From positions 48,978 through 112,977 of the forward strand of contig CAJAIA010000028.1 in assembly GCA_903939735.1 (NCBI GenBank): a DNA stretch of 64,000 nucleotides, in the 5' to 3' direction. Of this stretch, positions 1 to 64,000 are shown piece after piece. Numbering within the stretch: position 1 is the stretch's first letter; the number at the start of each line of letters is the position of its first letter. This DNA comes from an uncultured Ignavibacteria bacterium (lineage in GTDB: Bacteria; Bacteroidota; Ignavibacteria; Kapaibacteriales; Kapaibacteriaceae). Under the pieces are notes generated by a model, which made no database searches, had not been told where the DNA came from, and saw only the letters and a program-made list of their open reading frames with translations. The translations under genes were made by a program, and so were the position numbers.

Positions 1-690
1 TCCGAGAACTGAGGCGAACTCTCGCATGGTCACGGTTTGTGGTGCGACAACGTTGTATGGACCGAATGCGTTGCTATCGTCGGCGGCCCATAGGAAGGCT
101 GACACGACGTCGTCACGGTGCACCCACGGCAAGTGCTGACGTCCCGAACCCAATGGCCCACCGATTCCGAGCTTCATTGGCAACGCCATTTTTGGGAGAG
201 CCCCCTCACGTGGGTCGAGCACCATACCGATTCGCATCGTACAAACACGTGTGTAGGCACGAGCGCGCTCCGCTTCACGTTCCCAGGCAGCTGTGACCTC
301 CGCGAGAAAGGTCTGTCCAGCCGGCAACGCCTCGTTGCTCGGAATCATCGTATTGCCGTAATACCCCACCGCTGACGCGCTAATGAGCGCTGGCGGAGTG
401 CTCGCCGCTGCGATTGCATCAACAACCTTCCGTGTCGATTCCGTGCGACTCGTCAGAATCTCGTGTCGCACGCGAGCCGACCACCGCGGACCTCCCACGC
501 TCGAACCAGCGAGATTAATCACGGCCTGCGCGCCTTCGACAAGCGTCGGCAGCTCATCCCACCCACGGAGGTCAGCGCCGTTGCCTCTACCCCGTGTTAT
601 GGTCACAACCGAATCGCCGCGCTGCTGCAATGCAGCGGTAATAGCGCGCCCAAGAAAACCGGTTCCACCGGTAATGATGTATCGTTTCAT
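1..690 (-). CDS. NAD-dependent epimerase/dehydratase-like protein (TIGR01777/DUF1731-type), C-terminus cut by window start
   Basis: Own reverse-strand translation from ATG (revcomp of 688-690): MKRYIITGGTGFLGRAITAALQQRGDSVVTITRGEGNGADLVGWDELPTL...; Rossmann GxxGxxG motif; no stop before position 1, so it is absent from the supplied track. Confidence 0.6.
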   Translation of the reverse strand, partial: MKRYIITGGTGFLGRAITAALQQRGDSVVTITRGRGNGADLRGWDELPTLVEGAQAVINLAGSSVGGPRWSARVRHEILTSRTESTRKVVDAIAAASTPPALISASAVGYYGNTMIPSNEALPAGQTFLAEVTAAWEREAERARAYTRVCTMRIGMVLDPREGALPKMALPMKLGIGGPLGSGRQHLPWVHRDDVVSAFLWAADDSNAFGPYNVVAPQTVTMREFASVLG

Positions 691-772
691 GGTGGCCCTA
701 ACACAAAAGCCCGTACGATGGTTCGTACGGGCTCTGTAGGAATGTCAAATTTGACGGTCGGCGCAGGGGTAA

Positions 773-1219
773 TTACTCTTGGCCGATCACCCATACCTTG
801 AGTGGCGCGATCACATCGCTGTGAAGCTTGACCTTCACATCAAAAATGCCGAGCGTCTTGATCTGCTCGTCAATGATGATGTTACGACGGTCGATGTTAA
901 ATCCGCGCAGTTCAAGTTCTTGTGCAATCATTGGTGCAGTAACTGAACCAAAGATGCGGCCTTCTTCACCAACCTGCATAGAAACCGTGATTTGGAGCTC
1001 AGCAAGCTGTGCTGCAACCACTTCTGCCTGTTGACGAGCCTTGGCCATCTTTTGCTCGTATTGCTTCTTTTCTGATTCGAGCGCGCGCATTGCACCTGCC
1101 GACGCGAGATAGGCAAGCTGATTTGGGATCAGAAAATTGCGAGCGTAACCTGGCTTCACCGTGACGATCTCACCGATGGCGCCCAGGTTTTCAACGTCTT
1201 GACGAAGAATGATTTTCAT
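773..1219 (-). CDS. rplI: 50S ribosomal protein L9
   Basis: 148 aa; MKIILRQDVENLG...GYARNFLIP is a typical L9 N-domain; immediately downstream of rpsF. Confidence 0.93.
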   Translation of the reverse strand: MKIILRQDVENLGAIGEIVTVKPGYARNFLIPNQLAYLASAGAMRALESEKKQYEQKMAKARQQAEVVAAQLAELQITVSMQVGEEGRIFGSVTAPMIAQELELRGFNIDRRNIIIDEQIKTLGIFDVKVKLHSDVIAPLKVWVIGQE

Positions 1220-1243
1220 GGTCGTACCTGGATTCGAAGGTGA

Positions 1244-1633
1244 TTAATGAATTGGCGAACCAGTCTTGGCTGCTTCTGCCATTTGAGCGGCACGAATTGC
1301 CTGAGCTTCGGCGCGAACCTTGCGGAACTCGCGGAGCTTTGGATCAAGCTGGAGCGACAGGTGACGGATCACCGCATCCTCGAGGAAGAAGAACTTCTCG
1401 AGCATCGGCAGTGTCGCCGCTGGAGCTTCGAACGCCGTGTAGACGTAGAAGCCGTTGTACTTCTTCTTGATCGGGTACGCAAGACGGCGACGGCCCATCT
1501 TGTTTACTTCGACGAGGGTTGAGCCATTCTCTTCGAGAAAGGCGTTGACGCGTGCTGCCACGGCGTCGATCTCTGCGTCCTCAAGGGCCGCATTGATGAT
1601 GTAGGTTGTTTCGTACAGGCGACGAACACTCAT
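1244..1633 (-). CDS. rpsF: 30S ribosomal protein S6
   Basis: 129 aa; YETTYIINAALED...MGRRRLAYPIKK fits the S6 family; 24-bp gap to rplI with no rpsR between them. Confidence 0.92.
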   Translation of the reverse strand: MSVRRLYETTYIINAALEDAEIDAVAARVNAFLEENGSTLVEVNKMGRRRLAYPIKKKYNGFYVYTAFEAPAATLPMLEKFFFLEDAVIRHLSLQLDPKLREFRKVRAEAQAIRAAQMAEAAKTGSPIH

Positions 1634-1875
1634 GTGGACCTCCTATGGTTGCCTTGCGGAGCCGTCGGCGTCCAGACCAACGGCAGGGTTACAGGGATTG
1701 TAGCCGACAAACATACGGCAGGGATTCATGAATCCCAAACACTGGGTGTAGTAACCTTGGATGCGGTATGGATGGAATTCCTGTATCTTAGCAGCCCTAT
1801 CACAGGCAGTGGTAGGATCACGATCACCCGAAGGGTGAGCAGTACACTTTCTCCACTTGTTCTTCGACCAGGTTT

Positions 1876-3336
1876 ATGTCCGAACAGACCAACGACGCCG
1901 CAGAGATGCCAGAAGTTCCTCACACCAACGAGGAACCCACCCCGCAACCACCGTCCACGGAGCCTCAGCACCAGGACGCACCAGTAGCTGCTGCACCAGA
2001 AGCTGCTCCTGCGGAGGCTGCACCAGCAGCTGAAGCGGAACCGCAATTGAGTGAAGAGGAAAAGGCTGAGCAGGCTGCGAAGCGTGAAGAAGAACGCAAG
2101 CGGAAAGAAGAAGAGCGTAAGCAGCGCGATGAAGCATATGCGATGCTCGAAGGATACAAGACTGCGGGCACATCATTCGATGTTACCATCGCAGAACGTG
2201 TGAAGGGTGGATTGCGTGGCGAGTTCAACGGACTCCGCATCTTCCTGCCGGCGTCGCACTTTGGCATCCGTAAGAACGTGTCAGAAGAAGATCTTAACGG
2301 CTTGCTCGGGCAGACGATCAGCGTCAAGGTCCATGAACTCCAATCGGACGACACTGGCTACAAGTCGGCGGTTGTGACGCGTCGCGAAATCCTCCTTGAT
2401 GACTTCTGGAACGGAATCCAACAGGGCGGCGTCTACGACGGCGTCGTATCATCGGTCACACAGTTTGGTGCATTCGTAAACATCGGCGGCGTCGAAGGCT
2501 TGGTCCACGTATCACGCCTGTCGCGCTCACGCGTCGAGAATCCAGCTGATGTGGTCAAGAAGGGTGACAAGCTCAAGGTGACGGTTTCGGAAATCGACCG
2601 CGAGAAGCGCAAGCTTTCGCTGTCGCACAAGGAACACGAGGAAGACCCATGGAAGGGTGCCACCGAGAAGTTCACTGTCGGCACGAAGCTCAAGGGCACG
2701 GTTCGCCGTATCACAGACTTTGGCGCATATGTTCAAGTAGCACCGAAGATCGAAGGTCTCCTTCGTATCAGCGAGCTGAGCTGGACTCGCCGCATCAAGC
2801 ACCCATCAGAGATCATTAACGTCGGTCAAGAGATCGATGTGGTCATCCTCTCGACAAATGAAGAAAAGCATCAGCTTGCGCTTGGATACAAGCAGACGCT
2901 TGAAAATCCATGGCTAACACTCCCTACGACGCTCCCTATCGGCTCTGAGACGCAGGGCGTTGTGCAGAACGTTAGCACACAGGGCGCTGTTGTGCGTGTT
3001 GCAGATGCATTCGATGGCTTCATGCCACGCTCGAAGATTCTCAATGCTGGTCGCGGACAGAAGGTTCAGCTGAATGCTGGCGACGCAATTACGTGCGTGA
3101 TCGTGGACTGTACACCGGAGAATGCGTCGTTGATCTTGGCCATGAAGGGCGAGGACGGCAGCATCGGCGGTCAGCAGCAGGACGACACACGTCACGAACA
3201 CTCAGATCGCGGCGATCGTGGCGAACGCCGTGAGCGTGGTGATCGTGGTGATCGCGGTCCATCGGTCAACATCCCATCCTCCCCTGCAGTCACCCTCGGC
3301 GACATGCTCAAGGATGCGTCGATTTTGAAGCAGTAA
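1876..3336 (+). CDS. S1 RNA-binding domain protein (4 S1 repeats; ribosomal protein S1-like) with low-complexity termini
   Basis: Four ~75-aa S1 repeats (e.g. GGVYDGVVSSVTQFGAFVNIGGVEGLVHVSRLS...KKGDKLKVTVSEID); N-terminal Pro/Ala/Glu-rich tract plus KEEERKRKEEERKQRDE; C-terminal RGD/RGE repeats DRGDRGERRERGDRGDRG. Confidence 0.8.
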   Translation: MSEQTNDAAEMPEVPHTNEEPTPQPPSTEPQHQDAPVAAAPEAAPAEAAPAAEAEPQLSEEEKAEQAAKREEERKRKEEERKQRDEAYAMLEGYKTAGTSFDVTIAERVKGGLRGEFNGLRIFLPASHFGIRKNVSEEDLNGLLGQTISVKVHELQSDDTGYKSAVVTRREILLDDFWNGIQQGGVYDGVVSSVTQFGAFVNIGGVEGLVHVSRLSRSRVENPADVVKKGDKLKVTVSEIDREKRKLSLSHKEHEEDPWKGATEKFTVGTKLKGTVRRITDFGAYVQVAPKIEGLLRISELSWTRRIKHPSEIINVGQEIDVVILSTNEEKHQLALGYKQTLENPWLTLPTTLPIGSETQGVVQNVSTQGAVVRVADAFDGFMPRSKILNAGRGQKVQLNAGDAITCVIVDCTPENASLILAMKGEDGSIGGQQQDDTRHEHSDRGDRGERRERGDRGDRGPSVNIPSSPAVTLGDMLKDASILKQ

Positions 3337-3362
3337 CTTCTCCCGTACACGTGAATCATTCC

Positions 3363-3400
3363 GAAGCCGTCGTGACCAGTCATGACGGCTTCTGTATTTT
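3363..3400 (+). terminator. Rho-independent terminator after the S1-domain gene
   Basis: GAAGCCGTC-gtgaccagtcat-GACGGCTTC stem-loop followed by TGTATTTTT. Confidence 0.6.
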
Positions 3401-3410
3401 TCGGTCACCC

Positions 3411-4181
3411 ATGATACGTTGCTTCCCCTCTGCTTCGCTGGCTCTCACTGCGCTCTTCATCTGCATCGCAGGCGCACACATGTGTGCGCAACCTGTGACG
3501 AAGAATGGGGCGATGATGCCGCGTGTGTTATCGCCTTCGGAATTCCTGATGGCCGACTCAACCTTCGATGACTCGCGGATTGCGATCCCAGGTGAGATCC
3601 GAACTCGATCAACTGCCGAGCAAGACTCTGCCTATTCGGCAGCGATGTCACTCAAGGTGCCAGCCGCACGGCGCTTTGCCGCGTCCCTTCAAGAAACCTC
3701 GTCCTACTTGCGCTATCGCGCCGAACTCGATCGACGGCCATCAATCTGGGAACAGATCCGCACAACGATGGACATTCCGGCTGCGATTCTCCAGCCAACA
3801 CCGCAAGAACGTACGCAGTACCAGCTCACGATCGCCAATGCGATGTATGTGCCAGGCGTACTTCTCTACCCAATGGGCACAGGTAATGCAATGGTGAGCT
3901 TCGGTGATATTGCGAAGCTCTTCGGTATTGCCGAAGACGTAAGCCCAGTGATTCGCTATGTGGTTGATGAGACTATTGAAGTTGAGATCGTCATTTACTC
4001 AACACAGGCGATTGCTATCAGTCAGCCGTTTCGCGGAATCCAAGCACCAGGGGCATACACACTTACATGGGATGGTCGTGATGCCAATGGCAAGACGTCC
4101 GTCGAGGGTGAGTACATCGCAGAGGTGCGCCTTGGCGATCAACGCATTATGCGAAAACGTATCTCCTGGAAGGGCCGATAA
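3411..4181 (+). CDS. secreted hypothetical protein with T9SS-type C-terminal sorting domain (FlgD-Ig-like)
   Basis: Signal peptide MIRCFPSASLALTALFICIAGAHMCAQ (internal Met of the 3351 ORF; upstream part overlaps the terminator); C-terminus ...EVEIVIYSTQAIAISQPFRGIQAPGAYTLTWDGRDANGKTSVEGEYIAEVRLGD matches the Por_Secre_tail pattern; stop overlaps the next start (TAATG). Confidence 0.6.
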   Translation: MIRCFPSASLALTALFICIAGAHMCAQPVTKNGAMMPRVLSPSEFLMADSTFDDSRIAIPGEIRTRSTAEQDSAYSAAMSLKVPAARRFAASLQETSSYLRYRAELDRRPSIWEQIRTTMDIPAAILQPTPQERTQYQLTIANAMYVPGVLLYPMGTGNAMVSFGDIAKLFGIAEDVSPVIRYVVDETIEVEIVIYSTQAIAISQPFRGIQAPGAYTLTWDGRDANGKTSVEGEYIAEVRLGDQRIMRKRISWKGR

Positions 4182-7057
4182 TGCGACAGATCTGGGGTAT
4201 GGCATTGGTTCTGTTGAGCGCAGTGCTCGTGCAGACCAGCTCGGCAGAAGTTGAATCGCATACGGTGATTGTCACGTGGAAGGCCACATCGCCGTCACTT
4301 GATAACTGGCTCCAGAACGGTCGTAGCGGCGAGATTGCATCGTTCATTCCGATTATCGGTCCGCACACATCGCACGGATTCGTTTCGAATGCAACAATCA
4401 CATCAGTCGAAGCGGCGTATGAGCGACGCAATCAGCTGCGAATCAATCGCACGACGCTACCTGTGGCACGTATTGCGGTGCTTCGATTCGCGCGATCTAT
4501 CGATCCTACCCTCGTGGCACGTAAGCTCGCGACGCATCCAGACGTGGAGTATGCAGAGCCCCTTCCCGTCCACCGCATTGTCGACACTCCTAACGACCCC
4601 GACATCAGCCGACAGTATCATCACGCGTTGATACAGAGTTTTGAAGCGTGGTCATTGCTTCCGCCCGATTCAATCATCGTTGTTGGCGTCATCGATACTG
4701 GCATCGACACAACACATGTTGATCTCGGTGCAAATACGTGGCGCAACCTCGGCGAAATGGGTCTTGACGGCAATGGCGTTGATCGTCGCACGAACGGCAT
4801 CGACGACGATGGCAATGGATTTGTCGACGATTTCTTTGGGTGGGACTTTGTTGGGACGGATGGACAAGGGCCAGACAACTCACCCATTCCGGGCAACAGC
4901 CACGGCACACACGTCGGCGGCATTATCGCTGAGATTGCCAACAATGGCATTGGCGGCGCGGGTGTGGCAACGAACGTTCGTGTGATGCCGATCAAGATTG
5001 GGCGTGACGACCCACAATCAACAACGGTGGCGAACTCAGCCGACGGCATCCTCTATGCTGCATCGATGGGTGCTTCCGTCATCAACTGTTCGTTCGGCAG
5101 CGGATCTTCCTCGAATGCTGATCGAGCAATCATCAAACAAGCGCTTGACCTCGGAGCACTTGTGGTTGCTGCAGCCGGTAACGAGGGCTCATCAATGGCC
5201 TTCTTCCCGGCAGCCTATCCTGAGGTACTGTCGGTTGCTGCCACGGGTGAACGCGACAAGCTTGCGTACTTCTCAAACACACATAGCTCGGTGGATGTCT
5301 GCGCACCAGGAGTCGCTATCTATTCGACGATTCCCGGCGACATGTACGACTTCTTCGACGGCACGTCGATGGCCTCGCCTGTCGCAGCAGCGGTAGCAGC
5401 AATGGTTCGCCTGCGCTATCCTTCGCTAACACCTACACAGGTGCATGCGGCTATGAAGGTTGGATGCGACAATATCGATAGTGCCAATGTTGTGTTCGTC
5501 GGACAGTTTGGCGTCGGACGTGTCAATGCGTTGCGTTCACTTCAGCAATCCAATCCACGTTGGGCCACGATTTCTTCCTGGGAAGTTGTCGACCGTGATG
5601 GCAATGGCTTCATTCAACCGCGCGATGAATGCAAGATTTCTGTGACCATCACCAACGAACTCTCGTCACTGACGAACTGCGCTGTCAAGCTGATCCCGGC
5701 TCCAGCAACCTTCGCTCCCATCCTGGTGGTCGACTCGGTGTTTGTCGGAACGGTTGAAGAGGGACAGGAACTCACACTCGTCGATGCATTCGTCACAATC
5801 ATACCCGACGACGTCACATACGATGGCGAGTTGCGCTTGCTGGCATTGATCTACGACGGCGACACGATCGTGAGTCGTCAATTGATCACATCAACGGTAA
5901 ATCCGTCATATCGCACGATCGCGGCGAACAACATATCAACGACGATCAACTCGATCGGCAACATCGGCTTCAACGACTATCCGTCGAACACACAAGGCGT
6001 CGGCTTCAAGCACAACAGCAGTGAGAACACGCTGTTTGAAGGGGCGCTCATGATCGGCACACAGCCTCGCGATCTGCCGAATGTCGCTCGCGGAGCAACG
6101 ACGGAAACAAAGGACATGCTGTTTGGCATTCGGAGCGTCGCAGACATTCGCAGCGACAGTATGCCAGCAGGACAACGGGTTCGGACAGCGTTTTCGGATA
6201 GCGTTGATCCCTTCCCGGTTGGTGTCGACGTAACGAAAAACGTCTACGCTCTCACAGCTGATTCAGTGCGCGATGCAATCATCATCGCACTCGATGTGCG
6301 CAATCGTGTTGATACGGCGATCAACGATGTTTACGTAAGCTACTTTTTCGATTTCGACATTGGACCGATGGGTGCAAACAATGGATGCGCCTACGATACG
6401 CGCACCGGCATAGGCCTGCTCCAGAACGTCAATGAATCATCGCTCCCCTCGATCGGCGTGTCGATGATCTCGCCGCTTCCAGTGAACTTTTACGCGGTCG
6501 ACAATGAGGGAGATGCCGCGTCACCGAGCATCTACGATAACTTCCTTCGCGCTGAAAAGTGGCTCATGATGTCGGGTGGCGTTCGCCGTGCGAACTCTCG
6601 CATCACAGACGTCTCGGCAGTCATCGGGGCTGGTCCATTTAGTCTTGCACCTGGTCAGACACAGCAAGTGTGCTTCGTGTTGAGTGCCGGCTCGAACTAC
6701 GACGACGTCTCGGCCTCCACACTGTCAGCCCGTCGGGCTGCGCGCGATATGGGCCTTCATGCGACGGAGCACATTATTGCGCCATCGCAGGACCGTATTC
6801 TACATGTCGACAAGTTGCCTGTTGTGAGTCCGGGCGCAACGACTGTCGTCTTCTCCATTGCCGCACCATCACCAGTCCAGATCGATATCGTCGATCTTAT
6901 GGGGCGATCACTAGCAACCGTCGTTGACGAATTGAATGTTGCTGCTGGTTCACACACGCGAAGCATTCAGATTCCATCGGTAGCCTCTGGCACCTACTTC
7001 TTCCGCATGACGACATATCGCGGAAGCAATGCGCTCGTCTTTGGCATTGGCCGTTAA
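4181..7057 (+). CDS. subtilisin-like serine protease (peptidase S8) with T9SS C-terminal sorting domain
   Basis: S8 catalytic motifs (VGVIDTGID; NSHGTHVGGIIA; GTSMASPVAAAVAAM); signal peptide; C-terminus ...PVQIDIVDLMGRSLATVVDE...ASGTYFFRMTTYRGSNALVFGIGR is CTD-like. Confidence 0.9.
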   Translation: MRQIWGMALVLLSAVLVQTSSAEVESHTVIVTWKATSPSLDNWLQNGRSGEIASFIPIIGPHTSHGFVSNATITSVEAAYERRNQLRINRTTLPVARIAVLRFARSIDPTLVARKLATHPDVEYAEPLPVHRIVDTPNDPDISRQYHHALIQSFEAWSLLPPDSIIVVGVIDTGIDTTHVDLGANTWRNLGEMGLDGNGVDRRTNGIDDDGNGFVDDFFGWDFVGTDGQGPDNSPIPGNSHGTHVGGIIAEIANNGIGGAGVATNVRVMPIKIGRDDPQSTTVANSADGILYAASMGASVINCSFGSGSSSNADRAIIKQALDLGALVVAAAGNEGSSMAFFPAAYPEVLSVAATGERDKLAYFSNTHSSVDVCAPGVAIYSTIPGDMYDFFDGTSMASPVAAAVAAMVRLRYPSLTPTQVHAAMKVGCDNIDSANVVFVGQFGVGRVNALRSLQQSNPRWATISSWEVVDRDGNGFIQPRDECKISVTITNELSSLTNCAVKLIPAPATFAPILVVDSVFVGTVEEGQELTLVDAFVTIIPDDVTYDGELRLLALIYDGDTIVSRQLITSTVNPSYRTIAANNISTTINSIGNIGFNDYPSNTQGVGFKHNSSENTLFEGALMIGTQPRDLPNVARGATTETKDMLFGIRSVADIRSDSMPAGQRVRTAFSDSVDPFPVGVDVTKNVYALTADSVRDAIIIALDVRNRVDTAINDVYVSYFFDFDIGPMGANNGCAYDTRTGIGLLQNVNESSLPSIGVSMISPLPVNFYAVDNEGDAASPSIYDNFLRAEKWLMMSGGVRRANSRITDVSAVIGAGPFSLAPGQTQQVCFVLSAGSNYDDVSASTLSARRAARDMGLHATEHIIAPSQDRILHVDKLPVVSPGATTVVFSIAAPSPVQIDIVDLMGRSLATVVDELNVAAGSHTRSIQIPSVASGTYFFRMTTYRGSNALVFGIGR

Positions 7058-8466
7058 CGCCTGCGGAGAACTCCGACCGCCTCGACGTGATAGGTCTGCG
7101 GGAACATATCCACCGGCGTCACTTCCACTACATCGTAGAGCTCAGCAAGAATTGCACAGTCACGAGCCATTGTTGCCGGATTGCAGCTTACGTAGATGAG
7201 ACGTTCGGGAGCGACCGCAAGAATGTGGCGCACAACCTGCTCGTGCATGCCGTTTCGAGGTGGATCAATCAAGATCACATCAGGCTGCGGGAGCGATCGC
7301 AATACATCCATAGCCGACGGGACGTGAAGATCGACCGTATGGAATGCGACGTTGTTAATGGAATTTCGTTCCGCATTCGCACGTGCATCAGCGATTGAGC
7401 TTTCAGAGAGTTCAGCGCCAATGACATGCTTGGCACGCTGGGCTGCAGGGAGCGTGAGTGTGCCCGTGCCGCAGTAGAGATCCCACACCACATCTGTTGG
7501 ACGTAGGTCTGCACGGTCAAGAGCACGAGTAATCAGGTTCGGCAGGTGGAGCGTATTGGTCTGGAAAAACGAGAACGGTGAAATTCGGTACGTGATACCA
7601 AGCGAGGTTTCATCGAGATAGCCCGGGCCAACCACCTTCGTGATCTGTCCGACAGCCACAGGTGACCACGTATCGTTGATCGCATGGATCATCGATGATC
7701 CATGCGGCAGCGTCGGCGCCAATGCGAACCATTGTTGAAGGAAGTCCTCCTCGTGCTCCTGCGTGGGAGTGGTAGTTATCAGCACCGTCATCACCGATCC
7801 GGTTGCAACACTTGTTCGAACCACAAGATGACGGGCAAAGCCGTCGTGATGCCGCTGATGATAGGCCTGAATCCCTGTCTGCTCCGAACATGCATGTGTA
7901 TGAGCAAGCACACGGTTTGCAACGTCCTGTTGCAGCATGCACGTGGAGATATGACGCACTTTATCGAATCGTCCCGGCACATGGAGTCCGAGCGCGAAGG
8001 ACGTACCAAACTCGACACCCGAATCGATCTCTTCACGTGTGAGCCATGCAGAGCCCCCGAACGAGAACTCCATTTTGTTGCGATACGCATAGATCTCCGG
8101 CGAGGAGAGCGTAGGATGCACAACTCCAACAGGTATCTGTCCAAGGCGCTCAAAGGAGTCAACAACGTGTTGGCGTTTCCATCGCGCTTGTTCTTCATAC
8201 GCGAGGTGCTGCCATTTACATCCTCCACACACACCAAAGTGCGGGCATGGCGGTGTGCGACGGTCAGGAGATGCAGTTAGCACCTCGATCACCTCAGCCT
8301 GCTTGAAACGCTTCTTCGTTCCCGTGATACGCGCGCGGACGCGCTCGCCTGGCAACGCACCCGCGACGAAGTGAACGAGTCCGTCGAGACGTCCAATGGC
8401 AATGCCTTCGAACCCGATGGCATCAATGTCTATCTCAATTTCTTGTTGTGGGCGCTGACTACGCAT
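7054..8466 (-). CDS. rlmD: 23S rRNA (uracil-5-)-methyltransferase RlmD/RumA
   Basis: TRAM domain; Cys cluster CPHFGVCGGCKWQH; FFQTN; SAM-MTase motifs DLYCGTGTLTLP and C-terminal catalytic Cys region. Confidence 0.9.
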   Translation of the reverse strand: MRSQRPQQEIEIDIDAIGFEGIAIGRLDGLVHFVAGALPGERVRARITGTKKRFKQAEVIEVLTASPDRRTPPCPHFGVCGGCKWQHLAYEEQARWKRQHVVDSFERLGQIPVGVVHPTLSSPEIYAYRNKMEFSFGGSAWLTREEIDSGVEFGTSFALGLHVPGRFDKVRHISTCMLQQDVANRVLAHTHACSEQTGIQAYHQRHHDGFARHLVVRTSVATGSVMTVLITTTPTQEHEEDFLQQWFALAPTLPHGSSMIHAINDTWSPVAVGQITKVVGPGYLDETSLGITYRISPFSFFQTNTLHLPNLITRALDRADLRPTDVVWDLYCGTGTLTLPAAQRAKHVIGAELSESSIADARANAERNSINNVAFHTVDLHVPSAMDVLRSLPQPDVILIDPPRNGMHEQVVRHILAVAPERLIYVSCNPATMARDCAILAELYDVVEVTPVDMFPQTYHVEAVGVLRRR

Positions 8467-8528
8467 GCATGTTTACGTGGTATGTTTGAGCTGCAAAGCT
8501 AACCCCGACTTTCCACTTCGCGGCACGC

Positions 8529-9563
8529 ATGATCGATATTCGGCACTTCCACGACGGCGCTATGCATCAATGTTCGCTTGATGAGTTGCGCCAGCTCCCT
8601 GTTGGAAGCATTCCCGACGGTGGGATGGTGTGGATTAATATGTCCGCGCCGACAGCCGACGAAGAACGCCAGATTCTCAGTGAGTGGTTTCCTGTGCACG
8701 AGTTGGTGATGTCCGATGCGCATCGTGCGCTCGGCACCCACGAAGACGATGATGCACAGCTTCACCATCCCAAAGTCGATGATTTTGGCACATACCTGTT
8801 CGTCATCATGCATGCGCTGGTGCATCGGCGGAGTAGCGAGGGCGACTCAGCGGTTGTCACGCTCCGTAACCTCGGCGAGTCACAGCTGAACATTATCCTT
8901 GGTGAACGGATTCTGGTCACCCATCATGCGGGAGATATCAAGGCTGTTCCTGCATTGATGCTAGCTTGTGACCGAAACCCGTTGCTTCTCTCGCATGGAC
9001 CCGACTTCCTGCTCCATCTGCTGCTTGACGATTTGATTGACGCCTACATCCCGCTCGTGGAGCTCTTTGAGGATCGCGTCGAAGAACTCGAACACGCGAT
9101 CTTCCGACGTCCAAGCAACACCACACTAATCCACATCCTGGAACTGAAGAAGCTGCTCCAACGTATCCGAAAGGATGTTGTGTACCAGCGCGAAATCGTC
9201 AACCGGCTGGCGCGTGGCGAGTTCGCAATCATCTCACAACACGAGACGATGTACTACCGCAATGTCTATGACCATCTGGTTCGCATCGCCGATCAGATTG
9301 AAAGCAGCCGCGAACTCACGCTGTCGATCATGGAAGCATATTTCTCTGTCAGCTCTGTTCGACTGAATGAAGTGATGAAGGTCCTGACTGTGATCAGCAC
9401 GATCTTTCTGCCAATTACCTTCATCACGAGCTTCTATGGCATGAACTTCCATCACATGCCAGAACTCAACTGGTGGTGGTCATATCCTACAGTGATTGGC
9501 ATCATCATCGTGATCTCCGCTTCAATGTACTTCATGTTTCGTCGACGAGGTTGGCTTGACTAG
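8529..9563 (+). CDS. corA: magnesium/cobalt transporter CorA
   Basis: 344 aa; two C-terminal TM helices with the YGMNF (GMN) signature. Confidence 0.9.
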   Translation: MIDIRHFHDGAMHQCSLDELRQLPVGSIPDGGMVWINMSAPTADEERQILSEWFPVHELVMSDAHRALGTHEDDDAQLHHPKVDDFGTYLFVIMHALVHRRSSEGDSAVVTLRNLGESQLNIILGERILVTHHAGDIKAVPALMLACDRNPLLLSHGPDFLLHLLLDDLIDAYIPLVELFEDRVEELEHAIFRRPSNTTLIHILELKKLLQRIRKDVVYQREIVNRLARGEFAIISQHETMYYRNVYDHLVRIADQIESSRELTLSIMEAYFSVSSVRLNEVMKVLTVISTIFLPITFITSFYGMNFHHMPELNWWWSYPTVIGIIIVISASMYFMFRRRGWLD

Positions 9564-10725
9564 TCGTCGACCCATGGTTGTGCGGTGGCTGCTGGCGCTC
9601 TGCACGATAACCATCACAATAGGGATGCAACAACCGCCTACGTCGATCACCATGATTCGAGCGGCGGTTTCACCCGACAGCACCGTGCTTCGCATCCGAG
9701 CTGCTTCGACGCTTACCGGCTTTCAACGTCCGGAACGCGTACCAGGAGGATTTGTACTCCGACTACCTGGCGCTACACTCGAGAACGATGCAATCGACTC
9801 GTCTGCCTCGGCAGCTCCGCTGCGCGTGGATGCCAAGCGTATACGTGATATCCTCGTCCTCACGGTGCGTTGTGCTCCAACAGACTCAGTTGTGCTCCGG
9901 CGCGATGGTCAACGCGACCTGCTATGCGTGATCCAGCCGAAGAAGACCGAGAAGGCAGAAAAGATCGAAGAGCCAGAGGATGTCATACCGCGTCACCACA
10001 CAGGCAGTCGTGGAAAGTGGTCGCTCGACGTGATCGTTATTGATGCTGGCCACGGCGGCAAGGATGTTGGCGCAGAGGGTGTGAATGGTGCGTTCGAGAA
10101 GGACGTTACGCTCGCGATTGCGAAACTCGTTCGCGCACGGCTTGCAGAGATCATGCCATCGACGAAGGTGGTAATGACGCGCGACAACGATGTCTTTATC
10201 GAACTTTTCCGCCGCACTCAGATCGCGAATGATGCCGGCGGCAAGCTCTTTCTGAGCATTCACTGCAACAGCATGCCCACGAAGCCACATCCAGCGCATG
10301 GCTGCGAAACCTACATTCTACGTCCAGGTCGTAACGACGATGCCGCACGTGTTGCATCACGAGAGAACGCCTCAGTGAAGTTCGAGCAGTCCCAGCGCAG
10401 ATACGAGGGCATGACGGAAGATCAGATCATCGTTGCCACCATGGCTCAGCGCAGTTTTGTGCGATTGAGCGAGTCGTTTGCCGCGTCAATTCAACGCGAA
10501 GTCGTCGATGACACGCCATTAGAAGACCGCGGCGTGAGCCAAGCAGGCTTCTTTGTGCTCGTGGGCGCTGCGATGCCCAATGTGCTCATCGAGACAGGTT
10601 TTCTTTCAAACCGCAGCGACGCCGAGTATCTTGCTTCGCAAAAGGGGCAAGCAGCAATTGCTGGGTCGATCGCATCTGCCATTCGCTCCTACGCTGCTTC
10701 CTATCAACGATCCTTATCACACTGA
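9556..10725 (+). CDS. N-acetylmuramoyl-L-alanine amidase (Amidase_3, AmiC-like)
   Basis: VIVIDAGHGGKDVGAEG zinc-binding motif; N-terminal signal/TM segment; Amidase_3 core. Confidence 0.85.
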   Translation: MTSRRPMVVRWLLALCTITITIGMQQPPTSITMIRAAVSPDSTVLRIRAASTLTGFQRPERVPGGFVLRLPGATLENDAIDSSASAAPLRVDAKRIRDILVLTVRCAPTDSVVLRRDGQRDLLCVIQPKKTEKAEKIEEPEDVIPRHHTGSRGKWSLDVIVIDAGHGGKDVGAEGVNGAFEKDVTLAIAKLVRARLAEIMPSTKVVMTRDNDVFIELFRRTQIANDAGGKLFLSIHCNSMPTKPHPAHGCETYILRPGRNDDAARVASRENASVKFEQSQRRYEGMTEDQIIVATMAQRSFVRLSESFAASIQREVVDDTPLEDRGVSQAGFFVLVGAAMPNVLIETGFLSNRSDAEYLASQKGQAAIAGSIASAIRSYAASYQRSLSH

Positions 10726-10755
10726 CATACGTCAGCATACGTCACCGCTACCCCT

Positions 10756-12597
10756 GTGCGCCAACCGCATCACTATACCGTCCGTGAACTCGCTGGGAAA
10801 ATGCTTCCTTTCGTTCGTCCGTTTTGGAAACTCATTGTGTTTTCAACGCTCGCGAACCTTCTGTTCTCGGCCGCTAACGCCCTGACGCTCGCCATTGTGG
10901 AGCCCGTGTTTCGCACGCTGTTTGGCTCTGCCGGTCCAGCCTCTGTTGCATCCCCTGCAGCGGGAGTGACCTCTGGTTTGAAAGCGCAGTTCGACGAGAT
11001 CGTTGCCTCGCTTCTGATCGCGTCAGACTACTCGACATCGATTCGCAACATCAGCCTTGTGATCTTCACGCTCTTTCTTGTACGCGGACTGATGAAGTAC
11101 CTCGGAAACGTCATCTCCATCCGCCTCGAAGAAGGCATCATGAAGCGTATTCGCGATACGCTCTTCTTGCATGTCACGCGACACTCGATCGACTTCTTTA
11201 CGCGACGTAAGACTGGCGACATCATCTCGTTGCTGACAAACGACGTTGGCGTCCTGAACCACGCGACGATCAACTCCGTAACCACGCTCTGGCGTGAAGC
11301 TTCGACACTGATCATCTACATCGTGTTGTTGATGGTCATTAGCGCAAAGCTTACCGTCATCTCGGTTGGAGTTTCACTCATTGGCTTATTCCTTATCCGA
11401 TCGGTAACATCAGTACTCCGACGCTACGGTTCACGCATGCAAGCAGCCCAAGCCGACTATACGTCGACACTGCAGGAATCAGTACTTGGCATTCGTGTGA
11501 TCAAAGGTATGGGAGTTGAACCGAGCGTTGTCGAGCGCTTCATGCAGCAAACTGCATCGTACGTTCGGCGTGCCGTTCGCAATACACGAGTCATGAGTCT
11601 GATCCCTGTATTCAACGATACATTCGGGATCCTTGCGCTCGTGACAGTGTTTTACATCGGTGGTATGGAGCGTGCATCTGGCGCAATCACTCCGTCAAAT
11701 CTTGTGACATTCCTCTTCCTGCTCTTTGGACTGATGCAGCCGATCAGTGTAATCGTGAATACGATTGCACAGATGCAACGGGGCATCGCTGCGGGCGCTA
11801 ACGTTGCAGCTGTGCTCGATGAAGCACCATCAATCACGTCGGGAACAATCCTCGCTACAGATAAGCAGCCGTCACTGGCAATCGAGGGCGTATCGTTCTC
11901 GTATGGCGAGAATGAAGTCCTGCGCGATATCTCGCTTACGATTCAGCGCGGAGAGACCGTCGCGTTCGTGGGGGCATCAGGTAGTGGTAAATCGACGATG
12001 CTGGATCTGCTTCTGCGGTTCTACGATCCACAGTCTGGCACAATTCGCCTTGACAGCACAGACATCCGCGACCTCGACTTGGCGTCGTATCGCCACATCT
12101 TTGGCGTTGTTTCACAGGAGACAATGCTGTTCAACGATACGATTGCAAACAACATCAGCCTAGGTGATACACAGGCAGATGGCATTCGCGTTCGTGCCGC
12201 TGCTACGATTGCGCACGCTGATGGATTTATCTCGTCGATGCCAGATGGATACGACACCATGATTGGCGACCGCGGCATGCGCCTGAGCGGTGGTCAGCGT
12301 CAGCGGATTGCGATTGCCCGTGCATTGTATCGGGAACCTCGCATCCTATTGTTCGACGAAGCCACATCTGCGCTTGATACCGAGTCGGAGCGTTTAGTGC
12401 AAGAGGCTATCGACGACGTACTGAAGAATCGCACCGCAATCATTGTAGCGCACCGCCTGTCGACGATCGTTAATGCGCATCGAATCGTTGTGTTCGATCA
12501 GGGACGCATTGCGGAAATCGGCACGCATACTGAACTGCTTGCTGCCAATGGCGTCTATGCGAAGCTCCATGCGCTGCAGTTCAGCCCAACAGCTTAG
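10756..12597 (+). CDS. ABC transporter permease/ATP-binding protein (MsbA-like lipid exporter family)
   Basis: Six-TM N-terminal domain plus NBD with Walker A GASGSGKST, signature LSGGQRQR and Walker B ILLFDEATSALD. Confidence 0.9.
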   Translation: MRQPHHYTVRELAGKMLPFVRPFWKLIVFSTLANLLFSAANALTLAIVEPVFRTLFGSAGPASVASPAAGVTSGLKAQFDEIVASLLIASDYSTSIRNISLVIFTLFLVRGLMKYLGNVISIRLEEGIMKRIRDTLFLHVTRHSIDFFTRRKTGDIISLLTNDVGVLNHATINSVTTLWREASTLIIYIVLLMVISAKLTVISVGVSLIGLFLIRSVTSVLRRYGSRMQAAQADYTSTLQESVLGIRVIKGMGVEPSVVERFMQQTASYVRRAVRNTRVMSLIPVFNDTFGILALVTVFYIGGMERASGAITPSNLVTFLFLLFGLMQPISVIVNTIAQMQRGIAAGANVAAVLDEAPSITSGTILATDKQPSLAIEGVSFSYGENEVLRDISLTIQRGETVAFVGASGSGKSTMLDLLLRFYDPQSGTIRLDSTDIRDLDLASYRHIFGVVSQETMLFNDTIANNISLGDTQADGIRVRAAATIAHADGFISSMPDGYDTMIGDRGMRLSGGQRQRIAIARALYREPRILLFDEATSALDTESERLVQEAIDDVLKNRTAIIVAHRLSTIVNAHRIVVFDQGRIAEIGTHTELLAANGVYAKLHALQFSPTA

Positions 12598-14291
12598 CGG
12601 ATCTTGAACAACGTGTAGTGATCTGATGTGAACGCCACATTGTGCGTTGTTTGCAGCGATTGCTCCACATCTGCCGTTACACGCTGATGTCCGCGCGGAT
12701 GATAGTACACAACCCAGGGCAACAGACGAGCGATAGCAAGCGTGGCTTTGTCGCTCTCATTCGCTGGAAGTGCAATCGCCATATGGGTAAGGCCAGGCCT
12801 GGTGCCCGACATCCATCCCTTTGTGTACCACTCAAGTTGTGCGTTCACGGCATCGGTCTCGGATGTGTTGTGAAACACGTAGGCGAAGGACCGATGAAAG
12901 AGCGTGTCGTCCAGCATCAGACGCGATACGCTACGTCCACCCATAATGCTCTGAGGTCCAGGACGCACAACGCGCACCAATGCAACAACCGACGCGAGTG
13001 CAACCGCTCCATATACGATAGGCTGATACAATCGTACCGTCATCGACTGACGAGCTGTACGCGAACGGAACTGCTGTAGTAGCAGGACAACGGCAACCAT
13101 ACTGATGGCAACTCCGAGCATGATTGTCTGCAGACTCATCGCTTCGCGCAGCAGATGCTCAATTGTGAACCACACGGCTGCAAGGACGACACACACGAAG
13201 GTTACCACTAGTGACGTAGCGCGTGTCTGACGACGAATATGCTCAAGAGCAATCATGGAGAGAATGCTAGCCGGAGGCACCAGAACAACCGCCTGCGCAA
13301 GGAAACGATCCTGCGATATCGCCATGCTCAGCATGCCAACCGCGAACAGCAGCCCAAGGATGGTCACCTCTGGATGCTCTGCCGACATCAACAGTGTGCG
13401 ATCGCGAAGCGCTGCAACTACCCAGATAAGTGCGACAACAAGGAGCGGACTTGATACGATGAGAAAATGGAGCGGACTCAACACGCCACCAGATGTAACC
13501 GCAAGAGTAGGCGTCGGCAAACTCAACGCGAACAACACCTGCTCGCCATATCTGGACGCCATAACGATCCACCATGGAAGTCCGGCAAGCAATCCCCCAC
13601 CTATACCTAACGCGACTGCCAAACGCTGAGAGGACGATCGGATAAACACAACGCATGCGATGCAGACCACAAGCGTTGCAATGGGCGCGCTCAGCACGCC
13701 CGCAGCTACAGCGATAGCCAGCACTCCAACACGGAGCACACGGCCAGCCGCTGAAACTGCATCACCAAGTGTAACGGACGACCAAATAATCGCTAGCGCA
13801 GCCATAACCAAGGGCACAAGAGCATCCGCTTGACGTCCAACGACGATGTACGGAATGCTTGTTCCTACAATCACCATAGCCATGACCGAACTTTCGAACG
13901 TAACGGCACGGCGCGCAAGCGCGTACGTAAGCAGCAGCGTCACCATCACACAAAGCACCGAGAACCAGCGCACCGCAAGCGGCGTCGGCCCCACAACGTC
14001 GATTCCAACGGCTACCATCCACGCAGGGAGGGGCGGCATCATCGCGGAGTACATTCCACCCGGTGCGATTGCAGCTTGATCAAGCCACTGCATCGTCTGT
14101 TGAATGCTCAAACCGCGCAGAGCATACAGACCTTCCGGGTATGGCTGAATCTCAACATTTGTCAGGCGCATCACAAACAAACCGCCAAGGACAAGCAGCG
14201 TGGCTAGAACTGTGTGATGGCGTGCGGTCATGGTACGATGTAGATTGCTCGTGGAGAAAGACACAGCACCAGGATCACGATGGAGACCCAT
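12594..14291 (-). CDS. polytopic membrane protein, ArnT/PMT (GT39/GT83)-like glycosyltransferase (putative)
   Basis: 565 aa with more than 10 predicted TM helices and large loops, architecture typical of the PMT_2 family; no catalytic motif confirmed. Confidence 0.45.
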   Translation of the reverse strand: MGLHRDPGAVSFSTSNLHRTMTARHHTVLATLLVLGGLFVMRLTNVEIQPYPEGLYALRGLSIQQTMQWLDQAAIAPGGMYSAMMPPLPAWMVAVGIDVVGPTPLAVRWFSVLCVMVTLLLTYALARRAVTFESSVMAMVIVGTSIPYIVVGRQADALVPLVMAALAIIWSSVTLGDAVSAAGRVLRVGVLAIAVAAGVLSAPIATLVVCIACVVFIRSSSQRLAVALGIGGGLLAGLPWWIVMASRYGEQVLFALSLPTPTLAVTSGGVLSPLHFLIVSSPLLVVALIWVVAALRDRTLLMSAEHPEVTILGLLFAVGMLSMAISQDRFLAQAVVLVPPASILSMIALEHIRRQTRATSLVVTFVCVVLAAVWFTIEHLLREAMSLQTIMLGVAISMVAVVLLLQQFRSRTARQSMTVRLYQPIVYGAVALASVVALVRVVRPGPQSIMGGRSVSRLMLDDTLFHRSFAYVFHNTSETDAVNAQLEWYTKGWMSGTRPGLTHMAIALPANESDKATLAIARLLPWVVYYHPRGHQRVTADVEQSLQTTHNVAFTSDHYTLFKIR

Positions 14292-15283
14292 CCGACCACC
14301 GTGCGCCCCCTATCAAGTGGTTGAGGGTCTGTTAACTCTGGATGGTCGGTCTTTATGAAGACACGAACCATAATCAGCCAAAACACCCAGACTTCACCCA
14401 GCTCGAAGAGCAGCGGAGCTCGATTGATGGCTTCGGAAAGGAACGGATCGATGCGCATCTGAAGCCAAATCACCCACGCATCAGGTGATGGCTCGAGAAG
14501 GAGTTGATGGATGATATTCAACATCCACAAGATGGCGAAGACAAACAACGTCCACCACAGCAGTCGAGCCACACGCCATTGCCGACGACCAATGAGGGCA
14601 TACAACACATGTCCGCCGTCAAGCTGTCCGAAGGGGAGCATGTTCAGCGCTGTTACGAAGAGACCGAACCAGCCAGCACATAGGAATGGGTAGTGGTAGA
14701 TCTCGTTCATTGGTGGAAGCCACAGGCTCGAACCGATTGCCGCGCGACCGATCATGAAGAGAAGATTATCGCCAAATGTCATGCCCGATGTCGGCACCAC
14801 ACCCGTGCGTTGAAACTCCGGATGTATGGCGTAGAGCGACTCAACACCAGGCAGTGTGATTACGCCTACGACGAGGATCACCAGACACACGGCAAAGCCA
14901 GCCAATGGACCAGCCACACCGATATCGAAGAGAACCTTGCGCGAAGTGATGCGCGAACGCGTTTTGATGAGTGCACCAAATGTGCCGAATGGCATCAAGC
15001 TCGACGGCACAGGAATAAAGAACGGCAGCGTTGCGTCCACGCCGTGAATACGTGCGGCGATGTAATGTCCGAACTCGTGCGCTGAGAGAAACGTCATCAG
15101 CAGGATTGCATACGTAAGGCCAGCCGACCAGTGCTCAATCTGGAACGGATCGAGCATTGCCCATTGCGCACCTGCCATCATACAGGTAAGGAATGTTGCG
15201 GCAAAGAGCACAATGTGCAACACAATGCGCTGTTGAGGCCGAGGGGCAGTTTCGGTGACACCCTCGATGCGAGTATATCCCAC
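14228..15283 (-). CDS. site-2 protease family (peptidase M50) membrane metalloprotease
   Basis: HEFGHYIAARIHGV (HExxH) in a TM helix; multi-TM; 351 aa. Confidence 0.8.
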   Translation of the reverse strand: MGYTRIEGVTETAPRPQQRIVLHIVLFAATFLTCMMAGAQWAMLDPFQIEHWSAGLTYAILLMTFLSAHEFGHYIAARIHGVDATLPFFIPVPSSLMPFGTFGALIKTRSRITSRKVLFDIGVAGPLAGFAVCLVILVVGVITLPGVESLYAIHPEFQRTGVVPTSGMTFGDNLLFMIGRAAIGSSLWLPPMNEIYHYPFLCAGWFGLFVTALNMLPFGQLDGGHVLYALIGRRQWRVARLLWWTLFVFAILWMLNIIHQLLLEPSPDAWVIWLQMRIDPFLSEAINRAPLLFELGEVWVFWLIMVRVFIKTDHPELTDPQPLDRGRTVVGWVSIVILVLCLSPRAIYIVP

Positions 15284-15285
15284 CG

Positions 15286-16824
15286 TTACTCCTCAGTGAC
15301 GTGATCCGACGCTGGCGCTGTGCGCTCCGGGCGCATTTGCGGGAAGAACAGCACATCCCGAATTGAATCATTGTCGGTCAACAGCATCACCAGACGATCA
15401 ATGCCAACGCCGAGTCCAGCCGTTGGCGGCAAGCCAACTTCGATCGCATGCAGGAAGTCGTCATCAACGACCATTGCTTCATCGTCTCCTGCAGCTCGAA
15501 TCGTTGCCTGATCTTCAAGACGAGCACGCTGATCGAGTGGATCATTCAACTCGCTGAAGGCATTTGCGATTTCCTTGCCCATGACGAACAGTTCGAATCG
15601 TTCGACGAGGCCTTCCTCTGTGCGGTGCTTCTTTGCAAGGGGCGACATTTCAACGGGATAGTCCATCACGAAGGTCGGCTGCACCAAGTGTGGCTGCACA
15701 AGCACGCTGAAGATCTCATCAAGAATCTTCATTGCACTTGCTGCTGGATCGACATCCACCTCGAGCGAACGCGCCGCAGCGAGCAATCCTGCACGATCCA
15801 GGCCACGCAGATTCATTCCCGTGTGCTGATCAAACAAATCGTACATCGCAGCGCGTCGGAACGGCAATGCATACGACAGCTCCGTACCCTGATACGAGAC
15901 AACGTCGGAACTACATGTTTCGGTCACGATCGCATTGACAAGCTGCTCTGTCATCTCCATCATCCATTCGTAGTCCTTGTAGGCTACGTAGATCTCCATT
16001 GCGGTGTACTCCGGATTGTGGGTCTTATCCATACCCTCGTTCCGGAAATTCTTCGAGATCTCATACACACCTTCGAAGCCCCCTACAATCAGACGCTTCA
16101 GGTACAATTCATCTGCAATACGCAGATAGAGCTCAACATCGAGTGCGTTGTGATGCGTAACGAAGGGGCGCGCAGTTGCACCACCATAGATGGGCTGTAG
16201 GATGGGCGTTTCGACTTCGAGCCATCCGCGTTCATCGAAGAAGCGGCGCATAGTGGTGATGATCTTTGCACGCTTGACGAACGTCGCCTTGATATCTGGA
16301 TTCGCTATCAGGTCGAGATAGCGCTTGCGATAGCGTTGCTCCTTGTCGGCAATTGCATCGTATCGCGTGACAGTTCCATCCTCGGCTACTTCTTCCTTCC
16401 CAACCGGAATTGGTGTGACACTCTTGGTGAGCATCGTTACCGTACGAGCGTGCACACTGATCTCGCCCATTCGCGTCCGAAACACGAATCCTTCGATACC
16501 GAGGATGTCGCCGATATCATACAGACGCAGATGATCGTAGGCATCGCCGAGATCATCACGCTTGAGATAGATCTGGATGCGACCCGTCATGTCCTGAATG
16601 TGACAGAACGAGGCCTTCCCCATTTTCCGAATCGCCATGATCCGACCCGCAACGCGCACAGATGCGAGCGCATCTGGTTGTTCGTCGGAAAACGTCGCAA
16701 GAATCTCCGATGCGTGATGCGTCAGGTCGAACGATGGAGGGAATGGATTCACGCCAAGCGCGCGAAGCTCGTGGAGCTTCTCAATGCGCTGGAGTTCTTG
16801 GTCGTTGCGTTGCACGTGCGACAT
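15286..16824 (-). CDS. lysS: lysine--tRNA ligase (class II)
   Basis: 512 aa; OB-fold N-domain and class II core; [27 protein letters not shown] is the motif-3 region. Confidence 0.95.
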
Positions 16825-16932
16825 ACGATCGGATCAACAATTGGGTAAAAACAGGCACAAAGATAGCCACCCCAGCGCCATAGCATGCTGGCTGTGTTTG
16901 AGATTACGAGTTTTCCTGCATCTTCGTCCACG

Positions 16933-18165
16933 ATGGATCAACACACCCCAGCAGATGAACGGCCTGAGAGTCTCCGCGACCTGATCATTCGACGTGCGCT
17001 CGAAGCGTTCGTCCATGGAGGGTATTCGCGGACATCAACAGACACGATCTCTCGAATGCTGGGGATCTCGAAGAAAACGCTCTACAAGGTCTTTCCATCG
17101 AAAGAAGACATTCTTCGCAGCGTTGTTCGCCTCGCTACGCGTTCAATCGAAGAGCGCACAGAAGCGGTGTACAACGATCACACGCGATCAGTTGCCGATC
17201 GTCTAGCGGCACTGGTAGTGCAGATCTCACCGATCTATGCACGCATTCGATCACCGCAGTTGTTGCTCGATTTTCAGCGAGCTGCGCCGTCTGTGTGGAA
17301 CGAGCTGCGCGAATGGCGCATCGGACGCTACGTAGCACTGCGCGGCTTGATCGCGGAGGGAGTTCAGCGTGGTGAGATCCGAGACGACATTGCGATTGAC
17401 GACGTCATCAACGTCTACGCTGTTTTAGTCGACAAGTGCATGGACTACGCGACACTCGAAGAGTCGTCGATTTCATCACTGCAGCTCTATCGTGGCTTAA
17501 TGGAGCTTCTCCTGCACGGCCTGTTCGAAGGCGATCAATCTCTACCGTTGCCAACGGAACCAGCTCCTCTCGATCGCACCACGACACTCCAACATGCGCT
17601 CGACAGATTCAATCAATTCGGATACACAAAGACAAGTGCCGACGACATTGCGCGGACGTGTGGAATCTCGAAACGCACACTCTATGAGCAATACGCAAAG
17701 AAGTCTCACATCGCTACGACGATTCTCTTGGATACTGCGCGAGATATCGATCGTCGATGCGACGTGCTGGCGTTTGACACAGCAGCGACGTATCACGCCA
17801 ACGTGCACGTGCTGATCACGACCTATGCTTGCCTTCTGGGCAACCTTTCACCAACGTTCCTAGATGATCTCGAGATTGCTCTTCCACGCCAGCATGCTGC
17901 GTTTATGTCGTGGCGACGAGGGTCGTTCGAGTACCACCTTTCGAGGGCAATCACAGCTGGAAAAATGTTGGGTCTGATCGCAGAGGCGCGAGAGACTCCA
18001 GTGCTCATCGCACTTGTGCGCATCACACTTGAGAACATCCTGCTCATCAACTCTACGACAACGACGCCGGACACCGCACGAAGCGATCCGTCATTTGTCA
18101 TGACGATGCTGTACGACGGGATTTTGCAGCAAAGAGAACAATCCCAGCCGCGACCGACGCGTTAA
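16933..18165 (+). CDS. TetR/AcrR-family transcriptional regulator with tandem duplicated TetR modules
   Basis: Two TetR_N HTH motifs (SRTSTDTISRMLGISKKTLYKVFPSKEDIL and TKTSADDIARTCGISKRTLYEQYAKKSHI) in one ~410 aa chain; start taken at the internal Met of the 16885 ORF. Confidence 0.75.
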   Translation: MDQHTPADERPESLRDLIIRRALEAFVHGGYSRTSTDTISRMLGISKKTLYKVFPSKEDILRSVVRLATRSIEERTEAVYNDHTRSVADRLAALVVQISPIYARIRSPQLLLDFQRAAPSVWNELREWRIGRYVALRGLIAEGVQRGEIRDDIAIDDVINVYAVLVDKCMDYATLEESSISSLQLYRGLMELLLHGLFEGDQSLPLPTEPAPLDRTTTLQHALDRFNQFGYTKTSADDIARTCGISKRTLYEQYAKKSHIATTILLDTARDIDRRCDVLAFDTAATYHANVHVLITTYACLLGNLSPTFLDDLEIALPRQHAAFMSWRRGSFEYHLSRAITAGKMLGLIAEARETPVLIALVRITLENILLINSTTTTPDTARSDPSFVMTMLYDGILQQREQSQPRPTR

Positions 18166-18877
18166 GCGACTGTACATGACCGGCCATTGGGATTTCAACA
18201 AGGACGTCGCAGACAGCCTGGACGCTCGGATGCAGGCCTTCGCCTTCGTTTCCGATGACAATCACCAACGGGCCTCCATACACATCATCTGTGTAGAGCG
18301 CCGACGCTGGGACGGCAGTTCCAACGATTCGCCAACCCTGGGATTTACAGACCTTCAGTGCCTCCGAGACTCGCGGCACCTTTGCAATCGGAAGATGCTC
18401 GAGCGCTCCTGCCGATGCTTTCACAGCAACGGGAGTAACGGGCGCGCTATACTTCGTGGGCAGAATCAAGCCGGCGGCTCCGACGCCTTCGGCACTACGC
18501 GCAATCGCACCGAGATTATGCGGATCGGTAATGCCATCAAGTACAACCAGAATTGGCTCGGCACAACTGGCCTTGGCCTGTGCAAGCAGCACTTCCAATG
18601 ACAGCGCTTCGCGCACTGGTCTGATTGCAATTACACCCTGCGCATCGTTAATCGCACATCCGAGCTGACGCTCAAGGATGTTGAACTTGCGGCGGTCCAT
18701 GGTACTGCACTGAACACCAAGACTACGCGCTGCAACACGCAACTGCGACAACGCGCTGCTCTCTTCAACTGTGTAGGCAACGAATATCTTTTCGAGCGGC
18801 GTTCCGCTCTCGAGCGCTTCGGCTACTGCACGACGACCAACAACATACCGTTCTGGTTCGATCTCCGAAATGCTCAC
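18098..18877 (-). CDS. rlmB: 23S rRNA (guanosine-2'-O-)-methyltransferase RlmB (SpoU/TrmH family)
   Basis: SpoU_sub_bind N-domain plus SPOUT motifs (LVVLDGITDPHNLGAIARSAEGVGA; IPMAGHVQSLNASVAAGI). Confidence 0.85.
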   Translation of the reverse strand: MSISEIEPERYVVGRRAVAEALESGTPLEKIFVAYTVEESSALSQLRVAARSLGVQCSTMDRRKFNILERQLGCAINDAQGVIAIRPVREALSLEVLLAQAKASCAEPILVVLDGITDPHNLGAIARSAEGVGAAGLILPTKYSAPVTPVAVKASAGALEHLPIAKVPRVSEALKVCKSQGWRIVGTAVPASALYTDDVYGGPLVIVIGNEGEGLHPSVQAVCDVLVEIPMAGHVQSLNASVAAGIVLFAAKSRRTASS

Positions 18878-20166
18878 GAAAACTCCTGAAGAATAGCATT
18901 AAGTGCTTCACCCACCCGAACAACGTCGGCAAACCGCACATAGAGTGGCGCGGGTGAAATTCGTATAACGTCTGGTGTACGCCAATCGACAATGATACCA
19001 CGAGCGATAAGGGCCTCGAACACCGCTCGCCCATCATGCTCAAACTGTACGCTTAGCTGCGCACCCCGTTGCGATGGGTCTGCCGGCGTAATGACCTTTG
19101 CCCATGGGTGTGCCTCAAACACATCCATGAGGATCTCATGCAGTAGCCCGGTTAGGGCGTTACGCTTATCGCACAGCGCAGGAAACCCTGCCGCGTCGAA
19201 CAGTTCAAGCGATGCGCGCAGACCCACCATGTTCATGACAGGAGCATTTGACAGCTGCCATCCATCAACGCCGTAGGACGGCGTAAAGTCATGCTGCATC
19301 AGGAATCGGGTAGACTCTTCATTCCCCCACCATCCCGCAAAGCGCGGTAGGTCAGGCCGCTCGGCATACTTCTCGTGCACAAACATCCCCCCAACGGCAC
19401 CCGGACCCGAATTGAGGTATTTGTAGGAGCACCACACAGCAAAGTCGATACCCCAGTCGTGCAGCTTAAGCTCAACATTCCCAATTGCGTGCGCGAGATC
19501 GAGTCCGATATGAGCACCTACAGACGTTGCGCATGATGCAATGGTCTGCATCTCGAAGCGCTGTCCAGTGTAGAAATGCACACCGCTCAGCATCACGAGC
19601 GCAACCGAATCACCGTGTTCGGCAATGGCTGCACAGATCTGTTCAGTTGTGAGCGTCGACTGACCAGGAAGCGGCTGAACCTCGATCAGTGTGTCGGCAG
19701 GTTCAAAACCATGAACCCGGATCTGGCTCTCCACAGCGTATCGGTCGGACGGAAACTCATGTCCTGCAATGATGATCTTCGAGCGAACCGACGTTGGACG
19801 GTAAAACGAGACCATTGCCAGGTGAAGATTCACCGTAAGGGAGTTCATCGCAACAACTTCATGGGGCTTGGCGCCAACGAGGCGTGCTAGCGGCTCAGCG
19901 AACCACCGATGGTACGAATACCACGGATTACGAGCCTTGAAATGTCCGTCGACGGCGAGTCCACGCCAATCCTTCAGTTCCTGCTCGAAATACTCCTGCG
20001 TGCGTGCTGGTTGCAACCCAAGCGAGTTCCCGCACATATACACCACATCAGCGCCGTCGTGTTGCGGTAACGAAAACTGCTGTCGGAAGGTTGATAGCGT
20101 GTCAGCCGCATCAAGCTCAGTCGCGCGCTGATTCCATCGAGCTGAATTAGGGTGTTGCGTCTTCAT
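18874..20166 (-). CDS. kynU: kynureninase
   Basis: 430 aa PLP enzyme; N-terminus ...YMCGNSLGLQP...; typical kynureninase length and motifs; 4-nt overlap with rlmB. Confidence 0.88.
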   Translation of the reverse strand: MKTQHPNSARWNQRATELDAADTLSTFRQQFSLPQHDGADVVYMCGNSLGLQPARTQEYFEQELKDWRGLAVDGHFKARNPWYSYHRWFAEPLARLVGAKPHEVVAMNSLTVNLHLAMVSFYRPTSVRSKIIIAGHEFPSDRYAVESQIRVHGFEPADTLIEVQPLPGQSTLTTEQICAAIAEHGDSVALVMLSGVHFYTGQRFEMQTIASCATSVGAHIGLDLAHAIGNVELKLHDWGIDFAVWCSYKYLNSGPGAVGGMFVHEKYAERPDLPRFAGWWGNEESTRFLMQHDFTPSYGVDGWQLSNAPVMNMVGLRASLELFDAAGFPALCDKRNALTGLLHEILMDVFEAHPWAKVITPADPSQRGAQLSVQFEHDGRAVFEALIARGIIVDWRTPDVIRISPAPLYVRFADVVRVGEALNAILQEFS

Positions 20167-20205
20167 CGTGCTAATTTGCGCTTTCTTTTTACAACGGAGG
20201 TCGTC

Positions 20206-20676
20206 ATGCAGCGAACATCAGGATGGATCATCGTCATTGGAATGGCGTGGAGCCTCGTCCTCAGTAGCTGCAGTGTATTCAACTACATGGATCGGAAACG
20301 TACCATGTCGATGCCATGCACAGGCGACACTACCGCGTGGATGAATGCCGTAGCCGGAATCTTTGATCAGAATGGCTACTCGGTAGTTGAGCGTGATCCA
20401 GCTGAGCGTGTGATTGTGGCGCAAGACTCGATCAACCAGGTTGAGTATCGCTACACGCTCCTCGTGCGCACATGGCGCGTCCAGCATACCGGCGACTCTG
20501 TCCACGTCGACGTCTTCTCTGTATCGACTCGCATGGACGGAAGCGACGTCACACAGACTTGGGACAAACGTTGGTCTGGCGAGCAGGTTAAGTCATGGAT
20601 GCGGCCAATCCTCACGTCCCTCGAAACGACATGCGGCGTTGGAAGTCCGCTCATGCCGGGCGGCGGAGGCAAGTAA
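20206..20676 (+). CDS. hypothetical lipoprotein
   Basis: Internal Met with lipoprotein signal MQRTSGWIIVIGMAWSLVLSSC (lipobox LSSC). Confidence 0.5.
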   Translation: MQRTSGWIIVIGMAWSLVLSSCSVFNYMDRKRTMSMPCTGDTTAWMNAVAGIFDQNGYSVVERDPAERVIVAQDSINQVEYRYTLLVRTWRVQHTGDSVHVDVFSVSTRMDGSDVTQTWDKRWSGEQVKSWMRPILTSLETTCGVGSPLMPGGGGK

Positions 20677-20694
20677 CGTCAACGCGGGCGTATG

Positions 20695-21108
20695 TCAGTG
20701 ATCGAGTGAACCCAGGAGTTCTGGATCAACATCAATCTCCATCATCAGCATCGCCGAGGCGATCGTCTTACCCTGCGCGTCAAGCTTGAGTGATACCGTA
20801 CCGCCACCGCCAAGGGTGTTGTTGAGGACGAAGTTCACCGCCCAGAGGTTGGGGATCTCGTAGCGCTCAACAGTCCCGAGGCACACGCCCTTGAAATAGG
20901 CGGCTACGCGCTCAGTGGTCAGGGCATCACGGATAATCGGATACCATTCTTCTTTGAATGCGATAACGCCGCAGTTAGCAGCGTCGCCCTTGTCGCCACT
21001 GCGAGCATGAGCGATTTGACCCAGGGTGATTTTCATAGAGCGAAAATACGAACCACCCGGGTAGTACGTCTGTCCAGCCGAAAACGGTAACTTTGTAGCC
21101 TTATTCAC
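20695..21108 (-). CDS. hypothetical protein, DUF4387-like (tentative)
   Basis: ORF with GTG at 21108; more likely ATG at 21036 ([27 protein letters not shown]...); resemblance to the DUF4387 family is from memory only. Confidence 0.4.
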
Positions 21109-21136
21109 GTTTGAACGCCATCACGGGAGCGCTTCC

Positions 21137-21532
21137 ATGAATCGCGTCATGTTCAAGTCCAAAATTCACCGTGCTCGGATCACGCAAGCCGACCTTTATT
21201 ACGAAGGCAGTCTGACGATCGATGAGGAGCTCATGGAGGCTGCCGACCTGATCGCGTACGAGAAGGTATCTGTTGTGAACATCAACAACGGAGAGCGCTT
21301 CGAAACGTATGTGATCCCTGGCACGCGCGGTTCGCGCGACATTTGCCTCAACGGTGCTGCTGCTCGTAAGGGGCATGTAGACGACGAAGTCATCATCATC
21401 AGCTATACGACAATGCCGGATGCTGAAGCACGCGCCTATAAGCCGACAGTCGTCCTGGTTGATGCCAAGAATGATCCAGTTTCGATTTCTTCGAGCGTCG
21501 AAGCGTACACTCAACTTCCCCGTCATAACTAA
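21137..21532 (+). CDS. panD: aspartate 1-decarboxylase
   Basis: [25 protein letters not shown](LT)ID is the classic PanD N-terminus with the Gly-Ser self-cleavage site. Confidence 0.95.
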
Positions 21533-21535
21533 GCG

Positions 21536-22294
21536 ATGCAGCAACACCGAGAACTCGCCGTAGCAATTCTTGCTGCGGGACAAGGCAAGCGCATGGGCAA
21601 TCCGAACCTCGCTAAGGTTCTTGCCTCACTCGACGGCAAACCTCTCCTCGGCTATGTCCTCGAACAGTCAGCTCAGCTCGTACCGGATGCCGTCGTTGTT
21701 ATCGTTGGCCATCAGCGCGAAGCGGTAGCCGCATTTGTGGCAGAGGCTATGCCTGCAGCTACATGTGTCGTGCAAGATCAGCAACTCGGCACCGGTCACG
21801 CGGTGCAGCAGACAGCGCCAGTCCTTGCGCAACGGCATGCCGATGTCATCATTCTGAGCGGAGATGTTCCGTTGCTCACGGGCAACACACTCCAGGAACT
21901 GCTGCATCGACATCGGTCGGGCAATGCTGTAGCAACTGTTCTCACTGCGCGTGTGCCAGATCCAACTGGATACGGGCGCATTGTGCGGGATGCCAGCGGA
22001 ACATTGCTTCGCATTGTGGAGCACAAGGACGCAACGGAAGAAGAGCGGATGATTGCCGAGATCAATTCAGGCATCTACGTTGTACGCTCAGAGGCACTTT
22101 ACGCATCGCTCGACCGTGTATCGAATGCAAACGCTCAAGGCGAATACTATCTCACGGACATCATTGGCATCCTTCAAGCGGATGGCGAACTCGTGGATGC
22201 ATGGTGCGCACCGTCGTGGGAAGAGCTTCACGGCATCAATACCGTTGCCGACCTTGAACACGCAAGCGTATTGCTTCAACAGCGGGGACAGTAA
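21536..22294 (+). CDS. sugar-phosphate nucleotidyltransferase (GlmU N-terminal-domain-like; no LbH acetyltransferase domain)
   Basis: AVAILAAGQGKRMG... NTP_transferase fold; 252 aa, ending before any hexapeptide-repeat domain. Confidence 0.75.
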   Translation: MQQHRELAVAILAAGQGKRMGNPNLAKVLASLDGKPLLGYVLEQSAQLVPDAVVVIVGHQREAVAAFVAEAMPAATCVVQDQQLGTGHAVQQTAPVLAQRHADVIILSGDVPLLTGNTLQELLHRHRSGNAVATVLTARVPDPTGYGRIVRDASGTLLRIVEHKDATEEERMIAEINSGIYVVRSEALYASLDRVSNANAQGEYYLTDIIGILQADGELVDAWCAPSWEELHGINTVADLEHASVLLQQRGQ

Positions 22295-22698
22295 TGATTC
22301 AAGCAATTGACCACATCGGTATCGCCGTACGCGATCTTGAAGCGAGCATCACGTTGTACAAGACGTTGTTTCAGATTGACACAATGCATCGCGAACAAGT
22401 CGTCGAGTTTGGTGTCGATATCGCTTCGTTTTCGCTTAATGGTGTTCGCATCGAACTTACGGCACCTCTCCATGCAGACACGCCGATTGGAAAGTTCCTC
22501 GACAAACGCGGAGAAGGCATCCATCACGTTGCCTTTCGCACCGACACCATCGGCGAAGATCTACAGCGCCTTGCCAACAACGACATTCGCTTGATTAACA
22601 CCGAACCTCAGAACGGTGCCCACGATATGCTCGTCGCATTCCTCCACCCGTCATCAACCGGTGGTGTGTTGATGGAACTCTGCTCGGAGAAACCCTGA
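22294..22698 (+). CDS. methylmalonyl-CoA epimerase (VOC/glyoxalase family)
   Basis: 134 aa; IDHIGIAVRDLEASI...GEGIHHVAF is typical of epimerase-type VOC proteins. Confidence 0.75.
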   Translation: MIQAIDHIGIAVRDLEASITLYKTLFQIDTMHREQVVEFGVDIASFSLNGVRIELTAPLHADTPIGKFLDKRGEGIHHVAFRTDTIGEDLQRLANNDIRLINTEPQNGAHDMLVAFLHPSSTGGVLMELCSEKP

Positions 22699-23318
22699 TG
22701 CCACGCCTTACGCTTATTCGTCACGGTGAATCACAATGGAATCTCGAGAATCGCTTCACGGGATGGGTCGATGTCGACCTTACACCGAAAGGCGAGCGTG
22801 AAGCAGCAGCGGCCGGACACGTCCTACGCGGCGTGCCTGTCGACGTACTGTTTACGTCCGTGCTCAAACGTGCGATGCGCACAGCAGAGATCGCATGCGG
22901 GGAAGCCGGCATTCACGACATTCCCGTTCACCGGGATGCCGCACTGAACGAGCGTCACTACGGCGATCTCCAGGGTTTGAACAAAGCGGAAACAGCAGCT
23001 TCCTACGGCGATGAGCAGGTACACGTATGGCGCAGATCGTACGATGTGCCACCTCCGAACGGTGAATCGCTTAAAGACACGCAGGCTCGCGTTGCACCGT
23101 ACTACCAGTCACAGATCGTGCCGCTTCTTCGGGCGGATCAGAATGTGCTGGTCGTTGCACACGGCAATTCACTTCGTTCCCTCGTCATGTTCGTTGAACA
23201 TCTCTCTCCAGAAGAAATTCTCAAGATCGAGATCGCCACTGGCGTTCCGATCACCTATGAACTCGACAAGGACCTTAACGTTGTTTCAAAGACCATTCTT
23301 ACGCCTACTGCTTCGTAG
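22698..23318 (+). CDS. gpmA: 2,3-bisphosphoglycerate-dependent phosphoglycerate mutase
   Basis: LIRHGESQWN...RFTGWVDVDLTPKGEREA histidine-phosphatase motifs. Confidence 0.88.
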   Translation: MPRLTLIRHGESQWNLENRFTGWVDVDLTPKGEREAAAAGHVLRGVPVDVLFTSVLKRAMRTAEIACGEAGIHDIPVHRDAALNERHYGDLQGLNKAETAASYGDEQVHVWRRSYDVPPPNGESLKDTQARVAPYYQSQIVPLLRADQNVLVVAHGNSLRSLVMFVEHLSPEEILKIEIATGVPITYELDKDLNVVSKTILTPTAS

Positions 23319-25002
23319 CGCTGCTGTTGCAGCAGTAGTGCTCGCAGGCTGGACGCACACCTCAGCCCAGACACAGTCACCGGTACTGCGTGCCATGCGC
23401 GCTGAAGTAGACCGCACGATGACAACGCTTGCGAAGACAACGCCAGCTCCGTACTTCCTCTCCTATGCGGTAACGGAAGTGTCGTCAACAGTGATCACCG
23501 CATCCATGGGTGCGATTGATATCGATGTTACGTCATCACGAAGAGTTCTTGATGTTGATCTTCGTGTTGGATCCTACGAACTCGACAATACGCGAAGCAT
23601 TCGCGGCGTAGCGTTTGAGATGGGACGTGGCACGCGTGGAGTTGAGATGCCCGCAGGGGATGATGAACGTGCTCTGCGCAGCGTGATTTGGTCGGCCACA
23701 GATAAGGCGTACTCGGCAGCAGCCGAACGTTTCGGCAAGGTCCTGACGAATCTGCAGGTTAAGGTGCGCGAGGAAGACTCCTCGGCGGATCTCTCTCGTG
23801 AGCAAGCCTACGTATCGATCACACCCCCACGGGCATTTGAGTACGACACTGCGATGTGGCGCGACCGTGTGCGCTCATTGAGTGCAATGTGTGCGCAGCA
23901 AGAGCATATTCTGAGCGGACGCGTGTCGTTCCAGACAGATCGTCTGGTAAAGTACATTGTGAACTCAGAGGGCACTACAATTCAGCTCTCCGAGCCAATC
24001 GTAAAGATGTTTGTCATCATCAAGGCGAAAGCTGACGATGGCATGAGTCTGCCGCTGTATGAGAGCTATTCGGCCTACGCAGCTGATCGGCTGCCGTCGA
24101 AGGCATCGATGGAGCAGGACGTGCGGAGGCTCATTGATCTTGCGCGACGGCTTCGTACCGCGCCATTGCTTGAGACCTATACCGGACCCGCCATTTTGTC
24201 GGGTCGTAGCGCCGGCGTGTTCTTCCACGAGATCTTTGGTCACCGCGTCGAAGGACATCGCCAGAAAGACGTCAACTCGAGTCAGACGTTTAAGCCGTTC
24301 CTCAACAAGCGCATTTTGCCTCCATTCATCAACGTGGTCTTCGATCCAACGATCACGTCCCTGCGCGGCAACGACATCGTCGGTGCGTTTTCATTCGACG
24401 ATGAAGGCATGCCGGGCAAACGCGTTGTCGCAGTCGACAGTGGCATCTTCAAGAGCTTCCTGATGTCACGATCACCAATCGACAGCTTCCCTGTCTCGAA
24501 TGGACACGGCCGACGTCAACCTGGATTCAAGGCAGTGTCGCGTCAGTCGAACCTCATCGTTGAAGCCACAACAACAGTCCCATACGACACGCTTCGTGCA
24601 ATGCTTCGTCGCGAGTGCATCGTGCAGAAGAAAGAGTTCGGCTTGCTGTTCGAAGACATACAAGGCGGCTTCACATTCACCGGACGCACTGTCCCGAATG
24701 CGTTTAACGTTCAGCCCCTTGTTGTCTACAAAGTATTCGCAGATGGACGTCCCGACGAACTCATTCGCGGCGTCGACCTCATCGGGACACCATTGACAAC
24801 GTTTAACAACATCGTCGCAGCAGCAGATGATCTTGGCGTCTTCAATGGCGTGTGTGGCGCTGAATCAGGTGGTGTACCTGTAAGCGCATGTTCTCCAAGT
24901 TTGCTTGTATCGACAATTGAAGTGCAGAAGAAGCAGAAATCACAAGCAAAACCACCAATTCTGCCTGATCCAACAGTACCATCAGCAGGGAGCCGACCAT
25001 GA
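23257..25002 (+). CDS. secreted TldD-like metallopeptidase (peptidase U62), HExxxH-containing
   Basis: Signal peptide (MNSTRTLTLFQRPFLRLLLRSAAVAAVVLAGWTHTSAQ, or TTG start at 23281); HEIFGHRVEGH matches the TldD HExxxH motif; ~580 aa; the 23011 ORF extension overlaps gpmA and is rejected. Confidence 0.72.
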   Translation: MNSTRTLTLFQRPFLRLLLRSAAVAAVVLAGWTHTSAQTQSPVLRAMRAEVDRTMTTLAKTTPAPYFLSYAVTEVSSTVITASMGAIDIDVTSSRRVLDVDLRVGSYELDNTRSIRGVAFEMGRGTRGVEMPAGDDERALRSVIWSATDKAYSAAAERFGKVLTNLQVKVREEDSSADLSREQAYVSITPPRAFEYDTAMWRDRVRSLSAMCAQQEHILSGRVSFQTDRLVKYIVNSEGTTIQLSEPIVKMFVIIKAKADDGMSLPLYESYSAYAADRLPSKASMEQDVRRLIDLARRLRTAPLLETYTGPAILSGRSAGVFFHEIFGHRVEGHRQKDVNSSQTFKPFLNKRILPPFINVVFDPTITSLRGNDIVGAFSFDDEGMPGKRVVAVDSGIFKSFLMSRSPIDSFPVSNGHGRRQPGFKAVSRQSNLIVEATTTVPYDTLRAMLRRECIVQKKEFGLLFEDIQGGFTFTGRTVPNAFNVQPLVVYKVFADGRPDELIRGVDLIGTPLTTFNNIVAAADDLGVFNGVCGAESGGVPVSACSPSLLVSTIEVQKKQKSQAKPPILPDPTVPSAGSRP

Positions 25003-26768
25003 ACCGACTTCTTGCGCTTGGCGTTGCACTTGTAACGCTCACGGTTTCATCGTTGGCACAGCAGCTACAGCGCGACGACATTCTCGCTGCCATGGAGGCA
25101 GAACTTCAGCGATCAATGCAGCAGCTATCGCTGGGCGATCTCGCACGACCTTACTACATCGAGTACATCCTCAACACGCGGAGAGCGACGACAGCACATG
25201 CTGTGCTTGGCACGATTGAAGATGTGGACTCTGGTACACGCGCAACAATTACAGTGCGCGTTCGCGTTGGCGGTCAGAAATTCGACAACACGAATTTCTT
25301 CGACGTCAGCCTCGGTTTTTTTGGGTCGAGTGACGACGAAGAGAGCTTCAAGAATCGTCTCATTCCGTTTGAGCTCTCTGCAGATGTGCTCCGACGTGAG
25401 CTATGGCTTGCGACTGATGCATGTTACAAGCAGGCTGTTGAGATCTACGCCAAGAAGGAGTCGACACTTAAGAATCGCCTTCGTCGCGACACCACGTGGG
25501 ACTTCTTCCTGATGCCTACTGGTGGAGAGCGTGTCGATGTGTCGCCATCACCGCAAATCCGTATCGACGATCTGCGTCAGCGCGTAGAGCGCCTCAGTGG
25601 CATCTTCCGCAGTTATCCAGCTATCTATCAATCGCGTGTTGGCATGGAGGTGATCCCGAAGGAGACCTACTACGTGAACTCCGAAGGTCGCCGCATGCAT
25701 AAAACCGAGAGCACGGTTGGCATCGAGGTGGTTGCAACCACGCAAGCGGATGATGGGATGCCCCTTGCACAGACCTATGCGGTGTACGGCACACAGATGA
25801 GCGACCTCCCAACGATCGACTCACTCGAGCGTGCAGTGCGCGCAGTTGCAGCGCGACTAGCAGCGCAGCGAACTGCACCAATCATCGAACCATATTCAGG
25901 ACCGGTCCTGTTTGAAGGACGAGCTGCAGGCGGCATAATCGGACAGTTCTTTGCGCCCAATCTTGTAGCGCAGCGCCCGCCCCTTTCCGAAGGAGGCTTC
26001 TCAACGAATGATCGTTCAATGGCGTTTCAGAACAAGATCGGCGCTCGCGTATTGCCGGAGTTCCTTACAGTTCGTGATCGGCCTAGCATGACTCGTCATG
26101 GATCACACTCGGTGTGTGGAGGCTACAGCATCGACGACGAAGCAACGCCTGCACAGGACGTGCTCCTGGTCGAGAACGGATATCTCCGAACACTTCTCTC
26201 GTCGAGGACCCCAACAAAGCGCATCAATGCTAGCAACGGACATCTACGGGGCGGCGGAACGATGTTTAGCGTCTTGGATCTTTCGTCGCGCGAACCGAAG
26301 CATACATTGAGTGCGCCAGATCTCAAGAAGCGTCTTCTGAAGCTCGTCAAGGATCGCGATCTTCCCTACGGAATTATCGTCCGTGCGACGATAGATCAGA
26401 ACCTCCTCTTTACGGGCATCATCCGACAGCTTGGAAGCGATCTTCCTGTGTCGCAAGGCGAGGGCAAGATTGGTCTGCTTGAAGCCTATCGCATCTATCC
26501 GGATGGTCGCGAAGAACTCATTCGCGGCGTCGAAGCCGCTGGAGTTTCTGCCGCATCATTCAAAGACATCATTGCAGTGTCGAAGACGCAGACGGCGCAT
26601 GCATTCCTTGCACCGAGTGTTGTGCCATCATTCATTAGCGGTGGCGCATCGTATCTGCTGTCGACGGTAATCACGCCAGACCTTCTGTTTGAGGATCTCG
26701 AAGTACGTCCGCTTGAAGGTGATATGCCGAAGCCGCCGGTCTTGACTAACCCCATCGCTGGTGAGTGA
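24999..26768 (+). CDS. secreted TldE/PmbA-like protein (peptidase U62 partner, no HExxxH)
   Basis: Signal peptide MNRLLALGVALVTLTVSSLAQ; same fold and paralogous blocks to the upstream gene (…YSGPVLFEGRAAGG…) but lacking the metal motif; 4-nt overlap with the TldD-like gene. Confidence 0.68.
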   Translation: MNRLLALGVALVTLTVSSLAQQLQRDDILAAMEAELQRSMQQLSLGDLARPYYIEYILNTRRATTAHAVLGTIEDVDSGTRATITVRVRVGGQKFDNTNFFDVSLGFFGSSDDEESFKNRLIPFELSADVLRRELWLATDACYKQAVEIYAKKESTLKNRLRRDTTWDFFLMPTGGERVDVSPSPQIRIDDLRQRVERLSGIFRSYPAIYQSRVGMEVIPKETYYVNSEGRRMHKTESTVGIEVVATTQADDGMPLAQTYAVYGTQMSDLPTIDSLERAVRAVAARLAAQRTAPIIEPYSGPVLFEGRAAGGIIGQFFAPNLVAQRPPLSEGGFSTNDRSMAFQNKIGARVLPEFLTVRDRPSMTRHGSHSVCGGYSIDDEATPAQDVLLVENGYLRTLLSSRTPTKRINASNGHLRGGGTMFSVLDLSSREPKHTLSAPDLKKRLLKLVKDRDLPYGIIVRATIDQNLLFTGIIRQLGSDLPVSQGEGKIGLLEAYRIYPDGREELIRGVEAAGVSAASFKDIIAVSKTQTAHAFLAPSVVPSFISGGASYLLSTVITPDLLFEDLEVRPLEGDMPKPPVLTNPIAGE

Positions 26769-29003
26769 TCACTCGAGGGTGTATCGCACGCCGATGTACA
26801 GCATGCGTGAATCGAGCTGACCCCACGCAAGTGAGGCGTCGAAGCGATACGTGTAGGGATCATCTGCACCGATGATTGGATCGCGCTGGATCATGTTTAG
26901 CGCATTCTCGATGCCGAGGTAAACGTCGAATCCTTCAAAGCGCCGAGTGAGCTGCGCATTTAGTCGCCACATTCCCGGGAACGTTGTAGCACGCGTGTCA
27001 ACGGCCATGTTTCCAGCCGTTGTTGGAAATCGTCCCGGCCCGTTCCAGGCCAACGTGACGTCGCCCTGCCACTGCATACCAGGTGTCGTATACGACACCG
27101 TCGTCAAGACGCGTGATCGACTTACGAGCGGACGTTGTTGCAACTGCCCACCGTAGGGCGCTTGAACATCAACCCATCGATAGGCCATCAGGACGTCAAG
27201 GCGGGGCATCGGAGAGAACAGTACCTGCGCCATGACATTTGTCGAGAAGCTCTCGCCACGCAGATTCGTCACCCAGAGTTCGCGCACAGAGCGGTCGTAA
27301 TCGACGTAGACCTGATTGGTGAAACGCGTGGTATAGACTTCCGCATCAAACGTGAATGGACGTCCGCCGAGCTCAAACGATGTTGTCATCGATGCTCCTA
27401 CGTTCCATGCATCCTCCGGCAGAAACGTTGGATCCATGATCACTTGTCGCGAATTGACATATGATCCAAGATTCTCCATGACCACATTCGCAACCCGCCA
27501 TCCGCGTCCAGCCGACACGCGAAGCGATGTCATGTCGGTGATCGACCACTTCGCATGAGCTCGCGGCACAAGACGTGTGCCATAGAGATTATGAGCGTCA
27601 GCTCGGAGTCCAGCAAGAACCGTCAGTGACGATGTTGGCTGCAACGTGAGCTCTGCATATGCACCAGGAACATGCTCCACACGAGCCATCGATCGCGCAT
27701 CGAGGCGCTCTTGTACATCGTCAAACATGTAGGAGAATCCTGCTACCAACTTCACTTCAGAAGTGAACGGTGCAGCGACGACGCCACGCACGTTGAGCGT
27801 GCGCTGCAAGCCCCGTGCAGAGCGTGTGCCGAATGCCGACGAGGCATCATGATACACACCAGCGACGACCAGCGAGATTCCACTACCCTCTTCCATTGAC
27901 TCGAAGGGGTCAAGCAGACCGAACTTGAGGAATCCATCAACACGACCAATCTCGGTTACCACATCGTAGGGACGCGCCCACGTTGAATCGTGTTGCTCAA
28001 ACATCGCGTTATGCACAATGCTCTGACCAGACACGTAGCGGTCCTGCAGGCCCCGTATGAAGAACTGCCACTCAACCTCATCATCGTTATACATCCACCG
28101 GTGGACGAGGTTGACTTGACGAAACGTTGGATTGTCGGCGAAGCCGTCATCGTTCTGATCCATCGCTTCGTCCATCACGCGTGCGTGCAGCATCGTCATG
28201 GTTGAGAGTTCATCCGTGAGTGTCTGCGCGCCATAGATGTTTGCCTCAAATCGCTGCATTGTGTTCGCGTAGGCATTCACATACAACGTCGGACTCGACA
28301 TTGGGTTATGCATGCAGAGATTGATCTGGCCCGTGATCGACTCATAGCCATTCGTAACCGTAGAGCTTCCTTTTGCGATGCTGATCGATTCCAAGAACGG
28401 ACCAGGCACATGATCGAGTCCGAATGGGACTTCGAGCGCACGCGGCAGCGGCACGGCCTCGATCAGCATCTGTGTGTAGGTTCCCCGCAGACCCAACAGC
28501 TGCACTTGCTTTGCCCCTGTCACTGCATCGGCAAACGATACTTCAACCGACGGGTTCTTCTCGAAGGACTCCGCCAGTGAGCAGCACGCAGCCTTTGCTA
28601 GGTCCTTCTTCGAGATCACTTCCGTCTTGATTGGTGCTCGCGTAATCGACGACTCTTCGGCCTCGACGACAACCTCCGACGACGACGACGGATCGAGCTC
28701 GATCGTCACGGAATCTGCACGCAGATCGACAACGACATACCGCGTTCGATACGACACAAAGCGGATCTCCAACGTGTCGGTTTCATTACTTCTCGTAATC
28801 GTGAAACCTCCACTAGCGTCCTTTACAACAGCACCCAGTTGGGTGCTCTTCCAACGCACGGTTGCGCCGCGAAGCGGTTGGAGAGATCCATCAGGTTGGC
28901 GTCCGAGGACTCTGCCCTTGAGATCATCAAGGGCGAAAAGATTTGTGGGCAGCATCACCACGACAGCCATGAGTGCCATCAGCACCCGAAGGGAGGTTTG
29001 CAT
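26769..29003 (-). CDS. TonB-dependent outer-membrane receptor with N-terminal carboxypeptidase-regulatory-like domain
   Basis: Signal peptide MQTSLRVLMALMAVVVML (internal Met of the 29039 ORF); CarbopepD_reg-like segment; plug domain and long beta-barrel with Gly/aromatic-rich strands. Confidence 0.8.
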   Translation of the reverse strand: MQTSLRVLMALMAVVVMLPTNLFALDDLKGRVLGRQPDGSLQPLRGATVRWKSTQLGAVVKDASGGFTITRSNETDTLEIRFVSYRTRYVVVDLRADSVTIELDPSSSSEVVVEAEESSITRAPIKTEVISKKDLAKAACCSLAESFEKNPSVEVSFADAVTGAKQVQLLGLRGTYTQMLIEAVPLPRALEVPFGLDHVPGPFLESISIAKGSSTVTNGYESITGQINLCMHNPMSSPTLYVNAYANTMQRFEANIYGAQTLTDELSTMTMLHARVMDEAMDQNDDGFADNPTFRQVNLVHRWMYNDDEVEWQFFIRGLQDRYVSGQSIVHNAMFEQHDSTWARPYDVVTEIGRVDGFLKFGLLDPFESMEEGSGISLVVAGVYHDASSAFGTRSARGLQRTLNVRGVVAAPFTSEVKLVAGFSYMFDDVQERLDARSMARVEHVPGAYAELTLQPTSSLTVLAGLRADAHNLYGTRLVPRAHAKWSITDMTSLRVSAGRGWRVANVVMENLGSYVNSRQVIMDPTFLPEDAWNVGASMTTSFELGGRPFTFDAEVYTTRFTNQVYVDYDRSVRELWVTNLRGESFSTNVMAQVLFSPMPRLDVLMAYRWVDVQAPYGGQLQQRPLVSRSRVLTTVSYTTPGMQWQGDVTLAWNGPGRFPTTAGNMAVDTRATTFPGMWRLNAQLTRRFEGFDVYLGIENALNMIQRDPIIGADDPYTYRFDASLAWGQLDSRMLYIGVRYTLE

Positions 29004-29054
29004 ACAAGTAGTGCCTCGACGTGAAGAAACAATCAGCATTCACGATGAGCACTC

Positions 29055-29456
29055 TTATAGTCGTCGAACTCCTAGCTGCGCCCGCTCAGGGGGCGAGTGG
29101 GTTATGCCTTCGGCAATGAGCCCGGCTCGCGCCTGCGAGACCTGCACTGCTTCAAACAGCCGAACGACGTCGATATCAGCAAAGGGCTCTGCACATTCGG
29201 GAGCATGGGAGGATGCGATCGCATCATCCAGTGCCCCAACATATGCGAACTCCACTGTCAGATCAACGTCATCAGCAGAACATGGCTCTTCTTCACAACA
29301 TGGGTCGGTATCCGGACAGCACGATATCGGCTCGCATTCTGTCTGCAGGGATACACGCTGTCCGCAGCAATATTGAGCCACAACGGGACCGCCCGCAACC
29401 ATCAGAAGCTGCAGGACCAGGAGAATTGGGGCAAGAATGTAGCGGTGCGCTGCCAT
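29055..29456 (-). CDS. small secreted acidic cysteine-rich protein (putative metal-binding)
   Basis: Internal Met MAAHRYILAPILLVLQLLMVAGGPVVAQ, then YCCGQRVSLQTECEPISCCPDTDPCCEEEPC (9 Cys in 35 aa); 16 bp upstream of the TonB receptor gene on the same strand. Confidence 0.55.
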   Translation of the reverse strand: MAAHRYILAPILLVLQLLMVAGGPVVAQYCCGQRVSLQTECEPISCCPDTDPCCEEEPCSADDVDLTVEFAYVGALDDAIASSHAPECAEPFADIDVVRLFEAVQVSQARAGLIAEGITHSPPERAQLGVRRL

Positions 29457-29465
29457 GAGCACGAA

Positions 29466-29480
29466 AAATAATGATAATTC
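29466..29480. promoter_or_regulatory. Fur-box-like site (AAATAATGATAATTC) upstream of the Cys-rich protein/TonB receptor operon
   Basis: 11/11 match to the ATAATGATAAT core of the classical Fur box GATAATGATAATCATTATC; two nATwAT hexamers; sits 10-25 nt upstream of the minus-strand start codon. Confidence 0.45.
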
Positions 29481-29571
29481 TCGGTCGAACCGCATATTTC
29501 CTGCTTGTCTATGCCCCAGCATTTTCCTACGTTCGTCCATACGTGTTCTCGCTATCGCAACGGAGGGGCTT

Positions 29572-29802
29572 ATGTCCGACGTGAAGCACTACAGCAACGG
29601 AGAGATAACGATCGTCTGGAAATCAGAGAAGTGTGCGCATTCGGCCAATTGTTTTCGAAATCTGCCGGTCGTCTTCAATCCGCGCGTTAAGCCCTGGATT
29701 CAGCCGCATAATGCCGTTACAGGGGAGATCGTGCAGGTCGTGCAAGGCTGCCCGAGTGGGGCGTTAACGATCCTCGACGGGGATGTACCGCAGCCTGAAT
29801 AG
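29572..29802 (+). CDS. (4Fe-4S)-binding protein, DUF1271 family
   Basis: MSDVKHYSNGEITIVWKSEKCAHSANCFRNLPVVFNPRVKPWIQPHNA...GCPSGAL matches the remembered DUF1271 pattern YSNGEITV.W...KC.H...C...LP.VFNP..KPWI....CPSGAL. Confidence 0.75.
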   Translation: MSDVKHYSNGEITIVWKSEKCAHSANCFRNLPVVFNPRVKPWIQPHNAVTGEIVQVVQGCPSGALTILDGDVPQPE

Positions 29803-29867
29803 CGTAACTTTTTCACAGTTACGGATTCATAGTTCCTCGCAACCGATCAGTCACCTATCTTTGCCCC

Positions 29868-30293
29868 ATGATTCGCCGCCTAGCCATCCTCGCTGTCCTT
29901 GTGTGCACCACGGTCGTCGCCTACGGCGTCCAGGTGACCTTGCAGTACTTTAATGCGAAGTCGAATGGCACCTCAATCTCGCTTGAATGGAAGTCGACAG
30001 CAGAGTCAAACCTGGTGCAATACGAGATTGAACGTGCAGGCGAAGACAATCAGTTCCGGTACGTCGCAACACTCCAAGCTCGCGGTAGCAATACGGTGTA
30101 CTCCTATCGTGACGACGAAGCATTCGGCAAGGGCGATGGCAACGACGGTTCAGTTGCACGCAACTACTTCACCTACCGCCTGAAGATGGTCACACCTGAC
30201 CGCTCGGCTTCGTACTCGAACTCCATTGGCGTTACCCATAACGTTAGCGGCATCAAGCGTACGTGGGGCATGATCAAGGAAATGTTCCGATAA
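29868..30293 (+). CDS. secreted hypothetical protein (fibronectin-III-like beta-sandwich?)
   Basis: Signal peptide MIRRLAILAVLVCTTVVAYG; ISLEWKSTAESNLVQYEIER is fn3-like; 141 aa. Confidence 0.5.
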   Translation: MIRRLAILAVLVCTTVVAYGVQVTLQYFNAKSNGTSISLEWKSTAESNLVQYEIERAGEDNQFRYVATLQARGSNTVYSYRDDEAFGKGDGNDGSVARNYFTYRLKMVTPDRSASYSNSIGVTHNVSGIKRTWGMIKEMFR

Positions 30294-30303
30294 GGAACGT
30301 CCT

Positions 30304-31929
30304 GTGACCGACTACGACCTCAGACAAATCTGTTCGCGAAGCGGAGCAATCCTCTTCGCGATTCTTGTTTTTCACCAGGCATGTGTTGGTCAGGACATCG
30401 ACCACCGCTGTGGCTATTCAGATCGCTCAAGCACCGAACTACGCTCGAAGATCTCCGAGGGTGTGCAGCAGTTGCGGCCATCACTCCCCCGCTATGCCGA
30501 CGATGAGCAGGGTCGGTTCCGCGTACATTACACGATTGATGGCCCCGATGCCGTCCCAGTGCTCGATAACAACCTCGACGGCGTGCCAGACTACGTTGAG
30601 GCGTGCCTGGCGGCACTTGATCACGCGTGGCGCGTCGAAGTGGACACGCTCGGGTATCTACCCCCACCGAGCGACATGGGTGTCGGTGGAAGCAACGCAC
30701 TGGATGTCTATGTCCGCGATCTCTCGAAGGCTGGCCCTGGCGGCTCGAGTTACTACGGCCTAACCTCTCTGGATGTACGGCTACAGTCGACCCCCATCGA
30801 GACGTACACCACATGGCTTGAAGTAGATAACGACTTTTCTATGTCGGATCGGGACGCGAGTGGCAATGCATCATTTGCCACCTTTGGTGAAGACGCACTT
30901 CGCGTGACATGTGCGCACGAGTTCCACCACACGATTCAGAGTGGTCGCTACGGCGTGGCTGGTATGAACCGCAGCCTCTATGAGTTAACGTCCACATGGA
31001 TGGAGATTCGATGCTGGCCTAACATTCGCGACTGGGCGGCCTACACGACACGACTGCTTCTGACTCCAGAAGCGTGGCCATTTTCGAGCGAGTCTGCAAA
31101 CACAGGCTATGTCTGGGGTTGGTTTGGCAACGCTCTCTCGGCGGCCCATCCCAACATCCTTCGTACGATGTGGGAGCTGATTGCAACGGACATGCGTACG
31201 ACGGCAGCCCTGGTGGAAGCATGCAAGAGGCACAACGCAACATTGAGTGGCATCTTCTGTTCTTCGCTGCAGTGGCTCTATCGCACGGGATCGCGTGGAG
31301 CAGGCAACCCGTTGTTGCCTGCTGCAGAACTCCTGCCGGAGATTCGGTTCTTCTCGGATCAACCCGTCGTGGCTCCGACCGCAACGGAGATCGGACGACT
31401 TCTCGGATTCGAGGTACGGGCATTCCGCTTCTCTGTGCCGTCGTCCTCGTCACGTCCGCCTGTGAGCGTCGGCGTGGTCGTTTGCGATGCTGACGAAGTT
31501 GGATATGCCAATCAAGGGTCTGGACCTGATGGACGATATCGCATCGAACTCACGAATGCTCCGAGTGGCTCCGATATGCGCATCGACGGAACGCAATGGG
31601 GACTCCGTGTGGAGTCAGCGTACTGCTCGCATGTCGAGGGGGCACAGACGATTTCGCTGAGCGGACCCTATCCACAGCCGCTTTCATTGCAGCGCACGCG
31701 ACGCGTGTACATACCAGTAACGAACGAGCCGATTGGTACGCGCATCACACTTTCGCTGCTAACGCTCAGTGGCGCAGCGCTGCGTTCGTCGAACACGACA
31801 GTGATACTCGATGATGATCGCATCGTTGCAACCTTTGACCTCGAGGGCGAACTCCCTCCCGGCACGTATCTTGTCCGCAGTGAGTCGTCCACTTCGACCA
31901 CGCTTCACAAGGTGATTCTTCAACGATGA
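30304..31929 (+). CDS. secreted HExxH protein (putative zinc metallopeptidase)
   Basis: Signal peptide; CAHEFHHTIQSG contains HExxH; 541 aa; ATGA overlap with the downstream ABC ATPase. Confidence 0.55.
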   Translation: MTDYDLRQICSRSGAILFAILVFHQACVGQDIDHRCGYSDRSSTELRSKISEGVQQLRPSLPRYADDEQGRFRVHYTIDGPDAVPVLDNNLDGVPDYVEACLAALDHAWRVEVDTLGYLPPPSDMGVGGSNALDVYVRDLSKAGPGGSSYYGLTSLDVRLQSTPIETYTTWLEVDNDFSMSDRDASGNASFATFGEDALRVTCAHEFHHTIQSGRYGVAGMNRSLYELTSTWMEIRCWPNIRDWAAYTTRLLLTPEAWPFSSESANTGYVWGWFGNALSAAHPNILRTMWELIATDMRTTAALVEACKRHNATLSGIFCSSLQWLYRTGSRGAGNPLLPAAELLPEIRFFSDQPVVAPTATEIGRLLGFEVRAFRFSVPSSSSRPPVSVGVVVCDADEVGYANQGSGPDGRYRIELTNAPSGSDMRIDGTQWGLRVESAYCSHVEGAQTISLSGPYPQPLSLQRTRRVYIPVTNEPIGTRITLSLLTLSGAALRSSNTTVILDDDRIVATFDLEGELPPGTYLVRSESSTSTTLHKVILQR

Positions 31930-32546
31930 TGACGCTTGAACTCTCGTCTATCGCGAAAACCTACAACGGACGTCGTGTGCTGCACGACGTAAGCTTCTCG
32001 GCATCACCGGGTGATGTCGTAGGCATACTCGGTGCAAACGGAAGTGGAAAGTCCACACTCGTCAAGGTGATCGCAGGTGTTATCCGAGCCGACAGCGGAA
32101 CAGTTACATGCATACACGATGGCCGGGAACTTGACGCTCAAGCGCGACGCGCATCGTGTGGCTTTGTAGCGCCCTACTTGGCACTCTATGAAGAGTTCAC
32201 TCCGCATGAGCACCTGCAACTCCATGCGAACCTCCACGGCGCACCATGCACACCGGAGCACATTGCAGCCACATTGGCGTTGGTGCAGATCGACCATCGT
32301 GCACATGATCGCATCCATACCTTCTCCAGTGGCATGAAACAACGCGTTGCGTTGGCCTGCGCTGTGTTCCTTACACCACCTCTCTTACTCCTTGACGAAC
32401 CTGGCTCGACACTCGATGCCGCTGGTCGCGATGTTTGCGAAGCAATCGTGCGTGACCAAACACGTCGCGGTGGAATCACAATCTTGGCTACAAACGACGA
32501 TCGCGAGGCTCATCTATGTTCACGCACCTATCGCATTACCTCCTAG
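31926..32546 (+). CDS. ABC transporter ATP-binding protein (CcmA-like, orphan, no adjacent permease)
   Basis: Walker A GANGSGKST, signature FSSGMKQRVAL, Walker B LLLLDEPGSTLD; 206 aa. Confidence 0.85.
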   Translation: MMTLELSSIAKTYNGRRVLHDVSFSASPGDVVGILGANGSGKSTLVKVIAGVIRADSGTVTCIHDGRELDAQARRASCGFVAPYLALYEEFTPHEHLQLHANLHGAPCTPEHIAATLALVQIDHRAHDRIHTFSSGMKQRVALACAVFLTPPLLLLDEPGSTLDAAGRDVCEAIVRDQTRRGGITILATNDDREAHLCSRTYRITS

Positions 32547-33424
32547 CGGCAACAACCGCACTCGTACTTATTGGCGGCACAGGTTGCACCGATAGCGCAC
32601 GCGGAGATTCTACGAAAACATCAACACCCGAACCGCTGCCGATCAGCACGTGGAAACTTCCATCGACGCTAACCTTCTGCGGTGAGGCAGTTCCGCTAGA
32701 CATCCCTGAAGTCCGAGAACGCGCGGAGCGCGAATTCTATCTCAACCTCCAGACACCTGGCCAACTCATTCTCTACATCAAGCGCTCGGCGCGGTACTTT
32801 CCCGTCTTCGAGCGCGAGCTCACGTCTGCGGGCGCTCCCGAGGATCTGAAGTATCTCAGCGTTGCCGAAAGCGCGTTGTTCATGGCTCGATCCGCCAAAG
32901 ATGCTGTTGGCCTATGGCAGTTCATACCATCGACAGGTAGAGCACACGGCTTGGTGATCAACGACGATGTTGATGAGCGCCGCAATGTTGTGAAAAGCAC
33001 GCGAGCCGCTATTGCCTATCTCACGGCTGGCCGCACCGCAAACGGTTCCTGGGCCAACGCTGCAGCTGGATACAACATGGGGCACGAAAGTTTCCGCGGG
33101 TCAAGGGACTATCAGAAGGCCAAGGACTTCTATGAGCTCTACCTCAATGAGGAGACATCGCGATATCTATTGCGCATTGCAGTGATCAAACACATCATGG
33201 AACATGCAACCGAGTACGGCATCGTGATCCCCGAGCGTGATCGATATCAGGCGAGTGCGACACGCTCCATAACCGTACGCGAGGCGATCAGCGACATAGC
33301 AACATGGGCTCGGCAAAACAACAGCACCTATAAGGATGTCAAGTTGTTGAATCCATGGATTCTCGGGCGTAGCCTTCCAAACCCAACTGGTAGCAGCGGC
33401 TGGTCGATCGAGCTCCCTGCATAA
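32516..33424 (+). CDS. lytic transglycosylase (SLT domain) lipoprotein
   Basis: Lipoprotein signal ...LIGGTGC; SLT catalytic region LSVAESALFMARSAKDAVGLWQFIPSTG (ES...GLMQ-type). Confidence 0.85.
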   Translation: MFTHLSHYLLAATTALVLIGGTGCTDSARGDSTKTSTPEPLPISTWKLPSTLTFCGEAVPLDIPEVRERAEREFYLNLQTPGQLILYIKRSARYFPVFERELTSAGAPEDLKYLSVAESALFMARSAKDAVGLWQFIPSTGRAHGLVINDDVDERRNVVKSTRAAIAYLTAGRTANGSWANAAAGYNMGHESFRGSRDYQKAKDFYELYLNEETSRYLLRIAVIKHIMEHATEYGIVIPERDRYQASATRSITVREAISDIATWARQNNSTYKDVKLLNPWILGRSLPNPTGSSGWSIELPA

Positions 33425-33430
33425 AACGAG

Positions 33431-33462
33431 CACGGGCCGAGTGCGTCTGCACTCGGCCCGTG
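33431..33462. terminator. bidirectional stem-loop terminator between convergent genes
   Basis: 14-bp perfect stem CACGGGCCGAGTGC-gtct-GCACTCGGCCCGTG; T-tract (CTCGTTTT) on the minus-strand reading. Confidence 0.6.
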
Positions 33463-33491
33463 GTAAAATTCGGTGTTAATCCGTAGGCTTC

Positions 33492-34295
33492 TTACTTCGC
33501 CTTCGGCTGTGTGCCTTGGAAGACTGGGCTTTGCGATTCCATCACGAAACCATAGGCCTTGAGGTCGAGCTCTGGATTCTCAGGATGCGTTGTCTTGACC
33601 TTCACACCACCTGAGTAGTTGCCCTTCGCTGCTGGAACGACCTTGACGACGACAGCAAGCTTTTCGCCTGGCTTCAGCGCAACACGTGATGCTTGATTAC
33701 ATACGAGTCCGCCATCAGTTGTCCAGTCAGAGAAGATGATCTCTTGATCCGAGTTGTTCGTGAGCTCCATCTTCGATGTTGCTTCTTGACCAAGCTTCAA
33801 ATCAGAGAATGAGAAGTACATCGATGGCGAGTACATGATCGCACGCTGCACATCGCACTTGAGCCAGATGTAACCAGCGCGGACAGCTGTATCTGCTCCA
33901 GTTGGCAATGGTGTGTTACTCGTCTTGTAGGCCTTGTAGGCATCGTTGCCCTCAAGATCTGCCCATGAGATGTTGATGTTCTTTGTCATCGGGCCAACAT
34001 TCGACGGGCTGATATTCAGCTTGACCTTCATCGTGCTGACCTCGCCTGGCTTGAGATCTGTCTTGTCTGGATCTGTCTTTGTGCAGCCACAGCCCGGACG
34101 GACTTCAGTGATGCGAAGCGGACGATCACCGACGTTCTTCATCTTGATCTCTGCTTCGAGGTGGCCTTCCTTCGGTGGCTTGACCTTACCCCAATCGTAG
34201 GTTTCCCCGCCAACAACTTCGAGTTTCGCTTGTGCCGACACAGCAACAGCGCTGAGCGCAAGTGCAGCAATTGCACAAAGTAGGTGCTTGAACAT
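33492..34295 (-). CDS. DUF1573 domain-containing secreted protein
   Basis: Signal peptide; RITEVRPGCGCTKTDPDK with the conserved CGCT motif of DUF1573; RBS AAGGAG; TATATTTG -7 box upstream. Confidence 0.78.
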   Translation of the reverse strand: MFKHLLCAIAALALSAVAVSAQAKLEVVGGETYDWGKVKPPKEGHLEAEIKMKNVGDRPLRITEVRPGCGCTKTDPDKTDLKPGEVSTMKVKLNISPSNVGPMTKNINISWADLEGNDAYKAYKTSNTPLPTGADTAVRAGYIWLKCDVQRAIMYSPSMYFSFSDLKLGQEATSKMELTNNSDQEIIFSDWTTDGGLVCNQASRVALKPGEKLAVVVKVVPAAKGNYSGGVKVKTTHPENPELDLKAYGFVMESQSPVFQGTQPKAK

Positions 34296-34350
34296 CGGTT
34301 CGTACTCCTTTGAAAAAATAACTGGTCGTAAAGTGCCTACGACGCAGGTG

Positions 34351-34358
34351 CAAATATA
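34351..34358 (-). promoter_or_regulatory. Bacteroidota-type -7 promoter element TATATTTG (TAnnTTTG) for the DUF1573 gene
   Basis: Exact TAnnTTTG match ~55 nt upstream of the start codon; a GTCGTA...TACGAC hairpin plus T-run lies between it and the RBS and may also terminate the upstream gene. Confidence 0.4.
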
Positions 34359-34370
34359 CTATTGCGCGGC

Positions 34371-35138
34371 TTAGAGCCCCTTGAGAAGACGCATTCGAAG
34401 TCCAATCGCCCGCATGAACCAGTCGTCATTGGTCAACAGGCTACCAAGGGGCATTCCGAAACCAATCGACGGCTGGATGACCATGCCATAGGCTAGGGCG
34501 ATATCATACCCTATCTGCACAAATGGCTCGACGACAATGGGTGTCGTGTGGTCGAGGAAGGTCTGAGCAATCACGACTTCTCTCCCAGGGTTCTGTCCGC
34601 TGAACTCAGCACCTGTGGGTTCAACGATGCGTTCGCGTTGCGTGAGGGCGCCCCCTATCGATGCGTGGACTCGAGCTCCGATTGTCGCTAGGAGGTTCGT
34701 TGGTCCGAGCCGCATACTTACGGATCCGAAGCCTGTTGCATATGTCAGCGATCCGTCGAGGACGTACTCAGTCTGCAGGATCTGTCCATTACTGAGGGGC
34801 ACTGGCTGTGTTGGGGCAACGAACGATGCGTGAAACACGGAAACTCCGAGGCCAGCTGAGAGGTTGATCCTTGAGCTTAGCCACTGCGTGCCGACCAGCG
34901 AGAGGGACATCGGAAGTCCCGAACCGTTGTCGAAGGTGCAGCACGTAATGCCAATCGACTCCTCGATATAGTCAAAGCTCGCAGGATAGACGGCATACGA
35001 CAGTCCAGCTTCGAGACCGAGATACGTGCGTGGAATCTCATGGGGGGCTCGTGGTGATGCCTCCCACGTATATCCTTGCGCAGCGGCGTCACACACAATC
35101 GCAAGAAGCGCTACTACGATGAACACACAGTGCTTCAT
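34371..35138 (-). CDS. outer-membrane beta-barrel protein, PorP/SprF-like partner (putative)
   Basis: Signal peptide MKHCVFIVVALLAIVCDAAAQ; alternating amphipathic strands; C-terminus ...DDWFMRAIGLRMRLLKGL is paralogous to the protein at 40534-41343; start overlaps the upstream stop (ATGA). Confidence 0.6.
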   Translation of the reverse strand: MKHCVFIVVALLAIVCDAAAQGYTWEASPRAPHEIPRTYLGLEAGLSYAVYPASFDYIEESIGITCCTFDNGSGLPMSLSLVGTQWLSSRINLSAGLGVSVFHASFVAPTQPVPLSNGQILQTEYVLDGSLTYATGFGSVSMRLGPTNLLATIGARVHASIGGALTQRERIVEPTGAEFSGQNPGREVVIAQTFLDHTTPIVVEPFVQIGYDIALAYGMVIQPSIGFGMPLGSLLTNDDWFMRAIGLRMRLLKGL

Positions 35139-37423
35139 CTGCCCACCACAAAGGGTACGACAATGTAGCGTTGCGACGACCACACAATAACAGAATAGGC
35201 TGCAGGTGGCAGGCTTTCCACGCCGATATCTACGGCATACGATCCCGGAGCTAGATTATCATCAACAATCACCATGCGCTCGCGACCAAACGCATCAACA
35301 CATACGGCTCGCACACGTTCGTGGCGAGGCACAAGCACGGTAAGCGTCCCACGATCAACAACGGGATTCGGGAACACACCGGCCATTGCCTGATTCCGCA
35401 TGATCGCTGTTTTATACGTGAGGCCACACAGCGAGTCAATACGGAACACACCCGACGCGGAGCGCACCGGAACAAGATCCGGACAATCGACGGTGCCAAA
35501 GGTTGTGGACAGCGAGGAAATCCCCAACGGCGAGTCAAGGCTTGCACCAAGCATCGCGCTAAAGACAAGTCGCGTAAACACTGGTCGTGCCTCGAATTGA
35601 TCAGGCGCAGTCCATGCCAAGCGCAAGCTATGTCCGTCTGAAGAGAGTCGTTCTGGCGCTCCGGCAATCTCCGTTGCTGTGCCAAGTGAGATCGCGCGTT
35701 CAAATCGAAGGACGGTTGTATCAACATCGATCGCAAGCGTACAGCGCTCGAAGGAACCAACAAGGGCGGGAGACACCGCGACATCAACCACAACATTGTC
35801 AAAGCCAGGTCGCGCCGCAATTGTGTCAGGCATACGCACGAGCATGGTGTCGCGCATGCGAAGCGCAGTTGCCTGAAATGGGACTCCGACGATGTTCTGT
35901 TGAAGCGCATTCGATACGATGTCGAGCGTGTCGAAGATGCTACCCTCCGATGTCGGACGATAGTCGAGCGTAACGAACGCTGACTGCTGCGGAGCTATCG
36001 TCAGAGCTTGCGGCGAGGCCGTCACAGCAAGCGATCCAGATCGCGAACGAATTGCCGTGATACGCAAATCGAGATCGCCTGTATTCGTGACACGCATACT
36101 GTCGCGCGTTGTCGACGTACATACCGGAGAGTAGGCAATTGTATCGAAGATGATTTCGGCCGGTTCAACAGTGATGCGGGCTCGACGTTGACGTCCGATC
36201 ATCACGAACGACATTACCTCTGCGCCAAACGGCACAGCTTTAATTGTCCCTCGCGAGAGAATATCGGTCGTGATGGCATAGCGCATTGCCGACTCCCCTG
36301 CTGCTGTCGGCGCATAGGTTACGACAATCGTATCACGAGCGCCTCGACGAAGTATCTGAGAGCCTTCTGCTACTGCGCGTCGAATCTGGAATGACGCTGT
36401 ATCAGAGGCGACCCCGCCGGGAAGTATCCGCTTCTGCTCGAGGAGAACGACGGGATCAAGATTGCCGACGTTCTCAACAATGATCATTGCCCGCACGGTG
36501 TCCTGCGCCGAGCCAACGGTTCCAAAATCAACAGTGTCGCCTGACCATCGCAAGCCAGAGGTCGCTTGCTCCGATTGTACATCAACGATGCGTAACCGCT
36601 GCTCTACACCGACACCGGAGATCTTGGTGTCGAGCGTAACCGGACCCGACGTTGTATCGAGTCGGTACTGCAGCGTGAACACCGCACTATCGTACCCAAG
36701 ATTGCGCGGCTGATAGTAGACGTCCCAAAACGCAGAGTCGAGACCACCAACAATGACGCTCGGCTTCACATCAACAGTAATCTCTGGGTCGCCAACAACT
36801 GTCGTCTTGATCTCGAGCGTTTGCTTCTCGATCGCAACACTTTCTGTTTGAAGGTTGCGCACACGGAATGTCTCTTGCAACCGCCTGTTAAGGTTCACAT
36901 AGACGGAATCGAATCGTATGATGGGCGTACCAGTAACCAAGTACTGGGTCGTACGCCGACCTCGCAGCCGAAACTGACGCTCTGCGAACGGCCCTGTTGG
37001 CTCGAATGATCGCACCACACGAATCCGCATCTGCGCTTCAACGGCACTGTCTAGTGTAATGGAAGGCTCAGCTCGTGCGAGATAGCGTAGGTCGACTCGT
37101 GCGACCTGCCCAGGAGCGACGACGATCGGGAATGTATTATCGACAACGAAGTTCTGATACCGTGGATCGTCACTCGGGATCCATGGAAGATTCGAGAACT
37201 CAACAAACGGAATATCATTTGTCAGGACGACAGCGGTATCTGTACCAAGATTGCGAATCGCGAGCGCGCGGCGCGTGTGATTCCCAACGAAGGTCACACC
37301 AAAATCAACAACAGAATCGGCGGCAGGACGCTCAGCAATGGTGATTTCCACTACTGGCTGTGCAAGCACTGGCATGCAAGCACATGCGACAAGAAGGACC
37401 AGCGTGGTGAAGCGGAACTTCAT
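35135..37423 (-). CDS. large secreted protein with T9SS-type C-terminal sorting domain
   Basis: Signal peptide MKFRFTTLVLLVACACMPVLAQ; 762 aa beta-rich; C-terminus ...GVFPNPVVDRGTLTVLVPRHERVRAVCVDAFGRERMVIVDDNLAPGSYAVDIGVESLPPAAYSVIVWS is CTD-like. Confidence 0.6.
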   Translation of the reverse strand: MKFRFTTLVLLVACACMPVLAQPVVEITIAERPAADSVVDFGVTFVGNHTRRALAIRNLGTDTAVVLTNDIPFVEFSNLPWIPSDDPRYQNFVVDNTFPIVVAPGQVARVDLRYLARAEPSITLDSAVEAQMRIRVVRSFEPTGPFAERQFRLRGRRTTQYLVTGTPIIRFDSVYVNLNRRLQETFRVRNLQTESVAIEKQTLEIKTTVVGDPEITVDVKPSVIVGGLDSAFWDVYYQPRNLGYDSAVFTLQYRLDTTSGPVTLDTKISGVGVEQRLRIVDVQSEQATSGLRWSGDTVDFGTVGSAQDTVRAMIIVENVGNLDPVVLLEQKRILPGGVASDTASFQIRRAVAEGSQILRRGARDTIVVTYAPTAAGESAMRYAITTDILSRGTIKAVPFGAEVMSFVMIGRQRRARITVEPAEIIFDTIAYSPVCTSTTRDSMRVTNTGDLDLRITAIRSRSGSLAVTASPQALTIAPQQSAFVTLDYRPTSEGSIFDTLDIVSNALQQNIVGVPFQATALRMRDTMLVRMPDTIAARPGFDNVVVDVAVSPALVGSFERCTLAIDVDTTVLRFERAISLGTATEIAGAPERLSSDGHSLRLAWTAPDQFEARPVFTRLVFSAMLGASLDSPLGISSLSTTFGTVDCPDLVPVRSASGVFRIDSLCGLTYKTAIMRNQAMAGVFPNPVVDRGTLTVLVPRHERVRAVCVDAFGRERMVIVDDNLAPGSYAVDIGVESLPPAAYSVIVWSSQRYIVVPFVVGR

Positions 37424-37439
37424 GGTAAGGACGCTCGCC

Positions 37440-38873
37440 TTACCACCACGAACGGAACGTGGAGAGGAACGGCGATGCTACCAATCCGAGAATGATGCTT
37501 ACAGCAGTTGTCACGACAAGCGTGATTCCTGCCAGACCAGACGTGGCTGGCTCGCGCTCACCTGATGGCTCGGTGAAGTACATCTTGACGATCAGCCCGA
37601 GGTAGAAGTATGCACTAATGACCGACGACGCGACAGCGACAAACGTAAGCCATGTGTATCCTGTTTCAACTGCCGATACAAACAGGAGATACTTCCCAAA
37701 GAAACCAGCGAACGGCGGAATACCAGCGAGCGAAAGCATGAAAACAGCCATCGAGAATGCCAGCATTGGCTCACGCTTTGCGAGTCCGGCGTAGTCGTTG
37801 ATCTCCAACAGGGAGTCATTGCCGCGCTCAAGAATACCTACGATAACGAAGGCTCCGAGCTGCATAAACACGTACGACGTTACGTAGAATACGATGCCGC
37901 TATATCCATCGGCAGTATTCGATACGATGCCCATGAGCAAGTAACCTGCGTGCGCGATCGACGAGTATGCAAGCATGCGCTTGATGTTCGTCTGTACAAC
38001 GGCCGTGATATTGCCCACCAACATCGTGATTGCCGACACAACGGCAAGCATGAGTTGAAGCTTCGGTGTCAACGTGGACGTTCCAGGCATGAGCATGATA
38101 AACAACGCGATGAACGCGCTGAAGGCAGCTGCCTTACCTGCCGTGCTCATAAAGGCCGTCACGACCGTCGGCGAACCTTCGTAGACGTCAGGTGCCCATT
38201 GATGGAATGGGAACGCTGCAACCTTAAATGACATCGCAACTGCCATCAACACAGCGCCAATAGCGAAGAGCGTTGGGAAGTTTGTTGCGTTCTGCGCTAC
38301 CACACCACGAATGACATCGTACTGCAGCGAACCCGTCGCACCGTAGATCAGGGACATACCGTAGACGAGGAATCCCGATGCAAATGCACCGAGGAGGAAG
38401 TACTTCAAGGATGCTTCAACACTGCGAATATTCGAGCGCAGGAAGCCGGCCATCACATAGAATGTGATCGACATCAATTCGATACCAACAAACAGCACGA
38501 GGAGGTTGTTGGCATGTGCCATAAGCATCATTCCCGCCGTGGCGGAGACCAACAACGTATAGAACTCATCGAGCTCTGCACCCTCACGCTGGAGGTACGG
38601 GCGTGCAGCAAGCATCGTGAGGATCCCAGATGCGCAGAACAGAACGTCGAAGTAGTTCGCGACTCCTCCGAGCGTAATCATGTCCTGGAACGTCGTGCCC
38701 TTGTGGCCAGATGTTAGAACGGCCAGGGCTGCCGTGAGCAACAGTGTGCCCAGGTAGTACCCGAAGACCAGTCGCGTGTTGTTGCGTACGAAGGCCTGGA
38801 TCGTGATACCAATCGCACCGAGTCCGAGCCAGATTGCGATGAGAGGGAGCGAGCCAAAGTAGTCGATGTGCAT
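37440..38873 (-). CDS. nuoN: NADH-quinone oxidoreductase subunit N
   Basis: 477 aa, 14-TM antiporter-like subunit; typical NuoN N-terminus and conserved helices. Confidence 0.85.
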   Translation of the reverse strand: MHIDYFGSLPLIAIWLGLGAIGITIQAFVRNNTRLVFGYYLGTLLLTAALAVLTSGHKGTTFQDMITLGGVANYFDVLFCASGILTMLAARPYLQREGAELDEFYTLLVSATAGMMLMAHANNLLVLFVGIELMSITFYVMAGFLRSNIRSVEASLKYFLLGAFASGFLVYGMSLIYGATGSLQYDVIRGVVAQNATNFPTLFAIGAVLMAVAMSFKVAAFPFHQWAPDVYEGSPTVVTAFMSTAGKAAAFSAFIALFIMLMPGTSTLTPKLQLMLAVVSAITMLVGNITAVVQTNIKRMLAYSSIAHAGYLLMGIVSNTADGYSGIVFYVTSYVFMQLGAFVIVGILERGNDSLLEINDYAGLAKREPMLAFSMAVFMLSLAGIPPFAGFFGKYLLFVSAVETGYTWLTFVAVASSVISAYFYLGLIVKMYFTEPSGEREPATSGLAGITLVVTTAVSIILGLVASPFLSTFRSWW

Positions 38874-38897
38874 GTCGTGTTTCCTACCGAACCGCGC

Positions 38898-40448
38898 TTA
38901 GCGTTGTTGCTGTGGAAGAGGCAGTACCGAAGAGACCTTGCCAGTATACGTGCCGACGCGTTCAACAACGGCCTTCACGCTTGATTCTGAGAAGTGCATG
39001 AAGTGGCGAGGAGCCACACCAATCCAGATGATGAACACAGCAAGTGGCACAAGCTGCCAATACTCGCTCGCTGTGAGGTCACGGAGATGCTTATTCTCTG
39101 GGTTGTCGTTTGTTCCGAACATTACGCGCTGGAACATCCACAGCAGATACACCGCTGCGAAGATCACACCGCTTGCGCTCACAATGGCATACATCGGGTT
39201 ATTGAGCACTGGGCTCGTATATGCGCCGAGCAGCGTGAGGAATTCACCGACGAATCCGTTGAGACCTGGAAGGCCTACCGATGCGAACATGGCAAGTGCG
39301 AAGAGCACGGCGAAGCGTGGCATAACGCTTGTGATTCCACCATAATCGGCGATTTCACGTGTGTGGCGGCGCTCATACAATGCACCAACGCACAAGAACA
39401 GCATGCCGGTCGAAAGGCCGTGATTAACCATCTGAATAACGGCACCTTGGATACCTTCGGTTGTCATCGAGAAGATGCCCAAAACAACGAAGCCCAAGTG
39501 GCTCACCGATGAATACGCAACGAGCTTCTTGATGTCGGTCTGGACCATGGCGACAAGCGCGCCATAAATGATACCGACTACGGCCAGTACCGAAATCGGC
39601 GTTGCGAATTCAACCGATGCCACTGGGAAGAGGTCGAGATTGAAACGAATCAGACCGTACGTTCCGAGCTTGAGGAGTACGCCCGCAAGGATAACGGATC
39701 CCGCTGTAGGCGCCTGCACGTGTGCATCGGGCAGCCATGTGTGCAATGGGAACAGTGGCACCTTGATCAGGAAGGACAGCGCGAAGGCCAGGAACAGCCA
39801 TGTCTGCACCTGAGGAGCAATCATTGGTGCGTGCTGACGGAGAACCGCGAGGTTGGCTGTAAAGCCATTGCCAGTCATCGCGCCTACCTCAAGGCCGAGC
39901 CAAATGATGGCAATCAGCATGAGCAGCGAGCCGACGAGCGTATACAGGAAGAACTTAATGGCTGCGTAGATACGATCCTTGCCGCCCCATATACCGATGA
40001 TGAAGTACATCGGGATGAGGATGAGTTCCCAGAACACGTAGAACAGGAATGTGTCCGTTGCCATGAAGACGCCGGTCATACCAAACTGCAGAAGCAGCAT
40101 AAGTACGTTGTATTCCTTGACGCTCTTCGTGACCGAGTTCCAGGATGTCAGGAACGCGATCGGCATGATCAGTGTCGTGAGCAGAACCAGGAGCAATGAC
40201 GTACCGTCGATACCCAGACGAAGTCCGGCATCGATAGACGTCAACCACGGCATATCAACGGTGAACTGCATTGCCGACGAACTAGCGTCGAATCCCGGGA
40301 CGAGGAGTGTCGACCCAAGGAATGTCAGCACCGAGAAGACCAAGGCGGTTGTCTTGATCGCCTTTCCTTGATCCCGATGGATAAAGAGCAGTGCCAACGA
40401 CCCCGCAAGGGGTGCAAATAATGTAGCGAGCAACGCGGCTGTGCCCAT
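38898..40448 (-). CDS. nuoM: NADH-quinone oxidoreductase subunit M
   Basis: 516 aa antiporter-like subunit; NuoM-type motifs (WLPDAH..P). Confidence 0.85.
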   Translation of the reverse strand: MGTAALLATLFAPLAGSLALLFIHRDQGKAIKTTALVFSVLTFLGSTLLVPGFDASSSAMQFTVDMPWLTSIDAGLRLGIDGTSLLLVLLTTLIMPIAFLTSWNSVTKSVKEYNVLMLLLQFGMTGVFMATDTFLFYVFWELILIPMYFIIGIWGGKDRIYAAIKFFLYTLVGSLLMLIAIIWLGLEVGAMTGNGFTANLAVLRQHAPMIAPQVQTWLFLAFALSFLIKVPLFPLHTWLPDAHVQAPTAGSVILAGVLLKLGTYGLIRFNLDLFPVASVEFATPISVLAVVGIIYGALVAMVQTDIKKLVAYSSVSHLGFVVLGIFSMTTEGIQGAVIQMVNHGLSTGMLFLCVGALYERRHTREIADYGGITSVMPRFAVLFALAMFASVGLPGLNGFVGEFLTLLGAYTSPVLNNPMYAIVSASGVIFAAVYLLWMFQRVMFGTNDNPENKHLRDLTASEYWQLVPLAVFIIWIGVAPRHFMHFSESSVKAVVERVGTYTGKVSSVLPLPQQQR

Positions 40449-40485
40449 AGGCGTCCAGTTCCGTTCTTCGATGTTGACGATGCGA

Positions 40486-40518
40486 ATAAAAAGCCCCGCA
40501 ATATAGCAAATTGGGCTC
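40486..40518 (-). terminator. putative terminator after the 9-gene operon
   Basis: Short GC stem (GAGCCC...GGGGCT) followed by TTTTT on the minus strand, between the beta-barrel gene and nuoM. Confidence 0.35.
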
Positions 40519-40533
40519 CCACGGACGGGTGAA

Positions 40534-41343
40534 TCAGAGTCCGGCCCGCCACATTACACCGACACGAAGTGCTACGGCGTTCCAATCGGTTGGATCTCTG
40601 GTAATCGGGGTAGCCGCATGAACCATCACATACGGGGTAACGAGCTGTCCGGTATATCCAAACAAACCAGCCATGATATTGACCGCGCATCCGAGTTGGA
40701 AGCCGATGCGGGTGTCCGTCGTAATCGTCGGACTGAACTGGATGCTGGTTTGTGGAAACCCTGGTTCATCGCTGACAGTCATTGTGTCGGCCAATTCTTC
40801 CTGTTGCCATACACTGGCACTCACGGAAACCGGAACGTCCAGTGTTGGTCCTGCCATAATCACTACGCCCTGGGTTCCGACGTACCACGTGGCCATGGCT
40901 GACGCGATAACGGAGAATCTGCTCACAGTTGTCGTGAATGTGGCGTTGTACGAATAGGGTTGTTGGCTAACAGGTTGCGTTGAGGTGCTCTGCAATCTCT
41001 GAACGTCGACGCCGACCATACAGATTGCACCAAAGGAAGATCGATACGGACGATACTCAATCGTCGGAGCGATCATCATGCTGGCTCCCCAACCACCTTC
41101 CGTGCGTGCGTGTGCCGAAGGGAGTTCTGGCACCGGCGACGTGATATACGTAAGGTCCAGCGTCCCGAATGCCTGATGCAGTCCGCCAGCAAGAGAGCCC
41201 CCTACCCACCACTGCTCGCGCATGAGCAGGCCTTCACGGGGCGTCTCGAGATCTTCGGCCGCCGACCCAGGAATGAGCTGCGCATAAACATGGCCTCCGA
41301 GAAGGAGTGCAAGCGCAACGAGGATGATGCGAGCGTTGGTCAT
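40534..41343 (-). CDS. outer-membrane beta-barrel protein, PorP/SprF-like (putative), last gene of the 9-gene operon
   Basis: Signal peptide MTNARIILVALALLLGGHVYAQ; beta-strand periodicity; C-terminus ...TDWNAVALRVGVMWRAGL is paralogous to 34371-35138; ATGA overlap with the upstream gene. Confidence 0.6.
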   Translation of the reverse strand: MTNARIILVALALLLGGHVYAQLIPGSAAEDLETPREGLLMREQWWVGGSLAGGLHQAFGTLDLTYITSPVPELPSAHARTEGGWGASMMIAPTIEYRPYRSSFGAICMVGVDVQRLQSTSTQPVSQQPYSYNATFTTTVSRFSVIASAMATWYVGTQGVVIMAGPTLDVPVSVSASVWQQEELADTMTVSDEPGFPQTSIQFSPTITTDTRIGFQLGCAVNIMAGLFGYTGQLVTPYVMVHAATPITRDPTDWNAVALRVGVMWRAGL

Positions 41344-42677
41344 CGCAGAATCTGCCCCTTGAGAATAACCCGAGATTGTTCAAGACCACTCTTCTCATCA
41401 ACTGGGACACCAACAAGGACGATGTTGACCAACCCTTGCGCTGCAATGGAGGATGCATCAAGTCGCGCTCGGTATCGCTGACCGCGCTCGTAGACGACGT
41501 TACGGATTGGATTACCATCGGGATCAACCAGAGTCGCGATCCTACGTCCACCAACATCGTATGCTTCAGCCGTCAGCACAAGACGATCATCAATATTGAA
41601 CTGGACTGTTGTTGTCGATGCGAAGGGATTCTCGAGCAGCACTGCATTGGAAATGATCGGCGTACCGATTCGAATGACAACTGTGTCGATAGCTATGGTG
41701 TCACCACCGTACTCCGGACGGCGCAGACCCATGAGTCGGTAGGCATATTGCTCACGGCGGTACTCAACGGGGTCGAGATATCCATCGCGCGTCTGTGGCG
41801 CAAGACACTGACACGACAGCAATGATGCATCTTGCGCATAGGAGAGTAAGGGGCGCGCAGCGAACGCATAGACAGTTGGATCGCGACGGTCGACGAGTGC
41901 CCGCTCGAACCAGTAACCATAATAACAATGCTCGTCGGTGACGTCGAAACCGAGCCGCACTTGAAGGTTGCCAGCATATTCTCCACGAAGCGTGAATTGC
42001 GCAGTACAGGAATCGCGAGGTGGATCGGATGTCGTGAACACCACGTACGATCCCATAGGCACGTTGTCGTGACGCAGATACCATACGTGCGATCCAATCG
42101 CTGTTGTCGTAACGCTATCCGACGAACGCTTGTACGAGAGTGCGAGCAGCCGCGTGTCGGTCGCGTAAGCGAGCGTATCAGATATCTGTGAGCCATCGCG
42201 CGTCGCAAGTCGAAACCTTCCGATACACAACGAGTCTCCTATGGACATCAAACGGATGCATTGATCTACGGAATCTGGGCATATCATCATCACCGACGCA
42301 TAGCCATCAATGATGTCTGTTTGTATGTGATACGCGGTGCGACCGCTTTGTTGGTACGGACCCAACGGAGCGAGCTGCGATGTTCCCGGCTCGTAGGTAA
42401 ATGTGTGTCGGCTTGAATCGAGCCCGTTTGCATTCTGCATTGTAGGCACGCCGATACGAAGAGTGGCTGTCGCAACATGCTGCCACGCAGACGATCGCTT
42501 CATTATCCAGAACTCTACGAGTGCGGATTCCGGACGCGGATCAAGGACAGTTCGCAGAACAACACTGGCAAGCGTGTCTTGCTGTGCATGTGCCGACGAC
42601 AGCACAGCCATCACAAGCGCAATGATGCAAACGACATGCTTCGCAAAGTGTTTACCGAGGTATCGCACTGTTGTCAC
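41340..42677 (-). CDS. secreted protein with T9SS-type C-terminal sorting domain (operon gene H)
   Basis: GTG start; signal peptide; C-terminal ~90 aa LENPFASTTTVQFNIDDRLVLTAEAYDVGGRRIATLVD...LDASSIAAQGLVNIVLVG...VILKG fits the Por_Secre_tail pattern. Confidence 0.6.
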   Translation of the reverse strand: MTTVRYLGKHFAKHVVCIIALVMAVLSSAHAQQDTLASVVLRTVLDPRPESALVEFWIMKRSSAWQHVATATLRIGVPTMQNANGLDSSRHTFTYEPGTSQLAPLGPYQQSGRTAYHIQTDIIDGYASVMMICPDSVDQCIRLMSIGDSLCIGRFRLATRDGSQISDTLAYATDTRLLALSYKRSSDSVTTTAIGSHVWYLRHDNVPMGSYVVFTTSDPPRDSCTAQFTLRGEYAGNLQVRLGFDVTDEHCYYGYWFERALVDRRDPTVYAFAARPLLSYAQDASLLSCQCLAPQTRDGYLDPVEYRREQYAYRLMGLRRPEYGGDTIAIDTVVIRIGTPIISNAVLLENPFASTTTVQFNIDDRLVLTAEAYDVGGRRIATLVDPDGNPIRNVVYERGQRYRARLDASSIAAQGLVNIVLVGVPVDEKSGLEQSRVILKGQILR

Positions 42678-44769
42678 GCCCCCGGTTGTTCCATGATGTA
42701 TCCCAGTCGAGCGTTGTCACTACTCCATCAAGATTTGTATCGAAGATGGAGTAACGCTGCACGACCCCACGACTTGTCCAAATACCAAGCATGTCATCGT
42801 TGGTGATCACTTCGGCGCGTCCGAGAACTGCAAGCCCTCCGTCCGTATTACCCGCCGTCATTCCGAAGTAACGACGATTACCATACGCCGATATCAACCG
42901 CTGCGTTGATGCTCCTCCGAAGAGTCCGCTACCATTCGTGAAGTCGATGTACGCTTGTGCGTTTGAGCGATCAACGAGCACAGGATCGGCTGTCGCAATC
43001 GAGAGGTGATTGCGGTGACGCACCACCAAATGATAGAGACCCGGCTGGATACTATCGATTGTCTTTTCCCGCAAGGTGCGCGGATCAAGCAGTGCACCCT
43101 GAGCGCTGAGGATCAATGTCTCGATATGCTCTGGCACTCCCGACGAGGTGAGATCTCGACGGAACTCAAGTGTCACCCAGTCGACGAGTGAATCGGCAAG
43201 CACAGCTACCGTATCACCTTTCGGCTCGAGATCAGCGAGGTATGGATAGATCCGCGGTGGAGTTTGCGGTAGCAAGCCACGCTGCACAAGTTCTGTTGAC
43301 ATCAAGGGCACTGCTGCATCCCCGATCGAACGCACTGCCCCCTCCAAGATGACACGTCCACGTAGCGCCCATACCGGACTCGCAGACATCCCAAACGCAT
43401 ATGATCCACCAGCACGAATGAACTGCGTCGAGCTGTATCTCCAGAGTGGCGATGACTCTATGCTGGAAAGCGTCGGCAGTTGAGAGAACCCATACTGTTG
43501 ATACAACGATCCGTCATACCGCAACAGCACGAGTTGTGATTCCTTTCCAATCAACTGCTGCGTGGTCTCAGGAGCCTTGGCACCCTCGATTGTCGGATCG
43601 TAGTTAATGCGCCATCCCCACCCCATCGTCATATCGAACGAGCTATCAGGGACGTTGCGACTGGCACTATCGAGGAACGACAACTCTAGCGATCGATCAA
43701 CTTTATAGAGGATGTCGCTGATCGGCAGCGGACGTGTTAATGGTTTACTGCGAATGCGAATCTGCTGCACGGCACCTTGTTGTTGCGGCGACGAAAACTG
43801 CACCCATGCATAGGCGTGATTCATGAGCATGCGCGGACCGTTGAGGAGTGCGGTGCGTTGCATCGTACCATCAACCTCTGCCCACGTGTTGACGAACGTG
43901 GGATCCCGTGGAGTATTCAGATAGACAGCATGTCTCAGAGTATCAAGCTCTTCGGTATAGAGCGTACCAGCCAGTGAGAGATGTCCGTTCACCCATGCAT
44001 CTCGCGACAGCGTTACACCTGCAAGAACATCCTGACGCACCGAGTCTAGCGTCGCGCGCGCCAAGGGCACCTCTGGTCCGGCAAGAATGGCTGAATCGCC
44101 ATACCACCGAAGATTTATCAATCCGCGAGCCCGGACGTCTGCCTGCAACGAGGCCTCTGCTCTGCGCCAGAGCCATGCAGCCGAATCAAGATTGATGTTG
44201 TCGGTTGCGGTGTTCTCCACACGTCCGCGCTGGAGATCCAGTCGATGTGTAACGCGCAACGCACTCAAATCGTACAGACGCACCGCATCCGCATTGGCGA
44301 TTTCGAGCACAGGCGTGCTTCCATTACCCGTTGCGGGCTGACGGACAACACCTGCAAGACGAAGTGTTCCCTGCCAGCTCAACGGATTGATATGCCCCCG
44401 GTGATTGACACTGTCAAGCGCTTCGATGAACGTCGCAGGTGTAAGATCAACCGTCACGAGTGAATCCGTTGTCAGGAACATCTGCGTCGTTCGAACGGGC
44501 CGCAGTCCATCAATGAGCATCTTTCGTGATTGTCCGCTCAGCAAGAGATGCTGATACGTGGTGTGCGCCACGAACTGACTATCAGCACGGTCCCTTCGAT
44601 ACTCAACCTGTCCGCCGATGGCTGCTTGATCGATACGAGCATTACCATGGACGGTGATAACACCTTCATTGGTGATCGTTCCCTCGCTTCGCAGATGCTG
44701 AACTGGCTGCGCGTGCATCTTTGCAACCGCGCACATCATGAGCAGCAGGAGGATGACGTTACTCCTCAT
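42652..44769 (-). CDS. large secreted hypothetical protein (operon gene G)
   Basis: Signal peptide MRSNVILLLLMMCAVAKMHAQ; 705 aa; ATGA overlap with gene F. Confidence 0.6.
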   Translation of the reverse strand: MRSNVILLLLMMCAVAKMHAQPVQHLRSEGTITNEGVITVHGNARIDQAAIGGQVEYRRDRADSQFVAHTTYQHLLLSGQSRKMLIDGLRPVRTTQMFLTTDSLVTVDLTPATFIEALDSVNHRGHINPLSWQGTLRLAGVVRQPATGNGSTPVLEIANADAVRLYDLSALRVTHRLDLQRGRVENTATDNINLDSAAWLWRRAEASLQADVRARGLINLRWYGDSAILAGPEVPLARATLDSVRQDVLAGVTLSRDAWVNGHLSLAGTLYTEELDTLRHAVYLNTPRDPTFVNTWAEVDGTMQRTALLNGPRMLMNHAYAWVQFSSPQQQGAVQQIRIRSKPLTRPLPISDILYKVDRSLELSFLDSASRNVPDSSFDMTMGWGWRINYDPTIEGAKAPETTQQLIGKESQLVLLRYDGSLYQQYGFSQLPTLSSIESSPLWRYSSTQFIRAGGSYAFGMSASPVWALRGRVILEGAVRSIGDAAVPLMSTELVQRGLLPQTPPRIYPYLADLEPKGDTVAVLADSLVDWVTLEFRRDLTSSGVPEHIETLILSAQGALLDPRTLREKTIDSIQPGLYHLVVRHRNHLSIATADPVLVDRSNAQAYIDFTNGSGLFGGASTQRLISAYGNRRYFGMTAGNTDGGLAVLGRAEVITNDDMLGIWTSRGVVQRYSIFDTNLDGVVTTLDWDTSWNNRGRDNSAIPR

Positions 44770-46832
44770 GGCAACCCCACGACAAGTCTGCCACCATTAA
44801 ATGCTGTGGCTTGCGGTGCGATCGTCAACAATGGTGTCATAAACGATGCTCCTCGATACACGAGCAGTCCAACATCAAGATTCAGTGCCGAAGTGTCTTG
44901 GATTGCCAGTGAAGATGGCGCTGTGCCGGATCGCAGCACAGTGACATACGACGAACGTTCTGGCACGAGAGCGAATTGCGCGAACGAACCCGTGCTCCCA
45001 ATGAGTAAGCTCGTTTGTGGACGTGGACCGAGTAGAAGCAACAGTGCGAGACTATCAGGGTATGCTTCGTTCACAGCATACCGATCGTTGTCGCGCACGA
45101 ATCCAGTGTGCACTGTGAATCCATCGATGATAACACGATCTACAGGTTCCGGCTCGCGTGCCTCATCCCACGTAAACGGGTTACTCCACCGTCCACTTGC
45201 AATCGCACGCAGAGTGTCGCGCGTAGCACGTAGCAGAAGATCATTGCCATTGTCTAATCGCTGATTATCCGGTCCAGTATCCGCGACGCCGGACACTTGC
45301 ACGAAACCGAAGAGTGAGCCACCCCCTGCGGGACGTCGTATATAGGTGGGAGGAGCTGACGGTGCGAGTTTGAATGCGCGAGGAAGTGGTGGACCATAGG
45401 CGTTGTAAAGCTTCATTAATCGCTCAGACGCATCAGGACCCCACGTGGCTGGAATATCGCTCGACTTATACCCCGCACTCACCGTTGCGCGCAACACACC
45501 CTGGTATGACACGGTGATTTTTCGCTCAACGTCAGTGAGCGGGTTGTAGGCGTTCGGCGGCGTTCTTGGTCGCACATCCATCGTTAGTTCCGCTGGACGC
45601 TGCTCGAACTTCATAGAGGTGTTCGTGTTGTTATACACGTATGTCGTAGACGTATCACCGCCCGCAAGCACACGCCGGAGCGCTCCGATTACTTCCGCAT
45701 CATTCCGATATGTCGCGGCACCAAGTGTCATAGATAGCGTATGTGGCACCATCACCACATCCGAGTCATGCACTGTGAGCGATCGCTCCATCCAGATGTC
45801 CCCGCGTGCAGTCTTGCGCGACGCGCTCGTCTTCATGTTCCCATATGCCGAGGCTGCCACCGTTGCTTGCAACTGTTGTGGTCGTACTGCATCGAATGCA
45901 ATGAGTGACGAGGGATGAAACTGCATGTTCGTGAGTGGCGCGTGGGTGTTGACGAAATCACCGCGCACAATCACCTGCGCCTGTTCACCCACGGTGAGTC
46001 GTGCCAAGGGTGACGACTGAATGCGTAGGGTCGCCGGCTGCTCAAGGATGAGGCTGTCGCTGCGATCACTCACAGTGAGTAGACCGTTCCGCACATCGAT
46101 GTCTGCGCCGATACGCGATACACCGCTCCCGCTTACCAACAGTCCTGCAGAGTCGATGCGAAGCACTGCTGACGTCTGAGCGCGTGTTCCCCAATACATC
46201 GAGCCATTGATATCGACACTACTGGACGCATCATTGATGAAGGCACTATCCATACGCACTTCATCGAGGTTGCTCACGTGCTTGGTCGAGAAGAGCAGTG
46301 TGAGATTGTTATAGCGATTCCCAACCGACGTGAGTCCGTTCTCCTGCGTAATGCGTTGTGGCGCAACACCATCGTAGAAGAACGTACCGACATAGCGTCG
46401 TGGACCTGAACTGCCGAGCTCATAGGTATTGCCCACGAGCACCGAATCAGGAATGCGCTTTACCGACGAGCTGTCAAGTGCAAGATCGGCATAGTATCGT
46501 GCTTGCAGACGCTGATCCACATTGCCATTACGAGCATACCGTACAAGACCCGGCACACGCCACGCGCGCGTTGCACCAAACGCCGTAGCACCGCGTGGAT
46601 TACCGGTGAGGTCTGTAAACACATTCGTCGTGCCGAGGAACTCGATCGTTCCGTTTGTGAGCGCTGCGTATGGCGCAGCATTACGCAGTGCGCCTGTGTC
46701 ACTCAAGAACCGAATCACACCAGTGTTGCGCACCACACCATTGACGTTGTTCTCCAGATGCTGTGCATGGACCGCTGACATCGCAGCCAGAAGCACAACT
46801 ATACGCGTCATATGGTGCAGTGTCGAGATCAC
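44766..46832 (-). CDS. large secreted hypothetical protein (operon gene F)
   Basis: GTG at 46832 overlapping gene E's stop (alternative ATG at 46811, MTRIVVLLAAMSAVHAQ); 688 aa. Confidence 0.6.
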   Translation of the reverse strand: MISTLHHMTRIVVLLAAMSAVHAQHLENNVNGVVRNTGVIRFLSDTGALRNAAPYAALTNGTIEFLGTTNVFTDLTGNPRGATAFGATRAWRVPGLVRYARNGNVDQRLQARYYADLALDSSSVKRIPDSVLVGNTYELGSSGPRRYVGTFFYDGVAPQRITQENGLTSVGNRYNNLTLLFSTKHVSNLDEVRMDSAFINDASSSVDINGSMYWGTRAQTSAVLRIDSAGLLVSGSGVSRIGADIDVRNGLLTVSDRSDSLILEQPATLRIQSSPLARLTVGEQAQVIVRGDFVNTHAPLTNMQFHPSSLIAFDAVRPQQLQATVAASAYGNMKTSASRKTARGDIWMERSLTVHDSDVVMVPHTLSMTLGAATYRNDAEVIGALRRVLAGGDTSTTYVYNNTNTSMKFEQRPAELTMDVRPRTPPNAYNPLTDVERKITVSYQGVLRATVSAGYKSSDIPATWGPDASERLMKLYNAYGPPLPRAFKLAPSAPPTYIRRPAGGGSLFGFVQVSGVADTGPDNQRLDNGNDLLLRATRDTLRAIASGRWSNPFTWDEAREPEPVDRVIIDGFTVHTGFVRDNDRYAVNEAYPDSLALLLLLGPRPQTSLLIGSTGSFAQFALVPERSSYVTVLRSGTAPSSLAIQDTSALNLDVGLLVYRGASFMTPLLTIAPQATAFNGGRLVVGLP

Positions 46833-47221
46833 GGACGTCCAATAATGATCTCGCCTTCGTTATTCAACTCACCGTCGTTGCGTATCACCCCATACACGTG
46901 CAGCACGCCTGGAGCATATCGCCAACAGATGCCGAAGCGATCAATAACAAGATTGCGCTCGATAACTACTTCGGACAGACGCTCCATGTACAGACCACCA
47001 AGCAAGACGCGCATCGTACCTGTGCAACGTAGCGTCGCTGTATCATACAACCGGATGTCGCCATCACTGCTTACGACGTCGCCGTCGATAACCATCGAAG
47101 CGCCTTCCTTGACATGAATCATTGCACCTGAGTTCGTAACAAGCTGAGCACTGGACGTCGAGGAGCCGAGGAGGGAACACAGCACCACAAAGAGTATCGA
47201 TATGAGTATGCGGTAGCGCAT
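46829..47221 (-). CDS. small secreted hypothetical protein (operon gene E)
   Basis: Internal Met MRYRILISILFVVLCSLLGSSTSSAQ whose ATG shares one nucleotide with gene D's TGA stop; 130 aa. Confidence 0.55.
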   Translation of the reverse strand: MRYRILISILFVVLCSLLGSSTSSAQLVTNSGAMIHVKEGASMVIDGDVVSSDGDIRLYDTATLRCTGTMRVLLGGLYMERLSEVVIERNLVIDRFGICWRYAPGVLHVYGVIRNDGELNNEGEIIIGRP

Positions 47222-49440
47222 CACCCACCCTTTGAAGCAGCACCCTGCCATTGCGTGCCGTCCCAGACGAGGATGATTGCTTGACCTGCTTGTAGCGTAG
47301 CGTCTGTGGCAAGCACATTGACGTTAGCTCCAGTAAGCGTGATATTCTTTGCTGAGGCAGGGATGTTCTGCACAATCACTACTTGACCAGGCGTCACACC
47401 ATCTTCCAGTGCGACGTTCTGATTGTTTGCAGAGCTATTGTTAATCCGCAGATATGCAGATGTTGACGACGCGAGTGTAGCACCTGCACCTGTCACTGTT
47501 TGATCAGTTGGAGGGAAGCTCACAACGTTTGAAGGCGATATGGAAGACACGTACCAACGTGAGTCAACGCCGGAATACGTGAACTGTGCTGACGATCTAA
47601 ATGCTATCGCTACCTTATCGTTGTCTGGCGTAATGATGCGATTGGCAGCAACGCTTGCTGTTGACTGTGGTTCGACAACAATCGGGTATCCAGATGCATT
47701 GATGATGGTAAATGTCTTACCAGCAACACCACCTTCAAAGCCTGTAATTGTTCTTGTTGCCGTTTGTGTTCCCACACGAACAAGCGCGAATCGATTGTCA
47801 TTGCCATCGAAATCAACATCGTTGTTGTTACCGGCAACAAGCGTTCCAGTGTAGCTGTACTCGGTGTACGCGAGGTCACCGTCCAGATCAAGCGTAGCAT
47901 CAGGCGTATCGTCACCAACCCCTACGCGTCCACCTGTGAAGATGGCGGCGTAGTTACTAGTTCCACCAGATACCGCGACAGAAAGTCCAATGTTTGTGCC
48001 CGTCCACGAACCTGTTGAAGAGATAAGCAACCCACGCTTCGTCAGCGTCGACGTCGACGTCGATGTGTTAATCAGCGACATCGTAGTGTCGTTGGCCGTC
48101 TGTGCTCCCGACTCAGACAAGGCAAGGAGTTCACTTGAACGGGATGTCGTGACAAGATTCAATGTGCGAAGTGTGGTGTCCCACGCTACGTCAGCTGACG
48201 ACGTGAGCTCGGTTGAAGACTTGAAGAATGCAACTTGCGTAGGTGTACCACTAAACGTTGCAGACACGGTAAGCCAATCAAGCGTTGCTTCCGATCCCGA
48301 GATCGAGGCGATACGCGGCACCTGCCCAACGGCTCCGAGTGTAGATGGCAACACATACGACGTGTTTGTCGTCATCGCCCCCGCGCGGAGGGATACTGTG
48401 TTGTCGGCAGGGTACGATGTTGATGCACTCGGTTCCATAAAGGTCAGCCGAGACGAACTATTCGTTGAGTTCGTAAGCACCAGGTCTGCATTGTGGACAA
48501 CGGCAGCGTTCGCATCGTCCACCTGATAGAGCGAATTCGTACCACTCCAAACCAGTGAGTTCGAACTTCGCACAGTTACACCACCGCCGCCGAGTATGAT
48601 ACTGTTTGACGAGGGGAACCCCGCCAGTCCGATTCGATTGTCATTGCCCGATAGGATCGTACTCGATACGCTCGCAACGATTGCATTAGAACTACCGTTA
48701 ATGATCACCGACGTATCGCTGGATCCATCGATACTGTTACTATCACCGGTCACAATCGCCGAAAGCACTCCATCGGCGAGATTGTAGTTCCCGCTCACAA
48801 CCAATGAATAATCATTTGTCGCACGATTTCGGTATCCCGAGACGACAAGCGAGTACACGTCAGACGTGAGATTGTTGCGTCCTCCAAGAATTGTTGCGTG
48901 TCGTGCCGTCGCACGATTCGAGTCTCCACCGATAGCGAGCGACAACTGGCCGGAAGATGTATTGCTCCGTCCAGAGAGGATTGCCGCGTATTGACCGGAG
49001 GCCGTTTGTGATGCAAGTTCACGACTCGCTTGCCCGTCGAACGCGCCAAGACCTGGCGATCCCTGTGGACCTGACATAAACGCCGTTCGACGACGAATGT
49101 TAAACGATCCTTGTTGCTGTTCTTCGAAGATGATAGGAACATCTATCGACGGAGCAACAGTCCACTTGAGATACGCCGTCGTGCCGAGCAAGCTCTCGAC
49201 TTGAAGCACTGCATTAATCGCTGGCGCTGGTGCCGAAGGAAGTAAGAGCGTGTAATCCTGCGTCTGCGACGTAGAGTCCTGCGGTGCAATCAGGATCGTA
49301 TTCTTTCGCGTGCCCGCGGCTGAACCACCATCGTTCAGGATGAGCGTACGTCCACGGAGATCCCCACTCTGCTGTGCGAATACAGGTTGATGTATTGCAA
49401 TCACAAGCAGCAGAACGAGTATGCGCATCGTATTGTTCAT
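47221..49440 (-). CDS. secreted repeat protein with YadA-head/Hep_Hag-like 14-16-aa repeats (operon gene D)
   Basis: Signal peptide MNNTMRILVLLLVIAIHQPVFAQ; repeats SLAIGGDSNRATAR/HATILGGRNNLTSD/YSLVVSGYRNRATND/YSLVVSGNYNLADG/VLSAIVTGDSNSIDG/...; C-terminal block GGRVGVGDDTPDATLDLDGDLAY; start overlaps gene C's stop. Confidence 0.65.
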   Translation of the reverse strand: MNNTMRILVLLLVIAIHQPVFAQQSGDLRGRTLILNDGGSAAGTRKNTILIAPQDSTSQTQDYTLLLPSAPAPAINAVLQVESLLGTTAYLKWTVAPSIDVPIIFEEQQQGSFNIRRRTAFMSGPQGSPGLGAFDGQASRELASQTASGQYAAILSGRSNTSSGQLSLAIGGDSNRATARHATILGGRNNLTSDVYSLVVSGYRNRATNDYSLVVSGNYNLADGVLSAIVTGDSNSIDGSSDTSVIINGSSNAIVASVSSTILSGNDNRIGLAGFPSSNSIILGGGGVTVRSSNSLVWSGTNSLYQVDDANAAVVHNADLVLTNSTNSSSRLTFMEPSASTSYPADNTVSLRAGAMTTNTSYVLPSTLGAVGQVPRIASISGSEATLDWLTVSATFSGTPTQVAFFKSSTELTSSADVAWDTTLRTLNLVTTSRSSELLALSESGAQTANDTTMSLINTSTSTSTLTKRGLLISSTGSWTGTNIGLSVAVSGGTSNYAAIFTGGRVGVGDDTPDATLDLDGDLAYTEYSYTGTLVAGNNNDVDFDGNDNRFALVRVGTQTATRTITGFEGGVAGKTFTIINASGYPIVVEPQSTASVAANRIITPDNDKVAIAFRSSAQFTYSGVDSRWYVSSISPSNVVSFPPTDQTVTGAGATLASSTSAYLRINNSSANNQNVALEDGVTPGQVVIVQNIPASAKNITLTGANVNVLATDATLQAGQAIILVWDGTQWQGAASKGG

Positions 49441-50198
49441 CAGTTCGTCATCCTTGATGCTTTGACATACGATCCTTGGAGTATCCGTATGGTGCCGCTT
49501 GACGTGACACCACCCCGCAGTTGAAGTGTCGACGTCGACGCACTCACAACGACGATTCCCTTGACGAGCAGCGCATTATCACGCGTTGCATCTGACGATT
49601 GCACTGGAAGGTCGATCACCGTGCCCGTGGTTGTCGTTACCCAATTCGGCGATAGACCTATTCCATCTGCGCCAACAACCGTCCACCGCAAGAGTGTTGG
49701 TGCTGGAGTAACGGCCACGGAGAGCTTAAGACTCGCATCAGTCGATGTACCATCGTACGCGATAAGTGCTTCGAACTCATACACCTTTGCTGCAACGAGT
49801 CCCGCGGCGCCCAAAAGTGTGAGATCAGTCATCGTGGTTGATGTAAGTGACTGATCGGCTGTCGTATAGGAGAACAGTGCTGCCGCAGCTGCCGCCTCTG
49901 GAGTCCACTCGAGCGTAGCCGATGTAGCTGTCGGCGCAGGCGAAGTGGCAATGCGCAACACCGCACCTGGAATGATAGGGATCGTCGACGGGAGTGTATA
50001 GGTGCGTGTCGCTGCGAGTCCAAGCGGTGCGAGGAATTCGACCGCATTTGCATTGTCGCTCATCAGGCGCAACAACCTTGTACGCACAGGGAGCTGCCCA
50101 CGCATGTCAGTAGCACCGACAAGCGCAAGGCACAGCACGGCCACGCATGCACTCAGCACGCGGCCTAGCGATCGAATATGGGAGGCACAACGTCGCAC
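49440..50198 (-). CDS. secreted hypothetical protein, paralogue family (operon gene C)
   Basis: Signal peptide then GQLPVRTRLLRLMSD motif shared with gene B; Thr/Ala-rich. Confidence 0.55.
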   Translation of the reverse strand: MRRCASHIRSLGRVLSACVAVLCLALVGATDMRGQLPVRTRLLRLMSDNANAVEFLAPLGLAATRTYTLPSTIPIIPGAVLRIATSPAPTATSATLEWTPEAAAAAALFSYTTADQSLTSTTMTDLTLLGAAGLVAAKVYEFEALIAYDGTSTDASLKLSVAVTPAPTLLRWTVVGADGIGLSPNWVTTTTGTVIDLPVQSSDATRDNALLVKGIVVVSASTSTLQLRGGVTSSGTIRILQGSYVKASRMTN

Positions 50199-50263
50199 GG
50201 TATTACGCGCTGCCGTGTGAACACATGCAGCGGTAAGCCTCTAGCAACTGAGATGTAAATCCG

Positions 50264-51130
50264 TTACGGTACAGGGATAAACATGTAAGAGATTCGCTCG
50301 CTGGTCAGGAACGGACCAGTGGATGTCACCGTGTACGTTGTACCAGTGAAACCAGTAATCGAGAGAATATTCCCACTTGGTGATCCGCTGATGTCATACG
50401 ATGTAATCACGATCACATCATTTGCATCTGGAGTAGCCGTGAGTGTGATTGTAGCTGTGAAACCAGCATCGGTAGGATCGACGACACCACGCTCAAATCC
50501 AGCGAGTGGATTCGTTGTCCACGTTGCCGCACCTGCAGCTGTCGACACCAGCAGTTGTCCGGCAGCACTCGGCTCATTGGTAGCAGCTGGGAAGTAGAAC
50601 GTACCACCCCCGGCGATGGCCGAGATGTTGTATGTGTGATTGGCAGCAATCGTCTCAGGAGCGATTGCGAGTGTCTGTGTCCCATTGGTGAAGATCATTT
50701 CCGCTGTCTCACCAGTCTGTCCCATCGTAAGCGTATTCGTTGCATCATCCCATTGGAAGCCAATCTCACCTGTCAGTGTGTTGGCGTCGTTCCAGTATGC
50801 AATGTAGTTGTCGGCTGGTGTGGTGCCGCCGTTGTCGACCAGTTCACCATTGACTGCATACCATGAGAGGTCGGAGTTTCCTGCTGTTCCAGCATTGGTG
50901 CGCAGGAAATACTGTGTCGTGCCAGCTGGTGCTGGCCACGTGGCGTTTGCGGCAGGCCACGTTACCGAGAATGACGTCGTCGTAGCCGTTGCCAGTTGCG
51001 TCATGGTTCCGCTCGTTGAACCAAGCAGTTGCAACTGTCGCGTACGAACAGGAAGCTGAGCTTGCACATCAACAGCACAAGCAAGGATGACTACGAGTGT
51101 AGTCAGCGAAATAAGGAGACGAGTGTTCAT
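50264..51130 (-). CDS. secreted hypothetical protein, paralogue family (operon gene B)
   Basis: Internal Met MNTRLLISLTTLVVILACAVDVQAQ with a GGAG RBS; AQLPVRTRQLQLLGS motif; Thr/Gly/Ala-rich. Confidence 0.55.
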   Translation of the reverse strand: MNTRLLISLTTLVVILACAVDVQAQLPVRTRQLQLLGSTSGTMTQLATATTTSFSVTWPAANATWPAPAGTTQYFLRTNAGTAGNSDLSWYAVNGELVDNGGTTPADNYIAYWNDANTLTGEIGFQWDDATNTLTMGQTGETAEMIFTNGTQTLAIAPETIAANHTYNISAIAGGGTFYFPAATNEPSAAGQLLVSTAAGAATWTTNPLAGFERGVVDPTDAGFTATITLTATPDANDVIVITSYDISGSPSGNILSITGFTGTTYTVTSTGPFLTSERISYMFIPVP

Positions 51131-51171
51131 TATACCACTCCAAGTGAAATGAGGGAAAGAGAGATTGTTCA

Positions 51172-52014
51172 TCATGGATTCTTCACAAGCCAATTCAACG
51201 ATTCATTAGGATTCAGTCCGCCAGGGAAACTGACGGTGAAGGATGTCGCTGTGCGCGATCCTGACACAACAACTGGCGTGATCGATACGCTGATTGACGC
51301 TTCGGGTGTGATCGTGATCGAGGCATCCTGCGCCAGCGCAAAACCCGCTGGCAGGGACACGACTACAGTGAACTGGGGATCAGACGTTGCGTTGGTGTAC
51401 CGACCCGACGCAATACCAAGTTTGGCTAAGAGGTCCGAGGCATCTCGTTTTGACAACGCACCGGTAGCATCAGCCATTACGATGCCGTCGTTCGTAGCAA
51501 GTGCTGGACGTTGTGAAACGCCAGAGAGTGATTGCATTGCGATTGCGCCGGTGGTGGGTGCAATCGTCATGCGCACAACGCCATTAGTCCCGAAACGCAC
51601 CGTTGAAGTATCACGCGAACCCATGTAGGACGTCGCCTGGAGCGAGTCATTCCCACTGAGCGACCAATACAGCTTGTCGGCATTGCCACCCGGCGCTTGC
51701 GTCCACATCAGGGTTACCCACACGGGTGCCACTGGCGTGCCGATATTGTACTGATACGCACTCACGGTTGTGTTGTAGATCAACAGCGATGTGGCTGGTA
51801 ACGCAATCGCATCTCGCTGCGCGGTGCTCATGCGTGGAGCAAGCATACCCTTTTGTGTGCTCGACAGTTCAAGAAGGGCCGATGGATCTGGTGTTGCTAT
51901 CCCGATACCAACATTCCGCGATTGAGCAGACAACTCCCCCACTCCCAGATGTAATAGGAATGCAACAACACAGCAGCGAAGCAGCAGGCCGATTGAGATG
52001 TCAGCGCGTATCAC
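51172..52014 (-). CDS. secreted hypothetical protein with NVGIG..TP...PRMS..QRDAI motif (operon gene A)
   Basis: GTG start; signal peptide; SRNVGIGIATPDPSALLELSSTQKGMLAPRMSTAQRDAIALPATSLLIYNTT...YQYNIGTPVAPVW resembles a motif I recall in Bacteroidota 'tail fiber domain-containing' surface proteins. Confidence 0.55.
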   Translation of the reverse strand: MIRADISIGLLLRCCVVAFLLHLGVGELSAQSRNVGIGIATPDPSALLELSSTQKGMLAPRMSTAQRDAIALPATSLLIYNTTVSAYQYNIGTPVAPVWVTLMWTQAPGGNADKLYWSLSGNDSLQATSYMGSRDTSTVRFGTNGVVRMTIAPTTGAIAMQSLSGVSQRPALATNDGIVMADATGALSKRDASDLLAKLGIASGRYTNATSDPQFTVVVSLPAGFALAQDASITITPEASISVSITPVVVSGSRTATSFTVSFPGGLNPNESLNWLVKNP

Positions 52015-52045
52015 GGTTTCCCAGAATTCTTGTCGTATAGCACAA

Positions 52046-52074
52046 CATTTTTGTCAGTTTATGTCACAAAAATG
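52046..52074. promoter_or_regulatory. inverted repeat CATTTTTGT-N11-ACAAAAATG in an AT-rich divergent promoter region
   Basis: 9-bp perfect arms, 11-bp spacer, between operon gene A (minus) and pth (plus); TACTTTTG -7-like box at ~52169-52176 upstream of pth. Confidence 0.35.
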
Positions 52075-52152
52075 TAGAATTCGCCAAGGGCTAAAATACG
52101 TCGCACATCGCCATATTCGGATTCGTAGTTCGGTCTTTCTCGTTGCAATTCA

Positions 52153-52779
52153 ATGAGTTGCGGTTGCGTACTTTTGTCGCAACACAACAGCGCAGGGGTG
52201 AATTACGTGGCACGTGCGGGGTACATCGTCGTTGGTCTTGGCAACCCGGGCTCGGAGTATGCAGCAACGCGACACAACATCGGGTTCATGGTCATTGATG
52301 CCTTCGTCGCTGCACATAAGGGCGTATGGAAGCATGGAAAGCTTGCCGACACATGCGAGATTACGCTCTCAGCCACCCGGGTGCTTGCTGTTAAGCCCCT
52401 TACATACATGAACTTATCTGGCAAAGCCGCTGCACACGTTGCACATGAACTCTCAGTGCCCGCCTCGCGCGTCATTGCGATCACGGATGAGTATAACTTC
52501 CCTACGGGTCGCATTCACCTCAAGCGTGGAGGGAGCGACGGCGGACATAACGGTATCTCCTCGATGATCGAAGAACTGCGTACACCTGAGTTCTGGAGGA
52601 TGCGGTGCGGCATTGATCGCAAGTTCGGGCCAGGTCAACTCGTCGAGTATGTGCTGGCCCCCTTCCCTGAGGAAGAGCGTGAAGCGGTAGAGCTCATGAT
52701 TCGATCTGCGGTAGTTGGACTCGACGAATGTATTCGGAGCGGACCCGAGATCGCGATGAATCGGATCAATCGCGCTTGA
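52153..52779 (+). CDS. pth: peptidyl-tRNA hydrolase
   Basis: YIVVGLGNPGSEYAATRHNIGFMVIDAF is the canonical Pth N-terminus; the true start is probably GTG at ~52198 or 52207 rather than the 52153 ATG. Confidence 0.88.
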   Translation: MSCGCVLLSQHNSAGVNYVARAGYIVVGLGNPGSEYAATRHNIGFMVIDAFVAAHKGVWKHGKLADTCEITLSATRVLAVKPLTYMNLSGKAAAHVAHELSVPASRVIAITDEYNFPTGRIHLKRGGSDGGHNGISSMIEELRTPEFWRMRCGIDRKFGPGQLVEYVLAPFPEEEREAVELMIRSAVVGLDECIRSGPEIAMNRINRA

Positions 52780-54004
52780 TAACTATCAGTGTCTTGTCAT
52801 CGGAATAATGTGCGCCTGCAGAGTACTTCTGCACATCGTCGATGATCGCAAGAGCAATATCCTGCGACGTCAATGAAGCGTTGAGGCGAACAACATCGCA
52901 CAACCGCTCTTCACCGTAGAGCGTGCCGGATCGATCCTGCGCTTCGGTGATACCATCGGTAAACATCACAAGGATGTCCCCGTGCGCCATGTTGATATTC
53001 TCAACACGGAACTGCTGTTCTGCGATAATCCCAAGAATGCCCCCGGTTGGATGCAGCTCTTCAAAGGTTCCTAGGGCAGCGCGAAAATGGAGCGGCGGAC
53101 AGTGGCCTGCATTCGCATAGAGAACGAGTCCGTTTTCCGAGTGTGTGAATTCGCAATAGAACAAGGACACAAATCGCTCGTGCGGGAACGTGTCGTACAT
53201 CAGCGTATTCAACCGCGAAATCAGTGACGACATCTTCGTTTCAAAGCTCACCGCCATGCGCATTGCACCGCTCACGAACAGTGCTTGAACGGCAGCGGGG
53301 AGCCCCTTACTCGCCGCATCGCTAATCACCACACCAAGTCGGTCGTGATCAGACGTCGTGAGGTAATCAAAGTAATCACCACCGACGACACTCTCCGGCA
53401 ACGAGAGTCCGTAAAGATCGAAGTCGCGGAAGCGGCGCGAGTGATCGGGCACAAGGCCTTGCTGGATCTGCCAGGCTTGATCGAGATCCTTCTGCATGCG
53501 GCGCTCGCGTAGAGCCGACTGCATATTGCGAAGAGACGTTGTCGCGGCTGCACCAGCGACCATCAACGTTTCGCGAAGCTCATCGGTGATCGTGTGCGCA
53601 GTAAAGGCAATCGCATAGCGATACACACGAATACCATCAACGGTGAGCACATCGCCAACACCCGTCAACGCATATTCTCGCGCACTATCCGGGAGTGTTT
53701 CCGTGGTCTCCACTTCCGTGTACGTATGCAGCGTCGAGAGTTGTGCGAATGGTGATTGTGCTTCATGGATATTCCGCACAGTGCCGATCGTCAGCGAACT
53801 TCCTTCACCGTACTTGTATTGCAGCACATAGGACGACGTTTGCTCGTCAAACTCCCATACGCGTCCACCCGTCATCACGAATCGATCATTATCGACGATG
53901 TCACGCACGAGCGCCGAAAGGAGATCAAGCTGACTCTCATATGTGAGCGACAGAATGCGATCGATGATCTTGTAGGTTGTGCGTTGTGTGCGTCCGGTGC
54001 TCAT
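52766..54004 (-). CDS. GAF domain-containing PP2C-type (SpoIIE/RsbU-like) serine phosphatase
   Basis: N-terminal GAF-like region; C-terminal PP2C motifs (GDYFDYL; DASKGLPAA; VMFTDGITEA). Confidence 0.8.
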   Translation of the reverse strand: MSTGRTQRTTYKIIDRILSLTYESQLDLLSALVRDIVDNDRFVMTGGRVWEFDEQTSSYVLQYKYGEGSSLTIGTVRNIHEAQSPFAQLSTLHTYTEVETTETLPDSAREYALTGVGDVLTVDGIRVYRYAIAFTAHTITDELRETLMVAGAAATTSLRNMQSALRERRMQKDLDQAWQIQQGLVPDHSRRFRDFDLYGLSLPESVVGGDYFDYLTTSDHDRLGVVISDAASKGLPAAVQALFVSGAMRMAVSFETKMSSLISRLNTLMYDTFPHERFVSLFYCEFTHSENGLVLYANAGHCPPLHFRAALGTFEELHPTGGILGIIAEQQFRVENINMAHGDILVMFTDGITEAQDRSGTLYGEERLCDVVRLNASLTSQDIALAIIDDVQKYSAGAHYSDDKTLIVIKRD

Positions 54005-54663
54005 GATAGCGCCTTGATGTATCCGTCACTCTGGACTATGCGCTGAATGGATTCAGCACGCTTCATCATTGGTACAAGCTCTTGCAGATGCTTGTGGAGA
54101 AGTTCAAGTCGCACTTGCTCGGAAGGAGCTTCGAGAAGCTCCTGCTTTTGCTCAAGTGAGAGTCCACTCTTTGTTGCCATTTCAAATGATGGACGCGGCC
54201 CGAGTTCTTCATGCACAAGCGTAGGTCCGGTAGGACCGTAGACAAGCGAGACGATTGTGTTATAGCAGGCAAGACACGCTGCCGTAAGTGCTTCGTCAAC
54301 CGGCACATCGTCGTCAAGCAACACCTCTACCTCACCAACGGCAAATGGGTGCTCATTACTCTTCAACTCGAGGAGCCGAAAGCGCTCCTTGCCTTCTACC
54401 ACAAGATCCATGCGACCATCAGGATAGCGCTGCGTAACATCAACAATACTGGCAGTGCATCCAATTGGATGCATGTGTCCATCTTCAACAAGATTGATCC
54501 CAAACTCCAAGCCCCGCTCAAGGCACTCTTGGATGAGTGCCTTATAGCGAGGCTCGAAAATATGCAGCGGAATTCTCGTGTGTGGAAACACAACGAGATT
54601 CAATGGGAACAATCCAATGGTCACTTGGCGAACTTCAGGTAGCGTTCGTTGATGCGACCCCAA
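54001..54663 (-). CDS. Lon protease N-terminal (LON substrate-binding / PUA-like) domain protein
   Basis: IGLFPLNLVVFPHTRIPLHIFEPRYKALI is the hallmark start of the Lon-N domain; 220 aa with no ATPase or protease part; ATGA overlap with the phosphatase gene; N-terminus overlaps the SOD stop, so the real start is probably downstream. Confidence 0.7.
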   Translation of the reverse strand: MGSHQRTLPEVRQVTIGLFPLNLVVFPHTRIPLHIFEPRYKALIQECLERGLEFGINLVEDGHMHPIGCTASIVDVTQRYPDGRMDLVVEGKERFRLLELKSNEHPFAVGEVEVLLDDDVPVDEALTAACLACYNTIVSLVYGPTGPTLVHEELGPRPSFEMATKSGLSLEQKQELLEAPSEQVRLELLHKHLQELVPMMKRAESIQRIVQSDGYIKALS

Positions 54664-55247
54664 TGGAGGTTATTCAAGAACGCGTCAATGTACTTTACGC
54701 GACCAGGACCATCCTTGTGATAGTATGCGTGCTCAAACACATCGCATGACACAAGTGGAATGCCGCCCCAGATAGCGCCGTAGTGGTGCTCGTCGACGAG
54801 CACATTCAACAGTCGTCCGGAGTACAGTGTGTCGAGACACAACACACCCCAACCTGAAAGCTTTGCTGCCGTGGCAGTTGCTTTGAAATCTGCCTTCCAT
54901 GCATCGAACGAACCGAATTCTTGTTCGATAGCAGCAACGACTTCCGGACCCTTAGCTGGATCTCCGTCGCCGCCGAGGACGTCCCAATACACATCGTGCA
55001 GCACAGTACCGCCGTGGTTCCACGTTTGACGACGCTTCAGCTCACCGAAATCGCTCCAGTTTCCATTTGCCGCACCCTTGTCGGCGTTTGGAAGCGCAGC
55101 TTCGATCTTGTTGAGGAATGTCACGTACCCCTTGTGATGGGTATTGTAGTGCCAATCTGTCGTCTCAGGTGAGATCACATCCTTCAGAAGATCTTTTGCT
55201 TCTTCATCACTGTAGGGACGCGGATTGAATTTCCATTCGTAGGCCAT
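54621..55247 (-). CDS. superoxide dismutase (Fe/Mn family)
   Basis: HYNTHHKGYV and DVFEHAYY metal-ligand motifs; 208 aa. Confidence 0.88.
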   Translation of the reverse strand: MAYEWKFNPRPYSDEEAKDLLKDVISPETTDWHYNTHHKGYVTFLNKIEAALPNADKGAANGNWSDFGELKRRQTWNHGGTVLHDVYWDVLGGDGDPAKGPEVVAAIEQEFGSFDAWKADFKATATAAKLSGWGVLCLDTLYSGRLLNVLVDEHHYGAIWGGIPLVSCDVFEHAYYHKDGPGRVKYIDAFLNNLHWGRINERYLKFAK

Positions 55248-55283
55248 GATTGTCTCGCTCGTAAAAGTGAAGAATCGTCCTTG

Positions 55284-55682
55284 TTATACGCCGAAGCTGC
55301 TGCCGCAGCCGCACGTCTTTGTTGCGTTGGGATTGTTAAACGTGAACCCCTTCCCCATCAGACCGTCGCTAAAATCAAGCGTCATGCCCATGAGGTAAAA
55401 CATACTCTTCGCGTCGATGAACACACGAACACCATCAGCATCGAGCACGAGGTCGTTCTCTTTCGCTGCTGCGTCGAAACCCAGTGTATACGACATACCC
55501 GAGCATCCGCCACCCTTTACTCCGAGGCGAAGTCCGTAGTCATCGGCGATATTGTTCGTCGCCTTGATCTTCTTCACCTCAGCGACCGCCTTGGTCGTGA
55601 TGAGGATGTTATCGCTCTCGTCTGTACCGATAACACTTGTCGGAATCGATACGACATCATTTCCCAAAATTGCGACACTCAT
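55284..55682 (-). CDS. iron-sulfur cluster insertion protein (HesB/IscA/ErpA family)
   Basis: GGGCSGMSY ... C-terminal TCGCGSSFGV cysteine motif. Confidence 0.85.
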   Translation of the reverse strand: MSVAILGNDVVSIPTSVIGTDESDNILITTKAVAEVKKIKATNNIADDYGLRLGVKGGGCSGMSYTLGFDAAAKENDLVLDADGVRVFIDAKSMFYLMGMTLDFSDGLMGKGFTFNNPNATKTCGCGSSFGV

Positions 55683-56113
55683 GAAACCTCCAATTGAACG
55701 TATTGACGCGGTGATGCGAGTTCGGCAAGAGACATCGACCGGAATGTTGCGTTGATGCGCTCTTGCAGAATTGCAAGTGGTGCTTTAATCGTGCAGTGTT
55801 CGTGCGCGGAGCACGAATGGTCGTCGGCATCCTGACAATCAACAAGAGCTCCCGACGCTCCTTCGATTGCATTGATGACTTGCTCGATAGACATACTCGA
55901 TGGATCATGAGCTAATGCGTAGCCACCATGAACTCCGGCGTATGATCGCACGACCCCTGCACGAACGAGTTGTTGTAGGACTTTCGCAAGGAGTGCCTGC
56001 GATATCGCATAGCGATCTGCAACGTCCTTCGCAGACACGACAGTATCCGGCCGCCGTGCCATGTCTTGCACAGCAAGGAGTCCGTACTCAACGCGTTTCG
56101 AAAGTCGTAACAT
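55679..56113 (-). CDS. Rrf2-family transcriptional regulator (IscR-like)
   Basis: MLRLSKRVEYGLLAV...HTH; three-Cys cluster-ligand region CQDADDHSCSAHEHC. Confidence 0.88.
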   Translation of the reverse strand: MLRLSKRVEYGLLAVQDMARRPDTVVSAKDVADRYAISQALLAKVLQQLVRAGVVRSYAGVHGGYALAHDPSSMSIEQVINAIEGASGALVDCQDADDHSCSAHEHCTIKAPLAILQERINATFRSMSLAELASPRQYVQLEVS

Positions 56114-56142
56114 CAGCCTACTCGCTCGCGGAAAAATGCGTG

Positions 56143-57222
56143 TTATTGATCGTAGTCAGCCAGAACACCATCCGATGTTGGATGCGCCTGACACGTGAGT
56201 ACATAACCATCTGCAATCTCATCGTCCGACAACGCTTCGCGCTCGTCCATGATTGCTGTACCGGTGACAAGCTTTGCTCGGCATGTACAACATGCACCGA
56301 TTTGGCAGGCATACGGCGGATCGATGTTCGCTCGCTGAGCAGCAGAGAGAATCGTCTCATCCGGCTCAACGTCAAACTCATGCTCTTGTCCGTACAACCG
56401 TATGCGTACGCGACGTGTAACCAACTCGTTCGATGATTCGGTCGTTGCTTGTTCAGAACTCATAGATGTCGTTGACAACGTGAAATATTCGCGATGAATG
56501 CGATTGTCCGCAAGCCCCATTGCACGGAGCTCTGCGATCGCCGTATCCATCATTGGTTCGGGACCGCACACGAACGCGTCGACCGCGTCGAATGATGGAA
56601 CCCAGGCTGGAATTAACTCCGAAAATACAGAAGAGCTCAACTGTCCGTGCACAAAGCTTCGGTCGCTGGATGGCAACTCCTCAAGGACATGCACAACACG
56701 GCACCGCTCCGGATTTCCGTCGACCAGCTCCTGGATGGCTTTGTCGAAAATGATGGCCGCTTCGTTGCGATTTGCGTACATGAGTGTGATCACACTCTTC
56801 GGTTCGACGCGGAGCACGCTCTTCATGATTGAGAGTATTGGCGTTATACCGCTACCTCCAGCAATCATCAAATAGTGGCGCGCGTGATCTGGTTGGAGGT
56901 CCTTGGTGAAGTTCCCCATTGGAGGGTACACTTCGAGTTTCTGACCCGGCTGGACATGATCTTTGAGCCATGCAGATACAACTCCGGTACTCACCTTCTT
57001 GACGGCAATAGTAAGGGGCTCATCAAGATCGGGACTCGAGCATAGGGAATAGTTGCGACGATGACTCACCCCATCGATGTCGATCTTGATCGTCACGTAC
57101 TGTCCGGCCTTATACCGAAAGATCGGCGCAAGCTGTTCAGGAACAGCAAGCGAGATCGCGACGGTGTCCGACGTATCGTGCACGACGTTGTCAATTGTGA
57201 GCGTATGGAATTGAACGGACAT
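56143..57222 (-). CDS. FNR-family oxidoreductase with C-terminal plant-type 2Fe-2S ferredoxin domain (PaaE-like)
   Basis: Start MSVQFHTL with a GGAG RBS; RNYSLCS FAD motif; NAD-binding GGSGITP; C-terminal CQIGACCTCR...C. Confidence 0.8.
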   Translation of the reverse strand: MSVQFHTLTIDNVVHDTSDTVAISLAVPEQLAPIFRYKAGQYVTIKIDIDGVSHRRNYSLCSSPDLDEPLTIAVKKVSTGVVSAWLKDHVQPGQKLEVYPPMGNFTKDLQPDHARHYLMIAGGSGITPILSIMKSVLRVEPKSVITLMYANRNEAAIIFDKAIQELVDGNPERCRVVHVLEELPSSDRSFVHGQLSSSVFSELIPAWVPSFDAVDAFVCGPEPMMDTAIAELRAMGLADNRIHREYFTLSTTSMSSEQATTESSNELVTRRVRIRLYGQEHEFDVEPDETILSAAQRANIDPPYACQIGACCTCRAKLVTGTAIMDEREALSDDEIADGYVLTCQAHPTSDGVLADYDQ

Positions 57223-57227
57223 AGGAG

Positions 57228-57545
57228 TTAGAACATGCCAATGGAAAAGAGTGCAGCTTCTGTCATCATTGATCGGTCCCACGGCGGATCGAAGGTTATA
57301 CGAACCTCAGCGTTCGTCACACCGTCCACGGCCGCTACGGTTTGTTTGACTTCGTTTGGCAACGACTGTGCCGACGGACAATTCGGCGTTGTGAGCGTCA
57401 TGACGACCTCCACAGAATTGCCCTCATGCACAATCACTTCGTAGATCAGTCCGAGCTCGTAAATGTCGATCGGGATCTCTGGATCGTAAATCGTATGTAT
57501 CGCTTCGATCACACGATCGCGGAGCGGTGGGAGCGTTTCACTCAT
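57228..57545 (-). CDS. DUF59/MIP18-family Fe-S assembly protein (SufT-like)
   Basis: 105 aa; IYDPEIPIDIYELGLIY...TTPNCP is a typical DUF59 sequence. Confidence 0.8.
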   Translation of the reverse strand: MSETLPPLRDRVIEAIHTIYDPEIPIDIYELGLIYEVIVHEGNSVEVVMTLTTPNCPSAQSLPNEVKQTVAAVDGVTNAEVRITFDPPWDRSMMTEAALFSIGMF

Positions 57546-57970
57546 GTTGTTGCCTTCCTCATGCTATAGGCCAGCGCGTAAAGACGAAGCTGCTTGACCA
57601 TGCTTGCAAGTCCATTCGAACGATTCTGCGAAAGGTGCTGATCAAGGCCGAGCTCCGTGCGGAGGTCATCACTTGATGCAACGATTTCCTGTGGCGTACG
57701 GTCATTGTAGACCGATAGGACGAGTGCCACCAGACCTTTGACAATCACAGCATCACTATCGGCCTCGAAATGCACAATCCCGTTGTCGAACGTTGGATAC
57801 AGCCACACCCGCGATTGGCACCCCTTGACCAAAAAGGTCTCGTTGCGCTGTTCCTCTGGATACGCCACCAGCTTCTTCCCCATCGCAATAATGTGACCAT
57901 ACCGATCCTCCCAATCAGGGAAGGCCTCGAGTTGCTGTCGCAGTGCCGCTATGGTTTCTGTAATTGTCAT
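57542..57970 (-). CDS. sufE: cysteine desulfuration protein SufE
   Basis: 142 aa; VKGCQSRVWL active-site Cys context. Confidence 0.85.
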   Translation of the reverse strand: MTITETIAALRQQLEAFPDWEDRYGHIIAMGKKLVAYPEEQRNETFLVKGCQSRVWLYPTFDNGIVHFEADSDAVIVKGLVALVLSVYNDRTPQEIVASSDDLRTELGLDQHLSQNRSNGLASMVKQLRLYALAYSMRKATT

Positions 57971-59227
57971 TTAGGTCGTTAGGATTCGTAGGGCTTTGGC
58001 AAGTGCGGTCTCAAACACCTGCAGATCAGACTCCGATGTATAGGCTGCAACAGAGACGCGTGCAGCTGAGTTCACCCCAAGACGTCGGAGCAATGGCATT
58101 GTGCAGTGATGTCCGGTGCGGATTGCCACACCTTGCTCGTCGAGCAATACGCCGAGATCCTGCGCATGGACACCGTCAACAACGAACGATACAATCCCTG
58201 TGCGTCGAGCATGCTCTCCACCAAGAAGACGCGCAGCTGGATGGCTCACGATGGCAGCTTCAATACGGCGCGTGCACGCAAGTTCATGTGCAAGCACAGA
58301 CACCCGATCGTACTGCTGCACCCACGCAATGGCGGCTGCTAATCCAATCGCACCCTCCATATTCGGTGTTCCCGCCTCGAAACGAAGAGGTGCGTCTTGA
58401 TAGGTGCTTCCTTCCCAACGCACGTCCTCGATCATCGCACCGCCTCCCTGATACGGGGGGAGATCGGCCAAGACTTCAGCACGACCAGCAACAACACCAA
58501 TCCCCGTCGGACCGTACAGCTTGTGTCCGGACCAGACGAAGAAGTCACAGCCGAGGTCGCGCATATCGATGGCATGGTGCACCACCGACTGCGCACCGTC
58601 AACAAGTGAGAGTGCTCCAACCGCACGCGCCATTGCACAGAGCTCCTTCACGGGCTGCTCTGTGCCAAGCGTATTCGATACGTGAACGACCGAAACGATG
58701 ACCGTCGAATCATCAATCAATGACTGTGCATGCTCGAGCGATATCACACCTGCTTCATCAACGGGAATCACACGGAGTGATGCGCCTGATTGCTCGCATA
58801 GCATCTGCCATGGAACAATGTTCGCATGGTGCTCAAGCTCAGATATGACAATCGACTTGCCACGTAACGTAGATCCGAGCTTCTTACCAAGCGACGCTGC
58901 AATGAGATTGATACCATCGGTTGTTCCACGCGTGAAGATCACCTCGGAGACGTCGCACCCCATGAACCCCGCGACCCGTGCGCGCGCATGTTCATATTGC
59001 TCCGTTGCCTCAGTCCCAAGCACGTGTCCACCACGGTGCACGTTTGCGTTGGATGTGCGATAGTAGTCCGTTATCGTCGTCAGTACCGCCTCTGGCTTTT
59101 GCGCAGTTGCAGCACTATCGAGGTAAACAAGTGGTCGACCACCATGCACCGTACGGTCAAGAATCCGAAACTGCGAACGTAGTTCGTGATGATTCTCAGC
59201 GTTCAAGATGGTCGCAGCGTCGATCAC
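57971..59227 (-). CDS. sufS: cysteine desulfurase SufS
   Basis: PLP-fold class V; SGHK Lys site; RTGHHCTMP matches the SufS RxGHHCA motif. Confidence 0.9.
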   Translation of the reverse strand: MIDAATILNAENHHELRSQFRILDRTVHGGRPLVYLDSAATAQKPEAVLTTITDYYRTSNANVHRGGHVLGTEATEQYEHARARVAGFMGCDVSEVIFTRGTTDGINLIAASLGKKLGSTLRGKSIVISELEHHANIVPWQMLCEQSGASLRVIPVDEAGVISLEHAQSLIDDSTVIVSVVHVSNTLGTEQPVKELCAMARAVGALSLVDGAQSVVHHAIDMRDLGCDFFVWSGHKLYGPTGIGVVAGRAEVLADLPPYQGGGAMIEDVRWEGSTYQDAPLRFEAGTPNMEGAIGLAAAIAWVQQYDRVSVLAHELACTRRIEAAIVSHPAARLLGGEHARRTGIVSFVVDGVHAQDLGVLLDEQGVAIRTGHHCTMPLLRRLGVNSAARVSVAAYTSESDLQVFETALAKALRILTT

Positions 59228-60567
59228 TCAGCAAATGGCTCCGCACCCAGCTTCTCAGCAATGCGTTCTTCGAGATGTTGACGAAGCGATGGAAGTTCGA
59301 TACGCTCGATAACTTCGGCTACGAAAGCGTACGTCATGAGTGCACGTGCCTTTGCTGCATCTATTCCGCGTGACTGGAGATAGAACACGGCGTCCTCATC
59401 GAGCTGACCTGTTGTGGCACCGTGTGAACACTTCACATCGTCTGCCCAGATTTCAAGCTGCGGCTTCGAGTTCATCTGCGCGCGTTCGCTCAAAAGGATT
59501 GCATGACTTGATTGATAGGCCGTTGTCTTCTGCGCCTGTGGGCGCACATAGATCTTTCCGTTGAACACACCTACCGATGAACCATCGTAGATCCCCTTGT
59601 AGAGCTCTTCGCTATGGCAATGGGGCACGCAGTGATCAACAGTGGTATGATTGTCAGCATACTCGTGCCCTTGCAACACGGATGTGCCGAACAAGAAGCC
59701 CTGACTTGATGGTTCGCATAAGCGCACGGCCGCGTCATTACGGACGAATGCTCCGCCGAGAGAGGCCGTGTGAGCCGTAAAGGATCCGTCACGTGCGACA
59801 TCAGCACTCGTGCTTCCAATGTGCCTCATCGACTCACCGTCATCAATCACTTTGTGGTAGCGAACGTGAGCATTGGCAGCAACCGACACCTCAGCAACGG
59901 TGACGTCCAGCGCCGTCATGTCACCAATCGTATGGTGCGATTCAACCACATCGAAGCTCGACCCCTGCTCTGCAACAACGACGATGCGCGGCGTTGAAAG
60001 TCGATGGGATGTACGCGTATCAGCAATACAGGCAATATGAATTGGTCGCTCGAGGCGAACGTTCGCATCGACATGGATCACAACACCCTGATCCGCCAAC
60101 GCCAGATTCATGGCGACAAACGGATGGGACTGTGCTGGCGCGTTTGAACCAACGACGCCTGCAATGCGAGCATCAGCTGCTATGGTAGCATCGGTAAGCG
60201 GCAGAATGCGAAGTCCAGGCACATGCTCTGGTATTGAAGAATGCGCTCGATCGATACGCCCGTTAATCAGGACAATACGCCAGCCACTTTCAAGTGCATC
60301 TGCGATTGGACCAATCGTGCGTGCACATTCTGCGTCAGTGATGAAGCACGTTGTGCACAGCGTCATCGCATACTCGATGCCGATGAAGGGAAGCACATTG
60401 GTGTACTTCCACTCTTCGTGTCGCGTCGTTGGCACCCCTTGTTCGAGGAATGCATCGAGAGCAGCGGTACGCTGCTGATGAAGCGGATGGTCGGCATGAC
60501 CATTGATACTACGCGCGAGTTCTTGATGTGCTGTTCGCACATTCTCGCGCAGGATCTCAATTGGCAT
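59224..60567 (-). CDS. sufD: Fe-S cluster assembly protein SufD
   Basis: 447 aa; position in the sufBCD order; beta-helix core similar to SufB. Confidence 0.85.
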   Translation of the reverse strand: MPIEILRENVRTAHQELARSINGHADHPLHQQRTAALDAFLEQGVPTTRHEEWKYTNVLPFIGIEYAMTLCTTCFITDAECARTIGPIADALESGWRIVLINGRIDRAHSSIPEHVPGLRILPLTDATIAADARIAGVVGSNAPAQSHPFVAMNLALADQGVVIHVDANVRLERPIHIACIADTRTSHRLSTPRIVVVAEQGSSFDVVESHHTIGDMTALDVTVAEVSVAANAHVRYHKVIDDGESMRHIGSTSADVARDGSFTAHTASLGGAFVRNDAAVRLCEPSSQGFLFGTSVLQGHEYADNHTTVDHCVPHCHSEELYKGIYDGSSVGVFNGKIYVRPQAQKTTAYQSSHAILLSERAQMNSKPQLEIWADDVKCSHGATTGQLDEDAVFYLQSRGIDAAKARALMTYAFVAEVIERIELPSLRQHLEERIAEKLGAEPFAE

Positions 60568-61335
60568 TTATGCCTCCACCGATGCTTCGTTCTTGATCCA
60601 GTCGTATCCGCGCTTCTCGAGTTCAAGAGCGAGCGACGCATCACCGGAGCGAACGATTCGTCCGTTCCAGAGAACGTGTACAACATCAGGTACGATGTAA
60701 TCCAGCAGACGCTGATAGTGTGTGATCACAACAGTCGCGTTGTTGGATGAACGCAATGCATTGACACCACCGGCAACGATGCGCAGAGCATCGATATCGA
60801 GTCCGGAGTCTGTCTCATCGAGCACCGACAATGTTGGCTCTAGCATCGCCATCTGGAAGATCTCGTTACGCTTCTTCTCACCACCAGAGAATCCCTGGTT
60901 GAGCGATCGATTGAGAAACGATGAATCCATTTCGACGAGCTTCATCTTCTCGCGCATCAGCGCAAGGAACTGTGCTGGTTCAAGCGGATCGAGACCGCGA
61001 TGCTTGCGCAGTTCACTTACAGCTGTCTTCAAGAAGTTCGCTGTTGATACACCTGGGATCTCGATCGGATACTGGAATGCGAGGAACATGCCTTCACGCG
61101 CACGTTCTTCCGGTGACATGTCCAGTAGATCCTTTCCCATGAAGGTGACCGACCCACCTGAAACGGCATAGTCCTCACGTCCAGCAAGAACTGATGCAAG
61201 TGTCGACTTGCCAGATCCGTTTGGACCCATGATGGCGTGTACTTCGCCGGGGTTGACGACAAGGTCGATCCCCTTGAGGATCTCGCGGTCTTCGATACCG
61301 GCCGTGAGTTGTTGAATGCTGAGGATTGGTGTCAT
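60568..61335 (-). CDS. sufC: Fe-S cluster assembly ATPase SufC
   Basis: Walker [10 protein letters not shown]; signature FSGGEKKR; 255 aa. Confidence 0.95.
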
Positions 61336-62777
61336 CCGACGCTACCTTCGAGAGAAATTGCAAGGAGTTTTTGCGCTTCCACGGCGAATTCCATGGGAAG
61401 CTGATTGAGGACTTCACGAGCGTAGCCGTTCACGATCAGCGCCACCGCTGCCTCGGTATCAATGCCACGTTGATTGCAGTAGAAGAGGATGTCCTCGCCG
61501 ATCTTCGATGTTGTGGCTTCATGCTCTACCGTCGCCGAAGCATTGGCGATCTCGAGATACGGGAACGTATGCGCTCCACACGCATCACCGATCAAGAGTG
61601 AATCGCACTGTGAAAAGTTGCGAGCCCCTTCAGAGACTTTCAACACTTTCACGAGACCACGATAACTGTTCTGTGACGTACCCGCTGAGATGCCCTTCGA
61701 AACGATACGACTCCGCGTGTGTTTACCGACGTGCAGCATCTTGGTGCCGGTATCGGCCTGCTGCATGTTGTTTGTGACCGCGACCGAGTAAAACTCACCG
61801 ATGGAATAATCACCCTTGAGAACAACGCTCGGATACTTCCATGTGATCGCCGATCCCGTCTCGACTTGTGTCCACGAGATCTTGCTGTGTGCACCTTCGC
61901 AGATACCGCGCTTGGTAACAAAGTTGTAGATGCCACCATTCCCTTGCTTGTCGCCCGGGAACCAGTTCTGCACGGTAGAGTACTTGATTTCAGCACGTGT
62001 GTGCGCAACCAGTTCGACAACTGCCGCGTGCAGCTGATTCTCATCGCGCTGCGGTGCGGTACATCCTTCGAGGTAGCTCACATAGCTACCTTCATCGGCG
62101 ATGATCAACGTACGCTCAAACTGTCCGGTATTACGCGCGTTAATGCGGAAATACGTGCTGAGCTCGATCGGACAGCGGACACCCTTGGGGATGTAGACGA
62201 ACGAGCCGTCACTGAACACGGCAGAGTTCAATGCAGAATAGAAGTTGTCGCTCGGAGGAACCACAGTTCCGATGTACTGGCGCACGAGCTCTGGATGATC
62301 GCGCAGGGCTTCGCTGATCGGACAGAAGATGATGCCAAGCTCCTTGAGCTTGTCTTGAAATGTGGTCTTTACACTCACACTATCAAGCACAACATCAACA
62401 GCAACACCCGCAAGCATCTTCTGCTCTTCAAGCGGGATACCAAGCTTTGCGAACGTTGCGAGCAACTCAGGGTCGACTTCATCGAGCGAAGCTAGACCTT
62501 CCTTTTTCTTCGGAGCTGCCCAGTAAATGATGTCCTGAAAGTCGATCTTCGGATAGGAGACATTCGGCCACGTCGGTTCCTTCATCGATTGCCAATGACG
62601 GAACGCTTTGAGACGCCACTCAAGCATCCACTCCGGTTCTTCCTTCTTCGCAGAAATAAACCTCACGACGTCCTCACTGAGGCCCTTCGGGAGTAACTCC
62701 TGCTCGATATCAGTCGTGAAGCCGTACTTGTACTCGCTTCCTACGACGTCGTCAAGAATTGATTGTTCTGAATTCAT
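61332..62777 (-). CDS. sufB: Fe-S cluster assembly protein SufB
   Basis: 481 aa; highly conserved SufB blocks (YSTVQNW; [11 protein letters not shown]). Confidence 0.95.
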
Positions 62778-62849
62778 GGCGCAAATATACGACTGATTTA
62801 GTCCTGATTTGTCGAGACTCTTCGTTTACTAGCGCCCACGCAACGACAA

Positions 62850-62887
62850 ACGCCGTTGCCGGGTTCCCGTGGGAACTCGACAACGGC
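62850..62887. terminator. nested palindromic hairpin between the secreted-protein gene end and the sufB start
   Basis: CGCCGTTG-ccgg-GTTCCC-gt-GGGAAC-tcga-CAACGGCG, i.e. outer 8-bp arms enclosing an inner 6-bp palindrome. Confidence 0.45.
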
Positions 62888-62931
62888 GCTCATTGGATAG
62901 GTGTTCCTATCGTAATTGCATTAGGGGGCTA

Positions 62932-64000
62932 TCAGCGTCCAACCGTAAATCGTACGTGGCCGAGGCGCTCGCCAGCGCGAACGCGTGCGATGTACACACC
63001 ATTCGACAGCAGGTCTGTCGGGATGCGCACGCGACGAACTCCATCGATCGCGCCCAGTTGCACAGTAGACACGAGTTGACCTTGCATGTCGACAACTGTG
63101 ACGTCATACGAAGCGGCATCGCCGATTAGCTCAAGACTCACATGCTCAGATGCCGGTGTCGGTCCGATAAGGCGCATCCATGCGACATCCGAAGCATTAT
63201 CGTTTTCGACGCTCGTTGTTGGAGTAACAACCACCGTTACTGATTCTGATGTAACGGATCCACAACCGCCTTCAACGCTGCAGCTGTATGAACCTCCATC
63301 AGCGAGTGCTGCAGCTTGCACAGCGTACTCCGCTTGTGTAGCGCCAGTGATTGGTGTTCCATCCTTCTTCCATTGATACTTCAAGTCTGATCCAGATGCA
63401 GCTACGCGCAGTGTGAACGACTTCGACTGCTCAACGGTAAGTCCACTCGGTTGTGTTGTAATTGCTGTGGCCGTTCCGATGCCTACAGTGATCGCTTGCG
63501 ATACGACGCTCGGCGTACATGCGCCACTCACCGTACATGCGTACTGTCCGACCGACGACTGATCTACCGCCGGAATCGTAAACGAAGCAGATGTTGCACC
63601 AGGGATATCAACCGACCCCTTGCGCCACTGATACTTGAGGGTAGCCCCTTCTGCTTCAACGCTCAACGTGACAGGCTTGCCAACACACGCACTAGCACTT
63701 GTTGGCTGCTTTGTGATCGCTGGTGGATTGGAGATTGTAAGGGGCGTGAGAAGCTTGCTGACGTGACCGCGGTAGGAGCTCACACGCACAACATAACGTC
63801 CTGTTGGCAACGCTGTGACCTTCCACTGAAGATTCCGTCCGACGACACGCTGCTTGAGGTCTGTCCAGTTCTCTGTGCCTTCTGGCGCAATCTGAACATA
63901 GAAGTTTGTCGAATCTGCGAAGCCAAGTGATGACCACGAAATTGTGCGGTTTGAACCGACGCACCATGTATCACCACCAGAAGGCGATGTGAGCTCGAGC
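62932..64000 (-). CDS. secreted multi-Ig-like-repeat protein with T9SS C-terminal sorting domain (N-terminus beyond window end)
   Basis: The track ORF (TTG) continues without a stop to position 64000 in my translation (...LTSPSGGDTWCVGSNRTISWSS...); three I-set-like repeats (ITKQP...LKYQWRKGSVDIPGAT...YACTV); C-terminus ...VSLELIGDAASYDVTVVDMQGQLV...NGVYIARVRAGERLGHVRFTVGR. Confidence 0.65.
   Translation of the reverse strand, partial: LELTSPSGGDTWCVGSNRTISWSSLGFADSTNFYVQIAPEGTENWTDLKQRVVGRNLQWKVTALPTGRYVVRVSSYRGHVSKLLTPLTISNPPAITKQPTSASACVGKPVTLSVEAEGATLKYQWRKGSVDIPGATSASFTIPAVDQSSVGQYACTVSGACTPSVVSQAITVGIGTATAITTQPSGLTVEQSKSFTLRVAASGSDLKYQWKKDGTPITGATQAEYAVQAAALADGGSYSCSVEGGCGSVTSESVTVVVTPTTSVENDNASDVAWMRLIGPTPASEHVSLELIGDAASYDVTVVDMQGQLVSTVQLGAIDGVRRVRIPTDLLSNGVYIARVRAGERLGHVRFTVGR

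Follow-up and report, generated by a model that had tools for sequence, protein, structure and literature searches.

A short, minus-strand open reading frame (ORF) in front of a TonB-dependent receptor gene is a real, conserved gene in a 64,000-nt stretch of DNA from an uncultured Ignavibacteria bacterium (hereafter, the window). Its cysteine-rich product is best explained, judging from sequence comparison, as a divergent, sub-threshold relative of the HYC_CC_PP (NF047658)/DUF8199 (PF26622) family. Our best reading, to which we give even odds, is that this small ORF acts in cis: its nascent chain would sense a soft metal, probably copper, and thereby gate expression of the receptor. An element in front of the pair that resembles a Fur box is most likely an AT-rich promoter box and not an iron operator. 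The features of the locus are listed in Table 1.

Table 1. Features of the small ORF–receptor locus, with positions in the window.
Feature	Position	Strand	Basis
Fur-box-like 15-mer AAATAATGATAATTC, judged not to be a Fur operator	29466..29480	+	Consensus score, non-conservation
-7 promoter box TATTTTTC, imperfect TAnnTTTG	29463..29470	-	Location 6 nt before the small-ORF ATG
Small ORF, 133 aa, divergent HYC_CC_PP/CutF-like protein	29055..29456	-	Homologues, synonymous codon variation
Hydrophobic N-terminal segment (export or anchor), residues 6-27 (YILAPILLVLQLLMVAGGPVVA)	29376..29441	-	Kyte-Doolittle, AF2 helix, conservation
Cysteine cluster, residues 30-59 (C30C31, C41, C46C47, C53C54, C59), in an acidic context	29280..29369	-	Alignment
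C-terminal tail SPPERAQLGVRRL and stop, candidate ribosome-arrest segment	29055..29093	-	Invariant PP(D/E), codon conservation
Spacer hairpin	29001..29059	-	RNAalifold, covariation
TonB-dependent receptor, 744 aa: N-terminal CarboxypepD_reg-like domain, plug, 22-strand-type barrel	26769..29003	-	PF13715, PF07715, PF00593
Invariant vicinal Cys pair C140-C141 of the receptor plug, within KAACC(S/N)L(A/S)ESFE	28581..28586	-	Orthologue alignment
Fer4_19 gene (divergent 4Fe-4S mono-cluster), divergently transcribed, context only	29572..29802	+	Pfam PF06902, E=1.1e-21

The small ORF is a conserved gene

The small protein has nine cysteines, 20 acidic residues (Asp + Glu) and a pI of 4.28, and contains the stretch YCCGQ...CEPISCCPDTDPCCEEEPC. 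Eleven homologues with 45–98% identity were found, and the family is confined to Kapabacteria-like genomes. When the homologues were aligned, synonymous codon variation was detected at 35 of the 37 invariant residues; in alignment columns 1–36, 20 of the 21 invariant positions showed it. The dN/dS ratio was 0.02–0.18 at the N-terminus and 0.15–0.57 in the middle region, and the latter values, below ~1, suggest selective constraint on a mature protein. The initial annotation had proposed an acidic, cysteine-rich ORF beside a TonB receptor and had discarded the ORFs of the opposite strand. Both proposals hold: the pair is conserved and co-oriented, the synonymous changes support a real gene, and the antisense ORFs can be dismissed, since it is in the minus-strand frame that conservation comes with such changes.

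The most conserved part of the protein is the segment formed by residues 6–27, which also contains the Kyte-Doolittle 19-mer maximum (2.23). Together with a positively charged n-region (R5) and a VVA followed by Q that resembles a signal-peptidase site, this segment may be either a cleaved signal or an uncleaved anchor, and the protein is presumably exported. In the cysteine cluster, C30, C31, C41, C46, C47, C53 and C54 are invariant and C59 almost so, with the spacings CC, Cx4C and Cx5C. The AF2 model of the small protein has a pLDDT of 49.8, with a helix at residues 3–22, and the protein is predicted to be largely unstructured.

The receptor and its start codon

Pfam domains assigned to the receptor are CarbopepD_reg_2 (PF13715), the plug (PF07715, E=2e-8) and the barrel (PF00593, E=2e-16), and 572 homologues were found. 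In the AF2 model, pLDDT was about 80 in the barrel and <50 in the plug. A Foldseek search with this model found only generic transporters (Cir, ZnuD, BtuB and OprC) with 10–13% identity and E about 1e-17. The plug Cys pair is invariant in 11 receptor orthologues with 37–83% identity, those of Dyadobacter and Siphonobacter included.

Reading in frame, the receptor ORF has its first ATG at 29039, which is 15 nt past the stop codon of the small ORF. Its equivalent is out of frame in other lineages, while the ATG at 29003 is conserved in all nine related lineages and leaves a spacer of 51 nt. Hence, the earlier description of a receptor gene close downstream is right as to strand and adjacency, but the gap of 16 bp should be replaced by 51 nt. 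On the other side, the small ORF shares a 115-bp intergenic region with the Fer4_19 gene, whose start is conserved in all relatives.

A probable promoter box in place of a Fur operator

In its best register, AAATAATGATAATTC matches the E. coli Fur consensus GATAATGATAATCATTATC at 13 of 19 positions. Across the window, 15 strand-sites (about ten positions) reach 13/19 or more, compared with 7.4 ± 3.4 in shuffles, and the 12-mer core is found three times with up to two mismatches when 2.19 occurrences are expected. The exact 15-mer is found only in the window: the closest relative carries one change, and the sequence is degenerate in seven other lineages. Like the classical Fur box (GATAATGATAATCATTATC), the element has two adjacent GATAAT-like hexamers overlapping the promoter; however, it lacks the third hexamer and dyad symmetry. 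GATAAT (29473–29478) also scores as a plus-strand sigma-70 -10 hexamer.

The -7 box of the small ORF is imperfect, but a perfect TAnnTTTG is present at the aligned position in five lineages (L001, L005, L007, L078 and L079), always 6–8 nt before the start codon. Seven of the 11 TAnnTTTG sites in the window lie at most 150 nt upstream of same-strand starts, compared with 0.78 expected. When the orthologous promoters of nine lineages were compared, only the -7 box and a GA(A/T)TT stretch were common to all. Given the short distance between the box and the ATG, the mRNA would be leaderless or nearly so.

We therefore rejected AAATAATGATAATTC as a Fur operator: the match is weak, does not exceed chance, is not conserved, and overlaps the -7 box. 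The latter coincidence is one that the initial annotation, which had placed the pair under iron control, had itself named as speaking against that proposal. A Fur-repressed iron-acquisition operon is thus very improbable. Two tandem GATAAT-like hexamers do lie over the promoter, where a repressor would bind, but the element has been lost in seven of nine orthologous promoters that retain the -7 box. The 12-mer core has no other exact copy in the window, yet the 13/19 match is equalled at about ten other positions. The divergent neighbour encodes an Fe-S protein; against this, siderophore and haem receptor models gave nothing above generic scores with the receptor, and related modules are found under HMA-type AraC regulators, among copper-type and not iron genes.

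Relationship to the HYC_CC_PP family

Searches of the window protein against Pfam and NCBIfam, NF047658 included, gave no match (E<=10 for Pfam and for NF047658), and Pfam did not match its relatives P0132, P0010, P0011 and P0009 either. With NF047658, these relatives scored 17.0, 16.9, 15.6 and 11.1 bits, respectively, all below the curated cut-off of 28 bits (a named member, P0167, scores 37.8). NF047658 was, however, the sole family matched by five members (E=0.006–0.4), and hhalign aligned the window family in register with bona fide HYC_CC_PP members over 60 columns (E=0.0067, with a probability of 5.7%).

The resemblance includes size, a hydrophobic N-terminus, vicinal CC pairs, a C-terminal PP as in the Ignavibacteria and Chlorobiota forms, and a gene located immediately 5' of an orthologous CarboxypepD_reg-type receptor. 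An [H/Q]xC motif is found at residues 28–30 throughout the superfamily; in the window protein (Q28-Y29-C30), Gln replaces His while the Cys and its position are kept, and P0132 retains the His (HYCC). Besides this substitution and its sub-threshold score, the window protein differs in having the first Cys doubled (YCC). No literature on HYC_CC_PP/DUF8199 was found, and no function has been assigned to the family.

Positional equivalents that follow the same plan (a hydrophobic N-terminus, [H/Q]xC at residues 28–30, CC pairs and a conserved C-terminal tail) lie 5' of the orthologous receptor genes of Dyadobacter and of MAGs from Ignavibacteria and Chlorobiota. Besides the window, every Kapabacteria locus and the loci L015, L017, L018 and L019 have such an ORF directly upstream of the receptor. 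Among Bacteroidota metagenome loci, the orthologous receptor lies directly downstream in 31 of the 45 informative cases and 1.5–4 kb downstream in four more. The pairing thus holds across phyla.

The Bacteroidota modules also carry HMA, HMBD, HMA-MauE, PepSY_TM, DUF3347 and multicopper oxidase genes, and 20 of the 25 Bacteroidota loci of at least 6 kb encode an AraC regulator with an HMA-like N-terminus. These neighbours suggest a thiophilic metal such as copper, and not iron. As no HMA, multicopper oxidase or other copper gene is found in the 64,000 nt of the window, the metal assignment rests on distant relatives. In addition, the presence of a dedicated AraC regulator in the Bacteroidota loci means that control by a leader ORF is not required there.

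A conserved C-terminal tail and a hairpin that pairs stop and start codons

The residues P122-P123 are invariant, and PP(D/E) lies exactly 10 residues before the stop. This distance is kept in every Kapabacteria member and in the L015 and L017 forms. Conservation extends to the codons: CCC-CCT, the two rarest Pro codons (0.15 and 0.19), are kept in eight of nine lineages, and synonymous divergence is 0.07–0.29 in the tail (last 15 codons) compared with 0.32–0.71 in the rest of the ORF.

In the spacer hairpin, the closing helix pairs the last codon and the stop of the small ORF (UAUAAGA) with the start region of the receptor (..UAUG), and the inner helix is CGUGAA/UUCACG. Hairpin cells were 88–91% paired, compared with 26–60% on sliding. 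The covariation score was beaten by only six of 500 shuffles in alignment A6 and 32 of 500 in alignment A7 (n=9 sequences), a modest signal. One compensatory pair was detected in L009 and L007, where the stop changes from UAA to UAG together with U to C at -2 of the AUG. The probability that the AUG pairs with the stop region was 0.48–0.97, compared with 0.04–0.60 in shuffles; the single-sequence z-score was only -0.96. The spacer is structured in nearly all related loci, and many of these spacers include hairpins that resemble terminators. The receptor AUG has no evident Shine-Dalgarno sequence in front of it.

A candidate metal-sensing leader

These observations led us to propose a cis-acting leader, with the following steps. 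The Bacteroidota-type -7 promoter would produce a leaderless or near-leaderless mRNA of the two-gene unit, and the hydrophobic N-terminus would direct the growing polypeptide to the membrane. Between the last Cys and PP there is a distance of 63 residues, so that by the time the ribosome reaches PP(D/E) the whole cluster, at least 63 residues ahead of the motif, would be outside both ribosome and translocon. A thiophilic metal, most likely copper, might then bind the exposed cysteines and alter the dwell of the ribosome on the tail or the stop codon. Because the stop codon is paired with the receptor AUG, ribosome occupancy there would decide whether the AUG is accessible. What we infer in this scheme is the export topology, which metal is bound, that the ribosome stalls, and in which direction expression is regulated. 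Several observations count against it: conservation of the N-terminal segment goes far beyond the needs of an export signal, the middle region evolves as if a mature protein were under constraint (dN/dS 0.15–0.57), and pausing on PP would leave the ribosome 30 nt upstream, short of the hairpin.

Alternatively, the product of the small ORF might be a stable, cysteine-rich metal-binding partner (a chaperone or thiol relay), either membrane-anchored or periplasmic, that passes a soft metal to or from the plug Cys-Cys. This explanation, which resembles the metal chaperone suggested in the initial annotation, is possible, albeit somewhat unlikely, and could coexist with a regulatory role. Strong purifying selection on the hydrophobic segment and on QYCCGQRV, and a dN/dS <1 in the middle region, would suit such a protein; however, AF2 finds no fold, and the small protein is 45% identical overall where the receptor is 83%. 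The invariant vicinal pairs also fit, as the four pairs of the small protein plus that of the receptor plug accommodate a thiol relay and a leader equally well, and HMA and HMBD proteins are encoded in the Bacteroidota modules. In contrast, L016 has a receptor orthologue without the small ORF, which is therefore dispensable for receptor function. A stable partner predicts neither a fixed distance from PP to the stop, nor codon conservation in the tail, nor a stop/AUG hairpin, and for the analogues that have been characterised, CruR (PMC9426467) and CutF, the product is short-lived and the action is in cis.

The initial annotation had envisaged a metal-binding small protein delivered to the receptor, perhaps as a metallophore-like ligand. 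Comparative context does tie the pair to metal handling; a secreted ligand fits poorly with the low pLDDT, the conserved export or anchor segment, the Cys pairs and PP tail, and the CutF-like character. A further reading seems extremely improbable, namely that the ORF encodes the precursor of a secreted, cysteine-rich ribosomal peptide (a methanobactin-like metallophore), which the TldD/PmbA peptidases encoded nearby would process and the receptor would take up again. The protein does have a conserved N-terminal 'leader' and then a cysteine-rich acidic core, but the C-terminal tail, a part that such processing would throw away, is conserved in its residues as well as in its codons. The gene adjoins a TonB-dependent receptor and a convergent TldD/PmbA pair is located next door; yet the latter adjacency reflects general synteny and is missing from the Bacteroidota modules, and no modification enzymes lie beside the small ORF in the window or any related locus.

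A speculation that combines the sensor and the relay is that the HYC_CC_PP-type leader and the receptor with the plug Cys-Cys form a hitherto unrecognised outer-membrane uptake system for a soft metal (copper-type) in the FCB group, which comprises Bacteroidota and related phyla. The leader would be both the nascent-chain sensor and a membrane-anchored thiol-relay partner of the plug pair, and it would gauge metal in the periplasm by export-coupled stalling at PP(D/E), a motif separated by 10 codons, or one ribosome footprint, from the stop that pairs with the AUG. We regard this combination as doubtful. If true, it would add a mechanistically distinct form of arrest-peptide control, operating in bacteria without Shine-Dalgarno-led initiation.

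Comparison with characterised systems

CutF-like proteins have been defined operationally as proteins of <150 aa that have a signal at the N-terminus and a PP among the last 15 residues, and whose gene is followed at <1000 nt by another on the same strand (PMC9973294). The small ORF probably fits this definition: it has 133 aa, PP at residues 122–123 of 133 and a receptor gene 51 nt downstream (15 nt if counted from the first ATG), and the hydropathy of its N-terminus suggests a signal. Bacteroidota account for 19% of the published list of CutF-like proteins, and the most frequent neighbouring genes include TonB-like ones (PMC9973294). Comparison with individual systems yields the following picture:

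(i). CruR (Bp2923, DUF2946) of Bordetella pertussis is encoded by an upstream ORF that responds to copper and precedes the transporter genes of the crtA/bfrG operon (PMC9426467). Both CruR and the window ORF are first in the operon, followed by a TonB-dependent transporter gene and separated from it by a structured spacer. Both products are small and of poor predicted structure; they begin with an export signal or an N-in/C-out segment, contain a conserved Cys motif, and have near the C-terminus a conserved motif with Pro whose distance to the stop is fixed. However, Pfam detected no PF11162 (DUF2946) match in the window protein at E<=10, and vicinal CC pairs are found instead of the CxxC of CruR. 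SPPE (PP(D/E)) lies 10 residues before the stop, while RAPP lies about 3 before it in CruR, and the last Cys is 63 residues from PP, whereas about 45 separate CxxC and RAPP. The spacer has 51 nt and a stop/AUG-pairing hairpin, compared with 162 nt and a Rho-dependent terminator. The N-terminal segment, dispensable in CruR (PMC9426467), is extremely conserved in the window family, which belongs to the FCB group and not to Proteobacteria.

(ii). In CutF of Rhodobacter capsulatus (PMC9973294; bioRxiv 10.1101/2025.02.05.636593), as proposed here, the Cys motif would already be exposed beyond the membrane at the time the ribosome holds the Pro motif, and a stem-loop masks the initiation region of the downstream gene. 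In the window, however, the hairpin masks the AUG itself and the partner is the upstream stop codon. The downstream gene encodes a transporter and not a multicopper oxidase, and CC pairs replace CxxxC.

(iii). OprC and CrtA (PMC8610252, PMC12914433) are, like the window receptor, outer-membrane TonB-dependent barrels with a small Cys-containing leader ORF in front, and their plug has a motif of sulfur ligands within it or close by. The site of OprC is CxxxM-HxM instead of a plug Cys-Cys pair, and structural identity is 10–13%. The window receptor has an additional N-terminal CarboxypepD_reg domain.

Significance

The passage of copper-type metals across the Gram-negative outer membrane is poorly known, and few systems have been characterised: OprC, CrtA and the methanobactin receptors. 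To our knowledge, experimental proof of nascent-chain metal sensors (CruR, CutF) has been obtained in Proteobacteria only. As an annotation, 'Fur-regulated secreted protein' is an unsuitable label for the small ORF. Elements that lend themselves to testing include the cysteine pairs of the small protein, its PP(D/E) motif at -10, the helix between stop and AUG, and the Cys-Cys pair of the plug. Altogether, the locus links HYC_CC_PP/DUF8199 and a widespread family of receptors with a plug Cys-Cys to the class of nascent-chain metal sensors, a class that would thereby extend to Kapabacteria, Ignavibacteria and Bacteroidota.

Layout of the locus

The initial annotation had described an AT-rich element, a small Cys-rich ORF and a TonB-dependent receptor gene on the same strand, and all of them were located in the window sequence. 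The protein encoded by the small ORF contains 20 Asp+Glu and 9 Cys residues, with a pI of 4.28 computed from the sequence. The minus-strand reading that precedes it is GAATTATCATTATTTTTCGTGCTC-ATG, and the reverse complement of this stretch is the AAATAATGATAATTC string noticed initially. The proposed layout had to be amended at the start of the receptor gene, and hence in the length of the spacer. The first in-frame ATG of the receptor ORF is found 15 nt past the small-ORF stop, and was dropped as the receptor start because it is out of frame in other lineages. A downstream ATG, which leaves a spacer of 51 nt, is kept in all nine related lineages.

Coordinates of the features considered in this analysis (window positions)
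Feature	Position	Strand	Description
Small ORF	29456 (ATG) to 29055 (end)	minus	133 codons
TonB-dependent receptor gene	26769-29003	minus	Downstream of small ORF; CarbopepD_reg_2, Plug and barrel domains; conserved ATG at 29003
Rejected receptor start	29039	minus	ATG
Fur-like string	29466-29480		
Invariant CCCCCUGA	29085-29093	minus	Pro codons of the PP motif
Plug Cys pair	28581-28586	minus	In KAACC(S/N)L(A/S)ESFE
Perfect TAnnTTTG box	29856-29863	plus	4 nt upstream of start 29868 (plus)
Perfect TAnnTTTG box	62782-62789	minus	4 nt upstream of start 62777 (minus)
Nearly invariant block	29504-29537		Divergent intergenic region
Fer4_19 gene	29572-29802		Divergent from small ORF; domain match
Three-gene set	29868-32546	plus	141-aa protein without known family, MXAN_6640-family protein, ABC ATPase
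TldD/PmbA-like peptidase genes	23011-26768	plus	Tandem pair, convergent with receptor gene

The small ORF as a gene

The small ORF had been taken for a gene, and it is conserved as one: synonymous codon changes occur at 35 of 37 invariant amino-acid columns, and dN/dS values range from 0.02 to 0.18 in residues 2-35, from 0.15 to 0.61 in the Cys region, and from 0.15 to 0.57 in the middle of the protein. Eleven homologues were found, with identities of 45-98%; one pair of genomes differs far more in the small protein (45% identity) than in the receptor (83%). When one genome was scanned for each species, the small ORF turned up in four, labelled Candidatus Kapaibacterium or, probably wrongly, Melioribacter. 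Three loci of the Kapabacteria type (L011, L012 and L013) come from MAG records titled ‘Melioribacter roseus P3M-2’ or ‘uncultured Melioribacter sp.’, labels that look unreliable. A profile search with the family alignment against 1.84 billion representative proteins retrieved the family itself only, with no remote homologues. These comparisons identify the small ORF as a genuine gene that evolves fast and is restricted to its lineage.

The best conserved parts of the protein are the N-terminal hydrophobic segment followed by QYCCGQRV, the Cys pairs (conserved cysteines are C30C31, C41, C46C47 and C53C54) and a C-terminal tail, PP(D/E)xxxxLGVxRL. AlphaFold2 yielded no usable fold: the modelled helices were limited to one at the N-terminus, a short one at 76-79 and one of low confidence at 97-115, and the mean pLDDT was 49.8. 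A RiPP precursor, that is, a ribosomally made and modified peptide, is a most improbable identity for this product. A stable metal-binding accessory protein is a possible one, which we regard as somewhat doubtful and which could coexist with a role of the small ORF as a leader. In its favor, conservation of the N-terminal segment goes well beyond what export would demand, and some constraint acts on the middle of the protein.

A probable promoter box in place of a Fur box

The initial annotation had interpreted the AT-rich element as a Fur operator that would place the pair under iron control. In its best register, the element equals the 19-position E. coli consensus GATAATGATAATCATTATC at 13 positions. 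Strand-sites with at least 13/19 identities number 15 in the window, most of them inside genes, versus 7.4 ± 3.4 in the Markov shuffles used as background; the 12-mer core, with up to 2 mismatches, occurs 3 times versus 2.19 expected. In an alignment of the upstream regions from nine orthologous loci, the Fur-like string was exact in the window only, showed one change in the closest relative and was unrecognisable in the other seven. The element conserved across these regions is CATAT(A/T)TTTG, a TAnnTTTG box always located 6-8 nt ahead of the start codon. Within the window, 7 of 11 TAnnTTTG sites are followed within 150 nt by a gene start on their own strand, versus 0.78 expected.

Because the TAnnTTTG box is conserved near starts and the Fur-like string is not, the AT-rich element before the small ORF is best read as a −7 promoter box of the Bacteroidota type. 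A Fur box was rejected on score, background frequency, which the match does not exceed, and absent conservation, and Fur control of the pair is very unlikely. The initial annotation had itself named a mere −7 box as an outcome that would refute the Fur reading, and this outcome is the one favored here. Two TAnnTTTG sites of the window lie only 4 nt from a gene start, a spacing which suggests that leaderless mRNAs are common in this genome. From the position of its −7 box, the small-ORF mRNA is probably leaderless or near-leaderless as well.

An Rfam scan of positions 26000-30500 returned no RNA family; on this basis, an RNA element in place of a gene was ruled out, and the conserved 5′ region was taken not to be a riboswitch. 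In the divergent intergenic region, a block of about 30 nt is nearly invariant in relatives (ACGAACGTAGG.AAATGC.G.GGC...TGTCAAG). Its plus strand contains a TTGACA-like hexamer, with TACGTT 17 nt later, and the block may serve as promoter of Fer4_19 or as a shared site for a regulator.

Proposed relatedness to the HYC_CC_PP family

Distant receptor orthologues are the informative ones, as all close relatives share the whole neighborhood. In an Ignavibacteria MAG (L015), the gene for a receptor with 67% identity is preceded by a 119-aa ORF with the pattern ...IHYCGGE..CC..CC...EPPDRSKLCLFRI*. In a Chlorobiota MAG (L017; receptor identity 54%), the upstream ORF reads ...VHLCGGE..CC..CC...GPPDCSLLCVLLI*. 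In Dyadobacter and another Bacteroidota genome (L018 and L019; receptor identity 38-39%), the upstream genes encode DUF8199 proteins, several of which are named HYC_CC_PP family by NCBI.

Among the close homologues of the small ORF, which make up the Kapabacteria family, five match no model other than NF047658 (HYC_CC_PP); their matches fall in a common region and reach 11-17 bits (E=0.006-0.4), below the cut-off of 28 bits; the window protein itself gave no match to this model. One member, P0132, has HYCC in place of QYCC, and [H/Q]xC is found at residues 28-30 in almost all of 122 small homologues. Profile-profile comparison with bona fide HYC_CC_PP proteins was weak (E=0.0067, probability 5.7%), with the hydrophobic segment, [Q/H]xC, CC and CC in register. 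We thus place the small ORF with HYC_CC_PP / DUF8199 as a divergent relative that scores below threshold; architecture and position weigh more in this assignment than sequence statistics do. A literature search on HYC_CC_PP or DUF8199 found no paper.

Pairing with the receptor and metal context

Relevant observations can be listed as follows:

(i). Among the 45 Bacteroidota metagenome loci whose sequence extends far enough downstream, the orthologous receptor gene directly follows the HYC_CC_PP gene in 31, and lies 1.5-4 kb downstream in 4 more.

(ii). Of 25 loci that span 6 kb or more, 20 have next to the module an AraC-type regulator whose N-terminus is an HMA-like MVCDRC domain. The recurrent order (L018, L019 and L022-L077) is an optional HMA gene, HYC_CC_PP, the receptor, the AraC regulator, and optional HMBD and HMA genes; variants insert HMA-MauE, PepSY_TM, DUF2911, a YncE-like propeller, DUF3347 or a multicopper oxidase. 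None of the accessory genes is present in the window.

(iii). The receptor plug carries an invariant vicinal Cys pair in orthologues with 37-83% identity (receptor alignment A5), from Kapabacteria to Dyadobacter and Siphonobacter. The pair invites a thiol-relay partner, a point in favor of the accessory protein.

The Cys pair could not be placed in the AlphaFold2 model of the receptor: the barrel and the N-terminal domain were modelled, and plug residues 108-227 had pLDDT values below 50. Foldseek and PDB sequence searches with the receptor returned generic transporter matches only, none of them pointing to a substrate. Literature searches found nothing on the HYC_CC_PP-receptor module under Bacteroidota HMA/TonB, and no paper mentioning DUF3347 under DUF3347 with TonB-dependent and copper. 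The recurrent Bacteroidota module looks like an undescribed type of copper or soft-metal locus. The pairing, the heavy-metal neighbors and the plug Cys pair support metal acquisition, as proposed initially; the likelier metal is copper or another thiophilic one rather than iron.

Other genes near the pair were considered as functionally linked and rejected (Fer4_19, TldD/PmbA and the MXAN_6640 protease), because gene order is preserved throughout the neighborhood in every close relative and the Bacteroidota modules contain none of these genes. The three-gene set is conserved next to the pair in all relatives, and its MXAN_6640-family member is a putative HExxH metalloprotease (NF045524, E=3.4e-42). 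Synteny of the TldD/PmbA-like pair is kept in Kapabacteria, Ignavibacteria and Chlorobiota relatives; a signal-peptide-like hydrophobic N-terminus is found on at least the second gene, possibly both. One locus (L016:4936-5001) has a receptor orthologue with 59% identity and no small ORF: the distance from the receptor to the divergently oriented 141-aa gene is only 64 nt, and this locus also lacks Fer4_19.

C-terminal tail and spacer hairpin

Work by Peil in 2013 and by Starosta in 2014 reportedly places PPD and PPE among the stronger stalling motifs. In every PP-type member, Ignavibacteria and Chlorobiota forms included, PP(D/E) is located exactly 10 residues before the stop. Eight of 9 lineages encode the two prolines by CCC-CCT, so that CCCCCUGA is invariant in the window and its L001-L017 equivalents; among Pro codons, this pair has the lowest usage in genes of the window (0.15 and 0.19). 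Synonymous divergence (pS) is 0.07-0.29 in the last 15 codons versus 0.32-0.71 elsewhere in the small ORF. Codon retention and low pS may reflect tRNA- or codon-specific pausing, or RNA structure; a frameshift at CCCCCUGA was discarded, as it gives no sensible product.

The 51-nt spacer is predicted to form a conserved hairpin, whose closing helix would join the last codon and stop of the small ORF (UAUAAGA) to the receptor start (..UAUG). In window coordinates, this helix involves 29055-29059 and 29001-29007. Its cells are paired in 88-91% of cases versus 26-60% with partners slid, and two separate lineages in which the stop has changed from UAA to UAG show a corresponding U→C at position −2 relative to the receptor AUG. 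Partition function calculations gave a probability of 0.48-0.97 that the receptor AUG pairs with the stop region, versus 0.04-0.60 in shuffled spacers. The covariation is, however, modest: its score beats all but 6 of 500 shuffles with 7 sequences and all but 32 of 500 with 9. The single-sequence z-score of the hairpin is −0.96.

No intrinsic terminator was found in the window spacer. Nearly all Bacteroidota loci have spacer-spanning hairpins, many with a GC stem and U-run inside. In many of the L022-L077 spacers between HYC_CC_PP and the receptor, this terminator-like stem is enclosed by an AU-rich outer helix (UGAUU..UUGAUU / AAUCAA..AAUCA), which runs from the upstream stop codon to the receptor AUG, an arrangement that looks like an attenuator.

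PP comes 63 residues after the last conserved Cys, a distance at which the Cys cluster would be about just out of the ribosome tunnel and translocon when PP is decoded. Because a ribosome that pauses while decoding PP would stop short of the hairpin, the pause may occur instead when translation terminates, by which time PP is inside the tunnel. Tail, codons, hairpin and Cys-to-PP distance would fit a cis-acting role.

Comparison with CruR and CutF

The general plan of the locus is common to two metal-sensing leader ORFs that have been studied by experiment. CruR (DUF2946) of Bordetella, the first gene of a transporter operon, has an export signal, CxxC and a C-terminal RAPP arrest motif; its nascent chain senses copper and controls Rho-dependent termination ahead of the transporter gene, and mature CruR is poorly structured and probably short-lived (PMC9426467). 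CutF of Rhodobacter is exported co-translationally; ‘CutF-like’ proteins were defined as shorter than 150 aa, with a signal peptide at the N-terminus, PP in the final 15 residues and, on the same strand, a downstream gene at less than 1000 nt, and 5,334 were found, 19% of them in Bacteroidota, with TonB-like genes among their commonest neighbors (PMC9973294). The small ORF shows the three traits of length, PP position and downstream gene, and its N-terminal hydrophobic segment, a putative signal peptide, would supply the fourth. Diproline tripeptides are established as the shortest ribosome-stalling sequences (PMC6544042).

The accessory protein is a serious rival because of the weaknesses of the leader-ORF reading: hairpin statistics, PP-to-hairpin reach, N-terminal and middle constraint, and the plug Cys pair. 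The initial observation stands in part, and so does its interpretation: the link to metal is supported, and Fur control is unlikely. Altogether, the locus is best described, from sequence comparison, as headed by a new lineage-specific leader ORF of the CutF/CruR-like type, with Cys and Pro motifs and related to HYC_CC_PP / DUF8199, ahead of a gene for a receptor with a plug Cys pair; a role of the receptor locus in copper-type metal handling is probable.

Follow-up and report, generated by a model that had tools for sequence, protein, structure and literature searches.

Two secreted proteins encoded in a 64,000-nucleotide stretch of DNA (the window) are each followed, across a four-base stop/start overlap, by a gene for a small outer-membrane beta-barrel, and both pairings recur in every related locus examined. 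The barrels are perhaps best understood as cognate anchors for cargo of the T9SS, working as SprF and PorQ do while belonging to neither of those families, a reading to which we give a probability of roughly 0.45. The source genome is Kapabacteria-like and the relatives are Bacteroidota MAGs. The features on which the argument draws are as follows.

33431..33462, minus strand: strong intrinsic-terminator-like hairpin with a 14-bp stem, 11 G-C pairs and a T-rich tail (sequence)
33492..34295, minus strand: 267-aa secreted protein with two DUF1573/ASH-type Ig domains (PF07610, 86 bits)
34371..35138, minus strand: 255-aa predicted outer-membrane beta-barrel ("barrel 1"), ATG at 35138 (ORF, AlphaFold2 model)
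35135..35138, minus strand: ATGA stop/start overlap of the 762-aa gene and barrel 1 (sequence)
35138..35383, minus strand: putative T9SS sorting domain of type A, diverged in sequence, formed by the last ~80 aa of the 762-aa protein (sub-threshold PF18962, orthologues, alignments)
35135..37423, minus strand: 762-aa secreted Ig-rich protein, the "cargo" of module 1 (ORF)
37440-38873, minus strand: nuoN (TIGR01770, 431 bits)
38898-40448, minus strand: nuoM (TIGR01972, 609 bits)
40534..41343, minus strand: 269-aa predicted outer-membrane beta-barrel ("barrel 2"), apparent remote paralogue of barrel 1 (AlphaFold2 model, deep profile)
41340..41343, minus strand: ATGA stop/start overlap of the 445-aa gene and barrel 2 (sequence)
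41340..42677, minus strand: 445-aa secreted protein, the "cargo" of module 2 (ORF)
42652..47251, minus strand: upstream cassette genes of module 2 (ORFs, conserved order), among them the next three
42652-44769, minus strand: 705-aa protein (ORF)
44766-46832, minus strand: 688-aa protein (ORF)
46829-47251, minus strand: 140-aa ORF

The junction of module 1 reads ...gggcagATGAagcac, the TGA stop of the 762-aa gene overlapping the ATG start of barrel 1, and that of module 2 reads ...ctgcgATGAccaac; an earlier note on this DNA had described both couplings, and both are present. An orthologue of the 762-aa protein lies immediately upstream of the barrel-1 gene in all 15 distinct loci examined; the two genes overlap by up to 11 bp or stand up to 11 bp apart, and 10 of the 15 junctions show a 4-bp overlap (L006 being ambiguous). 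The pair is kept in two loci with otherwise different neighbours (L013 and L014) and in one where the neighbours are rearranged (L015). The upstream protein of L013 matches the p762 HMM at E 1e-80, and those truncated by contig ends do so at E 2e-52 to 8e-19. Barrel 2 is likewise preceded by an orthologue of the 445-aa protein in 8/8 loci, and its 4-bp overlap is kept in L003, L006, L007, L008/L009, L016, L017 and L018. Since the adjacency was found in every related locus examined, the arrangement is not due to chance, and the dedicated pairing that the earlier note had suspected is borne out to this extent: each barrel has stayed with its own family of upstream proteins over a deep divergence, with barrel identity as low as ~22%.

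In the 762-aa protein a Q follows the cleavage site of the signal peptide, and residues 417-510 form an Ig domain of the choice-of-anchor D / HYDIN-ASH / DUF1573 type (NF012200, 64.9 bits; PF22544, 49.7 bits). Upstream of its gene, at a distance of 16 bp, lie nuoN and nuoM of complex I (37440..40448), which separate the two modules and whose placement is supported by synteny in related loci. Directly downstream of barrel 1 is the gene for the 267-aa DUF1573 protein, which is 89-99% identical among close relatives and adjoins pair 1 in the rearranged, distant locus L015 too. The hairpin beyond it probably ends the minus-strand transcription unit, and a scan for sigma-70 promoters scored no better than chance, which is what one expects of Bacteroidota. 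Module 2 does not stand alone: its two genes are the last of a cassette that counts at least six, many of which overlap by 4 bp. The 140-, 688- and 705-aa proteins of this cassette all have signal peptides, are encoded by genes joined by short overlaps and match no curated family; the two larger ones have a homologous stretch in common (85% by hhalign between their families). Gene order is kept in L007, L008, L017 and L018, and the cassette also encodes fibre-like proteins with Phage_depo_C domains. The window copy of the 445-aa protein matches no family model.

That the downstream proteins are beta-barrels, as the earlier note had read from the letters, agrees with structure prediction. Both have signal peptides, and both are modelled by AlphaFold2 as small all-beta outer-membrane barrels (barrel 1, pLDDT 71.2 and pTM 0.63; barrel 2, pLDDT 78.4 and pTM 0.69). 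The best PDB fold matches of both (OmpA-long, OmpX, NspA, Ail, OmpT/Pla and OpcA) are small outer-membrane barrels of 8-10 strands. DSSP assignments of the models give 9-10 strand elements of up to 25 residues, and with a mature length of ~235-247 aa each barrel probably has about eight long strands with short periplasmic turns, a count read from the DSSP strings and not from coordinates. An exhaustive HMMER search gathered at least 237 sequence clusters for barrel 1 at E<=1e-3, nearly all of them 240-265 aa long and matching over their full length, so that barrel 1, by sequence, belongs to a family of ~250-aa proteins that has no name. The family carries the motifs QGFDWQYSxRxP (at the mature N-terminus), CCxFxxGxG, EYW, GYD and W...GL, with a conserved Cys, C66, that is part of a CC pair in two thirds of members. 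The window copy of barrel 1 matches no curated family model, and neither window barrel matches PF13568 (OMP_b-brl_2). PF13568 is matched by 34 of 123 family members (best E 2.3e-8), the TDE1717 barrel model (NF049866) by 25 of the same 123, and the barrel orthologue in L008 has a precomputed "weak" PF13568 match; by its sequences the family looks like a distant branch of the PF13568 clan. Searched against PDB sequences, neither of the two cargo proteins (762 and 445 aa) nor the 123-member barrel profile found a match.

Conservation in the barrel family peaks in the N-terminal extension, at 2.76 bits per column. When conservation was mapped on the inferred barrel topology in search of a conserved extracellular face, no clear difference between inside and outside appeared. 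In the standard topology of such barrels an N-terminal extension should point into the periplasm or the barrel lumen and away from the surface, and the concentration of conservation there speaks against an anchoring role. Three Cys are invariant in the 762-aa family, two of them 19 residues apart and the third in the DUF1573-type domain, a domain type that typically contains Cys; a disulfide between this protein and C66 of barrel 1 is only a thought.

The claim that the two barrels are paralogous proved sound, although detecting it required a deep profile. BLASTP finds nothing between barrel 1 and barrel 2, nor between the 762-aa and 445-aa cargos. With shallow profiles hhalign gave the barrel families only 0.8-6%; what little they scored above shuffles was due to the signal peptides, and mature sequences scored no better than block shuffles. 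Paralogy would have been rejected without the exhaustive search. Once the 123-member barrel-1 profile was used, the mature regions aligned to barrel 2 along 209-221 collinear columns with 96-97% probability (E 4e-9 and 5e-10) and a score of 62.7 against 15.6±2.0 (maximum 21.3) for 60 block shuffles and 19.2 for a reversed alignment. The GLSYA/GGLHQA and C-terminal DW...GL motifs on which the earlier note had relied fall in register in this alignment. Barrel 1 and barrel 2 are, on profile evidence, remote paralogues. The cargos are not detectable paralogues outside their tails, since hhalign between the 445-aa and 762-aa families gives 7%.

Both cargos had been taken for proteins with a T9SS C-terminal domain (CTD). 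For the 762-aa protein this holds at the level of the family: collinear orthologues in L007 and L008 pass PF18962 (31.9 and 31.6 bits, cutoff 27) and TIGR04183 (28.6 and 33.4 bits, cutoff 23), and Por_Secre_tail is precomputed at E<=1e-5 in the orthologues of L014, L015, L017 and L018. The window copy stays below the cutoff (PF18962 E 0.14, 12.9 bits), it and its close orthologues giving a sub-threshold match at the same place. The tail has PNP, DxFG and G/AxY motifs and is preceded by a conserved C...DSLCGLxYK element. By these matches the family carries a type A sorting domain, sub-threshold in the window copy. For the 445-aa protein the label is weak. Its window tail has no PF18962 or TIGR04183 match at E<=10, and in its last ~100 aa only the first half of a type A CTD is recognisable (NPF...TVxFN...DxxGR). 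The best orthologue tail, that of L008, reaches TIGR04183 at E 0.0044 (17 bits, cutoff 23) over model positions 4-52 only, that of L007 at E 0.063, and hhalign to the 762-family CTD gives 63% (E 7e-5, 45 columns); all model matches are below threshold. The sub-threshold tail of one window cargo and the half CTD-like tail of the other count against an anchor role for the barrels.

No C-terminal 100 aa matches a type B model (TIGR04131 class) at E<=10, and hhalign of the CTD regions with the tail of a neighbouring HExxH protease was uninformative (4-32%). Other window proteins besides the module-1 cargo carry T9SS tails; since the protein at 62932-63810 passes the TIGR04183 cutoff (30.1 bits against 23), the genome, judged by this match, uses such tails. 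The T9SS core genes sought (sprA/sov, porK/L/M/N and porU/V) do not occur within the 64-kb window, a further observation on the side against anchoring. The TIGR04183 match just given, together with relatives that are Bacteroidota MAGs, indirectly favours their presence elsewhere in the genome.

Cargo and barrel diverge fast and in parallel, as sequence distances show. Between the window and L001, divergence is 8% for nuoN, 11% for the DUF1573 protein, 32% for the 762-aa protein and 39% for barrel 1. The rate of change in cargo and barrels exceeds that of adjacent genes 4-6 times. Among close relatives the distances of cargo and barrel correlate at r=0.95, a value drawn from six non-independent pairs, which limits its weight in favour of an anchor. 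Over the same six pairs the correlation with nuoN is lower (0.88 for cargo and 0.84 for barrel), as is that with the DUF1573 protein (0.72 and 0.60).

Under the reading that we prefer, the cargo would be exported by Sec and would then cross the outer membrane through the T9SS by means of its C-terminal sorting domain. The translationally coupled downstream gene would supply a cognate small outer-membrane beta-barrel, probably 8-stranded, that most likely serves as a dedicated membrane partner, receiving or holding the Ig-rich protein at the cell surface. The role would be that of PorP/SprF for type B cargo and of PorQ for PorZ, taken here by an unrelated and much smaller family. Module 2 would apply the same logic to the last two genes of its cassette, beside the two ~700-aa secreted proteins and the fibre-like proteins. 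A surface location of the cargo, a physical contact between cargo and barrel and an anchoring function of the barrel would all follow from this model. Precedent for cognate barrels that hold T9SS cargo comes from SprF-SprB, PorP-PG1035 and PorQ-PorZ (PMC9143113, PMC12618676, PMC10202324).

Alternatively, the barrels could be ordinary small proteins of the OmpA/OmpX/OMP_b-brl_2 type (structural proteins, small channels or envelope tethers) that share an operon with the cargo without serving it. We regard this as unlikely, if still the strongest of the competing accounts. Genes of an operon meet most often in a four-base overlap, and such overlaps occur between other genes of the module-2 cassette as well, so the ATGA overlap is a sign of a shared operon and not of a shared complex. 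The fold matches are of a generic kind, and among the 123 family members 34 reach the generic PF13568 model and 25 the TDE1717 model. In studied Bacteroidota all type A CTDs are handled by PorV and then cleaved by PorU (PMC12618676, PMC10202324); type A cargo would therefore be expected to need PorV only (PMC12618676) and no private barrel, which also tells against the anchor. What an ordinary operon mate explains poorly is that adjacency holds at 15/15 and 8/8 loci, down to ~22% barrel identity and in otherwise unrelated neighbourhoods. Co-transcription alone rarely survives such deep divergence. Nor does this account readily cover two paralogous barrels that each keep their own partner family, or the unusually high divergence rate common to both partners.

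That the barrel works independently of the T9SS, as a pore reserved for exporting or assembling its upstream partner or the subunits of a surface fibre, in the manner of FapF or a split autotransporter, appears quite improbable. In module 2 the barrel would then be the outer-membrane component of a fibre-assembly cassette, and module 2 does close a conserved cassette, one with Phage_depo_C fibre-like proteins and two secreted proteins of ~700 aa. Module 1 adjoins genes for a murein transglycosylase, an ABC ATPase and the DUF1573 protein, which stay linked to it in the rearranged L015 as well; FapF (5o67_B, rank 21), EstA and NalP are among the fold matches of barrel 1, and 4 of 123 family members weakly match an Autotransporter model. 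The TM-scores to FapF and autotransporter barrels are only 0.22-0.25, however, the lumen of an 8-stranded barrel would be too narrow for a polypeptide, and the T9SS sorting tail of the 762-aa family already explains export.

The earlier note had likened the barrels to PorP/SprF, and this part of its proposal falls. That they are very divergent PorP/SprF (or PorV/PorQ) shuttles, fetching cargo from the SprA/Sov translocon in the way that SprF fetches SprB, is very improbable indeed: the order of cargo gene and directly downstream barrel gene is that of SprB-SprF (PMC12618676), one of 123 members weakly matches PorV_fam (E 0.014) and FadL is among the low-ranking fold matches (TM 0.15-0.23, low probability), but neither window barrel and none of the 123 members matches PF11751 or TIGR03519 at E<=1, the PorP-type N-terminal motif is absent from the family alignments, the ~235-247 mature residues and ~8 long strands contrast with the 14-stranded FadL-type barrels of PorP-like proteins (PMC9143113), and the cargo tail is type A with no TIGR04131-type match, where PorP/SprF partners serve type B CTDs and type A CTDs use PorV (PMC12618676). 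On sequence and model grounds, then, the barrels are not PorP/SprF proteins.

What emerges is a sizeable family of outer-membrane proteins, as yet without a name, that has a fixed partner in the genome. Cargo leaving the translocon may be set free, attached to lipopolysaccharide or retained by a barrel. To our knowledge, work on how T9SS cargo is sorted among these fates has so far covered two model species alone, and no shuttles other than 14-stranded ones of the FadL kind. It is possible, if rather doubtful, that the ~250-aa, probably 8-stranded family (at least 237 clusters) constitutes a second, structurally different class of cognate T9SS-cargo partners, each paralogue serving one CTD-bearing surface protein. 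If so, the idea of cognate partners would no longer be confined to the 14-stranded PorV/PorP/PorQ shuttles and would take in type A-like tails, and type A cargo could be anchored with no covalent bond to lipopolysaccharide. An Ig-rich protein with a type A tail, paired with a small unrelated barrel, offers a concrete, deeply conserved test system, and two paralogous versions in one genome make swap experiments and complex prediction possible; from the pairs one could learn whether the PorV/PorP/PorQ family is the only source of cargo-specific partners.

Among known systems, OMP_b-brl_2 (PF13568) and TDE1717 (NF049866) proteins resemble the barrels in size, in their predicted ~8 strands and through weak, repeated model matches. 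The window proteins themselves reach no model, and the family differs in its own N-terminal QGFDWQYSxRxP motif, in the conserved C66 and in a fixed upstream partner gene; we know of no such fixed partner for PF13568 proteins in general. PG1035-PorP-PorE of P. gingivalis (PMC9143113) likewise combines a cargo, a barrel and a periplasmic or wall-linked partner encoded nearby, the counterparts here being the two-Ig DUF1573 protein and the murein transglycosylase as conserved neighbours. Barrel family and CTD type differ, no PorE-like protein (TPR, beta-propeller, OmpA_C) is encoded here, and the conserved neighbours are missing in L013 and L014. In PorZ-PorQ of the P. gingivalis attachment complex (PMC10202324), a protein of the type A CTD class is kept on the surface by a specific barrel instead of being released, as proposed here. 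PorQ is a PorV-like 14-stranded barrel with no sequence or size similarity to the present ones, and PorZ and PorQ are core T9SS components and not an operon pair. Pairs of the SprB-SprF type in F. johnsoniae (PMC12618676, PMC9143113) differ in that their barrels belong to an unrelated family by curated models (0/123 matches) and are 14-stranded FadL-type, as against ~235-247 mature residues and ~8 long strands; their cargo tails are type B, where those here are type A-like, and their cargos are diverse adhesins, where the families here are conserved orthologues. The two systems are alike in having the barrel gene directly after the cargo gene, several paralogous barrels each with its own cargo, and as cargo a large repetitive surface protein exported by the T9SS, an export that is predicted for the proteins described here.

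Both modules lie on the minus strand, among the following features:

52014-47221, minus strand: four fibre-like secreted proteins, of which the 739-aa one matches Phage_depo_C and a beta-roll
47251-46829, minus strand: 140-aa ORF
46832-44766, minus strand: 688-aa protein
44769-42652, minus strand: 705-aa protein
42677-41340, minus strand: 445-aa protein
41343-40534, minus strand: 269-aa protein (barrel 2)
40448-38898, minus strand: nuoM (TIGR01972, 609 bits)
38873-37440, minus strand: nuoN (TIGR01770, 431 bits)
37423-35135, minus strand: 762-aa protein
35138-34371, minus strand: 255-aa protein (barrel 1)
34295-33492, minus strand: 267-aa protein with two DUF1573 domains
33462-33431: terminator-like hairpin with a 14-bp stem, after the 267-aa DUF1573 gene

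The two ATGA overlaps claimed in the earlier note, joining the 762-aa and 255-aa genes (pair 1) and the 445-aa and 269-aa genes (pair 2), are real and seen in the sequence. Every listed minus-strand protein except NuoM and NuoN has a signal peptide with a Gln exposed after the cleavage site, the Bacteroidota "Q-rule" (PMC5837995).

Pair 1 stands on its own as a module of two genes. Among related loci from other genomes, it is kept in the close relatives L001, L003, L004, L005 and L006, with the same synteny in the more distant L007, L008, L016, L017 and L018, and at only ~22-25% barrel identity in L010-L012 (short contigs), L013, L014 and L015. Its neighbours are entirely different in L013 and L014, and the same in a rearranged order in L015. 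An orthologue of the 762-aa protein stands directly upstream of barrel 1 in every locus examined (15 distinct). At the junction the two genes overlap by 4 bp in 10 of these loci; the extremes across all 15 are an 11-bp overlap and an 11-bp gap. A profile of the 762-aa family matches the upstream proteins of L013 (1e-80), L011 (2e-52), L012 and L010 (both ~1e-19). In L006 (7432-9950) the orthologue is represented by two ORFs of 391 and 451 aa that overlap each other, beside an intact barrel; either a frameshift/pseudogene or an assembly error accounts for this. Assemblies that contain the pair include GCA_018266735.1, GCA_046595995.1 and GCA_964538535.1, and several hundred cargo-barrel pairs can be retrieved in all; the lineage has no known cultured host. 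The relatives are MAGs that bear the labels Candidatus Kapaibacterium, 'Melioribacter' or 'Bacteroidetes bacterium', Kapaibacterium being placed in the Bacteroidota. The closest to the window is L003 (CAMCXP010000054.1, a MAG with ~85-99% protein identity), whose label 'Melioribacter roseus P3M-2' is probably wrong because the other relatives are Kapaibacterium-like.

Immediately upstream of pair 1 (16 bp from the 762-aa gene) is an isolated nuoM and nuoN pair (37440-40448, minus strand), to which nuoL and nuoA-K are not adjacent; by their profile matches, both are genuine complex I genes. The order nuoM-nuoN-cargo-barrel-DUF1573 is preserved in L001, L003, L005, L006, L007, L008, L016, L017 and L018, and pair 1 occurs without nuoM/nuoN in L013-L015. 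For complex I subunits to be co-transcribed with an outer-membrane barrel and a secreted Ig protein is odd. Downstream, barrel 1 and the DUF1573 gene are separated by 75 bp (34296-34370, minus strand) that include TATATTTG, followed by a weak hairpin at 34343-34325. This sequence fits TAnnTTTG, the -7 promoter motif of Bacteroidota, and the DUF1573 gene may have a promoter of its own. A second conserved set of genes lies beside module 1, at 29868-34295 in the window and 3040-7558 in the distant, rearranged L015, and is absent from L013 and L014. Its products are a secreted protein of 141 aa, an HExxH metalloprotease of the MXAN_6640 family whose T9SS tail is weak, a lone ABC ATPase of 206 aa that comes closest to CcmA, DrrA and GldA, a lytic transglycosylase resembling MltD, and the DUF1573 protein with its two domains.

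The upstream proteins had been proposed to end in T9SS sorting domains, a claim that holds for the 762-aa family but is weak in the window itself. The 762-aa protein matches choice-of-anchor D, HYDIN-ASH and DUF1573-type Ig domains in Pfam and NCBIfam. Its last 80 residues match Por_Secre_tail weakly (E 0.14), as do the tails of its close relatives (E 0.045-0.29). The collinear tails of the orthologues in L007 (PF18962 31.9 bits, TIGR04183 28.6 bits) and L008 (31.6 and 33.4 bits) exceed both curated cutoffs, 27 and 23 bits respectively, and the domain is found at E<=1e-5 in the orthologues of L014, L015, L017 and L018. The family alignment conserves a C...DSLCGLxYK element followed by PNP, DxFG and GxY motifs. 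From these tails and motifs, we conclude that the 762-aa protein probably carries a diverged type A CTD. The L014 orthologue also has a weak Cohesin match. The 445-aa protein is a less clear T9SS cargo: its tail matches no CTD model, its orthologues match the first half of the model only, below threshold (best E 0.0044), and hhalign aligns its tail with that of the 762-aa family at 63% over 45 columns. Elsewhere in the window, three further proteins are likely T9SS cargo:

62932-63810, minus strand: 292-aa Ig-domain protein, TIGR04183 at 30.1 bits, above the cutoff
3351-4181, plus strand: 276-aa protein with a FlgD_ig-like tail
4181-7057, plus strand: 958-aa S8 subtilase whose T9SS tail is weak (E 9e-4)

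The tail of the HExxH protease is weaker than that of the 292-aa protein. To judge from such matches, the genome does use T9SS tails; none of the T9SS core genes lies inside the 64-kb window.

The downstream proteins are beta-barrels, as had been claimed. Neither has a Pfam or NCBIfam match at E<=1. AlphaFold2 models built from family alignments are all-beta (barrel 1, pLDDT 71.2, pTM 0.63; barrel 2, pLDDT 78.4, pTM 0.69), and Foldseek against the PDB returns outer-membrane barrels only, including OmpA-long, OmpX, NspA, Ail, OmpT/Pla, OpcA and Legionella Dot/Icm porins (TM up to ~0.44 query-normalised and 0.58 target-normalised), with no T9SS protein among the matches. DSSP assigns the models 9-10 strand elements, the longest of 25 residues, from which we infer that one layout of 8 strands, its turns short on the periplasmic side and its loops longer outside, would suit both proteins. 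BLASTP finds no match between the two barrels, and profiles from close relatives align at hhalign probabilities of 0.8-6%, scoring no better than block shuffles once signal peptides are removed. An exhaustive HMMER search recovered 237 clusters of the barrel-1 family at E<=1e-3, nearly all of 240-265 aa and matched over their full length. When 123 members, trimmed to the mature region, were aligned with the barrel-2 family, hhalign gave a probability of 96-97% (E 4e-9 and 5e-10) over 209-221 collinear columns; the score was 62.7, against 15.6±2.0 (maximum 21.3) for 60 block shuffles and 19.2 for the reversed alignment. The 123-member HMM also directly matches the barrel-2 members P0023 (2e-10) and P0022 (3e-6). 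The barrels are therefore remote paralogues, and the motif alignment first used to relate them was correct. The barrel-1 family has one nearly invariant cysteine, C66 (C67) in barrel 1 and present in 98% of the 123 members; it usually belongs to a CC pair close to where strand 2 is predicted to reach its outer tip. The 762-aa family has three invariant cysteines (C435, C647 and C666), and a disulfide between the 762-aa protein and C66 of barrel 1 is conceivable.

Cargo and barrel also change at a similar pace. Close relatives are 92-97% identical to the window in nuoM/nuoN and 89-99% in the DUF1573 protein, against 68-85% in the 762-aa protein and 57-90% in barrel 1; thus divergence is 4-6 times faster in cargo and barrel than in the genes beside them. 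For barrel 2 the identity between close relatives is 63-91%, and for the 445-aa protein ~74% in L006, the only one with a full-length copy, that of L003 being truncated by its contig. Pairwise distances of cargo and barrel correlate at r=0.95, above either correlation with nuoN or the DUF1573 protein, over 6 non-independent pairs of close relatives. Such parallel fast divergence fits two surface-exposed, co-adapting proteins and is not proof of contact.

Pair 2 closes a cassette of conserved, unannotated secreted proteins (42652-52014, minus strand) wherever enough upstream sequence is present, and has a 4-bp overlap in L003, L006, L007, L008/L009, L016, L017 and L018. Relatives share the order of fibre-like Phage_depo_C proteins, then ~130-aa, ~690-aa, ~700-aa and ~433-aa proteins and the barrel. 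L001 lacks the cassette altogether, with pth adjoining nuoM, so the cassette behaves like an insertable unit. One or two opposite-strand TPR-HisKA-HATPase sensor kinases of ~700 aa lie between cassette and nuoM in L007, L008, L016, L017 and L018; the window has none between barrel 2 and nuoM. The 739-aa fibre-like protein combines a Phage_depo_C beta-sandwich with an antifreeze-like beta-roll, the 252-, 309- and 280-aa ones have common 'QLPVRTRxLxL'-type N-termini, and the two ~700-aa proteins are partly homologous. The last ~60 residues of the 705-aa protein (~42652-42800, minus strand) contain two DxNxDGxVxxxD-like loops (ITNDDMLGIW...DTNLDGVVTTLDW), which recall dockerin or EF-hand calcium sites and have no Pfam match. 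The cassette may be a surface-fibre system.

Taken together, we tentatively favour a cognate system in which the small barrel is a putative partner for a T9SS-exported protein, with a probability of roughly 0.45. The 762-aa-type cargo would be exported by Sec and then by the T9SS, and the barrel, encoded by the coupled gene downstream of it, would receive or hold it at the surface. Several points weigh against this: type A cargo is considered to require PorV alone (PMC12618676), the CTD tails in the window are weak, and the most conserved element of the barrel is its N-terminal extension (QGFDWQYSxRxP), which would normally be periplasmic. An ordinary co-operonic outer-membrane protein is a less probable alternative; for pair 2, the overlap is an operon feature rather than a special one, because most cassette genes in the window overlap by a few bases. 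The strict conservation of pairing and the paralogy of the barrels speak for the cargo-specific partner logic of the earlier note. A pore for T9SS-independent export or assembly seems improbable.

What does not survive of that logic is the proposed PorP/SprF kinship. PorP-like proteins are 14-stranded FadL-type barrels (PMC9143113) that serve type B CTDs (PMC12618676), and the barrels here differ from them in length, in their probable number of strands and in the tail of the cargo; with none of the 123 family members matching PorP/SprF models, this identity was rejected, and a very divergent true member is the least credible reading of all. PF13568 OMP_b-brl_2 is matched by 34 of the 123 (best E 2.3e-8), the TDE1717 barrel model by 25, and PorV_fam (0.014) and PorT_SprT (0.16) by one weak match each. 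The best-supported assignment is to a different, smaller, unnamed family distantly related to OMP_b-brl_2, whose database names are all 'hypothetical protein'.

The logic of cargo followed by barrel is already known. In the literature searched, neither this barrel family nor its size class nor its association with a type A-like tail is described. The role proposed for the barrel would thus resemble that of SprF, PorP or PorQ, fulfilled by a different and smaller family.

Follow-up and report, generated by a model that had tools for sequence, protein, structure and literature searches.

Nine consecutive genes (A to I) on the minus strand of the window, by which we mean the whole 64,000-nucleotide stretch of DNA analyzed here, from an uncultured Kapabacteria-like bacterium, appear to form an undescribed, vertically inherited cell-envelope locus that is analogous to the adhesin operons of type IX secretion systems (T9SS) and not a member of them. 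On sequence comparison the locus seems to be made of two parts, a conserved core (E-I) and a variable cassette (A-D). An earlier note on this DNA had treated the nine genes as one uniform unit, a view that did not survive the comparison with other loci, where the cassette is replaced by giant proteins. We regard it as an even call that the locus encodes a lineage-specific fibre or adhesin assembly, in which E-I would provide a conserved basal module and A-D, or a giant protein, an exchangeable distal one; how it may work is proposed below.

Re-reading of the window returned the nine open reading frames and coordinates that had been reported, with no internal stops, and an independent gene caller made identical calls on the source contig (ENA k141_637698, 305 kb) except for a shorter start of C (234 aa). 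Six junctions overlap, as previously described: C/D and D/E by 1 nt each (TGATG), E/F by 4 nt (GTGA), F/G and H/I by 4 nt each (ATGA), and G/H by 26 nt. The remaining gaps measure 41 nt (A-B) and 65 nt (B-C). The overlaps suggest co-translation, whereas the stoichiometric co-production that had been deduced from them does not follow. Read from the sequences, all nine products begin with a hydrophobic signal sequence with Gln directly after its end (+1), in keeping with the signal peptides noted earlier; that of H is the Sec signal peptide MTTVRYLGKHFAKHVVCIIALVMAVLSSAHA, followed by QQ. The flanks are housekeeping genes, as had been said. On one side lies the peptidyl-tRNA hydrolase gene pth (52153-52779, plus strand; PF01195), divergent from A, and on the other two nuoM/nuoN-type genes (37440-40448, minus strand; two Proton_antipo_M matches), co-directional with the locus and beginning 85 nt downstream of I. 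These latter genes are probably outside the system, and their inclusion in the unit was rejected because in relatives an opposite-strand histidine-kinase gene lies between I and nuoM/N. A scan for promoter and terminator motifs gave counts equal to the shuffled expectation, and a hairpin with U-tract after I was no more stable than in shuffles.

When all nine proteins were scanned directly against Pfam, NCBIfam and PHROG, only the domains of D were matched, which agrees with the earlier observation that none belongs to a recognizable enzyme family. E, F, G and the N-terminal part of H are not covered by any family in Pfam, NCBIfam, PHROG or the PDB, and PDB sequence and profile searches with A, B and C and with F, G and H profiles gave nothing significant. 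The proteins could be assigned to no characterized system, as the claim of an undescribed system requires, and literature searches on PTL_trimer, Phage_depo_C, Kapabacteria T9SS and Chloroherpeton gliding turned up no mention of the cluster.

The core recurs elsewhere. It was found at 69 loci with a full-length G, from MAGs of Kapabacteria, Ignavibacteria and the Chlorobi group, and about 60 related genomes keep E-F-G-H-I in the same order. H comes after G in 60 of 62 loci, I is no more than 5 kb from G in 56 of 57, and F is ahead of G in 45 of 52. Absence of gene-order conservation in relatives was the refutation test proposed in the earlier note; when it was run over these loci, the order was found to be kept. 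The arrangement of E-I is not due to chance, since dozens of distinct genomes show it. The chromosomal position of the locus, between pth and nuoMN, is likewise constant among relatives, down to 35% identity. The lineage of the window is without three features of its relatives, namely an OmpA domain on I, a gene for a WD40 protein with a T9SS C-terminal sorting domain (CTD) and an adjacent sensor kinase; the system may therefore work differently, or be reduced, in this lineage.

G (705 aa; 42652-44769, minus strand) combines a beta-helix with a docking-like C-terminal domain. Residues ~30-340 (43750-44682) were modelled as a right-handed parallel beta-helix whose best structural matches are adhesins, while the AF2 model of the C-terminal half is of low confidence. 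The N-terminal half of G, and F by homology, shares its fold with beta-helical adhesins of type V secretion (Ag43, TibA, FHA/HMW1) and with Gram-positive and fungal ones (tapirin, SRRP, Awp). F and G match no Pfam lyase, hydrolase or Beta_helix model and no PDB sequence, and they resemble such enzymes in fold only. Type V secretion itself was rejected: in Pfam and NCBIfam scans the nine proteins contain no TPS domain, Omp85 TpsB partner or autotransporter beta-domain, and I is 8-stranded. Residues 450-705 of G (42655-43422) form a widespread, unannotated domain with the motifs VDWVTVEFR, HRNHLS, DxNxDGxVxTxD and WNNR. It matches 3,312 representative proteins at E≤1e-3, nearly all at the extreme C-terminus, and the N-terminal parts differ among these 3,312 protein clusters. 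Varied N-terminal parts followed by a shared end domain are what a docking or anchoring module would be expected to show. The domain recalls cellulosome dockerins in its D-x-N-x-D-G-x-[IV]-x-T-x-D loop, a calcium loop predicted from the motif, and in that it ends, over ~250 aa, thousands of otherwise unrelated secreted proteins; it differs from them in being far larger and in having no Dockerin_1 Pfam match.

F (688 aa; 44766-46832, minus strand) is a paralogue of G over its N-terminal ~440 aa (hhalign probability 99.2%, E 1e-19), and this homology suggests a beta-helix in F as well; among 36 F-family members, Pfam and PDB matches were both zero. F ends in an NxGxIxIG-type tail. Across the loci this C-terminal tail is present in 30 of 47 F proteins and in 26 of 41 proteins encoded upstream of F, and in none of 47 G proteins. 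Outside these three sets the strict motif was found in 19 of 1,241 ORFs, every one of which is an E, an F or a giant protein of the cluster. E (130 aa; 46829-47221, minus strand), a putative secreted adaptor that ends in the same tail, corresponds to the last ~100 aa of the giant proteins (hhalign probability 95.3%, E 2e-8), a link that was also found with an HMM for which only stand-alone E sequences were used. The tail thus appears to be specific to the cluster, common to E, the giant proteins and F and absent elsewhere in these loci.

The cassette is patchy from locus to locus. A (280 aa; 51172-52014, minus strand) is a fibre-like secreted protein with an N-terminal PTL_trimer module (PF26696, precomputed Pfam annotation); over residues 35-104 it shares 53% identity with a phage protein, and at other loci the same N-terminal module begins proteins that are 280-1,212 aa long. 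B (288 aa; 50264-51130) and C (252 aa, or 234 aa by the gene caller; 49440-50198), both on the minus strand and secreted, have no family match. The matches of B in the PDB are Ig/FN3-like and all non-significant, and its orthologues are confined to a few loci. A, B and C had been called three short paralogues. They are indeed related, but weakly and patchily (A-B, 27% identity over 165 aa; B-C, 28% over 85 aa), and we do not claim that B, C and D have an N-terminal module in common, as the similarity is weak and partly low-complexity.

D (739 aa; 47221-49440, minus strand), recognized as a fibre protein from its ORF and domain matches, confirms the YadA-head-like repeats that had been read in it. 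Residues ~153-316 (48493-48984) are UspA1/YadA-head-like left-handed beta-roll repeats that match the UspA1 head (3pr7) in three stretches in a phmmer search of the PDB (E 1.4e-9); a match to LbR_Ice_bind reached 25 bits, under the cutoff. Residues 653-732 (47245-47484) form a Phage_depo_C beta-sandwich (PF25692, 43 bits, where the cutoff is 25). D therefore resembles trimeric autotransporter adhesins (YadA/UspA1) in its head repeats and differs from them at its C-terminus, where Pfam finds Phage_depo_C instead of the YadA membrane-anchor barrel. The sandwich of D and the trimerisation-type N-terminal module of A, common to phage proteins, are shared with phage receptor-binding proteins and tailspikes, and conserved N-terminal modules carrying variable distal parts are also a trait of phage fibres. 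The local matches of A and D to phage tail-fibre genes cover short modules only, and unlike phage receptor-binding proteins these proteins have no phage context, carry Sec signal peptides and are encoded at a syntenic chromosomal locus. In distant loci, giant proteins of 2,000-2,600 aa that carry a GEVED domain stand in place of A-E, and a WD40 protein with a type A CTD is encoded.

The beta-helix fold is as typical of polysaccharide lyases and epimerases as it is of adhesins. F and G could on this basis be enzymes with a beta-helix (lyases, epimerases or depolymerases), and D could be a depolymerase-like tailspike. I would keep their complex close to the outer membrane, and the substrate would be either capsule or exopolysaccharide of the cell itself or glycans from the environment. 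We consider such a polysaccharide-processing complex unlikely. Members of the F, G and D families match no lyase, hydrolase or Beta_helix Pfam model, the closest structures are adhesins, and genes for glycosyltransferases, Wza/Wzc, SusC/D or transporters are absent in and beside the cluster at all loci examined. The exchange of A-E for a 2,500-aa repetitive protein is also easier to reconcile with an adhesin than with an enzyme.

A route to the cell surface is suggested by H (445 aa; 41340-42677, minus strand), in which an N-terminal domain of no known family is followed by a putative, divergent T9SS C-terminal sorting domain. Profile-profile comparison placed a CTD-like beta-sandwich at residues ~346-445 (41343-41642). 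The H-tail profile aligned with bona fide Por_Secre_tail tails (hhalign probability 96.5%, E 7e-10), so that the earlier assignment of H as a T9SS-CTD protein is supported at profile level, and the H-tail HMM reciprocally matched the CTD of a subtilase encoded in the window. PF18962 is matched, weakly, by 7 of 51 members of the H family; the H sequence of the window gave no direct Pfam or NCBIfam match at E≤1 (PF18962/TIGR04183), its CTD being detectable by profile-profile comparison only. The H tail aligns with type-A-like CTD tails, and other CTD proteins are encoded in the same genome. The tails of A-G compared with T9SS CTDs at a probability below 1%, which leaves H as the only one of the nine proteins with a recognizable outer-membrane export signal. 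This weighs against the fibre or adhesin reading, in which the other eight proteins would also have to reach the surface.

The cluster could instead build a scaffold that is not surface exposed, in which proteins with only a signal peptide form a periplasmic or outer-membrane-integrity structure of beta-helices, fastened to an OmpA-like protein and, where relatives are concerned, to peptidoglycan as well. We think this quite improbable, in view of the putative T9SS sorting domain on H and of two features of distant loci that are typical of secreted proteins, the GEVED domain on the giant proteins and the type A CTD on the WD40 protein. The fast-evolving, modular and phage-fibre-like character of A-D further suggests an external selective pressure.

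The terminal gene, I (269 aa; 40534-41343, minus strand), encodes an 8-stranded OmpA-type outer-membrane barrel, as judged from its model and its orthologues. The model matches the 8-stranded barrels OmpA, OprF-N, NspA, OmpW and TtoA, and the orthologues are OmpA-family proteins; it is not the PorP/SprF-like barrel that the earlier note had seen here. The OmpA_C peptidoglycan-binding domain (PF00691) is present in 34 of 47 I orthologues and was not found in the I of the window. The short and long forms are homologous across the barrel, and I of the window has lost the domain. OMP_b-brl_2 is reached by only 12 of 47 members of the family. Thus I shares the barrel fold of the OmpA family, most of its orthologues share OmpA_C as well, and the barrel region is a distinct subfamily strictly linked to the F-G-H genes.

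These features invite comparison with the T9SS adhesin operons sprCDBF of F. johnsoniae and PorP-PorE-PG1035 of P. gingivalis, in which adhesin genes, accessory secreted proteins, a CTD protein and a barrel gene are likewise co-directional. PorP-PorE complexes anchor non-mobile type-B cargo (PMC9143113). The present locus could be a divergent member of these operons, with H or the fibres as type-B cargo and I as a PorP/SprF-like anchor. The gene for H, the putative CTD protein, overlaps that of barrel I by 4 nt, and in relatives the barrel is joined by a beta-propeller protein and an OmpA-type peptidoglycan-binding domain, as PorP is by PorE (PMC9143113). We nevertheless judge membership very unlikely and largely refuted: an NCBIfam scan of the nine proteins at E≤1 found no type-B sorting domain, the barrel is 8-stranded and OmpA-type rather than the 14-stranded FadL-like barrel of PorP/SprF, the adhesin or fibre proteins here are without any CTD, and no described T9SS or gliding protein is homologous to E, F, G or the N-terminal part of H. 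A remnant prophage tail-fibre module or tailocin, to which the short modules that A and D share with phage tail-fibre genes and the Phage_depo_C of D might point, is scarcely credible and was rejected for the whole locus, as the earlier note had anticipated, given that capsid, terminase, integrase, sheath, tube and baseplate genes are absent within ±10 kb, the Pfam content of the flanks is housekeeping, no PHROG match is significant, every protein carries a Sec signal peptide, relatives of F and G are absent from 2.9 M viral contigs (IMG/VR), the base composition is unremarkable and the pth-nuoMN position is constant in relatives.

The analysis shows the gene content, the conserved gene order, the homologies and the folds of G and I. 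For the fibre or adhesin assembly that we favor, we infer a surface location, an order of assembly, binding partners and an adhesive function as follows. All nine proteins would cross the inner membrane via Sec and signal peptidase I. I, a small OmpA-type barrel, would insert into the outer membrane and in most relatives would also be tied to peptidoglycan via the OmpA domain, and H would be exported by the type IX secretion system via its C-terminal sorting domain and retained at the surface. The paralogues F and G may act as a stalk or adaptor, with G docking via its dockerin-like calcium-loop domain and with the protein encoded directly upstream of F, either E or a giant protein, joining F via their common NxGxIxIG tail. 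A-D would then be trimeric fibres, similar to phage receptor-binding proteins, that give variable binding specificity. A bolder proposal, which we put forward only tentatively and with low confidence, is that E-I constitute a new envelope assembly system of Kapabacteria, Ignavibacteria and Chlorobi that uses a sorting or assembly signal of its own. Proteins with the NxGxIxIG tail (E or a giant adhesin, and F) would be recruited, linked head to tail onto G and H in the order of their genes, and displayed on a dedicated OmpA-type barrel. This would be a new class of surface filament, exported without a T9SS CTD on each subunit, and the C-terminal 250-aa domain of G would be a new and widespread docking module.

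Kapabacteria, Ignavibacteria and the non-photosynthetic Chlorobi-group bacteria are often met with in sediments, groundwater, hot springs and wastewater, and to our knowledge almost nothing is known about their cell surface. The locus offers a conserved, strictly ordered gene set of this lineage that is without known function and that is linked to the T9SS through H and to an OmpA-type anchor through I. Its swappable phage-fibre-like genes, the NxGxIxIG tail and the C-terminal domain of G provide testable handles on how large adhesins are mounted on the envelope beyond the well-studied Bacteroidia and Flavobacteriia models. Should the fibres prove to be receptor-binding proteins taken over from phages, the locus would also exemplify the exchange of modules between phage and host for adhesion.

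The nine minus-strand ORFs of the cluster (A to I; window 40534-52014, A first and the barrel gene I last) were recovered with exactly the coordinates of the earlier note and without internal stops, and an independent gene caller run on the source contig made the same calls, the sole exception being a shorter start for C. This contig is k141_637698, a 305-kb metagenome contig in ENA with which the window agrees in full. The overlapping junctions reported previously were also found: C/D and D/E share one base (TGATG), E/F four (GTGA), F/G and H/I four (ATGA), and G/H 26, and gaps of 41 nt and 65 nt separate A from B and B from C. As had been proposed, all nine products, read from their sequences, begin with a hydrophobic N-terminal signal sequence. 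In each, a glutamine follows directly, and a signal sequence ending before glutamine is the pattern termed the Bacteroidetes Q-rule (PMC5837995). The flanks are indeed housekeeping genes, with pth next to A and two nuoM/N-type genes next to I; the latter (37440-40448) are co-directional with I and begin 85 nt downstream of it, and a nuoL-type gene is absent immediately upstream of this pair. Base composition is flat over the window. Just after the I stop codon and before nuoM, a hairpin (GGGAGCCC...GGGGCU) followed by UUUUUAUU (window 40470-40533) has the look of a terminator, yet it folds with no better energy than shuffled sequence (z -0.05).

Close relatives of G formed just 16 clusters in a set of 5.8 billion proteins, the furthest from a Candidatus Kapabacteria MAG. 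Scanning one genome per species with the G alignment gave 80 loci in MAGs labelled Kapaibacterium, Kapabacteria, Ignavibacteria, Chlorobiota and Chloroherpeton, and per-gene HMMs were mapped onto the six-frame ORFs of all loci. Gene order was counted among the 69 loci with a full-length G: H lay directly downstream of G in 60 of the 62 whose flank was long enough, I was no more than 5 kb from G in 56/57, and F was directly upstream of G in 45/52. The earlier note had treated the cluster as a unit whose order should recur in relatives, and the order of H, I and F around G is kept in most loci. In closer relatives the whole locus occupies the same chromosomal position as in the window (SpoIIE, pth ... 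nuoM, nuoN, DUF1573/ASH CTD protein), and its inheritance is therefore vertical. Many loci of the Kapabacteria/Ignavibacteria type (L011, L013, L015, L023, L026 and others) came from MAG records titled 'uncultured Hyphomicrobiales', 'Bradyrhizobiaceae', 'Chloroflexota' or 'Melioribacter', titles that probably reflect taxonomic mislabels or bin contamination in public records.

Distant loci (e.g., L046 and L024) differ in content, with a single ~2,500-aa protein carrying a GEVED domain in place of A-E and two-component regulators after the cluster. Between H and I, 23/56 loci (L046 13426-15318, L024 13328-15220 and 21 further loci) encode a WD40 beta-propeller protein of 630 aa that carries a type A T9SS sorting domain; the window lacks it. 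Relatives have regulator genes beside the cluster, and the window has none there: in some a TPR-histidine kinase gene in the opposite orientation follows I, in others a response regulator is accompanied by a CHASE/PAS kinase (L003 14322-16232; L005 14262-16304; L046 16794-20575). A ~215-aa ORF between the giant gene and F in L019, L040 and L045 (~6475-7134) has a C-terminus that looked LuxR-type by eye.

Pfam, NCBIfam and PHROGs yielded almost no matches when scanned directly with the cluster proteins. A-D are patchy among loci: their number, length and domain make-up vary, some loci lack them, and their conserved N-terminal modules are borne by proteins of widely differing length. The N-terminus of A carries a PTL_trimer module (PF26696, precomputed annotation), which elsewhere in Bacteroidota is fused to Fib_succ_major, FGE-sulfatase, Lcl_C, Kelch or collagen parts, and A is 53% identical to a cyanophage protein over 70 residues. 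Searches with B and C gave no significant match. The mutual similarity expected if A-C were paralogues was present, yet weak and patchy. The YadA-head likeness claimed for D held, residues ~153-316 matching the UspA1 head 3pr7 from trimeric autotransporters (E 1.4e-9), and no YadA anchor was found in D. Its C-terminus is a Phage_depo_C sandwich (43 bits vs a cutoff of 25), and short stretches match annotated phage tail-fibre genes. In some relatives (L011 947-6811, L013 1-5614 and L015 1-7371), tandem arrays of three or four D-like paralogues, each ~610-700 aa long, take the place of A-C, which suggests fibre-gene expansion through duplication.

The window's H had no direct match to sorting-domain models, and 7/51 H-family members matched Por_Secre_tail. 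A profile of the H tail aligned with bona fide sorting domains of neighbouring genes (prob 96.5%, E 7e-10), which supports at profile level the T9SS C-terminal sorting domain (CTD) previously assigned to it, and an H-tail HMM reciprocally recovered the sorting domain of a subtilase within the same window. Judged by profile alignment, the H C-terminus is a T9SS sorting domain of divergent sequence; no resemblance to sorting domains (prob <1%) was seen in the tails of E, F and G or of the giant proteins (2,000-2,600 aa, standing in for A-E in distant loci). An HMM built from neighbouring-gene tails found CTD-like tails on four other window ORFs: the 958-aa subtilase (4181-7057, plus strand), a 541-aa ORF (30304-31929, plus strand), a 762-aa DUF1573/ASH protein downstream of nuoN (35135-37423, minus strand) and a 292-aa ORF (62932-63810, minus strand). 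By sequence, these tails indicate that the organism uses the T9SS. The reading of I as a PorP/SprF-like barrel was not sustained: its orthologues are OmpA-type, with a C-terminal OmpA peptidoglycan-binding domain in 34/47 and an OMP_b-brl_2 match in 12, whereas PorP-like proteins are 14-stranded barrels of the FadL family (PMC9143113). The window's short I shows homology to the barrel region of the longer I forms (prob 99.8%).

F and G are paralogous in an N-terminal stretch of ~400 residues (hhalign prob 99.2%, E 1e-19), and E corresponds by homology to the C-terminal ~100 residues of the giant proteins (prob 95.3%, E 2e-8). The extreme C-termini of E, the giant proteins and F have in common a tail, N-x-[GS]-x-[ILV]-x-[ILV]-G plus 0-3 further residues (window 46829-46870 in E, 44766-44810 in F). 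N-x-G-x-I rungs resembling it are present in the mature N-termini of F and G. Across loci L007-L079 this tail ended 30/47 F proteins, 26/41 proteins whose genes immediately precede F and 0/47 G proteins; in the 1,241 remaining ORFs of the fetched loci, its sole bearers belonged to the cluster as E, F or giant proteins. The tail is a candidate signal for assembly or sorting.

We give roughly even chances to the locus encoding an envelope-anchored fibre or adhesin assembly. I would serve as the outer-membrane anchor, tied in most lineages to peptidoglycan as well, and H would be exported via the T9SS. F and G would make up a beta-helical stalk. The proteins that bear the tail, namely F and either E or the giant adhesin, may enter the complex via their common C-terminal element, and A-D would be variable, phage-fibre-like distal parts.

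G ends in a ~250-aa domain (residues 450-705, window 42655-43422) that no model covers in the Pfam and NCBIfam copies used. At E<=1e-3 it matches 3,312 representative proteins, nearly always at the extreme C-terminus, and has the motifs VDWV.VE.R and HRNHL and a conserved calcium-loop-like, dockerin-like D-x-N-x-D-G-x-[IV]-x-T-x-D, then WNNR. In L082, a Melioribacteraceae locus, five genes in tandem all end in such a domain. In secreted proteins its N-terminal partners are varied and include GDSL lipase with LamG, FG-GAP, beta-helix and GH-like parts.

The main weakness of the fibre or adhesin model is that H alone has a recognisable outer-membrane export signal. Among the rival readings of the cluster, a polysaccharide-processing complex is improbable. 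A scaffold confined to the periplasm is a quite improbable reading. That the cluster is a divergent form of the canonical type-B T9SS adhesin operon is very unlikely; the defining features of such operons were checked and not found. A prophage remnant is scarcely credible, and F and G had no relatives in 2.9 million viral contigs.

By function, the nearest known systems to the proposed fibre or adhesin assembly are those T9SS adhesin operons that include a dedicated anchor (sprCDBF; PorP-PorE-PG1035), PorE being echoed by the beta-propeller and OmpA domain of relatives (the WD40 part is absent from the window). The family-defining sequences of these systems are all missing from the cluster, which is therefore an analogue and not a member of the T9SS adhesin operons. 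No description of the cluster was found in the searchable literature. The most probable reading is an adhesin locus anchored in the outer membrane; that it represents a truly new assembly system, carrying a signal of its own, has a modest probability.
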